Positions 1 to 64,000 of a stretch of DNA of 64,000 nucleotides are shown one piece after another. Below the pieces are notes generated by a model. The model saw only the letters and a program-made list of their open reading frames with translations. It was not told the origin of the DNA and made no database searches. Numbering within the stretch: position 1 is the first letter of the stretch; each line of letters opens with the position of its first letter. Made by a program: the position numbers and the translations under genes. Origin of the DNA: Macrostomum lignano (lineage: Eukaryota). The stretch lies in the NCBI GenBank assembly GCA_002269645.1, contig NIVC01002305.1, positions 121,340 through 185,339 of the forward strand, read 5' to 3'.

Positions 1-462
1 AGAATGAAGAGGAAAAGGGAGATGAGAGCAAAGAGGTGAGAAGAGTGGAGAGGATAGAGATGACGAGAGAGGAGAGGAGAGAGGTGAGGGCAGAGATGAG
101 AGAGGAGAGGGCAAAGATGAGAGAAAGAAAAGATATGAGGAGAGGGCAGACATGAGAAAGAAAAGATGAGAGAAGAGGGCAGACATGAGAGAGAGAATAG
201 ATGAGAGAGAGGGCAAGAGATGAGAGGAGAGGGCAGAGATGAGAGAGAGAAAGATGATACAGGAGAGGGCAGAGATGAGAGAGAAAAGAGAGAAGAGGGC
301 AGACATGAGAGAGAATAGATGAGAGAGAAGAGGGCAAGACATGAGAGAGGAGAGGGCAGAGATGAGAGAGAGAAAGAAAAGATTAGAGACGAGAGGGCGG
401 AGATGACAGAGAAAAGATAAGAGACGAGAGTGCAGATGAGAGAAAAGATCAGAGATAAGAGG
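1..462 (+). repeat. Degenerate purine-rich (GA) repeat, unit about GAGAGGGCAGAGATGAGAGA.
   Basis: Almost pure A/G, with recurring AGAGGGCA and GATGAGAG. Confidence 0.9.
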
Positions 463-2197
463 GCACTCCAATTTTGCTTACTTCTATCATAACTAATACC
501 TTTAACCTCTACCTTTAACTTTTAACATATACAAACAACACGTCAGTTTTAGTATATTGAAAAATTGGTGAAGAATTGCAATCTCTAGAGCGTTATGGAC
601 ATTCAAGCATACAAACCTTAGAGATTTAGTATATTTAGAAGATAGGTTTGAAACTATTATCCATGATACAAAAATCAAATGTCTTGTGCTAGTAGTGCTA
701 CTAGCTTTAGTACCTGCTGTAAAGGGAAGTGTTTTTGTTTTACTTAGTCTAATTTCACTAACGAAATCTGTCTTCTCCGAGACTTGAAGCTAGGTCATAC
801 CCCACCCCAATCACAGCCAATAGGAAATGAGGAAATATATAGACCTATTCCTATCCAAGCAGCCATTCAGAGCTGTGGCCATCTTAGTGTGTGGCCATCT
901 TGGTCATGCGCCGTTGCCAATTGTTTTAAGATAGTCCTAGTAGGCCCTAATCATCATGAAGATAAAGCCTAGTATATAGTAGCTATACACCACGCGAGTG
1001 CCGAGTAGTATGGATAATCATGGATGCATTATAGCAGCAAAAGCAATACTATGATTGTGGATGTAAAGCTCAACGTGAATGATCATGAAAGACATGGATA
1101 GCTGTGAATATTCTAGGTGAAATATGCCTGGGAATATATATAAACCATGGATTTTCAGGGATAAATCATGCATGGGACTGGGAGATTTCAAGGATTCATA
1201 GATGATTCGTCCATCCATTACAGTCACATATAGCAGGTACAGCCCTGAAAGAGAACTGATAGTAGTAGTAGTAAGAATTAGGATTGCAATTAGCCTGTTT
1301 GGCCAATATAGGGCAATGTATTTAGAAAAATTTTCGAAATAAAAGTTTGTTAATACGATTTGGTTATTGTAAAAGATCAATGGGTCTATAGGCCAAATGA
1401 TTATCTTGATCAGATCACCTAGAGGCTCTTCATATTGCTTGTTCTGTTTCTAGAACCAGAACCAATTTGTAAAGTATAACTTTTTGTCTCCTAAACTAGA
1501 GCAGAGGGATATTAGTGCTTTAAAATTGTGATTATTGAATGGCAATAGCCAATAAGAAAGTGAAAATTTGTGCAAATTGAGGCTGTTAAGGCAGTCAAAC
1601 ATTCAACAAAGTTAAGAAGAAAAAAGCAAGAAAGCTTTTTTTCTTGGCAATCCGAACCGATTCTGGTTCTGGAATCGACTGCTGCACCTGTATGAAGAGG
1701 CTCCTATAGTAATTTTTAATCTTCCATTTTGAGCCATATTTTCGATATCGTAAAACCACTGTAGGGAAATTCAGATTTTTAAACTAACCTTGTTTTCTGC
1801 TTTTGAAGCAAAAATCCTTTTCTTACTTTTTTCACATATTTAAATACAAGTTTTGTTTTTAATTCAAAGTAAACGATGTTTCAATTTCTTAGAAAGAAAG
1901 AAATCCAAATACGTCATCAAATACTTGAGACCTGTTTTGATTTGGAATGCCTGACTGACTTGAGTTTAAGCTGAGACGAAGTAAGCGTTGATAGGTTTCT
2001 TTGTTTCTTTCTGAAATTTTCGTGCCTGAAAATCTAAAATCTATTTCCTCGATTTTCACGAAATTTTGTTGGTGTTAGGCCTACAACTGTGTCTGCTTTG
2101 GAAATCGAAGGAATCTGAATTTTATTTTTACAGTAACTGAGTTAGATTCAATACATATTTTCTTATCGTAAAAACCGTCGGACTATAGGCCCTAGCT

Positions 2198-5100
2198 ATG
2201 GGAAATGAAAATACCAAACTAAACTATCGGAAAGCTGTTATTCAGCTTACCACTAGGACTCAGGTAAGCAGGTTGTTTCTTCAATTGGCAATACCATACT
2301 CGTACGGCGCGCCACTCGTACATGCATAGTCGTAGAAAAGAGTATTTATAGTATTGATATTTATTCCCTTATAAAAAGTGATGTATCTTTAAAAATAATT
2401 AAATTAGTTTATATGTAGTTTAGAACTCTCCAAAAGATTTTTAAATTGATCAATATATATAGTATTAATGTATTATTATATTACAAAAATTCAAAATAAA
2501 GCTATTTGTAGATTATTTATACTAATAGTTGATTTATTTTGTTGAGTTAAATTGAGTTGTTTTGGTAACAAGACATTTCAGTTGCACTCATTTTGGTGAC
2601 AAGCAAAAGTCATTTTGGTTGCAAGAAAAATACCTTTTGGTGGTGATAGCCATTTGTTTTTAAATAGTAAATTACTTTGCTAATTTTTAGTGTTCTGCTA
2701 GGGTCCATGGAGGGTCCATGTACCATAGCCATAGCCATAAGCAAAACTATGGCTTACTCCAATTCTCTGTATTCCATAGCCATAGGAACCATAAAATTGC
2801 TATATTCCTGTAGTTCCCATAGCCATAGCTGTAGTTTTAACAAAAAGTCTAAAAACAAAATATTTTGAATCAAGAAGATAACCTAGTGCTTAAACAACTG
2901 CAAATTAAATTAGAAAATAAAACAAACACTTAATATAATTGTCTTTGTAAGATTATATTTCGTCTTTTTTAGAGCAACAATACTTAATCATTATTGAAAG
3001 TACTAATGCTAAAGTTTTTCACATTAATAAAAATTAGAGTTTGCTAGTGTTTTATTTTACTTTTTTAGGTATATTTTATAAGTTTTTAAGTTGATATTTA
3101 GGTTGATAATACAGTTTACTAAAAGTATCTTTGTTTTACTCTACCTGTTTCTAATATTTTTTCAATTTTTAACATTAATAACTATGGTTATGGGAATCTA
3201 TGGAATGTGACAGCAACTACCATATTTCCGTAGTTGTAGCCATAAGAGCAGCTAGCTACCATAGGCGTATCTGTAGCTGCTGTAGGCACCTATTTTACCA
3301 TATTTGCTCTAGGATTCCGTAGCCCTAGTTACGGCTATGGCCTGGCCTAGTATGGCCTGATAAGGATATCAAACCTTAACTTATAATATTTTTTTGCAAT
3401 GATTAAGTATTGCTTTTTTGAATTTTGTTTATTTAACATACTAGAATTGCAATCTTTTGAATTTATTATATTTTTTTCTAATCCAATTCCAATTGTATCT
3501 AGACTAGTGAATATCTTTGCTTTTCTCATAGTCAATATTTCATAAGGATTCTCTATAGGTTTATGGTTTATATGTCTGAATATACAGGGACAATTCAAAA
3601 CAATCTGCACAGAAAGAAAACCATATAATTAGTTTGATTTCTCTTCATATATATATTAAATTTTTCAATAAAAATTTTCAAAATTGCAGTGATAGGCACT
3701 AGTGCCACTAAATTTGAATTCTGCTAAAGTGCCACTGATGTCTTATTAGCGGCGCGCCTTATTAGCACCGCTAATTCTGCTAAATTGAAATTCCAATTAG
3801 TATACATTATCAATGTGCTACAAATAGTTTTTTAAAAATTGATAATCGTGCAAAATTCAATTTTTTGCTTTAAAACTAGATAGTTAATTACTGTTTAATA
3901 CTTAAATTGAGACTCTACTTGAGTAATAAGTTTAAAATTATGTAAATATGATTCTATTTTTCTTAAAAATACAAAACAAAATTTGATTATCTTTTTTTCC
4001 TTTTTATTATCAACAATTAATATATAAGGGTTTCACTACAGATATTCAAACAGACATTCAAAACGATTGTCTGTAACTTTAAACAAAATTGACCCGCTTC
4101 AACCATCTTTTTGGCAAATATTTACGCAAGTGTTGGGTGTAGAATAAGCTTTCATTTATTAACTGAAGTAAAAATCCTTCTGACATACATTGATTTAAAA
4201 ATTGCTTAGCAACACTTTGATTAGACATTGCTTTACCGTTGACTGAAATTGTTTTGATTGTAGCAACCTAAAAACAGATACTCAATTAAAAAATGCTTCG
4301 ATTTACTCTTTACGCATGTCTCAGCTTTAAAATGACACCTCAGGCATTGCAAAAGACAGCTTTGATGCTGAGATATTTGACACTAAACATTGCTTTGCAC
4401 AAACTCACATTCAGAAATTTCACAGATTTTTTATCGATATTTGTGCAGCTGCTGTGTCCTTATTATTCATCAGAATCTCGTCAATTCTAGTCATGTCCAG
4501 TTTAAACCTGGACTTCTCTTAAACTGTCTTTAGTATTTGATTTTTAAAGATTCCTGCCTTTATCTTGCATAGATTATACCTAAGTCAGTGAGTCAGTGAG
4601 TGTATAGTTGTATAAATGGCAACCAATCATGACTTTTTCACCACTGCAGTTCAAATAAATATATGAGCGTACAAGAAACATGTTCCAACTGTTATTGAGA
4701 GAAATTGACGTTGCATTTATTTAAAGTCAGTGGCAATTAATATGAAGCAAATAGCTTATTTGTTATGTTTTTACTTTTTTGTGTGGCTTAATTATTAACT
4801 TTTCTGTATCCTGCAGATCGAGTGTCCATCATGCCTCTTTTGGCACCACAAAATCTGCTGGAACAGAAGCAAGAATGTCAACGTGTGTGCGATGTAATGT
4901 GCCATTGACAAGTAAACTCGGAAATGCAGATCAGATCATGCAGATCAAGCAATGTTTAGTGTCGAATATCTCAGCATCAAAACTGTCTTTTGCAATGCCT
5001 GAGGTGTCATTTTAAAGCTGAGACATGCATATAGACATGACTAGAATTTGACAAGATTTGATGAAAAACAAGGACACAGCAGCTGCACAAATAAATAGTT

Positions 5101-8100
5101 ATGGGACATGGACATCTATGGCAATAATGAAAAAATTATTGCCATAGATTGTTGAGGTTGTGTAACACTACCCCTGACCTTTGCGCAAGTTTCTTGCTGT
5201 AGCTCTTGAATAAAAAAGATATCAACATGATTTTAACTTTGTATTCTTTGTGACAAAATTTCCTTTCATTTGACACCATGGGTGTGAAATTTCATGGCTC
5301 TGTTGAAGAGCTACGTTAGACATTCCGGGAACTTTTGGGACACCCCTCGTATATATTCAGTTATAAGTTTGACATATATTGCTTTTTGCAGCTTTTTTAT
5401 CTACTATGGTTCAAAAAGTTACAAGTGCTTAAAGTTCAAAAACATGATGAGTCAGACCCTATTATTGTGGAATGACCCATTTCATTGTTCTTGTTGCTCA
5501 ATAAGCATATAGGAAGCATCTGATTTGGAAGCTGGGTAACACATAGGAATTTGTATAAGGATAAAAAATGCATTTTACTTAGTTTCTACTGAAGCAATTC
5601 AGAAAATTCTTTTTTTCTTGCATACATGCTGCAATGATACATAGTTTAAGGACTGAATAATTGTGGGATTTGAAATCAGCTTAAGGATAGAATAATTTAA
5701 GTATATATTTAAGTGCAATTTTATTGTTCTTTGTTGATTATTAAGCATATAGGAAGCATTTGATTTGGATGCCAGGTTTATATTTTGTGGTACCATTTTT
5801 TACTCAAAAATTTTAAGCCTAAATATGCAATACGCATTATATGCAATACTATACAACTTAAAGATTATTTTACAACAAGGAATGAGTTGTATATTTACTT
5901 TCAGACAGAAATTTTTGCTAGCAAACTGCACTTTTATTTAGTATGAATTTTTGAGAATTTATATGGTTTTAGAAAGTTAGAAGAAATCCTTAAAAATCCT
6001 TCATCTTTTTGAATAAAATAAAAAGTAAAACATAGAACACTTTCTGGCCTAATTCATCGGGATCCCGGGATTTTCAGAAGTCTGGAATATCCTGATCCTG
6101 AGAAGCCCCAGATTTTCAAATTCTGGGATATCCCGATCCCGTGAATCCTGGGATTTTTCAAGTCTGGGATATCCTGATCCCATGAATCCCAGGATTTTCA
6201 AAGTCCGGGATATCCTGATTCCGTTAATCCCAGGACTGGCAAAACTCGGAATTTTGTATTCCCTAATTACAAGCAAATCTACTGTAGTATAATTTTACCC
6301 AAATAGCTTACTAAATAAGCAAATTTGTCAATCAACCTGAAAAACCAGCCTGTAGAAGCGTCAGACAACGACTTCTGGGACCAATTCTGGAGTGAATTCG
6401 AGACCACAGTGCAGGATATTTTCATCCTTATACCGGCTGCAGAAATTCGCGCCCTACGCGAAGAATCTCCATCAAATTTGGCCACTCTATGCTACAAAGC
6501 TGTTGAGAAGCTGGTTAGCATTGCCGAGACTTCTTATCATACACAGAAGGAGCAGCAGACTGGTGGGTTGAGTGTTAAAGTATGAGATTATTCCTTTAAT
6601 TGCATCTAAAGTACATAGATTTCTGCGTTTCTCTTAAAGTACACTGTTATATATACATAAATGAGAATCTCCTGAAAGTACAGCATATTCCATAAAAGTA
6701 TCCTGAAAGTACGCAAGAATCTCCTGCAAAATATCGTATGTCCATAAGAATCTCTAAAGTACAGTATGTCCATAAGAATCTCTCTAAAGTACAGTACAGT
6801 ATGTCCATAAGAATCTCTAAAGTACAGTATGTCCATAAGAATCTCTAAAGTACAGTATGTCCATTAGAATCTCTAAAGTACAGTATGTCCATAAGAATCT
6901 CTAAAGTACAGTATGTCCATAAGAATCTCTAAAGTACAGTATGTCCATTAGAATCTCTCTAAAGTACAGTATGTCCATAAGAATCTCTAAAGTACAGTAT
7001 GTCCATAAGAATCTCTAAAGTACAGTATGCCCATATGCTAATGTACAAGCGTATTAACTGGAGGCCTGAAGTGCTTTACAGCCAAGAATATATCTTAATA
7101 CAATGCAATAATATTTTTCTCCTATTTATTCCAGCCCTCAACTGCATCCGCCTGCTAACCAGAATCTTGCCCTATATCTTCGAGGAGCCCGACTGGATTA
7201 CATTTTTCTGGAGTCCGCAGCACCAGAGTGGCGAACGAGATGAGGTTAGATGATTTTTTATTTCACCTCAAGAATCGCCCTTTACTCTCAATCTCAAGAA
7301 TCTCCCGTTACTCCCAACCTCAAGAATCGCCCTTTACTCTCATTCTCAAGGATCGCCCTTTACTCTCATTCTCAATGATCACCCTTTACTCTCATTATCA
7401 AGAATCGCCCTTTACTCTCAAACTCAAGAATCGCCCTTCACTATCAACTTCAAGAATCGCCCTTTACTCTCATTCTCAAGAATCGCCCTTTACTCTTATT
7501 CTCAATAATCGCACTTTACTCTTATTCTCAAGAATCGCCCTTTACTATCAACTTCAAGAATCGCCCTTTACTATCAACTTCAAGAATCGCCCTTTACTAT
7601 CAACTTCAAGAATCGCCCTTTAATCTCAACCTCAAGAATCGCCCTTCAGTATCAAATTCAAGAATCGCCCTCTACTCTCAATCTCAAGAATCGCCTGTTA
7701 CTCTCAACCTCAAGAATCGCCCTTTACTCTCATTGTCAAGAATCGCCCGTTACTCTCAACCTCAAGAATCGCCCTTTAGTCTTATTCTCAAGAATCGCCC
7801 TTCACTATCAACTTCAAGAATCGCCCTTTACTCTTATTCTCAAGAATCGCCCTTCACTATCAACTTCAAGAATCGCCCTTTACTCCTATTCTCAAGAATC
7901 GCCCTTCACTATCAACTTCAAGAATCGCCCTTTACTCTTATTCTCAAGAATCGCCCTTCACTATCAACTTCAAGAATCGCCCTTTACTCTTATTCTCAAG
8001 AATCGCCCTTCACTATCAACTTCAAGAATCGCCCTTTACTCTTATTCTCAAGAATCGCCCTTCACTATCAACTTCAAGAATCGCCCTTTACTCTTATTCT

Positions 8101-11100
8101 CAAGAATCGCCCTTCACTATCAACTTCAAGAATCGCCCTTTACTCTTATTCTCAAGAATCGCCCTTCACTATCAACTTCAAGAATCGCCCTTTACTCCTA
8201 TTCTCAAGAATCGCCCTTCACTATCAACATCAAGAATCGCCCTTTACTCTCATTCTCAAGAATCGCCCTTTACTTTCAATCTCAAGAATCGCCTGTTACT
8301 CTCAACCTCAAGAATCGCCCTTTCCTCTCAACCTCAAGAATCGCCCTTTACTCTAAAAGCCTTGCAAAGCAGACAATATTTTGCACTTTGTACTTTAATT
8401 TCGATTGAATTGCTTTGCTTTCAGGCCAACAGTCCACCATTGGCTCAAACGTTAGTCGCAGCTCTCTGTGTAAGTTATAAAAGTTCTTTAAATTAGTGTG
8501 AAAAATTTATTCGTAGAAGTGATGTCATTTCTTCTTGACTAACCGATTGTATTTTAGGACCTACTGTTCTGCCCTGACTTCACTGTGCAATCAGCCAAGA
8601 AACAGGGGCCTGTAAGTTTAAAAAGGAAAAAATATTAAACTGTTTTATTAGTCTAATCTAACCTTTTTTGTGTAAAGCTTTAACGGTTTATTATTGCTTA
8701 ATCTGTACGCTATCTGGATTACTTCTAATTTTATTTAGGCATGCGCCCATCCGAATCTTGTAAGCTTATAAACAGTTGAAATTATTGTTTTGGTTTGTTT
8801 ATCTGCCACTGTCACTGTTTAGGGTTTTCCCATTTTTTATTCTCTAAATATGTGGCTGCTTTAAAGAACTGCAAGAGAATGGTTAGCACTAGTTTTAAAA
8901 TAATAGGTGAATCTTGTTCTTAATCAATCATTGGTATTTTGTTCATTAAATTTGTTTATTTTCATTATTTCTTTTCCATCGTTTAGAAAAAAGTTCGCAG
9001 TGCACTACTAATCAAAGCAGGTTAAGTAGAAAGTAAAGAAATTTTTTTAATAGTTCTAATCGAAAAACTAGAATAGTTCTAATCGAAACTAATAGTTCTA
9101 ATCGAAAAAAGTTTTCGAAAAAAGTTTTCGAAAATCGAAAAAAGTTTTTAATAGTTCTAATCGAAAAACTTCTATTCTTTTTTTGCTACTAACTGAGTAG
9201 AAAGTATAGAAAAATGTAACACTTAAATAATTACAGGAGAATCCGGAAGATCTCAACACCATCGACAGCTGCGAGTACATCTGGCAGGCCGGCGTCGGGT
9301 TTGCCAGCACCCCAGTTCGCAATGCTATCTACGATAGTCATCGCACTGAGATTCTTAAACTATTGCTAACTTGCTTCTCGGAGACTATGTACCTGCCTAG
9401 CAGCGAGGCTCACACCCAGCCGAATAGATGGATTGCTTATTTTACTAGCACTGAGAACCGACATGCGCTGCCTCTGTTCACTTCTCTGCTAAACACTGTC
9501 TGCGCCTATGACCCTATCGGCTATGGTGTGCCCTACAATCATCTCATGTTTAATGACAGCTTGGAGCCATTAGTAGAGGTGGCTTTACAGGTAAGATAAT
9601 CATTTTGCAGACTCTAGATAAATCTTCAGTTGCTTGGCCACCGCAACCCTCACAGATCCCCATCTTGAGCAGCTAACCGCATCTCAGATCCCCATCTTGA
9701 GCAGCTAACCGCAACTCAGATCCCAATCTTGAGCAGCTAAAAGGATCCCAGATCTCCATCTTGAGCAGCTAAAAGGATCCCAGATCTCCATCTTGAGCAG
9801 CCAACCGCATCTCAAGATCCCCATCTTGAGCAGCCAACCAGATGCCAGATCCCCATCTTGAGCAGCCAACCGCAACTCAGATCCCAATCTTGAGCAGCTA
9901 AAAGGATCCCAGATCTCCATCTTGAGCAGCCAACCGCATCTTAAGATCCCCATCTTGAGCAGCCAACCAGATGCCAGATCCCCATCTTGAGCAGCCAACC
10001 GCATCTCAGATCCCCATCTTGAGCAGCTAAAAGGATCCCAGATCCCCATCTTGAGCAGCCAACCAGATCCCAGATCCCCATCTTGAGCAGCCAACCAGAT
10101 CCCAGATCCCATCTTGAGCAGCCAAACGGATCCCAGATCTCCATCTTGAGCAGCCAACCAGATCCCAGAACCCCATCTTGAGCAGCCAACCGGATCCCAG
10201 ATCCCCATCTTGAGCAGCTAAAAGGATCCCAGATCCCCATCTTGAGCAGCTAAAAGGATCCCAGATCCCCATCTTGAGCAGCCAACCGGATCCCAGATAT
10301 CCCCATCTTGAGCAGCCAACCAGATCCCAGATCCCCATCTTGAGCAGCCAACCAGATGCCAGATCCCCATCTTGAGCAGCCAACCAGATCCCAGATCCCC
10401 ATCTTGAGCAGCTAACCGGATCTCAGATCCCCATCTTAAGCAACGAACCGGATCCCATCTTGAGCAGCCAACTGCATCTCAAGATCCCCATCTTAAGCAG
10501 CCAACCAGATCCCAGATCCCCATCTTGAGCAGCCAACCGGATCCCAGATCCCTATCTTGAGCAGCCAACCAGATCCCAGATCCCATCTTGAGCAGCCAAA
10601 CGGATCCCAGATCTCCATCTTGAGCAGCCAACCAGATCCCAGATCTCCATCTTGAGCAGCCAACCAGATGCCAGATCCCCATCTTGAGCAGCCAACCAGA
10701 TCCCAGATCTCCATCTTGAGCAGCCAGCCGGATCCCAGATCCCCATCTTGAGCAGCCAACCGCACCTCAGATCCTTACTCGAGAACCCTCCACTCGCCAT
10801 TTCCCAAGGTCCTCTGCGTCACCCTGGACTCGGACGGCAGCAGTGTGACGCCCTCGCCAGAGACAGCTGCCGCTGCCGCCTCCGCCGCCGCCGCGGCCGC
10901 AGCCGCCGCCACAGTTCCGTCGCCAACTTCGCCCACTCCGGCAGCCGCAGCCGCAGCCGCCAGCCTCCTGGGCTCCACAGGCGCAGACTTGGGCGACCTG
11001 GAGGCCGGCCCGGACAACTTGTTCGTCAACTACATGTCGCGAGTGCACCGCGAAGAAGACTTTGCGTTCATCCTGCGTGGCATTGCCAGACTGTTGAACA

Positions 11101-13676
11101 ACCCGCTAGTGCAGACCTACCTGCCGGGCAGTTGCAAGCGAATTCACTTCTATCAGGAGCTGCTAATATTGTTCTGGAAAATGTGCGACATCAATAAGAA
11201 ATTCATGTTCTACGTGTTGAAATCGTCGGACATATTGGACCTGTTGGTGCCTGTGCTGTACTATTTGAACGATGCCAGGGCCGATCAGAGCCGAGTAGGC
11301 CTAATGCACATCGGAGTCTTCATACTGTTGTTGCTAAGCGGGGAAAGAAATTTCGGTGTCCGTCTTAACAAGCCGTACCAGATTCGAGTGCCAATGGATA
11401 TTCCCGTGTTCACAGGCACGCACGCTGACCTGCTTATCATTGTGTTTCACAAAATTATCACCACCGGCCATCAGCGCTTGCAGCCGCTGTTTGACTGTCT
11501 GCTGACTATTGTTGTTAATGGTGAGCGATTCTGACTGCCTGAACCCATCTTGACTCATTCTGTACCTGTATAACCTTTCCTAGATGCCATGGAAACAGTA
11601 ATAAAGCTTAGCGATTCCTCAGTACCAATTCAAACTTTTCATGACTTATAAGATTATTGCTGACCTTTATGACCCTTCTGAGCTTTTATGATCCTCTCTG
11701 AACTTGTATTACCCAGTCTTCTGAACTTTTATCAATTATGACCCTTCTGAGCTTTAATGACCCCTTCTGAACTTTTATGAATTATGACCCTTCTGAGCTT
11801 TTATGGCCCTTCCTAAACTTTCATGACCCTTCTGAGCTTTTATGATCCTCTCTGAACTTGTATTACCCAGTATTCTGAACTTTTATTAATTATGACCCTT
11901 CTGAGCTTTTATGACCCCTTCTGAACTTTTATGAATTATGACCCTTCTGAGCTTTTATGACCCCTTCTGAGCTTTTATGACCCTTTCTAACCTTTCATTA
12001 CCTTTATGAGATTTTATGACCCCTTCTGAGCTTTCATGACCCTTTCTGACCTTTTATAACCCCTTCTGAGCTTTTATGACCCCTTCTGAACTTTTATGAC
12101 CCTTCTGAGTTATTTTGACCCCTTCTGAGCTTTTATGACCCTTTTTGAACTTTTATTACCCTTCTGACCTTTCATGACCCCTTCTGAGCTTTTATGACCC
12201 AGTCTTCTGAACTTTTATGACCCTTCTGACCTTTCATGACCCCTTCTGAGCTTTTATGACCCTTTTTGAACTTTTATTACCCTTCTAAACGTTTTTTATC
12301 CCTTCTGACCTTTTACGACTCTTGATCTTTATTGACTTTTTCACCTGTAGAACCTTCATGGCTCTTCATGACCATTTTTAACCATTAATGACTCTATAAC
12401 TTTCTGACCTTTCGTGACCCTTTATGATCCTACTAACCCTTCACAAGCCTTTTTGTCCCAATTTGATTCTTCAAGACCTTCCCAGCGCATCATTTCTGAT
12501 CATTCATAACCTATCCTGACTTGCCTTGACCAGGTCCAGTCTTATTACTAAGCTGCCAATCAAATTGATCTCGCCCGCAGTGTCGCCCTACCTGAAGAGC
12601 CTATCGATGGTGTCAGCTAACAAGCTGCTCCATCTATTGGAAGCGTTCAGCACGCCTTGGTTCCTGTTTTCAACCCCCGGCAATCATCATTTAGTATTCT
12701 TCCTGCTGGAGGTGTTCAACAATATTATCCAGTACCAGTTTGATGGCAACAGCAGTTTGGTCTACTGCATCATCAGGAAGCGGGCCGTCTTTCATCAGCT
12801 GGCTAGCTTGGCTAGCGATCACGCCAGCATTGCGGGTATGCGGCTGTTGGTGCAGCTTGAGTCAGGGTTCCTAATCCTAATGAGGATCATCTATAATGAT
12901 CCCCAAAAGGGTCTGTAGTGATCTCAATGAGGATCATTAATGATCCCAATGAGGATCTGTAGTGATCCCAATGAGGATCTGTAATGATCCCAATGAGGAT
13001 CTGTAATGATCCCAATGAGGATCTGTAGTGATCCCAATGAGGATCTGTAATGATCCCAATGAGGATCTGTAATGATCCCAATGAGGATCTGTAGTGATCC
13101 CAATGAGGATCTGTAGTGATCCCAATGAGGATCTTTAATGATCCCAATGAGGATCTGTAGTGATCCCAATGAGGATCTATAATGATCCCAATGAGGGTCT
13201 GTAGTGATCCCAATGAGGATCTGTAGTGATCCCAATGAGGATCTGTAATAATCCCAATGAGGATCTGTAATGATCCCAATGAGGATCTGTAATGATCCCA
13301 ATGAGGATCTGTAGTGATCCCAATGAGGATCTGTAGTGATCCCAATGAGGATCTGTAATGATCCCAATGAGGATCTTTAATGATCCCAATGAGGATCTGT
13401 AATTATCCCAATGGGGATCTGTAATGATCCCAATGAGGATCTTTAATGATCCCAATGAGGATCTGTAATTATCCCAATGGGATCTGTAATGATCCCAATT
13501 TTAGGTTGTCTGTGGATCCCTATTTCGTTACTTTTTTAAATCCCCGTTTAGGCTTTTTAAAATATCCCAAACCAAAATGCTGTTCTGCAGGTGCCCTAGC
13601 TAAGAAGGCCACCGCCGGAGCCTCTGTTCGAAAGCAGCAACAACAGCAGCAGCAACAGCAGCAACAGCAGCAACAA

Positions 13677-13708
<32 letters not shown>

Positions 13709-15318
13709 AAACTCGCAGCAGCACCCTGCCTCAGTGCAGTCCAACGCAAACGATTCCCAGGAAGGCTCAACGCCTGCGGCTCCAGCCGAGCCGGGCACCC
13801 TGAAGACGTCGCTAGAAGCGACTCCGGCTCTCACTAACATGACCGAGCGCTCCCTGGCCGACGCCGGCGCCGACGCCGACGCGAATTCCGGTGCGGCCGC
13901 TGTTGACGGGTCGACGCCTACGGCATCCAGCGACGGCGCAATCGCGACAACATCCGCCACCGTGCCCAAGACCAAACCTGTGCAGCAGGCGCCGCCGCCG
14001 CCGGCCACCCCGACGCCGTCAGTTACGTCGACAGCTTCATCGTCCACTGTCGGTTGGGTGGCCACGCCTGACTGGGTGTCCAGTTGGAAAAGCAAATTGC
14101 CGCTACAGACTATTATGCGTCTGCTGCAGGTGCTGGTGCCGCAGGTTGAGAAGATTTGCATTGATAAGTGAGTTCTGAGTCTTGCTGATTATGGAGTAGC
14201 TTGGGTCAGGGATGTGTCTTTGTGGGTCAGGGATGTGTCTTTGTGGGTCAGGGATGTATCTGGGTCAGGGATGTGTCTTTGTGGGTCAGGGATGTGTCTT
14301 TGTGGGTCAGGGATGTGTCTTTGTGGGTCAGGGATGTGTCTTTGTTGGTCAGGGATATGTCTTGTCTTTAGTGGGTCAGAGATGTGTATTTGTTGGTCAG
14401 GGATATGTCTTTAGTGGGTCAGGGATGTGTCTTTAGTGGGTCAGGGATGTGTCTGTGGATCAGGGATGTGTATTTGTGGGTCAGGGATGTGTCTTTGTTG
14501 GTCAGGGATGTGTCTTTAGTGAGTCAGGGATGTGTCTTTAGTGAGTCAGGGATGTTTTTGTGGATCAGCGATGTGTCTCTGTGGGTCAAGGAGGTGTCTT
14601 AGTTGGCCAGGGATGTATCTGGGTCATTAATGTATCTTTGTGGGTCAGGGATGTCTTTGTGGGTCAGGGATGTCTTTGTGGGTCAGGGATGTCTTTGTGG
14701 GTCAGGGATGTCTTTGTGGGTCAGGGATGTCTTTGTGTGTCAGGGATGTCTTTGTGGGTCAGGGATGTTTTTGTGGGTCAGGGATATGTCTTCGTGGGTT
14801 AGGGATGTGTTTCTTGTTGGCTAGGGATGTTTCTTGTTGGCTAGGGATGTTTCTTGTTGGCTAGGGATGTTTATTGAGGGCTAGGGATGTGTTTATTGTG
14901 GGTCAGAGATGTGTTTATTCTGGGTCAGGGATGTGCTTATTGATTGTTAGGGATGCGTTTGTGAGTCAGATATTTTTAGTTCGTGCCAGAGATGTCTATA
15001 TTTGTCTCTATGGCAAAGAAGTGTACGCTCTGTGGATCAATGCGTCGAAAATAAGTCGAGTTAAAATTGTTCAACTGCCCCCCTCACCAATGCAGAGGCC
15101 TCACTGACGACTCGGAGATTCTGAAATTTCTCCAGCACGGGACTCTGGTGGGCCTCCTGCCCGTGCCGCACCCGATCCTAATTAGGAAATATCAGGCCAA
15201 CGCTGGCACCACCATCTGGTTCAGGACCTACATGTGGGGCGTTATCTACCTGCGCAATGTGGATCCGCCAATCTGGTACGACACTGACGTCAGGCTGTTT
15301 GAGATTCAGCGAGTTTGA
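2198..15318 (+). CDS. HID1: HID1 (dymeclin/HID1 family Golgi and dense-core-vesicle protein). Ten coding exons: 2198-2263, 6349-6562, 7135-7244, 8425-8469, 8558-8611, 9237-9590, 10809-11520, 12581-12835, 13591-14167, 15096-15318. Total 2610 nt, 869 aa.
   Basis: All introns are GT-AG and the phases join into one frame. The translation matches HID1 throughout: MGNENTKLNYRKAVIQLTTRTQ|PVEASDNDFWDQFW, REESPSNLATLCYKAVEKLV, DLLFCPDFTV, DSCEYIWQAGVGF, HALPLFTSLLNTVCAYDP, SRVGLMHIGVFILLLLSGERNFGVRLNKPY, KLPLQTIMRLLQVLVPQVEKICIDK|GLTD and WYDTDVRLFEIQRV*. Gly2 (the myristoylation position) is retained. Exons 1, 4 and 5 are absent from the ORF track and were read by hand. Confidence 0.97.
4314..5093. 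repeat. Inverted repeat with permuted blocks (A 4314-4396, B 4437-4499; A' 4946-5029, B' 5031-5093).
   Basis: CAGCTTTAAAATGACACCTCAGGCATTGCAAAAGACAG and TTGTGCAGCTGCTGTGTCCTT...TTCTAGTCATGTC both recur as reverse complements about 600 bp downstream. Confidence 0.8.
5320..5351. mobile_element. Solitary right TIR end of a related mariner-type element in HID1 intron 1.
   Basis: GGAACTTTTGGGACACCCCTCG|TA resembles the end at 48780-48804. No matching left end was seen. Confidence 0.45.
6055..6240. repeat. About 40-bp tandem repeat with palindromic GGGATATCCC / ATCCC..GGGAT cores.
   Basis: About 4-5 copies of TCTGGGATATCCTGATCCC.TGAATCCC.GGATTTT. Confidence 0.75.
6735..7030 (+). repeat. 28-bp minisatellite AGAATCTCTAAAGTACAGTATGTCCATA (HID1 intron 2).
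   Basis: About 10 near-identical copies. Confidence 0.95.
7265..8355 (+). repeat. 26-bp minisatellite with core CAAGAATCGCCCTT and alternating variants (HID1 intron 3).
   Basis: Period 26 measured at 7921/7947/7973, with ..TACTCTTATTCT and ..CACTATCAACTT alternating. Confidence 0.95.
9655..10770 (+). repeat. About 31-bp minisatellite GATCCCCATCTTGAGCAGCCAACC.GATCCCA (HID1 intron 6).
   Basis: Tandem copies run up to about 40 nt before the acceptor at 10808. Confidence 0.95.
11660..12330 (+). repeat. About 20-bp degenerate minisatellite TTATGACCCCTTCTGAGCTT (HID1 intron 7).
   Basis: Directly visible tandem copies. Confidence 0.9.
12905..13500 (+). repeat. 22-bp minisatellite TGATCCCAATGAGGATCTGTA(A/G) (HID1 intron 8).
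   Basis: Period 22 measured at 12964/12986. Confidence 0.95.
14200..14935 (+). repeat. 19-21-bp minisatellite GGGTCAGGGATGTGTCTTTGT (HID1 intron 9).
   Basis: Tandem copies start about 35 nt after the donor at 14168. Confidence 0.95.
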
Positions 15319-15386
15319 TTGAGTACGGCCGGGACTCAAGAGATGTCAATGTTGGGATGAATTTTTATTATTTTTTATCTCCATTA

Positions 15387-15567
15387 GGGCCATAGACAAT
15401 ATGAGCATTGATCTGGTGTGGATTTCCATCCGTCAAATTGACTGCTCCACACAACCTCTTTTTTCGGCCATAGACAATAAAAAGCAAGTGTTTAATAGTT
15501 TGAATCTTCCAACTAAGGATTAAAAATAGCAGTTTGTTTCATTCAATACTAAAATAGTCTATGGTCC
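15387..15567. mobile_element. Putative 181-bp MITE just downstream of the HID1 stop codon.
   Basis: TA|GGGCCATAGACAAT ... ATAGTCTATGGTCC|TA forms an imperfect 14-bp inverted repeat with TA on both sides. CCATAGAC/GTCTATGG also recurs at 36745, 53855-53878 and 54340-54440. Confidence 0.45.
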
Positions 15568-16624
15568 TAACTCCTTGGCCATAGAAATTTATTTTGTAAT
15601 CCGTTAAATCTGTCAGTTAGTCTGCCCAAAAACATTGGACTGATTTTTCATTTTATTGAGTGAGTCTACTTTAAGTAGCTTTGAAAGGGGTATTTTTCTA
15701 ATTAATGGGTCAGGACGCATAAGATTATTAATTAGTGCATGCGTTGGTTGTCTTCAATCTTTTTTAATATCCGCTATTATTGATAATTAAAATGAGTTAT
15801 TGATTTTTGTTTTTTGGCTTCTCTAACGTTGGTTTTAAAGGCTTTAAAATTCAATAAATTCTGATTGCTGATAAGCCTGTCTTGTGTTTTACCTTCAAAA
15901 TTAATTATCCTTGTTTATGCTACTAATTTACAAAGTACATAGTGTCACTGATTGGCGTGTTATTAAAAAAATTCAACTAATTAAAACAGATTGTTAATCA
16001 GTGTTTTCGTCATATTTTAAGCGTTGTTAGCTAAAATAATTATATTTGCCTACTTCCACGTGTTGTACTAATATTTGTTTTAGTTATTAACTGTACTTAC
16101 AATCTTCATAAATTCTGTCACTAGTAAGTAAAGCTCTGTAAAATATGTAATTGAATTTTTGTTAAACTTGTGGGTCACAAAATTATAAATCTTATTTAAA
16201 ATTTTCGTATTCTCCGTGACACTGCTTTATTTAAATATATTTTGTTTTAATCAAACTATTATTTACACTTGGACATATGCATATATGACACATGTAATAC
16301 TAGTGCACTTTGGGTACTTGGAATATTAATTTATGAGCATGAGTCCATGACTAGAGCCCTTTTTAATGGCGTTAAAAATACTTTATAGACGATTTAGATA
16401 GTGATAAAATATTGTGTTGTCTCTGGCATAATTTTATTCTAAAGTGTAATTATAACATTTTTTGTTTGAAACTTCTCTATTAGTTAATAAACTACGTTTT
16501 CTTGATATTTTGCTTAAAACTTTTTTTTGTTCCTGAATAAGAATTTTGAATTTATATTTACAAATTGTAGAGAATTACTCTTTTGGTGGCAGTGAAATGT
16601 TATTTAGATTTACACACTTATATA

Positions 16625-17055
16625 AACCAACCACCACAGACCCCAACCCCCACAAGCCGAATCCCCACGGACACAAACCCCCCCCCCCACAGGCCCCACC
16701 CCCCTCAGACCCAACCCCCACAGACCCCAACCCCTGCAGACCCAACCCCCACAGACCCAACACCCGCAAACCCTAACCCACAGAGACCCCAACCCCACAG
16801 ACCCCAGCCCCCACAGACCCAACCCCCAGAGACCCCAACCCCACAGACCCCAGCCCCCACAGACCCAACCCCCACAGACCCCAGCCCCCACAGACCCAAC
16901 CCCCACAGACCCCAGCCCCCACAGACGCCAACCTCCACAGACCCCAGCCCCCACAGACGCCAACCTCCACAGACCCCAGCCCCCACAGACCCCAACCTCC
17001 ACAGACCCCAGCCGGCCAGCCCCCACAGACTCCAACCCACCTACAGACCCCAGCA
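16625..17055 (+). repeat. C-rich minisatellite CCCCCACAGACCCCA(A/G).
   Basis: Tandem copies. The minus strand is G4-prone. Confidence 0.9.
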
Positions 17056-17559
17056 CAGAAGACATCTTTAACTATTGAATTTTGCTATATTAGGCCTCAT
17101 CTAAAAAGATTTATTTATTCTTTTATCCATTCCATAATTATGAATCCTTTTATAGCTCGTCCTTTGTGTTCCGTGAAGAGTTTATCTTATTATAAAGCAT
17201 TTTTTCAATGCGAATATATTAATTATAATATTTTTGCCGGCAGTACGCATTAGCTTTAGTTACTGTTATTAATATTTTTACTTTTTCCTTCAATCGATGC
17301 TTGCATCAGCTTGCTTGCACTCTGTTCCGTGCCTGTGTGTCTCATGTCCACCATCTCTCATCTGGCTTTTTGTCGTCTGTTTTGACTATATAAACAAACA
17401 TGATAAATGAAAATATAAAAGTGTCTAGCTGACAGTTAACGTGGCGCACACAATCTCTAGATTTACCGTCTGTTTTAATGTTGTTAAACATGCTTGTTTT
17501 AGATTACTGTTAATCCGGTATACTTAATTTTCCATCGTTTGCTCAACCCAATAACCATC

Positions 17560-18550
17560 ATATGCTCAGTTGCTGGGCCAGCATCCCAGATCCTCAATTG
17601 CTGGGCCAGCCTCCCAGATACTCAGTTGCTGGACCAGCCTCCCAGATCCTCAGTTGCTGGGCCAGCCTCCCAGATCCTCAATTGCTGGGCCAGCCTCCCA
17701 GATCCTCAGTTGCTGGACCAGCCTCCCAGATCCTCAGTTGCTGGGCCAGCCTCCCAGATCCTCAGTTGCTGGGCCAGCCTCCCAGATCCTCAGTTGCTGG
17801 GCCAGCCTCCCAGATCTGCAGTTGCTGGGCCAGCCTCCCAGATCCTCAGTTGCTGGGCCAGCCTCCCAGATCCTCAGTTGCTGGGCCAGCCTCCCAGATC
17901 TGCAGTTGCTGGGCCAGCCTCCCAGATCCTCAGTTGCTGGGCCAGCCTCCCAGATCCTCAGCTGCTGGGCCAGCCTCCCAGATCTGCAGTTGCTGGGCCA
18001 GCCTCCCAGATCCTCAGTTGCTGGGCCAGCCTCCCAGATCCTCAGCTGCTGGGCCAGCCTCCCAGATCCTCAGTTGCTGGGCCAGCCTCCCAGATCCTCA
18101 GCTGCTGGGCCAGCCTCCCAGATCTGCAGTTGCTGGGCCAGCCTCCCAGATCTGCAGTTGCTGGGCCAGCCTCCCAGATCCTCAGTTGCTGGGCCAGCCT
18201 CCCAGATCCTCAGTTGCTGGGCCAGCCTCCCAGATCTGCAGTTGCTGGGCCAGCCTCCCAGATCCTCAGTTGCTGGGCCAGCCTCCCAGATCCTCAGCTG
18301 CTGGGCCAGCCTCCCAGATCTGCAGTTGCTGGGCCAGCCTCCCAGATCCTCAGTTGCTGGGCCAGCCTCCCAGATCCTCAGCTGCTGGGCCAGCCTCCCA
18401 GATCTGCAGTTGCTGGGCCAGCCTCCCAGATCCTCAGTTGCTGGGCCAGCCTCCCAGAGTGTCAGTTGCTGGGCCAGCCTCCCAGATCTGCAGTTGCTGG
18501 GCCAGCTTCCTAGAGTGTCAGTTGCTGGGCCAGCCTCCCAGATCCTCAGT
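17560..18550 (+). repeat. 28-bp minisatellite GCTGGGCCAGCCTCCCAGATCCTCAGTT (about 35 copies).
   Basis: A homogeneous array. The same unit occurs inverted at 30648-30760 and 33800-34052. Confidence 0.97.
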
Positions 18551-18924
18551 AGCTGACATTTCTAATTTTTCCAAAACAGTATTTCATTAATAATTCGAAC
18601 TGACTCGGACGCCGATCAAAACGCAGGTGAAGTAGTGCATAAACAGACGGTTGCCTGTCTGTCAATGCCTGTCCATTGAGAATCGTAGGCAGTACGTTGT
18701 AGTCAGGAATCTTTGTTTCAGTTGCATGGAACTACTAATTGAAACAATCAATGGACTTACATAGGTGGACAAATTTATTTCTATGAAATTTCATGCGCAA
18801 AGCTGTTGTATTATCAGTTTTTTGGTACAGTTGACTACAGCTTAAAACTGCATGCAGTTTTGGAACAGTCTTGAGAAAGCGAGAGGAGTACGATGCATTT
18901 ACATGTACATGCATGCTTATCTGC

Positions 18925-19262
18925 ACCGTCTGTCTGCCTGTCTGTTTGTCTGTCTGTCTGCCTGTCTGTCTGCCTGTCTGCCTGTCTGTTTGTCTCTGTC
19001 TGTCTGTCTTTGTGTCTGTCCGTCTGCCTGTCTGTGTGTGTCTGTCTGTCCTTCTGTCTGTCTGTCTGTCTGTCTGTGTGTCTGTCTGTCTTTGTGTCTG
19101 TCCGTCTGCCTGTCTGTGTGTGTCTGTCTGTCTGTCTTTCTGTCTGTCTGTCTGTGTGTCTGTCTGTCTGTCTGGCTGTCTGGCTGTGTGTCTGTCTGTC
19201 TGTCTGACTGTTTGTTTGTTTATCTTTGTCTTTCTGTGTGTGTGTGTGTGTGTCTTTCTGTC

Positions 19263-19310
<48 letters not shown>

Positions 19311-19385
19311 TTTCTGTCTGTCAGCCTGTGTGGTGTGTCTGTCTGTCTGTCTGTGTGTGTCTGGCTGTCCGTCTGTCTGTCCGTC

Positions 19386-19433
<48 letters not shown>

Positions 19434-19500
19434 TTTCTGTCTGTCAGCCTGTGTGGTGTGTCTGTCAGTGTCTGTCCACCTGTCTGTCTGTCTGCTCCAT
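18925..19500 (+). repeat. (TCTG)n/(TG)n compound microsatellite abutting the K2P stop codon.
   Basis: Begins within a few nt of the TGA at 19506-19504. Confidence 0.95.
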
Positions 19501-19503
19501 CAG

Positions 19504-24140
<4,637 letters not shown>

Positions 24141-24270
24141 GGCGCTGATTTTGGATTGCTGATTCGCTGACTTCGAGTTGCCTGCAGATTTGGCGAGAAT
24201 ATCTCAGTGACTCTGATCGAGTAGCTGCTTATTTCGAGCAGCCTGCCTCAGTATCAGTCCGTCATTCAAG

Positions 24271-25135
24271 TAGCCTGTCAGTCTAGTAGCCTGTCACTCT
24301 GGTAGCCTGTCAGTCTAGTAGCCTGTCACTCTGGTAGCCTGTCAGTCTAGTAGCCTGTCACTCTGGTAGCCTGTCAGTCTAGTAGCCTGTCACTCTGGTA
24401 GCCTGTCAGTCTAGTAGCCTGTCACTCTGGTAGCCTGTCACTCTAGTATTTGTTCATCACTTTATTAGCCATTCACTCTATTAGCCTGTCACTCTATTAG
24501 CCTGTCACTCTAGTAGCCTGTCACTCTAGTAGCCTGTCACTCTAGTAGCCTGTCACTCTAGTAGCCTGTCACTCTAGTAGCCTGTCACTCTAGTAGCCTG
24601 TCACTCTAGTAGCCTGTCACTCTAGTAGCCTGTCACTCTAGTAGCCTGTCACTCTATTAGCCATTCACTCTATTAACCTGTCACTCTATTAGCCATTCAC
24701 TCTATTAGCTTGTCACTCTATTAACCTGTCACTCTAGTAGCCTGTCACTCTAGCAGTCTGTCACTCTAGTAGTAGCCTGTCACTCTAGTAGCCTGTCACT
24801 CTAGTAGCCTGTCACTCTATTAGCCATTCACTCTATTAACCTGTCACTCTATTAGCCATTCACTCTATTAGCTTGTCACTCTATTAGCCTGTCACTCTAG
24901 TAGCCTGTCACTCTAGCAGTCTGTCACTCTAGTAGTAGCCTGTCACTCTAGTAGTAGCCTGTCACTCTAGTAGCCTGTCACTCTAGTAGTACCCTGTCAC
25001 TCTAGCGACCTGTCACTCTAGCGACCTGTCACTCTAGCGACCTGTCACTCTAACGACCTGTCACTCTAGCAACCTGTCACTCTAGCGACTTGTCACTCTA
25101 GCGACCTGTCACTCTAGTAGTAGCCTGTCAGTCTG
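24271..25135 (+). repeat. 16-bp minisatellite TCTAGTAGCCTGTCAC.
   Basis: Period 16 measured at 24541/24557. Confidence 0.95.
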
Positions 25136-25744
25136 GTACATAACTGATGACCAACATGATTAACTGATGAAAATACGAGCTTGAACTCATTTTTCACAGT
25201 TCCCACCAAGAAAAGGCGGTATTTCACTCACGAAAATGCGCTTTGACTCTTCAGTTTATTCCGAAATCTTAGTGCTATGGTAAATAAATCACTTTTTCAG
25301 GCATGCTGACCAGAAACTTATTACAGGACAGACTTGGGATTCCTCCCAGGTTGTTGATATCTGAGTTATTCGGGCTGCTTATTCGACCAGATCTGTGCGA
25401 CCAATGCCTGCGATTTTGATTGGCTATGGAGACCCCGAAGTCTTGATGTGAGCTCATGTTTAAGAAATACATGCTTCTGTTCTCAATGTTCGAGGCTTGT
25501 CCAGCTATAGCTATAGGACTAGGTGAGAATAGATTTCTTGTGAAGAGAATGGATGGATGAAATAGAATAATACTAGATTGGATTAGATGAGGTTTGGTGA
25601 GACTTTTCAAGATGAAAGCTGAGAATTTATGAGACTGGGAGAGATTAGATGAAATTTGGGTTGGAGATGAAATTGTATCAGATTTTTTTGACATGGAATG
25701 AGAATTTTTAAGTTTGAGAGTTTTGGTGAGTTTTGGTGAGACGG

Positions 25745-26300
25745 AGGGAGATGGGGTGAGATGTGGTGAGATGGGGTAAGATGGGATGAGGTGGGTGAGA
25801 TGGGGTGAGATGGAATAAGATGGGATGAGGTGGGGTGAGATGGGGTGAGATGGGGTTAGATGAGGTGAGATGGGGTGGGATGGGGTGAGATGGGGTTAGA
25901 TGAGGTGAGATGGGGTTAGATGAGGTGAGATGGGGTGAGATGGGGTGAGATGGGGTTAGATGGGGTGAGATGGGGTGGGATGGGTGAGATGGGGTGAGAT
26001 GGGGTGAGATGGGGTGAGATGGGGTGAGATGGGGTGAGATGGGATGAGGTGGGGTGAGATGGAGTGAGATGGGTTAGAAGGGGTGAAATGTCGTGAGATG
26101 CGGCTAGATGGGGTGAGATCGTGTGAGATGGGGTGAGATGGGATGAGTTGGCGTGAGATGGGGTGAGATGGGATGAGATGGGGTGAGATGGGTGAGAAGA
26201 GGTGAAATGTCGTGAGATGCGGCTAGATGTGGTGGGATCGTGTGAGATGGGGTGAGATGGGGTGAGATGGGGTGGGATGGGGTGAGATGGGGTGAGATGG
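25745..26300 (+). repeat. 10-bp G-rich repeat GATGGGGTGA.
   Basis: Directly visible. Confidence 0.92.
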
Positions 26301-26759
26301 GGTCTTATCTAAGTCGAATGGATAGAACTCAACGACAGTATCATTATCAACCACAGACTCCCAAAGTTGTTTTTTCCTCTTCAAAAACTCAACTTTTGGA
26401 CACCCGAAATGCAATTTAACAGGCGCTAAGAGGTCGTTGCTCTGCAAATTTAGGTTGGGTAGTGAGGCCGGTTCCCCCTAGGATTGGAGTGTGAGAGTAC
26501 AATTTCAAGCCCGATTCCATTTCAGGGATAAATTTCCCTGGGGAACACAAGTGCGGTGGATTCAAGTGCTGCATCCTCTGCTCAACTCGTAAATTTCTCT
26601 GAAAAAAGTTTGTTTCATTCAATGAATTGCCATGAATGTGCATAAATTTTAATTTGGACAAATGCTCAAAACCCCAGGGACTTTATTGGGTGAGATGGGT
26701 GAGAGCCTTTTCTCTAAATTCCCAGTAGAAGACGGTGAGGTCAAGGGTGCCTGTAGGTA

Positions 26760-27498
26760 CCAGCAGGAGACACCAGATCAGTGTGTAAATACCAGCATGA
26801 GACACACTAGATCAGTGTGTAAATACCAGCATGAAACACACCAAATCTGTGTGTAAATACCAGCATGAGACACACCAGATCAGTGTGTAAATACCAGCAT
26901 GAGACACACCAGATCAGCGTGTAAATACCAGCATGAGACACACCAGATCTGTGTGTAAATACCTGCATGAGACACACCAGATCTGTGTGTAAATACCTGC
27001 ATGAGACACACCAGATCTGTGTGTAAATACCTGCATGAGACACACCAGATCTGTGTGTAAATACCTGCATGAGACACACCAGATCAGCGTGTAAATACCT
27101 GCATGAGACACACCAGATCAGCGTGTAAATACCAGCATGAGACACACTAGATCAGTGTGTAAATACCAGCATGAGACACACCAGATCAGTGTGTAAATAC
27201 CAGCATGAGACACACCAGATCAGCGTGTAAATACCAGCATGAGACACACCAGATCTGTGTGTAAATACCTGCATGAGACACACCAGATCTGTGTGTAAAT
27301 ACCTGCATGAGACACACCAGATCTGTGTGTAAATACCAGCATGAGACACACCAGATCTGTGTGTAAATACCTGCATGAGACACACCAGATCAGTGTGTAA
27401 ATACCAGCAGGAGACACACCAAATCTGTGTGTAAATACCTGCATGAGACACACCAGATCAGCGTGTAAATACCAGCATGAGACACAGATCAGTGTGTA
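26760..27498 (+). repeat. 34-bp minisatellite CAGCATGAGACACACCAGATCAGTGTGTAAATAC.
   Basis: About 21 copies. Confidence 0.95.
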
Positions 27499-28239
27499 AT
27501 GCCAGCTCAAGCTAAAAAGTCAACAATATTCAATCATCATGCAGCAGTATCCCAGGCTCTATATGACGCTATTAACGTGGACTTCCTCAGCCAGACAGAC
27601 ATTAGCAGAAATCCCGAAGAGGCCGTCAAATTTGTGACTCGGAAAGTAAAAAGTAAAGAAAAAACTTTGCGGCTGATTAAATAATGCGAAGGACTCGACA
27701 TGCAAATTCGAAGAGTTCTAGCTCCCTCTCCTTCTCGGCATACTTTTGATTCGATAGAATTCTCTTTTCAGAATCGAATTTTCGTTTCTCGGTCAAACGA
27801 GCTAATAAATGCAATTTGTTGTTTCCTTATCCCGTCTCCTTTTCTCCCCTTTAGGTCCTTGCGCCTTTGAATTTGATTGCCAAACTAACTTTTCTGGTTT
27901 GGTCAAGCAGAGTTAAAGAAACGTCTAAGGCATGCACGATGTCTGGTTGAACAATTTTTAGTCGTATATAAGATTACGGCAGACAGTGGACTACATGTAC
28001 TGAATATTAGTTAGAGTATACTATTCGTTGAGTGCCAGTAAATAAGTGAGAGAAACGACATTTGATGGATGACTGGCCTCGCTAGACTTGAACTCTTAGG
28101 ATGAAAAGGATTGGCTCAATTCGACTTTAGCACATTTCATAACAATTTGGACTTTACTTTAACAGTCAATAAGGTTCTTTACAGTTTTGGTTGTTCTGTG
28201 AAATAGGAGAAATCAGTAATTAATTCTGCGTTCTTGGAG

Positions 28240-28660
28240 TGAGGAAGCGAGGTGTTTTTAGGGGTAGGGAGTGAGGTGGATGTTTTTGGGGGCAGGGAGT
28301 GAGGTAGATGCTTTTGGGGGCAGGGAGTGAGGTGGATGCTTTTGGGGCAAGGGAGTAAGGTGGGTGTTTTGGGGGCAGGGAGTGAGATGTGTTTTTAAGG
28401 GCAGGGAGTGAGGTGGGTGCTTTTGGGGCCAGGGAGTGAGGTGGGTGTTTTAGGGTCAGGGAGTGAATTGGGTGTTTTTGGGGGCAGGGAGTGAGATGAG
28501 TGTTTTTGGGGCAAGGGAGTGAGTTAGATGTTTTTGGGGGCACAGAGTGAGTTGGATGTTGTTAATATCCAGGGAGTGAGGTGGGTGTTTTAGGGTCAGG
28601 GAGTGAATTTGGTGTTTTTGGGGGCAGGGAGTGAGGTGGGTGTTTTCAGGGGTAGAGTGA
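28240..28660 (+). repeat. Degenerate about 29-bp G-rich repeat GGGGCAGGGAGTGAGGTGGGTGTTTT.
   Basis: Directly visible. Confidence 0.88.
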
Positions 28661-29378
28661 AGTGAGCGTTTCAAATCCAATATGCTAAAATAAAATGTAC
28701 GTACGCATATATAGGGAACTAAATTTCAATACAATACGGAGATGCAGCTCTCTAAATGAACTCGATGAAGCACTAACTTATTCAGACGGTTCCCGAAAAA
28801 GGAACACCGTAAAATGCAAATTCAATTTAATAGCTTGATCGTCAATCATTTGGCTGTTTCAAAGCAGAAAAAGCAAGCTTAAGAAGAACCGCCTACGCAC
28901 GAGTTTTGTAAGAAATTATTCACAATATTTACTTTACATATATCTATCATACATACGATGTATACAGAAGCCTACTGCACCCCAGGTGAACTCGGCATGT
29001 TGAGCAAACGTTTTTGCCCCTCCCCTTACGGTTGAACAAAATGTAGGGAAGACGAGAAAGGCGCGGCAAATAACTACGTCTTTTGCAGAACGAATTGAAC
29101 CGACGCCATATAATATTCAGTCACCCAGAGTGCTGAGGAATTAGCAATGCGTCCTTAACTTGACTTCCTCTTTTTAACCCCGTCGCCAAGGTTGCTTAGA
29201 CAGATTTCCCACGAAAGTAGGTTTGAGGGATTCATATGTTAGACTAATAAATGAATTAGACAGTTGCTAAGATGCTAAGAACAAAAGTGTGGCAAAATTC
29301 ATTGTCCCCCATTTGTCTTGCAGTATCGCGGTAGATGGGTCTGTGGGAGCATCATCGGGTCTGGAGTCTGGATCTATG

Positions 29379-30625
29379 AGATTGGGGTCAGGATCTATGG
29401 GCTTGGGGTCAGGATCTATGGGCTTGGGGTCAGGATCTATGGGCTTGGGGTCAGGATCTATATGGGCTTGGGGTCAGGATCTATATGGGATTGGGGTCAG
29501 GATCTATGGGCTTGGGTCAGGATCTATATGGGCTTGGGGTCAGGATCTATATGGGATTGGGGTCAGGATCTATGGGCTTGGGGTCAGGATCTATGGGCTT
29601 GGGGTCAGGATCTATGGGCTTGGGGTCAGGATCTATGGGCTTGGGGTCAGGATCTATATGGGCTTGGGGTCAGGATCTATATGGGATTGGGGTCAGGATC
29701 TATGGGCTTGGGGTCAGGATCTATATGGGCTTGGGGTCAGGATCTATATGGGATTGGGGTCAGGATCTATGGGCTTGGGGTCAGGATCTATGGGCTTGGG
29801 GTCAGGATCTATGGGCTTGGGGTCAGGATCTATATGGGCTTGGGGTCAGGATCTATATGGGATTGGGGTCAGGATCTATGGGCTTGGGGTCAGGATCTAT
29901 ATGGGCTTGGGGTCAGGATCTATATGGGATTGGGGTCAGGATCTATGGGCTTGGGGTCAGGATCTATGGGCTTGGGGTCAGGATCTATGGGCTTGGGGTC
30001 AGGATCTATGGGCTTGGGGTCAGGATCTATATGGGCTTGGGGTCAGGATCTATGGGCTTGGGGTCAGGATCTATATGGGCTTGGGGTCAGGATCTATATG
30101 GGCTTGGGGTCAGGATCTATATGGGATTGGGGTCAGGATCTATGGGCTTGGGGTCAGGATCTATATGGGCTTGGGGTCAGGATCTATGGGCTTGGGGTCA
30201 GGATCTATATGGGCTTGGGGTCAGGATCTATATGGGATTGGGGTCAGGATCTATATGGCCTTGGGGTCAGGATCTATATGGCCTTGGGGTCAGGATCAAT
30301 ATGGGATTGGGGTCAGGATCTATGGGCTTGGGGTCAGGATCTATGGGCTTGGGGTCAGGATCTATGGGCTTGGGGTCAGGATCTATGGGCTTGGGGTCAG
30401 GATCTATGGGCTTGGGGTCAGGATCTATATGGGCTTGGGTCAGGATCTATATGGGCTTGGGGTCAGGATCTATATGGGCTTGGGGTCAGGATCTATATGG
30501 GATTGGGGTCAGGATCTATATGGCCTTGGGGTCAGGATCTATATGGCCTTGGGGTCAGGATCAATATGGGATTGGGGTCAGGATCTATGGGCTTGGGGTC
30601 AGGATCTATGGGCTTGGGGTCAGGT
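29379..30625 (+). repeat. 19/21-bp minisatellite GGGCTTGGGGTCAGGATCTAT(AT).
   Basis: About 60 copies. Shares GGGTCAGG with the array at 14200-14935. Confidence 0.97.
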
Positions 30626-30647
30626 CTTTGGGCACAGTTTGATTAAC

Positions 30648-30760
30648 ACTGAGGACCTGGGAGGCTGGCCCAGCAACTGAGGAACTGTGAGGGTGGCCCA
30701 GCAACTGAGGAACTGTGAGGCTGGCCCAGCAACTGAGGAACTGTGAGGGTGGCCCAGCAA
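30648..30760 (-). repeat. Short inverted copy of the 28-bp GCTGGGCCAGCCTCCCAG family.
   Basis: GGGAGGCTGGCCCAGCAACTGAGG. Confidence 0.85.
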
Positions 30761-31689
30761 CAGATAGTTAGTAACCTGGAATAACAATGTATGCCATTTA
30801 TCGCTAATAGTTTCAGTGCAGAAAGCAATGAAATCAAGTCAGCGATATCTGTTACAGGTGAGTTTTGTTGTACATGAAAATGACGCCAAAATACCTGCTG
30901 CACAGAGTTTTACTTATTGCTCAACAACACGGGTTTAAACAAATGGAGGCATTAAAAATGTTCATTGAGTTCATTGAGTTTGCGGTAAACATATTCAATA
31001 AATAAGCTAGCGCTAGGCGAGATTGCACCCACAAAAGTGCATTTGAGTAAGCAGCTGAAGCGATAATCAGTTTGATCAGGAATAAAAGTTCCTACAAAGA
31101 GGGTATAAATAAGTGCAATAAAACGACTGGAATGTGTTCGATTTGTTGGGGTCGCTTAGAAATTCTAGGCCAGGAATGTGCGCAGCATACTACTATTGTT
31201 AGTAAAAAGTAAAACAAATTGCACTCGCAGGAAAAATAATGAGCGAATGAAATTCGGTTAAAATTATCAAGCTGACAAAAAATGAAAAAAGAACAAAAAA
31301 ACAAAGCTGACTTCGGATGGAAAATTAGAAAATTGACTTGATTTTAAAAATCAGTTTAGCTTGCAGAAAGATTAACAAAAAGCATTTTGCACATTCAAAA
31401 TTGTGTTGTAATAAACAGGTTTTAGGTTCTATGAAATGTTATAAATAACTTAAATACAACAACAGAATATAAAAAAAGTTATAAATATGAATTATTCATA
31501 GGCATAAAAATATTGCACAATACACTTAAATGTACTATAATCCATGCAAAAAATGGAATCAATACAAACTTCTACACAGATTATTGCACAGTTAAAAAGT
31601 TTTGTTGCTAAAATTTTAGCAAAACTGATACAGCTTTTGTAGCACTTGAAATTCATTGTAATGACAGCACAACGTGACGGCTTGTGTAT

Positions 31690-33332
31690 CACCCCTGAAC
31701 CCTGAATTGTAATAAACTAATCTAACTGCTGAATAGTTGTTACAAACTGAATAGCTAATTACAACCATCGATCTACACCCTCAATAGTTTATTACAACCA
31801 TCAATCTACACCCTTAATAGTTTATTACACTCATAAATCTACACCCTGAATAGTTTATTACACTCATAAATCTACACCCTGAATAGTTTATTACACTCAT
31901 AAAGCTACACACTGAATAGTTTATTACAACCATCAATCTACACCCTGAATAGTTTATTACACTCATAAATCTACAACCTGAATAGTTTATTACACTCATA
32001 AATCTACACCCTGAATAGTTTATTACACTCATAAATCTACACCCTGAATAGTTTATTACACTCATAAAGCTACACACTGAATAGTTTATTACAACCATCA
32101 ATCTACACCCTGAATAGTTTATTACACTCATAAATCTACAACCTGAATAGTTTATTACACTCATAAATCTACACCCTGAATAGTTTATTACAATCATTAA
32201 TCTACACCCTGAATAGTTTATTACAATCATTAATCTACACCCTGAATAGTTTATTACAATCATTAATCTACACCCTGAATAGTTTATTACAATCATTAAT
32301 CTACACCCTGAATAGTTTATTACAATCATTAATCTACACCCTGAATAGTTTATTACAATCATTAATCTACACCCTGAATAGTTTATTACAATCATTAATC
32401 TACACCCTGAATAGTTTATTACAATCATCAATCTACACCCTTAATAGTTTATTACACTCATAAAGCTACACACTGAATAGTTTATTACAACCATCAATCT
32501 ACACCCTGAATAGTTTATTACACTCATAAAGCTACACACTGAATAGTTTATTACAACCATCAATCTACACCCTGAATAGTTTATTACACTCATAAATCTA
32601 CAACCTGAATAGTTTATTACACTCATACATCTACACCCTGAATAGTTTATTACACTCATAAATCTACACCCTGAATAGTTTATTACACTCATAAAGCTAC
32701 ACACTGAATAGTTTATTACAACCATCAATCTACACCCTGAATAGTTTATTACACTCATAAATCTACAACCTGAATAGTTTATTACAATCATAAATCTACA
32801 CCCTGAATAGTTTATTACAATCATAAAGCTACACCCTGAATTGTTTATTACAACCATCAATCTACACCCTGAATAGTTTATTAAAATCATTAATCTACAC
32901 CCTGAATAGTTTATTACAAACATTAATCTACACCCTGAATAGTTTATTACAATCATTAATCTACACCCTGAATAGTTTATTACAATCATTAATCTACACC
33001 CTGAAGTTTATTACACTCATAAATCTACAACCTGAATAGTTTATTACAATCATTAATCTACACCCTGAATAGTTTATTACAATCATAAAGCTACACCCTG
33101 AATTGTTTATTACAACCATCAATCTACACCCTGAATAGTTTATTAAAATCATTAATCTACACCCTGAATAGTTTATTACAATCATTAATCTACACCCTGA
33201 ATAGTTTATTAAAATCATTAATCTACACCCTGAATAGTTTATTACAATCATTAATCTACACCCTGAATAGTTTATTACAATCATTAATCTACACCCTGAA
33301 TAGTTTATTACAATCATAAATCTACACCCTGA
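31690..33332 (-). repeat. 33-bp minisatellite (minus strand ATTAATGATTGTAATAAACTATTCAGGGTGTAG) directly 3' of the claudin stop. Each unit carries AATAAA.
   Basis: About 46 copies plus degenerate distal copies. The first AATAAA is at 33309-33304. Confidence 0.95.
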
Positions 33333-33342
33333 ACAGAATCTT

Positions 33343-35147
33343 CTACACAGTGGTATCGCCGCCAAATTCTTCGTGCGCTTTCAAAGGTCGCGAGCTCGCG
33401 CCGTAGCCGCGATGCTCGCCGGCGTAGCGACGGAAGCCGCTGTCAACGCCGGCGCCGACGCTGGCATTGGCGGGCGCGGCACCGTGGCTCAGATGACTGG
33501 ACGCGGTGATTGACATCGGGAAATTGTACTGCTCATCGTCCAGCCTCACCGCGTCGGCCAGCTGCTGGCTGAACAGCACTATTATAGCGAAGCCGGTGAA
33601 GAAAGTGGCCAGGCAGGAGAGACCGAACGACCAGGATGGCCAGTTCAAGGATGGGATCGGCATCCAGTAGGGATCGTTGTGTTTGAATGCGAATATGATG
33701 TTGGCGATGATTAGACAGCAGACTGCGGGACAGGATTGACATGGATGAGCTGCTGGTAGACTTTTATTAGGTACATGGAGTACTTAGAAGGCTGGTGGGT
33801 GGCCCCAGAAACTGATTATCTGGGAGGCTGGCCCAGCAACTGATTATCTGAGAGGCTGGCCTAGCAACTGACACTCTGGAAGGCTGGCTCAGCAACTGAC
33901 ACTCTGGGAGGCTGGCCTAGCAACTGAGGATCTGGGAGGCTGGCCTAGCAACTGAGGATCTGGGAGGCTGGCCCAGCAACTGAGGATCTGGGAGGCTGGC
34001 CTAGCTACTGGGGATCTGGGAGGCTGGCCCAGCAACTGAGTATCTGGGAGAGTTTAGCAAAGAAAATCAGTAAGAAAAGGTGCAAGACTTACAGATAAAA
34101 ATGTTGATGTAGTACAGCACCCGAGACAGCAGGACCCTCTGCTGCACATGGGTGATGACATCGCAGGTGTAGACAAGCATTAGGATTACATTGGCCAGGC
34201 CAATTAGGAATGCCAAGGTTACAAACAACTGAATGAATCGAAACCAAGCTAAAAAGTGTTGCACAGGGAGTGGGTTCTTGTTTTTATGATTCAGAGCATT
34301 TGGAAGGCAAGATAAGGAGATATTATAAAATATTAACAAATCATTTTGGTATATTTATAAAAAATGTTAAAGTTATATACCATAAAGTATGGCTTTTCAA
34401 ATTTAGTTTACCTACATTTTATGAAAAAAATAATATAAAAGCAAAATAAGAAAACTATTAATAAGCTATGTTACTTGCAAATTATTTTCCGAATTGAAAA
34501 TATTTTGGAATTTTTTTATGACTTTTATCTAAGCACTTGTCTTATATTTTAGGTTTCAAGTTTTAAACACTAATAATAATAAGTTAATAATTGATGGAAA
34601 ATCCCAGTTTATATAGTTCAATTGTAATTAATTCAATTATTATACTATTTCAAATAGGCAATCAATCTGTGATTGAAAGGATTTTATTGGTAGGCAGATC
34701 TATAGTCAGGCATAACAATATGCATATACATATATCACATAAATTTATGGTACGGCATTGTACAGAACTTCTAAAAATTGTATTAACGGTCTCTTGTGCA
34801 TAAAAAAGGATTTTATTGCAGCAGAAACATTACTTACGAGGAGTTAGTACATTCCGAATAGGATCATAATATGGAGCGAATATCCACCAGCATCCATAAA
34901 ATGACTGCACATTTTCATCCCGTCTGTGTACATAGCCGTCCATGCAGAATTCCCATAGTCCGAGTTTATCAAATGGGGTGTGAATACGCGACCAAGAGAC
35001 GAGCCAGTAAGGAGAAACAAAAGAAATTAGAACTGAAATGAATGATACAATACTGAAAACTGTCGCAACAACCTTCTTTTGAAAAAATCTCCTTGACATC
35101 CTCGCGGACTTCCCATTTTGCTGTTGGTATGGCTGATACTGGTTCAT
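33343..35147 (-). CDS. Invertebrate claudin (PMP22/claudin superfamily; megatrachea/sinuous/kune-kune-like). Exons 35147-34838, 34248-34093, 33722-33343. 281 aa.
   Basis: The claudin ECL1 signature is present: SPYWLVSW...KLGLWEFC...GCWW. There are four hydrophobic segments and the WMPIPSLNWPSWSFGL motif typical of insect septate-junction claudins. GT-AG introns are both phase 1 and sum to 846 nt. The C-terminus DTTV* fits a class I PDZ-binding motif. Confidence 0.9.
33800..34052 (-). repeat. Inverted copy of the 28-bp family in claudin intron 2.
   Basis: AACTGAGGATCTGGGAGGCTGGCC(C/T)AGC, about 8 copies. Confidence 0.9.
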
Positions 35148-37499
35148 TATGGCAACAAAACAAAAGACCAGACGACTATTTTAAAAATCAAGAGCTGAAA
35201 GAGACTGTAATTTCTACTTTCAGCTCCTGGCCGCTGGCCTGACTTTGTCTCTGTACCTGGTCTCGGTCAAGGTACAAATCCAGGAAATTTTTTTATTTTG
35301 AAATTGTGCGCGCGTCAATAGTGTGCCTAGTATATCAAAAATAAAAAAAAGTTATACGTTAAACTATTATTACAACGTGATGAAATTTATTTTCCGACGC
35401 TACATTCGTAATATACCTAGTATAATAGTAAAACTAAAGATTTTTTTATTTGCGGTATATGAAAATGAAAATACAAGAATACTACGAGTTTTCGCGTGAT
35501 CTCATCCGTCTCAATGTACTCGCAAGTGACTTGACTTCGCTCAAAAGCGATTTTATCGATTTTAGGTTCGTTTTTACAAACTTTAAATAGTGCTATGAGG
35601 ATTGTTTTTTCGCATTTAATACTATATAGTACGCCTTTATTGATTTTTCAAAAGTTTATTATTTGAAACAATATATTGATACCATGCATAAACGCAAAAA
35701 GTGTCAAAAACATGCATTAATTTATAAGCTTATAACCAAACCAGAAAATCAAACCAGAAAATATATATTTCATTTGCAAATATTCGCGTGATATATCAGC
35801 TTTGATAGATGATCTATGATCGATCTATCATCTATCAGCTTTATTTCAGCTTTTTAGGTTCGTTCTAGTGATAGCGATTCGATCTTGAATTTATTAAATG
35901 TCAGTATGCAATTACATGTACATGTATATCTTCTTATCAATACCACAACATTTTTTTCATATAGTTGGCATTATGTGCATTTGATCTAAAGCCTAGAGTT
36001 CTGAGTTGCAAAAAGTGAATAGACAATTCGATTTTATATGCGTTTTAATTGTAGTCAGTTCGAATGGACACGGAGCTAAATTAAAAAATTGCATGACCAT
36101 GCATTCAATTATCGTCGGCCGATCGCGTATGTAGGCACTGCGCACTGCGCACTCCAAAGTCAGCCTCTATAACAGGATTAGTCCCTGGTTTATTTGGAAA
36201 GATCGAGGGCAATAATAATAACTACTGGCATACTGATAATACATTAGCAACAGGGATAAAAATTGAAGGAGTTGGCCTTTTTTATTCAATTTCTGATCAT
36301 ACATTTACATGTAGGTAGAATTCTCAGGCATTCGATTGGATATCGAATTATTCGGCAAATTGCCAAAATCCCAATGGGAGTGGCACGATAGTGAGTGTAT
36401 AGCTGGGCAAATTGCCACGATCCATCTGCTAGTAGGGGCTAATTGTTGCATGATTTGTGTCTCATTTTAGCTTAACTCTGTACTCATTCTAAGTACATAA
36501 CTGCTATATTTTTTATTATGATCAACTGTGAATCTACATGTAGTTGCATGGGTGAATAATGCGAATTTAATGGTACAAAAGTGTGATGGTGCTCACTATC
36601 TAATCAAATAATTATAAAAGTTACCAAATAAACAAATACAAGTTAAAAATAAAAAATCTAACCAAAACCATAAGCAAATTTGACGCTATTCATTACTATT
36701 CGCGACTTGTCTGCTCGTTGGTCGATAAACATGTACGAGCAAATAGTCTATGGCAAAACTTGTTTAATTTAGTGTACACTCGTATAATGGCAGCTAGCTT
36801 CTCTAACTCGCTAATGGACGAGCACTTTGAAGCCAAATGAAAGATCATTATTTAGTAAACAATGATTGCGTGTTAAATAATTCCTGTGCACTTTTTGAGT
36901 CCTATAGATACTTTCAGAAGAAGTAAAGCTGAGCACTATTTTGAGGTCGGTATTAAACTGTTAAGTAAGTAATTAGATATTAGGATGAAAAAAGAATACA
37001 TTAGTATCAATGGAACGCAATGTAATGCGCAATTCAGGACTATAATACTCCATAATAACGCGCAGTTTGAGAATAGAAGACTGTATGAGGTTGTGCTCAT
37101 AAGCCTATACGATCCCGCAACACCATGCAATCTTCTTTTGGTATCCAGGAAGTAGCGGGTGATTCTCAGCTGCTTCCAATAAAACCGCTTCATAGCCTTA
37201 CCTGTACAGCTTAGCCGCACACGTCCCCTTTACAATGCGTTCCCATTTCGTTCTCATTTTAGGAGAACTAAGATTTATGATAGGATTCAGTACTCAAAAG
37301 CATCACATTGGCTAGGTTAAATCCGAGGGCTCACTCATGGATTATATAATTAAAGTTGAGGAAAAAATGTCTAACCCTGAGGTCGTTGTCTTGGAAAGGG
37401 TTTTCCCATGAAACTAATAGTTTAGATAAACATGTTGTGACTTGGTTGTGGTATGAGATAAATACACTGTGAAACGGGCGGGCTGAATGGGCAGGGTTG

Positions 37500-37800
37500 T
37501 GGCGTGAGGTGGCGGCATAGCGGGGTAGCGAATTTAATTAGAATAAAAAGGCTGGATAAGGAGGCTTGCGGCCTGAGGTGGCTGCCTGGCGGGGTAGAGA
37601 GTGTAATTAGAATAGAAAGGCTGGATAAGGAGGCTTGCGGCGTGAGGTGGCTGCCTGGCGGGGTAGCGAATTTAATTAAAATAGACAAGGAGGGTTGTGA
37701 CGTGAGGTGGCTGTCTTGGCGGGGTAGCGAATTTAATTAAAATAGACAAGGAAGGTCGTGGCGCGAGGTGGCTGCCTGGCAGGGTAGACAATTTATAGAA
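37500..37800 (+). repeat. About 60-70-bp tandem repeat GCGTGAGGTGGCTGCCTGGCGGGGTAG...
   Basis: About 5 degenerate copies. Confidence 0.8.
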
Positions 37801-38679
37801 TGGACAAGCTGGATGTGAGGTGGGTGTCCTGAAATGAATGGAGGCAGAATATACAGAATCAAAGGACACAGAATTTGGCACTACATATTTTTCTATATCT
37901 CAGTTGTCTAGCTTGATTCGCGCTACAAGTCACTAAAAGCAGCTCAGGAAACAGAAAAATTACAATACGGAACAGGTAAATCACAGCAATAAGCGAACCT
38001 TCCATTGTTTCTTACATCAAAAGGGGATGCTTTTGAGTCCGCACGGGTAAATTGATTGCAGCTTAAAAATAGATTAAGTCTAGATATAGATGGAATATGG
38101 ATTCAGGTAATTATTTAGCGCAGCGACTGTTACATGCATGAAATCACAGTGCCTTGCTGGTAGACCCGCAGCCAAGGATAAAAAAGCAATTTTTTGACTG
38201 CATTTTTTTCGACTGTCAAAAACGTTTCCTCCTCTGAAGGCCTGATCAGCAACAAAGGTCGGCTGGCAATTTGAGATTGAATGAGAGAGATAGGCAGGGA
38301 GCAAGGCAGATCAGTTGAGCCCTGAGCAGAATGAAGAGAGTACTGTATACCGTAGATGCCGACGAATGCACAAGGGTTATGGGTGATGGGATCTGCTCCA
38401 TGCGCTGCGATTGGATGAATTCTATAGCTATATAACTTGGGATTTTTACCTGCAATTTGCTGAGGCTTCCATAGGCGTATTGCAGAAATAAACCAACGTT
38501 TAATTTTCAACCATTCGGCTTCTGAAGTGAATTTGAGATATTTCAAGCCAGGGGTAAGTAGTGTCGTTTTTTCGACAATATTGATACTGCTGATATGAAT
38601 TACTATTTCAGATAAAATTAAATGATCTGGGTTAGACTGACAGACGCGGAGTAGGTCAGGGTGTGATAAGGAGAGTCCC

Positions 38680-40910
38680 ACTGTGAGAGAAGGAGGGACT
38701 GTGAGATAAGGAGAGTTACACTGTGAGATAGGAGAGTTACACTGTGAGATAGGAGAGTTACACTGTGAGAAAGGAGAGTTACACTGTGAGATAGGAGAGT
38801 TACACTGTGAGATAGGAGAGTTACACTGTGAGATAAGGATAGTTACACTGTGAGATAAGGAGAGTTACACTGTGAGATAAGGAGAGTTACACTGTGAGAT
38901 AAGAATAGTTACACTGTGAGATAAGGATAGTTACACTGTGAGATAAGGATAGTTACACTGTGAGATAAGGAGAGTTACACTGTGAGATAGGAGAGTTACA
39001 CTGTGAGATAGGAGAGTTACACTGTGAGATAGGAGAGTTACACTGTGAGATAAGAATAGTTACACTGTGAGATAAGGATAGTTACACTGTGAGATAAGGA
39101 GAGTTACACTGTGAGATAAGGAGAGTTACACTGTGAGATAAGGAGAGTTACACTGTGAGATAGGAGAGTTACACTGTGAGATAAGGAGAGTTACACTGTG
39201 AGATAAGAATAGTTACACTGTGAGATAAGAATAGTTACACTGTGAGATAAGGATAGTTACACTGTGAGATAGGAGAGTTACACTGTGAGATAAGGAGAGT
39301 TACACTGTGAGATAAGGATAGTTACACTGTGAGATAAGGAGAGTTACACTGTGAGATAGGAGAGTTACACTGTGAGATAGGAGAGTTACACTGTGAGATA
39401 GGAGAGTTACACTGTGAGATAAGGAGAGTTACACTGTGAGATAAGAATAGTTACACTGTGAGATAAGGAGAGTTACACTGTGAGATAGGAGAGTTACACT
39501 GTGAGATAAGGAGAGTTACACTGTGAGATAAGGAGAGTTACACTGTTAGATAAGGATAGTTACACTGTGAGATAAGGAGAGTTACACTGTGAGATAGGAG
39601 AGTTACACTGTGAGATAGGAGAGTTACACTGTGAGATAAGGAGAGTTACACTGTGAGATAGGAGAGTTACACTGTGAGATAAGGAGAGTTACACTGTGAG
39701 ATAAGGATAGTTACACTGTGAGATAAGGATAGTTACACTGTGAGATAAGGAGAGTTACACCGTGAGATAGGAGAGTTACACTGTGAGATAAGGAGAGTTA
39801 CACTGTGAGATAAGGATAGTTACACTGTGAGATAAGGAGGGTTACACTGTGAGATAGGAGAGTTACACTGTGAGATAAGGAGAGTTACACTGTGAGATAA
39901 GGATAGTTACACTGTGAGATAAGGAGAGTTACACTGTGAGATAGGAGAGTTACACTGTGAGATAGGAGAGTTACACTGTGAGATAGGAGAGTTACACTGT
40001 GAGATAAGGAGAGTTACACTGTGAGATAAGAATAGTTACACTGTGAGATAAGGAGAGTTACACTGTGAGATAGGAGAGTTACACTGTGAGATAAGGAGAG
40101 TTACACTGTGAGATAAGGAGAGTTACACTGTGAGATAAGGATAGTTACACTGTGAGATAAGGAGAGTTACACTGTGAGATAAGGATAGTTACACTGTGAG
40201 ATAAGGAGAGTTACACTGTGAGATAGGAGAGTTACACTGTGAGATAAGGAGAGTTACACTGTGAGATTGGAGAGTTACACTGTGAGATAAGGAGAGTTAC
40301 ACTGTGAGATAAGGAGAGTTACACTGTGAGATAAGGATAGTTACACTGTGAGATAAGGAGAGTTACACTGTGAGATAGGAGAGTTACACTGTGAGATAAG
40401 GAGAGTTACACTGTGAGATAGGAGAGTTACACTGTGAGATAAGGAGAGTCAGACTGGGAGAGAAGGAGAATCGGACAGAGAAGGAGAGTCAGACTGTGAG
40501 AGAAGGAGAGTCAGACTGTGAGAGAAGGAGAGTCAGACTGTGAGAGAAAGAGAGTCAGACTGTGAGAGAAAGAGAGTCAGACTGTGAGAGAAAGAGAGTC
40601 AGATTGTGAAATAAAGAGAGTCAGACTGTGAGAGAAAGAGAGTCAGATTGTGAAATAAAGAGAGTCAGACTGTGAGAGAAGAAGAGTCAGATTGTGAAAT
40701 AAAGAGAGTCAGACTGTGAGAGAAAGAGAGTCAGATTGTGAAATAAAGAGAGTCAGACTGTGAGAGAAAGAGAGTCAGATTGTGAAATAAAGAGAGTCAG
40801 ACTGTGAGAGAAAGAGAGTCAGATTGTGAAATAAAGAGAGTCAGACTGTGAGAGAAAGAGAGTCAGATTGTGAAATAAAGAGAGTCAGACTGTGAGAGAA
40901 GGAGAGTCAC
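38680..40910 (+). repeat. 21/22-bp minisatellite ACTGTGAGATA(A)GGAGAGTTAC (38680-40440) grading into AGAGAGTCAGACTGTGAGAGA (40440-40910).
   Basis: The longest array in the window, about 100 copies. Confidence 0.97.
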
Positions 40911-41469
40911 ACCCTGTCAGGCCTGACGGGGCCCCACTACAAGTTTGCTCACACTCCAAAAGAAAACCGAAAGCGCGCACAGAGTGGGTGATGGGAATGA
41001 GTTAAGGGTGCCTGAACTCAGCCTCCTCCTATCCCCCGTGTGTGCCCGCATAAATTATTAATGTTAGTCGTATAGCGATTACTTACAAACCCTCACTTCC
41101 CCCGTATGGATTAATGTCCCGTGAAATTTCCTTCTCCGCTCCCGTATTTATCCTCCCCCTTCCAGCCCGCATGAGATTAGCAATGCTTCTAGACAATTAT
41201 AAGGCCAGGAAAGCAGAGTGCAGTTGTCTTTAAACCCGAGTGTTTACATGTTTTTCTTGAAGCGTGAAAATGCTCCGCCTAACAACTAGCGACTCTCAAT
41301 TAATGGCTTTCCTAGTTAACTGCATCTCGACCTGATGCAACTTTTTTCTAGTTTTCAGACGCCTTTTCAGATGGGCTCCTTGCCGTCCCTAGCCCTGCTC
41401 ATATTCCTTCTCGTCAGGAAAGTGACATTCTTGCCTCTCAATTTTCACTTAGTTTTCTCTTTTACACTC

Positions 41470-42240
41470 TTCTGTCACTCTCTTCTGTCACTCTCTTCTG
41501 TCACTCTCTTCTGTCACTCTTGTTTCCCTCTCTCAAGTTTCTGTCTAATTCTTTGTGTCGCTCTCTTCACTGTCACTCTCTTCACTGTCACTCTCTTCAC
41601 TGTCACTCGCTTCACTGTCACTCGCTTCACTGTCACTCTCTTCACTGTCACTCTCTTCTGTCACTCTCAAGTTTCTGTCTTATTCTTTGTGTCGCTCTAT
41701 TTACTGCCCCTCTCTTCATTGTCACTCTCTTCACTGTCACTCTCTTCACTGTCACTCTCTTCACTGTCACTCTCTTCACTGTCACTCTCTTCACTGTCAC
41801 TCTCTTCACTGTCACTCTCTTCACTGTCACTCTCTTCACTGTCACTCTCTTCACTGTCACTCTCTTCACTGTCACTCTCTTTACTGTCACTCTCTTTACT
41901 GTCACTCTCTTCACTGTCACTCTCTTCACTATCACTCTCTTCACCGTCACTCTCTTCACTTTCATTCTCTACACTGTCACTCTCTTCACTGTCACTCGCT
42001 TCACTATCACTCTCTTTACCGTGACTCTCTTCTCTGTCACTCTCTACACTGTCACTCTCTTCACTGTCACTCTCTTCACTGTCACTCGCTTCACTGTCAC
42101 TCTCATTACTGTCACTCTCTTCACTGTCACTCGCTTCACTGTCACTCTCTTCACTGTCACTCGCTTCACTGTCACTCGCTTCACTGTCACTCTCTTTACT
42201 TTCACTCTCTTCACTGTCACCCTATTATCTGTCACTCCAT
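41470..42240 (+). repeat. 15-bp minisatellite CACTGTCACTCTCTT.
   Basis: Two blocks separated by a duplicated spacer CAAGTTTCTGTCT.ATTCTTTGTGTCGCTCT. Confidence 0.95.
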
Positions 42241-42631
42241 TCTGCCACTCTCTATTCAATCACTTTCCCCTTATTTTGCTATCTTCTCTTTCATCAGCCT
42301 CCCATATCTCCCATTTCCAATTCCCTATGCAGTTCTATTATCCTCATGCACTCCTGCCTTCACTCCTCATCCCCTCACCCACTCTCCCAGCCTCCCAACC
42401 ATAGTATTGTCAGTCAAGCCCTTTGTTATCCTTACCCATACGCAAAGCCGGTCTAAGCCAGTCGCTGCCTCAGGACATGGATGCTTAAGGCTGCGCACTC
42501 AGCGCTCCCCACTATTCTAGCTCAGACAGGGGGGGGGTTAAAATCTGAGACTACGAGACTATCAGCTTCGGCCTTGGCTCTGTTATGCGTAGTTTTTGAT
42601 ACGTTAATAAATTATTAATTGCTGGCCAACT

Positions 42632-42668
<37 letters not shown>

Positions 42669-42959
42669 ACGGTTATTTCTGTCTCCTATTCTTACACCGT
42701 TGAGAGTACTGAGCTCCTACAGAAGTATATGGCTTGACTCTGGCATGCGCGAATAGCGTAAAACTATAGAAAATTGTATATTACTTTTAATTGATTGTAA
42801 AATTCACTAGAATGTGTTAAATGCCGTTACTTAAAATGATAAATGATTTTCTTAAAGAACAATTGATTTATAAACAATCAAAAGACAATGGAAAGTTAAG
42901 AGAATGAAGAATTTAGGAAAATTTAGGGAATGAGGTATTTATAGAATTTATGGAGTAGG

Positions 42960-43200
42960 AAATTTAGAGGATGGAGATTTAGGGGATGGGGAATTTAGGG
43001 AATAGGGGATTTAGGGGATGGAATTTAGGGGATGGGAATTAGGGGATGGGGATTTATGGGATGGGGAATTTAAAGGATGGGGATTTAGGGGATGGGGATT
43101 TAGGGGATGGGAATTTAGGGAATAGGCGATTTGGGGATAGTGGAATTTAAGGTAGGGAAAATTTACATGTAAGGATTGGGGAATTCAGGGATTGGGGAAT
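42960..43200 (+). repeat. Degenerate TTAGGGGATGGG(G)AAT repeat.
   Basis: Directly visible. Confidence 0.8.
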
Positions 43201-44049
43201 TTCAGCAGAACAAATTGAGAGACAGTAGCAATCATTGACTGGGGCAGGCATCCACTTTAACTAAGAACTTCGGTGGCAAAATTACGAGCTCAACGTCAAC
43301 CGCTCTGTCTCATCAGCTGGGCAGTGAATGAGGTGTACAAACTTAAGTCTTGGGAGCTGGCAGGTTGGGCTGGATTTACGGAATCGATAGCACAACTCTG
43401 CAGAGCTCTAGCTCATTACTCGGACGCGCTCAGCTAGAGAATATGTGAGTTTGCAGCCACAGCTCGTGCAGCCCGTGTCACTCAATATTCATAGACTCGC
43501 TCTGGCCTCCTTCCTCGTGTCGCGCTAAAAGTAAGATCGATCTGAACTCATCCTTCTCTCGCGTGTGTCCGATGCCTTCGATTTGGCAAAGCTTGCACCC
43601 ACTCTCAAACTTGGAAAGGTTTTCGTACGCGAAGCTATTGTAGATATTCATCATAACGATTCCTCTCTTTTTTCACAGTTTTTATTGAGTCTACTGAATT
43701 AGCCTACTGAAAGTAGCATGCAGAGAAAGTTTCTTAAAAAATTGGAGAGTTTAGTGAGATCTGATCGTCTTTGAAAACACGGATAGCTGCGTTTTCTGCA
43801 AGTTTTCTTTATCAGTTCAAATTACTGCACGAATTTGAAGACACTTAAAAGAACAAAAATTGCGAATAATTAGCTCGCATCATGCAGAAATTACTGCGGT
43901 TATTAAAAGTTTTTTTAGCAACAAAAAAATAAACACAGTTGAGTCATTAAACACAAATTGGTCTACGAAGGTTTTTGAACGACAACACTCTTAATAGATC
44001 AGAAAATAAGGCTGTGGAAAAGTCACCATCTTCAAATAGTGGGAAAAGG

Positions 44050-44650
44050 GGGTTATGGATGACGTCACTCTCTAAAATTGGAGGATCGGTGGTTTATGGA
44101 TGACGTCACTCTCTAAAATTAGAGGATATGTGGTTTATGGATGACGTCACTCTCTAAAATGGGGGTGGTTAATGGATGACGTCACTCTCTAAAATTGGAG
44201 GATCGGTGGTTTATGGAGTCTACTCATAAACCACCGATATGGAATCTACCCATAAACTACCCATAAACCACCGATCTACCCATAAACCAAATTATGGATG
44301 ACGTCACTCTCTAAAATTAGAGGATCTGTGGTTTATGGATGACGTCACTCTCTAAAATGGGGGTGGTTTATGGATGACGTCACTCTAAAATTGGAGGATC
44401 GGTGGTTTATGGAGTCTACTCATAAACCACCGATATGGAATCTACCCATAAACTACCCATAAACCACCGATCTACCCATAAACCAAATTATGGATGACGT
44501 CACTCTCTAAAATTAGAGGATCTGTGGTTTATGGATGACGTCACTCTCTAAAATGGGGGTGGTTTATGGATGACGTCACTCTAAAATTGGAGGATCGGTG
44601 GTTTATGGATGACGTCGCTCTCTAAAATTGGGGGTGGTCTATGGATGACG
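44050..44650 (+). repeat. About 38-41-bp composite repeat GGTTTATGGATGACGTCACTCTCTAAAAT.. with internal hairpins. Contains many TGACGTCA palindromes.
   Basis: About 10 TGACGTCA in the array, plus two more at about 44722 and 44765. Confidence 0.9.
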
Positions 44651-44779
44651 TTACTTTGTATAAACTGAAAACAGCGTTGCGAATGATTTCACTCTTGCCT
44701 AGTTAGAGAAAGAGGTTGGAGATGACGTCAAAATCTCTATAAATTTGCGGAGGGCAATTGCAGATGACGTCACAGTCTC

Positions 44780-45979
44780 TCAAATGCTCATGGCGCTGCC
44801 CCAGACGGCGCTGCAGCCAGCTACGCAGTACACAAACCAGATGAGCACAAGTCCCAATCCGCAGGCTAGTAGTGGCCAGAGGATGCAGTGAAACACCTGA
44901 CCTTGACTGAACTCTCTGCCTCTCAATGCCGAATATTCTTCCCAGCCGTTAATTGACTCCTTGCGAACGTAGCATTGGAAGCCATTGCCGTCGCTGTACA
45001 TTGTGGCGTTGAGATTCGCGATCTGGCGGGCATTGAGCAGCTTGTCCTTGTAGCAGATTCTGGATACGCACTGGAAAAAAGAAAAAAGGAAGTGAAAAAA
45101 AAGCTATTAAAGCGCGCTAATTTAGACGGTATTCGCGACAGCGCTCACTGTTCTCGTTAAAATATCCAATAAATTGATTATATAATATATAATATAATTT
45201 ATAATTTATAAAATATAATATAATATAATATTTAAAAAAACAAGCATGATAGTAAAGATAAAAAAGTATTTTCATAATGAAACTTAAATTCTTTGAAAAA
45301 ATGATCGGAAAGGCAATATTTTCTATCTTGAAATTTATACTCTTAAAATTACCTAAATGAAAGGCAACGATAATTTTATTAAAATGAGTTAAAAAGTATA
45401 AAGCGTCGTACAGTCTTTGTTGTCTTATCATTAGGCTATGTATTATTATTACTATTATTATTAGCAAAATTGCTGGGTTCAATTCTAGATACACTTTTCC
45501 AGGAAAACTTTTGAACAAAAAAAGTAGCATTAAAACAAAATATTGCATCAAAACAAAAAACGTGTTCAAACCTTAGCTGGCAGGGTAGCCTCTGCATAGT
45601 AGGTATACATGAGATAGATTGTGGCAACACCAGCATCAGCGAATCCGCTCGAAGTTCCATTGAAGGTGACTCGAACTGTCAAACACGGAAAACTCGATGG
45701 GTCTCTGGAGAACACGTCCTGACAGAACTGATCTCCGGTGTAATAACTCGATTGGAATTCGCACACTGCAGCCTTGAATTTGTGCTCATTTAAATAGGGC
45801 CCAATGATGATGCCCAGGCAGATCATTTCAACTACGAAGCCGAGAGTGAACAGGGTGCCACCGAGTAGGTACAGCCACCTGCCGGCGCCCAGAACGATGC
45901 ACAACCGATCGCACCGACCGCCCTCTGCTGCTCCTCCAGTTGAACGCCGATTTCCTGTCGAGCTTCGATTCTTTGCCAT
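44780..45979 (-). CDS. BK-channel beta-subunit-like protein A (KCNMB/CaKB-TipE family, 2 TM). Exons 45979-45572 and 45070-44780. 232 aa.
   Basis: TM1 ends ..IIIGPY. The Cys-rich loop contains SSFPCLTVRVTFNGT, K|CVSRIC and FQCY. TM2 is preceded by R.FSQGQVFHCILWP. This mirrors the KCNMB pattern YPCL.V.V / CSY.P.C / F.C / LFWP. The phase-0 intron has AAG|GTTTGA and polypyrimidine-CAG|TGC. Confidence 0.82.
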
Positions 45980-46129
45980 GGTTTTAGCCTAGTTTATGGC
46001 TCGATTACTCTTGGGAGAGATCGGCTACTGAAAGTATAAGTACAGGCTTGCTACTATATAAATTTGTCACTTTGGTAAAAAGTCACCATAACAGGTTCAG
46101 ACCCTCCTGTTGAATCGTGAACCTATGGT

Positions 46130-46885
46130 TCTACCCATTGAGTCGTGAACTTGGGGGTTCTACCCCTCTGTCGAGTCGTGAACTTGGGGGTTCTACCCCT
46201 CTGTCGAGTCGTGAACTTGGGGGTTCTACCCCTCTGTCGAGTCGTGAACTTGGGGGTTCTACCCCTCTGTCGAGTCGTGAACTTGGGGGTTCTACCCCTC
46301 CTGTCGAGTCGTGAACTTGGGGGTTCTACCCCTCTGTCGAGTCGTGAACTTGGGGGTTCTACCCCTCTGTCGAGTCGTGAACTTGGGGATTCTACCCCTC
46401 CTGTCGAGTCGTGAACTTGGGGATTCTACCCCTCTGTCGAGTCGTGAACTTGGGGGTTCTACCCCTCTGTCGAGTCGTGAACTTGGGGGTTCTACCCCTC
46501 TGTCGAGTCGTGAACTTGGGGATTCTACCCCTCCTGTCGAGTCGTGAACTTGGGGGTTCTACCCCTCCTGTCGAGTCGTGAACTTGGGGATTCTACCCCT
46601 CCTGTCGAGTCGTGAACTTGGGGGCTCTACCTCTTCTATTGAGTCGTAGACTTAGGGTTCTACCCCTTCTATTGAGTCGTAGACTTAGGGTTCTACCCCT
46701 TCTATTGAGTCGTAGACTTAGGGTTCTACCCCTTCTATTGAGTCGTAGACTGAGGGTTCTACCCCTTCTATTGAGTCGTAGACTTAGGGTTCTACCCCTT
46801 CTATTGAGTCGTAGACGGGGTTCTACCCCTTCTATTGAGTCGTAGACGGGGTTCTACCCCTCCTATTGAATCGTGAACTTGGGGG
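46130..46885 (+). repeat. 33-bp minisatellite AGTCGTGAACTTGGGGGTTCTACCCCTCTGTCG, probably inside a 5'-UTR intron of gene A.
   Basis: Period 33 measured at 46141/46174. On the minus strand there is a strong donor CG|GTAAGT at 47054 and an acceptor CTAG| at 45989, 9 nt before the ATG. Confidence 0.9.
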
Positions 46886-47405
46886 TTCCAGCCCTCCCAT
46901 TGGGCTAGTTCCTACGGGTCCAGTTGAGCCGTGATCCTGAGTTCCTACCTGTCATCGAATCGTATATAGGGTTCCCAGTCGTATGATCATGACGAGTTGG
47001 AATATAGCTAACATGCAGGCAAGATATTAGAATCGATCATTTAGCTTCACTTACCGTTTTGTCCTGCTCTCTAAATAGAATCCCGTGCTTTAATTGTTAA
47101 TCCATCTGAGTATGCAAAATCCGTTTTAAAAAAACGTAGCTACTCTTAGAGAATAAAATAACGTTCAAGGCAAAGGAGGCAGAGAGAGAGCCAGAGTTGA
47201 ACACGCGTTGGTTGGTACAGCCCTTGTTAAACCTACTCAAGCCTTATAAATCCGATAGCTAGACCACGGAGCCATGGCTGCACCCATTTGCTCACAGAAA
47301 ACCCTCCCTCTCTCTGTCCCTCTCTAAATCCCAATTGGGATCTTAGGGAGAAGGGAAAACACCGCACAAATAATGCATAGGCCTGAGGGGCATTTTTCTT
47401 ATTCT

Positions 47406-47407
<2 letters not shown>

Positions 47408-47468
<61 letters not shown>
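47408..47468 (+). repeat. (CT)n microsatellite. Similar tracts occur at 42630-42668 and, as (GA)n, at 58108-58141.
   Basis: Directly visible. Confidence 0.95.
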
Positions 47469-47473
<5 letters not shown>

Positions 47474-47788
47474 AGTGCGGTTTGTTCGAGAGCTGTAATA
47501 GAGCTGGAATCAGCGGCATGCAATGGCCGGTCAGAAACCTGACACCATAATACGAGTTGAAAATGCGTAGTTCTCTACATGTAACTCAGCTTTGTCCATG
47601 CAGAGCTGCATGCCCTGAGCCAAGTGTTGGAACTTGGACATTTTTTTACTATCAAATTGGCACAGTTAAAGCAGCTATTGCAATTCATTTTCAACCCAAG
47701 TGGCAAAATGCCAAATCAAGTTGTAAATTGTTAATTCAGAGCTACCAAAAGGCCAAGACGTGTGCATCATTCATAGTCATTTCAAGTA

Positions 47789-48802
47789 CGAGGGGTGTTC
47801 GGAAAATTCGGACGCTTTTAATCCCAGACCAAAAACAGTAGCAGCTGCAAGCACAACTTTGGTGTCATTTAAAAGCGGCACATCCTTTTCAATGAATTCA
47901 GTCGCGTGTATTTTGGTCATTTCTGTCAAAATTTACGTGAGAAAAACCATAGCAATGCCATTATTCGATTATATCACTGCCACTAATCCACTAATCCATA
48001 TGATCGATTACGGATTATCGATCGATTATTGATCACCGATTATGGATTATCGATCGATTATTGATCACCGATTATGGATTATCGATCGATTATTGATCAC
48101 CGATTATGGATTATCGATCGATTATTTATCACCGATTATGGATTATCGATCGATTATTGATCACCGATTATGTATTATCGATCGATTATTGATCACCGAT
48201 TATGGATTATCGATCGATTATTGATCACCGATTATGGAGTATCGATCGATTATTGATCACCCATTATGGAGTATCGATCGATTATTGATCACCGATTATG
48301 GAGTATCGATCGATTATTGATCACCGATTATGGAGTATCGATCGATTATTGATCACCGATTATGGAGTATCGATCGATTATTGATCACCGATTATGGATT
48401 ATCGATCGATTATTGATCACCGATTATGGATTATCGATCGATTATTGATCACCGATTATGGAGTATCGATCGATTATTGATCACCGATTATGGAGTATCG
48501 ATCGATTATTGATCACCACCGACTATCTCTGATTATTGACACCATCGTGAGCGTGATGAATGACTAAAATTCATTTTTGAGGACATCGCTTTTTATATAT
48601 TTTAAACTTTTACAAACATTTACAGACATACATTGCGATGGTTTTTTCACGTAACTTTTGAAAGAAATGACCAAATTACACTCGAATGAATTCATGGGAA
48701 AAATATGTGCCGCTTTAAAATGACACCAAAGTTGTGCTTGCAGCTGCTATACTGTTTTTGCTCTGGGATTAAAAGTGTCAGAACTTTCCCCGACACCCCT
48801 CG
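47789..48802. mobile_element. Tc1/mariner-type non-autonomous element (MITE) with about 170-bp imperfect TIRs and a TA target duplication.
   Basis: The left end TA|CGAGGGGTGTTCGGAAAATTCGGACGCTTTTAATCCCAGA...GCAGCTGCAAGCACAACTTTGGTGTCATTT matches the reverse complement of the right end ...TCTGGGATTAAAAGTGTCAGAACTTTCCCCGACACCCCTCG|TA. No transposase ORF is present. Confidence 0.88.
48000..48520 (+). repeat. 32-bp GATC-rich minisatellite CCGATTATGGATTATCGATCGATTATTGATCA inside the MITE.
   Basis: Period 32 measured at 48031/48063/48095. Confidence 0.95.
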
Positions 48803-49249
48803 TATAGAAGACTCACTCGTTTCTGTGCAGTTTCTCTTGTGCCCAGCTGCTCCGCCAAATGCAAGTTGGTTCGGCCTTTTGTATCCATGGTCGCTATTGC
48901 GCAACAGTTGCGCAACAGAAGCGCTCTGATTGGCTAATCTGCAGATCAACTGAATTTTATGCACTTTTGAGTTGGCTATTGTGCTACTTGACAGGAAAAA
49001 AACAGACGACGCAATCTACGCCACGCCCGCGTTGCTCATCTTAACTGTGGGTGGGGACAATTCGCGTCACAAAGTCCTAGTTTAGTCTGGTGAGGAGAGA
49101 GCAGCTGAAAGTTATGAGTAGGGTTGGATTAAAGCTGCCACCTGTTGAAATGTATTATGACGATGACATGCAAATATCATTGAAAAGCTACCCTGTAACC
49201 ATTTCAGGTTTTGCTCTGCACCCCATTGACTAAAACAGCGCTAACGGAC

Positions 49250-50787
49250 ATGGCTCTTCGCCGCTGTCACCGCCTCTGCAATGTGATCGGCATAGCCAAA
49301 TACGTTTTTCTTACCTGTGTATCACTAATCACCTGCGGAGTCATAGTTGGCGGTATCCTAGCTTATTTAATCATTCTGCCGTACTACCGAGAGGCGCGAT
49401 TCGAGCAGACCAGCTGCGTGTACCTTGGCGAAGAGATGAAGCGTATTATTGACTGCGAAAGCAAGTGCGCCAAGGATAGAAGCAGCTATCCCTGCTACAT
49501 GGTCAGGGTCAACATCTCGGGCGTGCCTGAGCAAGGTGTACTGTTTGAAAATTTTCTCACTTATCTGGAGCAAGATAAGGTAACTTTGTTGAAGAAACTG
49601 CACTGTTCAGTTTCTGTTCCTGAAATTGTGAAACATCTAATCTTTGAAAAAATGATATATTCATCAGAGTTGCCTAACGTGTAGGATCCTCTTTTGTTTC
49701 TGTATGAACCTTATTCAAAATTAAACAAATCTCCGACGAAAAATAAAATACAGGTTAGGTCAGAGAAAAACCTTAAAATCTCTGACCCCCTGTGTAGTGC
49801 GTACACTCACGAATGTACATCTATTTAACACCAAAGCAAAGCCAATTAACCACCCCCCGGAAATCACTGACGCAGTGACGCTCCATTCTGGGCCAGACCT
49901 GAAAACAATTCTTACCCCCCTGCTGCGCCTCCGCCCCCCTCAATTGAAGAAATGTTTAATGTACATCTAAATATAGGTGGAGAGATACCCACTATTTCTC
50001 GGACCGCATGTGTACACTCACGAATGTACATCTAGTCAACGCCATAGAAGTCACTGGCGCTCCAATCTGGGCCAGGCCTGAAAACAATTCTTACCCCCTG
50101 CTGCGCCTCCGCCCCCCCCCCACGAAAGTCACTGGCGCTCCAATCTGGGCCAGGCCTGAAAACAATTCTTACCCCTGCTGCGCCTCCCCTCCCACGAAAG
50201 TCACTGGCGCTCCAATCTGGGCCAGGCCTGAAAACAATTCTTACCCCTGCTGCGCCTCCCCTCCCACGAAAGTCACTGGCGCTCCAATCTGGGCCAGGCC
50301 TGAAAACAATTCTTACCCCCTGCTGCTGAGAGTGATCCCAACTCTCTAACGGCAGTGTACACTAACAAATGTACATTTAGAAAAGGGGCAAAGGCGAAAC
50401 CAAACCAATTACCCCAGCAAACTCTAACCCCCTACGTACACTCATTCTAGTCTAAAACAATTATAACCCCCGGCTGCGCCTCCACCGCCCTTCCAGACAA
50501 ACTGCAGCTCGGCGCCCTGCCTACCCGAGGCGGTAGAAAACGTGGAAATGACCCAGCGCTACATTAAAACCCTGCGACGTCGCCGCAATTTCACCTGCTA
50601 TTTTCGCGGCCCAGACTCTCGCCAGAAGAACTCGGTGCTGCTCACTAAGATCTACACAAAAGAGCAGGCTAAGCACTGCGCCATCTGGCCAGCATTTGCC
50701 GTCTCAATTGGCGCCATTGTGCTCATCGGAACTCACTACTGCGCTGGGTGCACCGTGTGGACTCAAGATAAAACTGTTATTGCCTGA
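49250..50787 (+). CDS. BK-channel beta-subunit-like protein B. Exons 49250-49579 and 50497-50787. 206 aa.
   Basis: MALRRCHRLC...TM1...LPYYREARFEQTSC...CESKCAKDRSSYPCYMVRVNIS...QDK|TNCSSAPC...FTCY...KIYTKEQAKHCAIWPAFAVSIGAIVLIGTHYCAGCTVW. Donor AAG|GTAACT, acceptor TTCCAG|ACA, phase 0. Confidence 0.82.
49790..50340 (+). repeat. About 64-bp tandem repeat GAAAGTCACTGGCGCTCCAATCTGGGCCAGGCCTGAAAACAATTCTTACCCC.. in the gene B intron.
   Basis: Four near-perfect copies at 50047-50320 and a degenerate copy near 49860. Confidence 0.88.
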
Positions 50788-51105
50788 TCGATGCATAGCA
50801 TCTTGATCAGACTGATCGACACTCAATCAATGAACAAGAACAGAAAAAACAGAAGCACTAGCTATGCATGATGCTGTTGTCATTTTCTCTATTTTCTCGA
50901 AAAATTATTTCATACATTTTACATTTTACAGCAAGAAAATTATCGGCTTAAAAGCGCACAAAAATTTGGTTTTCAATAACGAAACGCACCGTCATACTTA
51001 CATTGATTTAAAGACTTCTTCTAAGATATTAAACCAATTTGCTTAAATTCTGATAGAATAGCTAAAACATGATCTCTGTTCCTGACAGTAGTATTATGAG
51101 CATTT

Positions 51106-52850
51106 GACGATCAGACCGACGCTCGATGCCACCTCGACCAGCCTGTCGATCTGGCGCTGGGCGCCTTCAACGGACGAGGACAGGAGGGCGAGGTCGTCGG
51201 CGTAGCCAAGCACGCTCAGGCGCTTTTCGCCGTGTCGGCGACCGATGCGTCTGCGCAGCAGGAAGCCGTCATTAGCCGAGGGGAGTGCGGTCCGAAGCAC
51301 CCAGTCCAGCAGCAGCACGAAGAGGAACGGCGCTAGCGTGTCGCCCTGCAGAACTCCTGATGAAGTATCGAACAGGTCAGACAGGCCGTCCGCCGTCACC
51401 ACAGCAGCTCGAGTATTGCAATACAGCGCCATGACTGCGTCGATTAGCTGCTGGGGTACCCGGTAGGCTCGAAGGACAAAGGGAAGTGCGGCTCTCAACA
51501 CCGAGTCAAACGCCTTTCGAAAGTCAACGAAGACAATGATCAGCGTAGACTGGCGGATGCGCGCCTCCTCGATGACCCGGCAGAGTGCGAGGATCTGTGT
51601 CACTGTACCGCGTGTTGCGGCCGGAATCCGTTCTGCTCGTACCGCAGGTACGGGTCCAGCACCGACTGCAGACGATCGAGCAGCAGCCGGTTGAAGAGCT
51701 TCGCGGTGCAGGACATCAGCGAGATCCCGCGGTGGTCTTCTTTCCGCGTTGTCCCTGCCTTCTTCGGGATCGGCACGATGTGCGCGACGGTCCACTCGGT
51801 TAGGCGCAGGAGCGCCAGCGAGCACGTGGTTCATGACGCCTGTGACCTGGGAGGGCACACAGCGGAGCCGCAGCGCTTCGACCGGGACTTCGTCGGGGCC
51901 GAGCGCCTTGCCGCCTGATGTTTTCCGAGCGAACAGCACAACGTTCTCCTTGGTGACTGGTCTGGTGCAGAAGTCCTCCTCAGCTGGGAGCGGCGTGTCC
52001 AGTGGGAGCGCAAAGCTGGCGGGCAGCGGCGACGCGGGCGCGTTCACGATGCCGGCGAAGAAGTCGCGCAATTCATTCCTGCGCTCCTCCGGGGTGTCGC
52101 CGGCCAGGTTCAGCGCCACGCGCTTTTTGCGCCCGTCAGAGTCCGGACGGCCGTCCATACTGCGCGGCTCTTCACGTCGGGGCCGGCTGCAGTGATGGAC
52201 CTAATGGCGTCGTTGACAGCGGCCTGCTGCCGCTCGTCAAGAAGGCGCTCAAATGCGTCTTCAGCGTCGCCTGTGGGCCTCCGGTTTCTGCGGAGTCGCT
52301 CGATGTTGAGCCGCGCCTGCCTGATGATGGGGTCGCTCTGCCAGACAGGCAGCGATTTCTGCGCTGGTCGCATCAGCGGGACCGTCTGCTCTGCAGCGGC
52401 TCTAACGGCGGTGCTGATGTCGGAATACTCCACCTCGCGCTGGTATCCAAGCGCGCCGACGAAGGCACCCGCGAATTGACGCTTCACGCGGGTGTCCAAC
52501 AGTGCGCGATAGTAGCGCCGTGGCCGCTGCTTTGGCGGTCGGTAGAGCTGGTCGCGGAGCCGCAAGTCGCAGATCAGGAGTCGGTGGTCTGACCGGAGAG
52601 CCAGCGGAGCCATGGTGTCGCAGTTGGTGACGCGGCGGCGCTCGCGAGTGCGAACCAGCGCATGATCGAGTTGCGCCAGTCTCCTCGTGGCATTCCGCCC
52701 GCGTGCGTTCCGCCGCCTTCTCTTGCAGCCCGCAAAGGTGACCAGGCGGGCAGGGGGCTTGCGGAACTGGGTGTTCGCGGACACCAGATCCAGCCGGTCA
52801 AGCAGGTCCTCCAGCGCATCGGTATTGGCGTCCTCAAGCGCAACATGCAC
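51106..52850 (-). pseudogene. Inverted 5' segment of the LINE ORF (endonuclease C-terminus plus RT core), with frameshifts near 52140, 51800 and 51615.
   Basis: The alternative frame between about 51800 and 51615 restores TEWTVAHIVPIPKKAG...DHRGISLMSCTAKLFNRLLLDRLQ..LDPYLRYEQNGFRP, the conserved RT domains 1-2. Confidence 0.88.
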
Positions 52851-53465
52851 AGGTGCTGACTGTGCCGGCCGACATCCCAGCGGACCTGACGTGCCGCGGC
52901 GCAGACTGGCAGACGACCAAGCTCGCACGCTGCCAGCGGTTCACCTACCTCGGCGGTCTGGTGCCCCACGTGGAGGAAGACCTCCGGCGGCGCAGGGGAT
53001 TCGCCTGGGCGGCCTTTCGTTCGATCCGAGCCGTCCTCCAGTCTGAAGCGCTGCCCGACCGCCAGAGGGCTCGGCTGTGGCAGGCGGTGGTCGAAACCGT
53101 CCTGCTCTACAACGCCGAGACGTGGACGCTGACGGCTACGCTAGAGCGCTAGACGCTAGACGTTACGCTAGAGCGGCAGCTGGACTCGGCGCACTCAGGA
53201 CTGCTCCGTGCGGCCTTTCGAGCTGACGAGAGCGTCGGGACCGAGGCCCTGTACGATCGGGCCAAGCTGCAGCGCCCGTCCACCATCCTGCGCCGGTGGC
53301 GACTTCAACTGGCGGGCCACGTGATCCGGGCCGAGGGCTACTGCCCCCAACCTGTTCAGGACGTCCTGCTGCTCACCTTGCAGGGTCCGTTCAGGCGGGG
53401 TCTGGCCCGAACCCGTCGATACGTGGACTGCCTGCTGTGCGACGCTGGGGCGCCCCGACACTGAC
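52851..53465 (+). pseudogene. Sense 3' segment of the LINE ORF (end of RT and thumb region), interrupted by a short ACGCTAGA(G) duplication at about 53140-53175.
   Basis: Translation gives FTYLGG..RRRRGFAWAAF..LYNAETWTLTATLER[dup]QLDSAHSGLLRAAF...RRWRLQLAGHVIRA. Confidence 0.85.
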
Positions 53466-54715
53466 TTCGTTCGCTCCCAGGCTCTGCGGCGCGCCATCTG
53501 ACGCGCCCTGCCCTAACTGTGACTTTGCATGCGGGTTGCGTATTTTGTTGTTGTTGTTGTTTTTGAGCATTTATTGCAATAATCAACCTTTTTATAACAA
53601 AACGAGAGAAACATGTAGGCAAATAACTGAGTGTATTTTACACAAAAATAAATTTAAGTGTCTTGACGGCATTAAATTCCATAATAAACCAATATGAATA
53701 GAGTGCAAAGGGCTGAAAATGATCTGAAAATGTTAAGACGCGTAGCTGCCTGAGCAGCCAATTAATATAAATTACCAGTTTTTAATTTTATTTAAGAATC
53801 CGAGCATTCATTTCAAGACAATGCCAATCATATTCAACAATATTTCTACTCTTGTCTATGGTCAAAACAGTCTATGGCACAGGCACGACAAAGCATTGAA
53901 TTTAAGACATAGAGCAGTCAAATTCAGACAAGTGCCGCCAATGGAGCTGGAGAGTCCTCCAGACGGATACCATCTACAGAATTGGAGTTCCCTTGGTGCT
54001 GCAGAGAATCGCGGAGTCAGGCGTGGATGTCATCCCGGTTGTCATGAGGGCACCCTGGTTAGCTCACGCACTGCGCTTCCTGACCAGCTGCTTGGCCCAT
54101 GAAAATATCTGATTGAGCACACATGTGGCCTGACAGTTTAGTCACAGTCGCTATAAAATATGTGCATCACAAAATGCCAATTCACTTTATCACTTGTTCG
54201 ACTTCTGCGTCACAAATTACGCATTTTTTGTCTAAAGGCTCCGAGTTTTAATGTCTGAACCATACATCTTATATACATATGATCTATGGTCTGAACTCAA
54301 CTGGTTAATGTCTTAAATACTCTCCCCATACACGGTTTTAGCCATAGACAATCGTGGAAGTGTGGCTTGAATATGGTTAGTCCTAGCCGTGTCTTATATT
54401 CAATGGATCTCCCCATACACGGTAATGGCCATAGACTATCGTGGAAGCGGTGGGTTGAATATGGCCGTGTCTTAAATTGAATTCTTACCCAATACACGGT
54501 TTCGCCCATTGACATTCTCAGCGGGCGGTCTGTCTGCTGTGCGTTCCAGCTTCGACATATTCAGGCATAGCAACCTAACACGCATTGAATGCATGCAACA
54601 TGTATGGAATTAAGCTTTTGTCGTAATACCAAAGATCAGAATTATCTCTATATGACCAAATCCAAAGGTCTAATATAAATGAGCAATCTACTCAACTCGT
54701 AGTTCTACTGGCTAT

Positions 54716-55812
54716 TCAGGCAATAACAGTTTTATCCTTAGTCCAAACGGTGCACCCAGCGCAGTAGTGAGTTCCGATGAGCACGATGGCGCCAATTGAG
54801 ACAGCAAATGCTGGCCAGATGGCGCAGTGCTTAGCCTGCTCTTTTGTGTAGATCTTAGTGAGCAGCACCGATCTCTTGGAGTCAGTGTTGTCGTCACCTC
54901 GATAATAGCAGGTGAAGTTTCTTCTACGCCTCAGGGTGCGAATGTAGCGCTGGGTCATCTCTACGTTCTCCGTTGGCTCTGGCAGACAGGGCGAGGAACT
55001 GCAGCCCTCCTGATTGGGGCGGAGTTGAGGGGTAGGAAAATTCAAATGACCTGAATGTACATTTAGGGGTAGAGGGAGGCCAGAAGTGTACAGTAAGGGT
55101 TTGAAATAGCTCATATGTACAGCGAAAGGCAGAGATCGAGAGACCGATGATGCGCAGTGAAGTTTGGAAAGGGAATGTATGTACATTTGGAAAGAATGAT
55201 GATGTACAGTGAAGGGCAGAAGGGAATGTACATAGATTAAGGGCAGGGAGACGCACCGTGATGTGCTTCATTGAAGAGGGTGTTTCTGTTCATTCGGAGG
55301 AAGGTTTTTAGAAAGATAGTGACCTGAGTATGTACAACAGTTGCTCTTTTACCTTGGGGTTGCGATAGGGGCCTCGCGGCCTATTCGCGGCGCCTGCGCC
55401 CCCCGTCAGTAGTAAGTAAGTAAGTATGTACAACAGTTTGGCTGAAATTATTCGTTTGTACACACACCTCGTACACGTCGGAAAACGTCAAGTAGTTCTC
55501 AAACAGAGTTCCAGCTGTTGACAGACCAGACACGTTGACCCGAACAACGTAGCATGGGAATCTGCACTTCTCCTTCTTGCACAAGTAGCCATAGCTTTCC
55601 CGTTGGTTGCGCATGCAATAGTGCAAATCTTCGCCAAGATATTCGCAGCTGGTCGGTTGAAATTGCGACTCGCGATAGTACGGCAATATGATGAGATAGG
55701 CAAGGATGCTGGACACTATTAAACCGCAGGCGATCAACGATACGCAGGTGAGGAATACAATCTTTGCCAAGCCGATGACGTTGCAAAGTTTGTGGCATCT
55801 GCGTAAAGCCAT
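54716..55812 (-). CDS. BK-channel beta-subunit-like protein C (close paralog of B). Exons 55812-55468 and 55009-54716. 212 aa.
   Basis: MALRRCHKLC...LPYYRESQFQPTSC...CRFPCYVVRVNVS...DVYE|EGCSSSPC...FTCY. The C-terminal 45 aa are nearly identical to gene B (SVLLTKIYTKEQAKHCAIWPAFAVSIGAIVLIGTHYCAGCTVWT.DKTVIA*). The phase-0 intron is at the same position. Confidence 0.82.
55343..55422 (+). mobile_element. 80-bp severely 5'-truncated retro-insertion: GC-rich 3' end plus (TAAG)n tail, with a 16-bp TSD, in the intron of BK-beta-like gene C.
   Basis: AGTATGTACAACAGTT occurs at 55327-55342 and again at 55423-55438. It flanks GCTC...GGGGCCTCGCGG...GCGCCCCCCGTCAGTAGTAAGTAAGTA. Confidence 0.75.
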
Positions 55813-56039
55813 GACGAAGCACTTAAAGAGAATCTTTGTTTAGAGCGCTGTTCTCGTGTGGACTTGCTTTATACTATTTGAATATGCATTGTGCGAACAT
55901 GGTTGGCTGGCTGGCAAATGGAAGCCTTCAGCTGGGCCCAGTCTGCTGCATTGCGGCATTGAGATTTACATTTCTGGCGGGGCGATTCTGAAGCCAGTCT
56001 GATATTGGTGGCCATTTTTGGCTGTATATTTAGGGCGAG

Positions 56040-57050
56040 GCGATTCTTGGGGGGTTGATTTGGGGTGATTCTTGAGGGGTTGATTTGGGGCGATTCTTGA
56101 GGGGTGGATTTGGGGCGATTCTTGAGGGGTGGATTTGGGGTGATTCTTGAGGGGTTGATTTGGGGCGATTCTTGAGGGGTAGATTTGGGGTGATTCTTGA
56201 GGGGTTGATTTGGGGCGATTCTTGAGGGGTGGATTTGGGGCGATTCTTGAGGGGTGGATTTGGGGTGATTCTTGAGGGGTTGATTTGGGGCGATTCTTGA
56301 GGGGTGGATTTGGGGCGATTCTTGAGGGGTGGATTTGGGGCGATTCTTGAGGGGTGGATTTGGGGCGATTCTTGAGGAGTAGATTTGGGGCGATTCTTGA
56401 GGGGTGGATTTGGGGCGATTCTTGAGGGGTAGATTTGGGGCGATTCTTGAGGGGTGGATTTGGGGCGATTCTTGAGGAGTAGATTTGGGGCGATTCTTGA
56501 GGGGTGGATTTGGGGCGATTCTTGAGGAGTAGATTTGGGGCGATTCTTGAGGGGTGGATTTGGGGCGATTCTTGAAGGGTTGATTTGGGGCGATTCTTGA
56601 GGGGTGGATTTGGGGCGATTCTTGAGGGGTTGATTTGGGGGGGGGTGATTCTTGAGGGGTAGATTTGGGGGGGGGTGATTCTTGAGGGGTAGATTTGGGG
56701 GGGGTGATTCTTGAGGGGTTGATTTGGGGGGGTGATTCTTGAGGGGTTGATTTGGGGGGGGGGGTGATTCTTGAGGGGTTGATTTGGGGGGGTGATTCTT
56801 GAGGGGTTGATTTGGGGCGATTCTTGAGGGGTAGATTTGGGATTGATTCTTGAGGGGTTGATTTGGGGCGATTCTTGAGGGGTTGATTTGGGGCGATTCT
56901 TGAGAGGTTGATTTGGGGCGATTCTTGAGAGGTTGATTTGGGGTGATTCTTGAGGGGTTGATTTGGGGCGATTCTTGAGGGGTTGATTTGGGGCGATTCC
57001 TGATGGGTGATTTGGGGCAATTCGGGATGGGCAGATTTGGGGCGATTCTT
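56040..57050 (-). repeat. 25-bp minisatellite (plus strand GGGGTGGATTTGGGGCGATTCTTGA). Its reverse complement carries CAAGAATCGCCC, as in HID1 intron 3.
   Basis: About 40 copies with GGGG runs. Confidence 0.95.
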
Positions 57051-58106
57051 AAAAGGTAAGGGGTAGATTTGGAGTTGATTCTAAGTGGTAGGTTTTAAGC
57101 GATTCTCTCCAAGTTTAAAGGAAGTTTTGATGCTACATGTACATATTAGGACAAAGAACCCACTTTCAGGCGCTTTTCATGAAGTTTCTGATAGCTTGTG
57201 ATAGCTCATACTTCGTATTTGCCTTGCGTGATTGGAAATACAAATAGTTCCTCCCTCCAAAGTTCCAACAGTGTCACAATCTGATCTGTCTGAGGAATTT
57301 GCTGTCCGCCAATAATCTCCTCCAGAAATTGCATTGGACGACTCGTCACTTCTCAGTTTCGCTTCCCGAATGCCTAGTAAATCCCCCGACCAAGTTGAGT
57401 TGGCAATTCCTAATTATCCGCAGGATCATGTGGGGCAGAGTTTTCCCATTTTCCCCAGCTTATGCGCGTGTTTAGTAAAAGAATAAGAAAACTTACTGTA
57501 TCAGAATTCAGCACCATAAGGTTCCCTATATGATAATACATATGTTTTGTTGCTGACTCCACACTTGACTGCTCACGATTTAGGTTAGGGCTGGGTTCAT
57601 GTTGGTGTTTTAGTAAAAATTAGGGCTAGTATAGTCAATTGTTTGCAGTCAAAAGGGATTGGGAGTCAAACGTCACAGACAGTTTTTGACAACTTCACTT
57701 TAATTGCAGCAAACAATCTAGTGACTTTTTAGAGGCATGGATTCGTAGAGTGCAAAACCATCTGCAAGAACAAGTACAGTTTAAGTAACTTTCGATACAT
57801 ATCGGATAATTTTTAGAATATTTAAATCTAACAATTTTTTGTGAGTTTAAATGTGCACTTTCTTATCTCTTTCGATACATATCGGCTAATCGCTACTACA
57901 ATAGTGCTTTATTGACATAAAATAATAAGAAAGGGCATTTAATCCTTTTATCGTAAAATCACGCCGACTTGTTTGGCTATGCAATTTTTATTTTAAATAA
58001 TCAATTAATATATTAAAGTACAATGTAATAGCATAATTGAAATTGGTATAGCCTTATGCTATTCAATGCAGACAAGCACAAACGGGGTGAAATTAAACAA
58101 AGGTGA

Positions 58107-58143
<37 letters not shown>

Positions 58144-59364
58144 GTAACTCAGTCACCGAATGACCATCCGAGTCCCCACTCTCCTCGGCATCGCCTTATT
58201 TTAGTCGACTAGTCCATTTTTTGTTTTTACCCTACTAAATTAGTAGGAAAACGCAAACTGTGCTACTGATAGTACGAGTGTCGGTTATTATTGTCAATAT
58301 TCATTCGAATGGCAGATGTATGAATAATTTAGCAGCCAAATAAATTTGGGGTTGCAAGGAGACGGTGCTTATAATTATGAATATTGCATTCGCTTTAATG
58401 CAGGTGCTTTATTAAATTTACAATCTAGTAAAAATAATAGCAAAAACAGTCGATGTTATATAAGATCAAACTCAAACAGAGAGCAGTAAAGCAAAATAAG
58501 CAAAGTTAGACTTTAATCTATTCGCTATTTAAGCCTTTCTTAAAATAGCAAATCGGCGAAATTAAAGCCAGAGTAAAATTTCAACTAAAAATTGGTTATG
58601 CGGCAACAAAACACAGTAATATAACAAATTTATGAGTGCTTCAACACCGGAAAATAGGTCGAAAATAGAGAATGTATCGTTTTTTATACTAGCAGTAGCA
58701 TCGTTGGTTTTTTTATCGATGCATAATTGGACTTTATTTCCGAAGAATGAATGCAACCAGAAATTAGGAATCACAGTTTAGGATTATTGAAAATCTGAAC
58801 TTTTTTAATAATAAAAAGTAAACTTAAATTTAAACCCTAAAATACAAATACAACAAACAAAAGTCAATAGAGTACAATTTAGAAACACAACACAAAATTA
58901 TTTGCACTAACGACGCCATGTAAATATCGTAGGAGCACTAACTAACAAGTATAATACAACTAAATTTAATATTGTACAGGTTCAGAGCAAAGACTCGACA
59001 CAGTAAATAAAACGAATAACTTGAGAAAACGTGCAACAAAGCTGTTATTACTATCATTATTATTAAATCATTAGTAAGTAAGTACAAGAGATTCAATGAA
59101 ATAAATAACTTTCTAGACGGCATACGAAAAAAATAGCCAATGACATTCGCTACAGTACAGATAGATATAAACGGTTAAGGAGAATGTCACGCACTGATTT
59201 CTACAAGTTTTATGCATAGAAAAGCAAAGTGTGGAAAGATGATAAACATAAACGAAATAGACGTTTAATATAATGAAGGATATGGAGCAATGCGTAAGTA
59301 CTAGGAGCTCGCACAAACCCTCTTAAAATTTTGCAGCGAGAAACTGGCTTTAGTAAAATGTACA

Positions 59365-59665
59365 CTCGATTTCTAAAAATAGCCACATGCTCCTCCAGCC
59401 CAGTCAAAATCTCTACCCCGTCTAGATGTACACCCGATTTCTAAAAATAGCTACATGCTCCCTCCAGCCCAGTCAAAAGCTCTACCCCGTCTAGATGTAC
59501 ACCCGATTTCTAAAAATAGCCACATGCTCCCTCCAGCCCAGTCAAAATCTCTACCCCGTCTAGATGTACACCCGATTTCTAAAAATAGCTACATGCTCCC
59601 TCCAGCCCAGTCAAAAGCTCTATCCCGTCTAGATGTACCCCGGTTCTAAAAATAGCCCACATGCT
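59365..59665 (+). repeat. About 69-bp tandem repeat (about 4 copies) downstream of the RIM-BP stop.
   Basis: CTAAAAATAG recurs at 59373, 59441, 59510 and 59579. Confidence 0.9.
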
Positions 59666-59961
59666 CTCCCAGCCATGACTCTACCCAGCCTTGATGTAGC
59701 TCGTATATCCAATGTAAAAACAACCCACATGCTCCAGCTCAGCGAAAAATTCTATTGAATACTTTGCCTGGATGTACACCTGATTTTTAAAAAACAGTCT
59801 ACTTGCTCCAGCGCACAGACAGTTAGATACATTACCTCTTCCAGAAATGTACACCTCGTATAAAAATTGCATCAACACAGAAGCGAAATAAATATACATC
59901 ATGGTCATCTAGCAAACCGATATCCTGGCACAAGATATACGAAACTAAAAAAGCAGCAAAA

Positions 59962-60242
59962 TCAGGACTCCTCTTGCAGGAAATTGCTCGGCACGAGACC
60001 CTCGGCACCATTTCGTTCTAACCGGCCCATTAGAAAGCCGTCGTCGTCCATTGGTCCCAGTGCGATGATCACGTCGTCGCGCAGCGACAAAGCTGAGCTC
60101 CATATCGGAGTCAACATTGGGGCTAAGCTCCTTGGGATCGTAGTCGTATAAAGCTACAAGTCGGCGAAGCGGCGTTGCACCATTTGCTGCTGACGAGGAC
60201 GGTTGCTGCTGTTGCTGCTGATGGAGTTGCTGCTGCTGCTGC

Positions 60243-60277
<35 letters not shown>

Positions 60278-62837
60278 TTGTTGCGACAGAAGCAGATCCA
60301 GTTGGCTCGGATCGTCAATTTGTCCAACAGGAACTTCGTTCACCATATTATAGGGATCAGACCCGTGCGACCGTTGCATTCGCCGTGGTAAAATCCGTCT
60401 TCATCTCGGTCGCCCCACACCTTCATCAGCTGACCTTCCTGCGGTGGGGAAAGGAAATGGAAGAAAAAAATTGAGGAAAATCTCACATTGATCACCCCCT
60501 GAGTCACTGCCATTCCCTCCTTGATCCTCCACTGAGTCACCGCCATTCCCTCCTTGATCCTCCACTGAGTCACTGCCATTCCCTCCTTGATCCTCCACTG
60601 AGTCACCGCCATTCCCTCCTTGATCCTCCACTGAGTCACCGCCATTCCCTCCTTGATCCTCCGCTGAGTCACCGCCATTCCCTCCTTGATCCCGACACCC
60701 ACAGCCCTTGAGCACACCCCAGCACAGCGAATTCAACCAACCTTAAACGGCAACTCCTCTTGAATGGCATCCGGGTTCGGGCTCATTGTGGCGGGATCAT
60801 AGTCGAATAGGGCAACAAAAATCCTGGATATCCCGGATGGAGCAGCTCGCTGTTGCTGCTGCGGTTGCTGCTGCTGTTGCATATGCGGCTGCTGCTGCGG
60901 CTGCTCAGGCTCCGGCATTTCAAATGACGACTCCTGCTGCTGACTGGGATGCCGCCTTTGCCGGCCTGCTCGATCCCTGCTCCCAGCTTGATGATGATGG
61001 TGCTGCTGCTGCTGCTGCTGCTGAGGCGGCGCCGGCGGAGGCGGAGGCGGCGGCGAGTCAGACCGGTGGCCACTTTGTCGGCGACTTCGCGATCCTCCGC
61101 CTCCGCCGCCGCCGCCTGCCGCCGCCGATGACTGCCTGGCCTGATGCCGGCCGTGATGGTACGGCTCGCCTCGCCTGCCACCGTAGTGCCGGTCCCGCTG
61201 CTGCTGGTAGCGGTCCCGGTCCCGATCCCGATCCCGGTCCCGATCCCGTCCCGATCCCGGTCCCGATCCCGGTCCCGATCCCGATCCCAGCCGGAGCCGC
61301 GACCGCCGCGTCTGCCGCTGTCGTAGGGATGCGTGACGTCATCGCTGATGATCTCGTCCTCCTCGGGCATGTACTCCTCTTCGGCGTCGGAATAGGGCAG
61401 GTCCTCGTTGGTGACGTCTGGAGGGTTGGCAGTCAGTTCTATGCTTGAGCGATTTCCGATGCATATCGTTGCAATAAGCTTAGTGAAATAAGACAACTGG
61501 CACTCTGATCCTGGCTTCTGTCATATGACTCCATGTCCCTGTCATATGACTCCATGTCCCTGTCATATGACTCCATGTCCCTGTCATATGACTCCATGTC
61601 CCTGTCATTTGACTCCATGTCCCTGTCATTTGACTCCATGTCCCTGTCATTTGACTCCATGTCCCTGTCATATGACTCCATGTCCCTGTCATATGACTCC
61701 ATGTCCCTGTCATTTGACTCCATGTCCCTGTCATTTGACTCCATGTTCCTGTCATATGACTTCATATGATCTCCTTAATCCCTGTCACTCTCATCTCACT
61801 AATCCCTTACACTCTGATCTCCTTAATCCTTGTCACTTTCATCTCACTCATCCCTGTCACTCTCATCTCACTAATCCCTGTCACACTCATCTCACTAATC
61901 CCTGTCACACTGATCTCACTAATCCCTGTCACTCTGATCTCACTAATTCCTGTCACTCTGATCTCCTTAACCCTTGTCACTCTGTTCTCACTAATCCCTG
62001 TCACTCTGATCTCACTAATCCCTGTCACTCTGATCTCCCTAATCCCTGTCACTCTGATCTCACTAATCGCTGTCACACTGATCTCCCTAATCCCTGTCAC
62101 ACTGATCTCCCTAATCCCTGTCACTCTGATCTCACTAATCCCTGTCACACTGATCTCCCTAATCCCTGTCACTCTGACTCCCTAATCCCTGTCACTCTGA
62201 TCTCCCTAATCCCTATCACTCTGATCTCCCTAATCCCTGCCACTCTGATCTCACTAATCCCTGTCACTCTGATCTCCCTAATCCCTGTCACACTGATCTC
62301 CCTAATCCCTGTCACTCTGATCTCCCTAATCCCTGTCACTCTGACTCCCTAATCCCTGTCACTCTGACTCCCTAATCCCTGTCACTCTGATCTCCCTAAT
62401 CCCTGTCACTCTGACTCCCTAATCCCTGTCACTCTGACTCCCTAATCCCTGTCACTCTGATCTCCTTAATCCCTGTCACTCTGATCTCACTAATCCCTGT
62501 CACTCTGATCTCCCTAATCCCTGTCACTCTGATCTCCCTAATCCCTGTCACTCTGATCTCACTAATCCCTGTCACTCTGATCTCACTAATCCCTGTCACT
62601 CTGATCTCCCTAATCCCTGTCACTCTGACTCCCTAATCCCTGTCAGTCTGACTCCCTAATCCCTGTCACTCTGTACCTCTGTCCCTGTACCCGCCCTGTC
62701 ACTCTGTCCCTGTACCCGCCCGAAAGACAAGAGAAAGAAAGCAAGAACTCACGAATTTCAGGTACAGAAACATTCTTTGACAGCCGTTTGTGACCTTGTC
62801 TGTAGGCTCTGTAATCTTCTGTAGGCGATTTGCCAAC
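59962..62837 (-). CDS. RIMBP2: RIMS-binding protein (RIM-BP), 3' part. Exons 62837-62753 (less certain), 61417-60742 and 60438-59962. Encodes SH3 domains 2 and 3. The 5' part lies beyond the window. Three apparent 1-bp frameshifts.
   Basis: SH3-2 reads [28 protein letters not shown]|[29 protein letters not shown](Y)NMV. SH3-3 reads [40 protein letters not shown]...[12 protein letters not shown]. These match the RIM-BP family SH3 consensus. Splice phases are consistent (0/1/0) once the indels are corrected. The symbol is a family-level assignment. Confidence 0.9.
60497..60692 (+). repeat. 33-bp minisatellite GAGTCACCGCCATTCCCTCCTTGATCCTCCACT (6 copies) in the last RIM-BP intron.
   Basis: Each unit junction forms TGAGTCA. 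Confidence 0.93.
61520..62720 (+). repeat. Two adjacent minisatellites in a RIM-BP intron: 21-bp CCCTGTCAT(A/T)TGACTCCATGT (61520-61765) and about 24-bp CCCTGTCACTCTGATCTC(A/C)CTAAT (61775-62720).
   Basis: Directly visible. Both share CCCTGTCA. Confidence 0.95.
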
Positions 62838-63076
62838 CTGGAATAAAAAAAAACAATTTCATATAATATCAAATAAATGAAATGAAATGAAATAACTAAA
62901 TTAAACAGGACAAGAAAAGTAAATCACTGAACAACACCAAGTAGAAAAACGAATTATAAGAATAAAAATGACTACAAGCCAACCAACGCCACACTGAAGC
63001 CGTCACCATGATAGAAAATTTATTTATCAAGTGCCATAAAACAGGTTCCTTGCCACCTCAACACGAAAGCTCCACC

Positions 63077-64000
63077 TCAGCTGGAGCCTTCGCCTCCTCC
63101 GGCGAGGTTCTTCGGGTCCAGCTTCTTGAACATGCTCGCCGTGCCCTCGCCGAACGCTTCAAATCTCTTCTTGGTGTCCCCACCGAAGGCGTCGAACTTT
63201 TTCTTAGTATCCTCGTTGAACGCTGCGAATTTCTTTTTATTTTCCTCGTTGAAGGCTTCGAAATTTTTTCGATTCTCCTCGTTCGCTTCGCGATCTTTTC
63301 GCCCGTCTCATCGGCGATTTCCTCCACTTTTTCTTGGAATTCGTGGAAGCCTTTCTTTAGCCGGCCTAAGAAGCTCGATGGCCTCGATCGATCCTCGGGA
63401 TCGTTTCGCCTTCGGCACCTTCAACACCTTCGCACCTTCAGCACCTTCGGCACCTTCAGCGCTTCAGCAGCCGCAGCTTCAGCAGCCGCAGCTTCAGCAG
63501 CCGCAGCTTCAGCAGCCGCAGCTTCAGCAGCCGCAGCTTCAGCAGCCGCAGCTTCAGCAGCCGCAGCTTCAGCAGCGCAGCTTCAGCAGCCGCAGCTTCA
63601 GCGGCCGCAGCTTCAGCAGCCACAGCTTCAGCAGCCGCAGCTTCAGCGGCCGCAGCTTCAGCAGCCACGGCAGCCTCCTCTTCAGGCGTTGGCAGGGCGT
63701 TCACCCCTAGGCCCGCTGCCTACCCTCGGCCGCTTCGTCGACTGTCCGACCAAACTCGTCCAACAGTTCCCCGCCGGGTCCTCGGACAACCTGTCCGGTG
63801 GATTTGTCTTCGAGCACGCCGAACTCGTTGACCCGCCAGCCGCACTCGGAGGCCAGCAGATGACCGCTCGCCGGGTCGCGAGGCGCGCCGCACACCGGGC
63901 GACACCGAGCGTCGAAGTAGCGACCCTGGGCGCGTCTCTCAACGGCGCCCCGGTTGAGGCGTCGACAGCAGGCCGAATTCGTTCTCGCGTCTTTCTGCCG
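63077..64000 (-). CDS. Unidentified frameshifted ORF (3' end) with [ND]EFG motifs, an (EAAAA)n tract and 11-residue amphipathic repeats. It lies in a RIM-BP intron on the same strand.
   Basis: Joining frames across several 1-bp gaps gives ...GWRVNEFGVLEDKSTGQVVRGPGGELLDEFGRTV...PEEEAAVAA(EAAAA)n...SSFLGRLKKGFHEFQEKVEEIADETGEKIAK-NEENRKNFEAF NEEIKKKFAAF NEDTKKKFDAF GGDTKKRFEAF GEGTASMFKKLDPKNLAGGGEGSS*. TGA is at 63079-63077 and AATAAA at 63024-63019. The composition is GC-rich and exon-like. Confidence 0.55.

Follow-up and report, generated by a model that had tools for sequence, protein, structure and literature searches.

Three intact genes of the KCNMB (Pfam CaKB) family, called A, B and C here, lie at 44780-55812 of the window, a 64,000-nucleotide stretch of Macrostomum lignano DNA on contig NIVC01002305.1, with A and C read from the minus strand and B from the plus strand. 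Their products of 206-232 aa have two transmembrane segments (TM1 and TM2) and a Cys-rich loop, and they are almost certainly flatworm members of this BK-beta family. The three-gene pattern is not due to chance, since CaKB E-values range from 7e-12 to 6e-19 and the three genes fit within 11 kb. A and C are two unannotated paralogues. The genes are new members of a known family, and the cluster is real but fairly ordinary for such a gene family.

Gene models and layout of the cluster

A sequence-only reading of this DNA had described three 2-exon genes. Two coding exons are indeed found in each gene, but the annotated B transcript adds a 5′ exon, with which B has three. The exons are as follows, with slashes at splice junctions.

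45572..45979 (-), gene A coding exon 1: N-terminus, TM1 and first loop half including FPCLTVRV
44780..45070 (-), gene A coding exon 2: CVSRIC, FQCY, TM2, CVAGCSAVW and stop; acceptor TTCCAG/TGC, phase 0
38464..38553 (+), gene B upstream 5′ exon: donor GGG/GTAAGT, joining acceptor TTTCAG/G at 49208
49208..49579 (+), gene B start-codon exon: ATG at 49250, TM1 and first loop half (YPCYMVRV); donor AAG/GTAACT
50497..50787 (+), gene B last exon: CSSAPC, FTCY, TM2, CAGCTVW, ...TVIA and stop; acceptor TTCCAG/ACA, phase 0
55468..55812 (-), gene C coding exon 1: preferred donor GAG/GTGTGT at 55468, weaker alternative at 55477
54716..55009 (-), gene C coding exon 2: CSSSPC, FTCY, TM2, CAGCTVW, ...TVIA and stop; acceptor AATCAG/GAG, phase 0

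The ORF of gene A begins at the first ATG past a stop codon and, with the donor AAG/GTTTGA, gives a spliced product of 232 aa. Gene B encodes 206 aa from the ATG at 49250, and its paralogues P0003 and P0004 begin at the same MAL[RK]RC. Over its whole length the spliced B protein matches the NCBI model BOX15_Mlig013936g3 with 100% identity, and thus the intron of gene B is independently supported. In the annotated B protein (P0001), the first 30 residues are encoded by 38464..38553; this exon is probably 5′ UTR, whose translation would stem solely from the 'partial' status of the NCBI CDS. Gene C encodes 212 aa, or 209 aa with the alternative donor at 55477, and the choice between its two donors is not certain. 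The coding introns of A, B and C are all in phase 0. Gene A is nested in the first (5′) intron of gene B; A and B are arranged head-to-head, while B and C are tail-to-tail duplicates. No further CaKB copy was found in the window by tblastn. A reverse-transcriptase fragment and satellite arrays are also seen around the genes.

Membership in the KCNMB family

Profile, fold, Cys pattern and intron position all agree with the BK-beta homology that the sequence-only reading had proposed. Against the Pfam CaKB profile (PF03185; gathering cut-off 25.1 bits), A scores 45.9 bits (E=6.8e-12), B 68.9 bits (E=6e-19) and C, in its 209-aa variant, 59.5 bits (E=4.6e-16), and the matches extend from profile positions 12-15 to 180-185 of 195. 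When PDB is searched by phmmer, significant E-values are obtained for KCNMB4 chains only (6v22_E at 6.4e-12). AF2 modelled B with a pLDDT of 92.5 and A with 87.2. Residues 15-48 and 165-193 of B, and 32-65 and 192-220 of A, form the two helices, and the loop is rich in beta structure. The ten best Foldseek matches in PDB are, for both models, beta4 chains from complexes with hSlo1 (E 1e-13 to 3.5e-9, TM 0.52-0.66), headed by 1e-13 for B (6v22_E) and 1.1e-11 for A, while the next match has E>=0.017.

The motifs listed in the earlier reading are all present: FPCLTVRV (A), YPCYMVRV (B) or FPCYVVRV (C) in the first half of the loop; CVSRIC, CSSAPC or CSSSPC, respectively, in the C-x-S-x-x-C region; FQCY in A and FTCY in B and C; ILWP or AIWP at the entry of TM2; and CVAGCSAVW (A) or CAGCTVW (B and C) after it. 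The loop Cys counts of 6, 7 and 8 in A, B and C stand as well, and each loop carries two to three N-x-S/T sequons. In an alignment of 31 sequences, from cnidarian to vertebrate, C56, C82, C113 and C144 of the B loop are invariant, and the same four-Cys invariance appears with A as the reference. The four correspond to C53/C76/C103/C135 of human beta1, in which the conserved loop Cys form two disulphides. Best conserved are the TM helices and the juxtamembrane residues, namely the W-P opening TM2 and the P-Y closing TM1. A tail motif, GC-x-[VI]-W...[VI]-[AV], occurs in the flatworm and nemertean members of this alignment and is absent from its vertebrate betas. The N-termini comprise 16 residues in B and C and a polar stretch of 30 residues in A. 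The earlier reading had seen no obvious hydrophobic N-terminal inactivation ball, and none of A-C matches the beta2 ball domain PF09303 (KcnmB2_inactiv), which four vertebrate-type proteins do match in the scan of relatives, and an inactivating subunit of the beta2/beta3 type is rejected on this ground.

The intron provides another line of evidence. A phase-0 intron directly before the third conserved Cys is found in Nematostella (SDEEE/CSVAPC), Tubulanus (GTKN/CSFSRC), Schistosoma (KFLG/CATSAC), Anolis KCNMB1 (RNPK/CFYVP) and gene A (LPAK/CVSRIC). The claim that the intron sits just before C-x-S-x-x-C in all three genes holds for its phase and, literally, for A; in B (EQDK/TNCSS) and C (VYE/EGCSS) it lies two codons upstream, the distance being 2-3 codons among B-type genes. 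This shared intron makes the common ancestry of CaKB genes, from Cnidaria through Spiralia to chordates, firm.

The TipE half of the label given by the earlier reading has to be dropped. None of A-C matches the TipE Pfam profile at E<=10, in a scan whose HMMER filters drop most matches above ~0.1 and which contained no TipE positive control. Of the best 150 relatives, 135 match CaKB and none matches TipE at E<=0.01. TipE membership is therefore rejected.

How widely is the family distributed? Word-indexed searches with B alone, or with a profile of four Macrostomum sequences, gave Macrostomum proteins only, and one with a cross-phylum alignment gave mostly vertebrate beta1; the wider family surfaced only through an exhaustive search with a profile of Macrostomum genes, which yielded 191 cluster representatives, the best 150 of which were classified. 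Public databases annotate the CaKB family from sea anemones to vertebrates, and unnamed members exist in annelids, one nemertean and one priapulid. KCNMB2 and KCNMA1 homologues were already listed in the M. lignano transcriptome in 2012 (PMC3447372). Thus the premise of novelty in an invertebrate fails. The idea of a lineage-specific cluster survives in part: in a simple NJ/BLOSUM62 tree the A/B/C duplications are placed within flatworms or Macrostomum, but linked CaKB genes are also found in Nematostella. The flatworm clade has a bootstrap value of 90% in this tree, while the split of A-type and B-type relative to neodermatans has only 52% and deep nodes are weak.

Paralogues, gene conversion and selection

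B and C are 73-74% identical and together make up the B-type, whereas A-type and B share 28% identity. TM2 and the tail of B and C have been gene-converted, as is seen in the following two tracts.

50626..50787 (+), gene-conversion tract in B: loop end, TM2 and cytoplasmic tail; partner 54716-54877
54716..54877 (-), gene-conversion tract in C: partner of 50626-50787

They form an inverted repeat of 162 nt with 96% identity that ends at the stop codons, and the synonymous difference between B and C is 0.107 in the tract versus 0.71-0.76 over the remaining coding sequence. B versus C gives a dN/dS of ~0.2 with saturated synonymous sites, which indicates purifying selection on both genes.

The pairing of an A-type with a B-type gene recurs on NIVC01002654.1, NIVC01002729.1 and NIVC01003352.1, with A′ (BOX15_Mlig026658, P0005, annotated on three contigs) and B′ (UniProt A0A1I8G080). 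As in the window, the two genes adjoin each other and have two coding exons each with the same intron site, but A′ and B′ follow one another in tandem on the same strand, with 3.9 kb between them, whereas the window has A and B head-to-head and, with C, a third copy in inverted orientation. The identity is 48% between A and A′ and 56% between B and B′. Macrostomum has at least five paralogue types, which are clustered (A, A′, B, C, B′ and P0004).

Is B the only working gene, with A and/or C being unexpressed or decaying duplicates, so that the 'cluster' is one gene with relics? The GenBank record of NIVC01002305.1 annotates B only in this stretch and has no transcript for A and C, and an exact-sequence look-up among 15 billion proteins finds neither of their two products; in addition, the donor of gene C is ambiguous, and the reverse-transcriptase fragment and satellite arrays mentioned above are close by. 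Nevertheless, A and C have intact ORFs, an ATG in ...C/ATGG context and GT-AG introns at the family-typical position, and they have kept all the conserved Cys, Pro and Trp residues. Moreover, the dN/dS of ~0.2 was obtained despite saturated synonymous sites, the AF2 model of A is confident, and A has in A′ a conserved paralogue with annotation. We thus regard relics as unlikely, and A and C are presumably expressed.

Possible channel partners and comparison with known systems

What would such proteins do? By analogy with beta1-beta4, A-C are rather likely to be auxiliary subunits of Slo1. From a short N-terminus in the cytoplasm each chain would cross the membrane at TM1, form an extracellular loop of ~115-130 residues with disulphides and glycans, and return through TM2 to a short tail in the cytoplasm; this orientation is suggested by the sequons and Cys of the loop. 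A-C would join the tetramer of M. lignano Slo1 (KCNMA1), with TM1 and TM2 packing on the voltage-sensor domains and four loops forming a crown above the pore, and may modify gating kinetics, surface expression, the apparent sensitivity to Ca2+ and voltage, and how readily extracellular blockers gain access. A-type and B-type paralogues might endow different cell types with different BK properties. Because they have no ball domain, A-C should be unable to confer N-type inactivation. In beta4, Cys193 is palmitoylated and governs surface expression (PMC3642354). Cys192 of B is aligned by phmmer with the Cys in TICA of beta4, and the conserved Cys motif that follows TM2 next to the membrane may be S-acylated in the same manner. 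Cytoplasmic contacts of A-C may differ from those of vertebrate betas, because the flatworm/nemertean tail motif is absent from the latter.

It might also be supposed that A-C are KCNMB-fold auxiliaries of a channel other than Slo1 (Nav, Cav or another K+ channel), in the way that TipE/TEH serve Para. TipE/TEH are distant KCNMB homologues that modulate Nav and not Slowpoke (PMC3240667; PMC6259924), so partner switching has occurred in the KCNMB/TipE superfamily; the flatworm clade is divergent with its own cytoplasmic tail motif, and several paralogue types leave room for diversification of partners. On the other hand, neither A-C nor their 150 best relatives match the TipE profile, and the entire TM1-loop-TM2 of the A and B models superposes on Slo1-bound beta4. 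Direct phmmer to human beta4 reaches 6e-12, while TipE profiles reached KCNMB4 only at ~1e-5 (PMC3240667). Another channel for all three is thus improbable. Similarly doubtful is a division of partners, for instance Slo1 for the B-type and Nav, Cav or another channel for the A-type, or an action through the spiralian-specific tail GC-x-VW...V-I-A, with possible S-acylation and a PDZ or ER-export signal. Far less likely is a role unrelated to ion channels, in which a Cys-rich membrane glycoprotein would have kept the ancestral fold for, e.g., adhesion or trafficking. UniRef names of close paralogues do conflict ('Transmembrane protein', 'WSC domain-containing protein' and 'Calcium channel ... 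gamma subunit 3b'), but it is the TM helices and the residues flanking the membrane that are best conserved, as would suit a partner within the membrane, and we know of no non-channel role for any member of the KCNMB fold.

In physiological writing BK beta subunits still count as a vertebrate matter, and in a TipE study of 2011 the contrast was drawn as "vertebrate Slo-beta versus invertebrate TipE". A search for functional, interaction or co-expression studies of an invertebrate CaKB protein found none, which is weak evidence since the literature searched omits most subscription journals; on KCNMB in invertebrates or flatworms, it yielded just the TipE paper, one Nav review and the ion-channel list for M. 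lignano from 2012. The gains from the window itself are modest: unannotated A and C, the nested and inverted layout, and a clear gene-conversion tract over TM2 and tail. M. lignano is experimentally tractable by transgenesis and RNAi, and its small set of paralogues could reveal the ancestral role of beta subunits. If partners of the A-type and B-type differ, or if these paralogues act through the tail, the flatworm would offer a first look at the function of a member that is neither vertebrate nor arthropod, and whether the KCNMB/TipE ancestor regulated K+ or Na+ channels would become testable. Flatworm BK complexes may also be of interest for anthelmintic pharmacology.

How do A-C compare with known systems? 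Like vertebrate KCNMB1-4 (structures 6V22 and 6V35 of hSlo1-beta4), they have two TM segments, a loop of ~120 aa with four invariant Cys, the [FY]PC...V strand, H-x-x-x-W-P leading into TM2 and, as in Anolis KCNMB1, a phase-0 intron ahead of the third conserved Cys; their juxtamembrane Cys after TM2 resembles Cys193 of beta4. Unlike them, A-C show only 19-25% identity to vertebrate betas, carry two to four extra loop Cys, do not have the N-terminal ball of beta2/beta3, end in the spiralian-type GC-x-[VI]-W with a hydrophobic C-terminus (TVIA, MSI) where vertebrate tails are basic, and have two coding exons instead of three.

Other flatworm CaKB genes, including those of Schistosoma, belong to the same clade (90% bootstrap) with the same C-terminal motif, and Schistosoma L002 shares the intron site and the division into two coding exons, although identity of these proteins to B is 25-31%. 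At the S. turkestanicum locus one CaKB gene stands alone, its intron spanning 32 kb, and no CaKB neighbour lies within +/-10 kb, so a tight Schistosoma cluster is not seen there, in contrast to the clustered Macrostomum paralogues. Insect TipE and TEH1-4, auxiliary to the Para Nav channel, are distant homologues that also have two TM segments, a Cys-rich loop and a gene cluster, which is nested inside another gene's intron (PMC3240667), just as A lies in the 5′ intron of B. A-C differ from them in lacking a TipE profile match and EGF-like modules and in having loops of KCNMB length. Because the duplications of A-C fall within flatworms, the flatworm and TipE/TEH clusters are independent in origin.

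Gene models and annotation

Genes A, B and C each have two coding exons, and every coding intron has GT-AG borders and lies in phase 0.

Coding exons of the three genes in the window
45979-45572 and 45070-44780, minus strand: gene A, 232 amino acids
49250-49579 and 50497-50787, plus strand: gene B, 206 amino acids
55812-55468 and 55009-54716, minus strand: gene C, 212 amino acids

The donor of gene C has two candidates, 55468 (GAG/GTGTGT) and 55477, and the former is preferred because it is closer to the consensus. The motifs, the N-glycosylation sequons and the loop cysteine counts (6, 7 and 8 in A, B and C) described in the sequence-only reading were all found, while tblastn with the three proteins as queries detected no further copy anywhere in the 64 kb of the window.

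The NCBI protein BOX15_Mlig013936g3 is identical to spliced B over its full length, and its model has an extra upstream exon at 38464-38553 (donor GTAAGT), joined to the acceptor at 49208, which lies 42 nt 5' of the ATG. Since the Macrostomum lignano paralogues P0003 and P0004 start with MAL[RK]RC as B does, this exon is probably 5' UTR. It also follows that gene A is nested, on the opposite strand, in the 10.7-kb first intron of B. In the examined 32 kb of the GenBank record, no genes other than B and one Claudin_2-family gene are annotated, and an exact-sequence look-up in a collection of 15 billion proteins did not return A or C. Thus, A and C appear to be unannotated genes.

Family assignment and the ancient intron

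It is close to certain that A, B and C belong to the KCNMB/CaKB family. Their Pfam CaKB scores (45.9, 68.9 and 59.5 bits, respectively) all exceed the gathering score of 25.1 bits, and no other Pfam family matched any of them at E<=10, the limit to which matches were reported. In a phmmer search against PDB sequences, human KCNMB4 was matched at 6.4e-12 with an alignment spanning TM1 to TM2. AlphaFold2 models built on cross-phylum alignments (pLDDT 92.5 and pTM 0.81 for B; 87.2 and 0.77 for A) resemble Slo1-bound beta4 best: beta4 chains from human Slo1 complexes fill the top ten places among the PDB matches of each model (E 1e-13 to 3.5e-9), and the match that follows is worse by seven orders of magnitude or more. 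Four loop cysteines, which we take to be C53, C76, C103 and C135 of human beta1, are invariant in a 31-sequence alignment from Nematostella to reptiles.

Intron position provides independent evidence for common descent. When exons were placed on genomic loci, a phase-0 intron was found directly 5' of the third conserved cysteine in all four loci mapped (Nematostella, Tubulanus, Schistosoma and Anolis KCNMB1) as well as in gene A, and two or three codons further upstream in the Macrostomum B-type genes. The shared intron noted earlier is therefore present in all three genes but is not peculiar to them; being common to loci from cnidarian to reptile, it is an ancient mark of the KCNMB family. 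Together with the profile score, the KCNMB4 match, the beta4-like fold and the invariant cysteines, it upholds the KCNMB half of the original label. The TipE half fails: in a Pfam scan without a TipE positive control, no TipE match was obtained in A, B or C at E<=10, and among the best 150 relatives obtained by a Macrostomum-only profile, CaKB was found in 135 and TipE, again without a positive control, in none. TipE membership was rejected on these grounds.

Surroundings, duplication and gene conversion

Five tandem-repeat arrays flank or interrupt the three genes, and these give rise to spurious long repeat ORFs, such as that at 55869-57020.

Other features of the window
13446-14171, plus strand: ORF with Pfam Hid1 match (1.5e-15), probably an exon of a HID1 homologue
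about 33343-35147, minus strand: 281-aa gene called in GenBank, Pfam Claudin_2 (PF13903), ~3.3 kb upstream of the 5' exon of B
44053-44655: tandem array, periods 41/196 nt, just 3' of gene A, each unit with the palindrome TGACGTCA
46140-46896: tandem array, 33 nt x23
48005-48517: tandem array, 32 nt x16
50048-50326: tandem array, 72 nt x3.8, inside the coding intron of B
51094-52928, minus strand: GC-rich (55-60%) retrotransposon fragment between B and C, with a 354-aa ORF matching Pfam RVT_1 (8.9e-15)
56039-57050: tandem array, 25 nt x39
61525-62352, plus strand: proline-rich repeat ORF with Pfam Cornifin match (2.4e-29), which most probably reflects low complexity in a repeat-bearing GC-rich region

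Claudin_2 is a four-TM family that includes gamma-type auxiliary subunits of channels. Several long ORFs lie on both strands at 51094-52928 and are probably by-products of its GC-rich composition; a 272-aa ORF overlapping the RVT_1 ORF upstream had no Pfam match.

In a neighbour-joining tree (200 bootstraps), all flatworm sequences fall in one clade (90%), within which A pairs with A' (P0005) and B and C group with B' (P0003), both at 100%. Three other M. lignano contigs carry A' and, 3.9 kb downstream on the same strand, B', whose protein is identical to UniProt A0A1I8G080 (P0003). There, A' is annotated while B' is not called in the NCBI records.

B-type gene B' on other contigs (positions within the stretch retrieved from each contig)
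NIVC01002654.1, 15235-16500
NIVC01002729.1, 13503-14775
NIVC01003352.1, 7238-8503

At all three loci, B' is followed on the other strand by a 185-aa gene without a Pfam match. The recurrent A'-B' pair means that the A-type/B-type neighbourhood is older than a large-scale duplication in the M. lignano genome.

The window has B and C in tail-to-tail orientation, with the reverse-transcriptase fragment between them. Their dN/dS is ~0.2 overall, and pS is saturated both in exon 1 (0.76) and in the 5' portion of exon 2 (0.71) but is only 0.107 in the final 53 codons, a stretch in which 162 nt running to the stop codon share 96% identity. The simplest reading of this pattern is that recent gene conversion was confined to the loop end, TM2 and tail, which would leave the loop-encoding parts free to diverge.

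The cluster had been regarded as lineage-specific. The single flatworm clade agrees with this, but flatworms are not alone in having linked CaKB genes, since Nematostella vectensis has two ~10 kb apart, at 1-607 (minus) and 10001-11225 (plus) of the stretch retrieved from OW051991.1. An inositol monophosphatase-family gene sits between them. In Anolis carolinensis (CM069368.1), KCNMB1 lies inside an opposite-strand gene for an EF-hand protein, an arrangement that resembles the nesting of human KCNMB1 in KCNIP1. Nesting thus recurs in the family: A in the intron of B, Anolis KCNMB1 in the EF-hand gene, and TipE genes in a host intron.

Distribution and partner channel

An exhaustive profile search yielded 191 cluster representatives at E<=1e-3. 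Among the clusters looked up were flatworms (Trichobilharzia and the cestodes Taenia, Hymenolepis, Sparganum, Schistocephalus and Anoplocephala), other protostomes (the nemertean Tubulanus, the annelids Owenia, Capitella and Lamellibrachia, and Priapulus) and deuterostomes (Ptychodera, "beta-4-like"; Branchiostoma, "KCNMB3" and "beta-2-like"). Database names of flatworm members P0002, P0153 and P0009/P0177 are inconsistent ('WSC domain-containing protein', 'Calcium channel, voltage-dependent, gamma subunit 3b', 'Glycoprotein', 'Anoctamin') and probably wrong; P0002 seems to be a wrongly spliced form of gene B. Slo-beta was still treated as vertebrate in a 2011 TipE paper (PMC3240667), and Simanov et al. 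(2012; PMC3447372) had already reported KCNMB2 and KCNMA1 among the human homologues present in the transcriptome of M. lignano. With such entries across phyla, the novelty first claimed was overstated. No functional study of any invertebrate CaKB protein was found in the literature searched, mostly outside subscription journals, so that the flatworm family is known to databases and unstudied. Two of the three genes, A and C, appear to be unannotated, and the local architecture of the cluster is of some interest.

By analogy with the vertebrate subunits, Slo1 is the most probable partner of A, B and C, a reading we favour with some reserve; the TipE precedent indicates that a change of partner is possible within the superfamily (PMC3240667). 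By homology, the three proteins would be auxiliary subunits that co-assemble with a Slo1 tetramer in 4:4 stoichiometry, as seen in the hSlo1-beta4 structure 6V22, and might adjust its trafficking, gating and extracellular pore access. Ball-type inactivation is ruled out, because a Pfam scan found no PF09303 ball domain in A, B or C and each has a short or a polar N-terminus, as had been anticipated from the sequence. Hydrophobic C-termini occur among members (TVIA, MSI, DVIV), and one may speculate that they are putative PDZ class II or ER-export signals. After TM2, G-C-x-[VI]-W is found in all spiralian members of the 31-sequence alignment, and Cys192 of B is aligned by phmmer with the cysteine of beta4 TICA. 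In beta4 this residue, Cys193, is S-acylated and required for ER exit and for promoting surface expression of the alpha-subunit (PMC3642354); it is a reasonable inference that its counterpart in B, Cys192, may likewise carry a lipid anchor.
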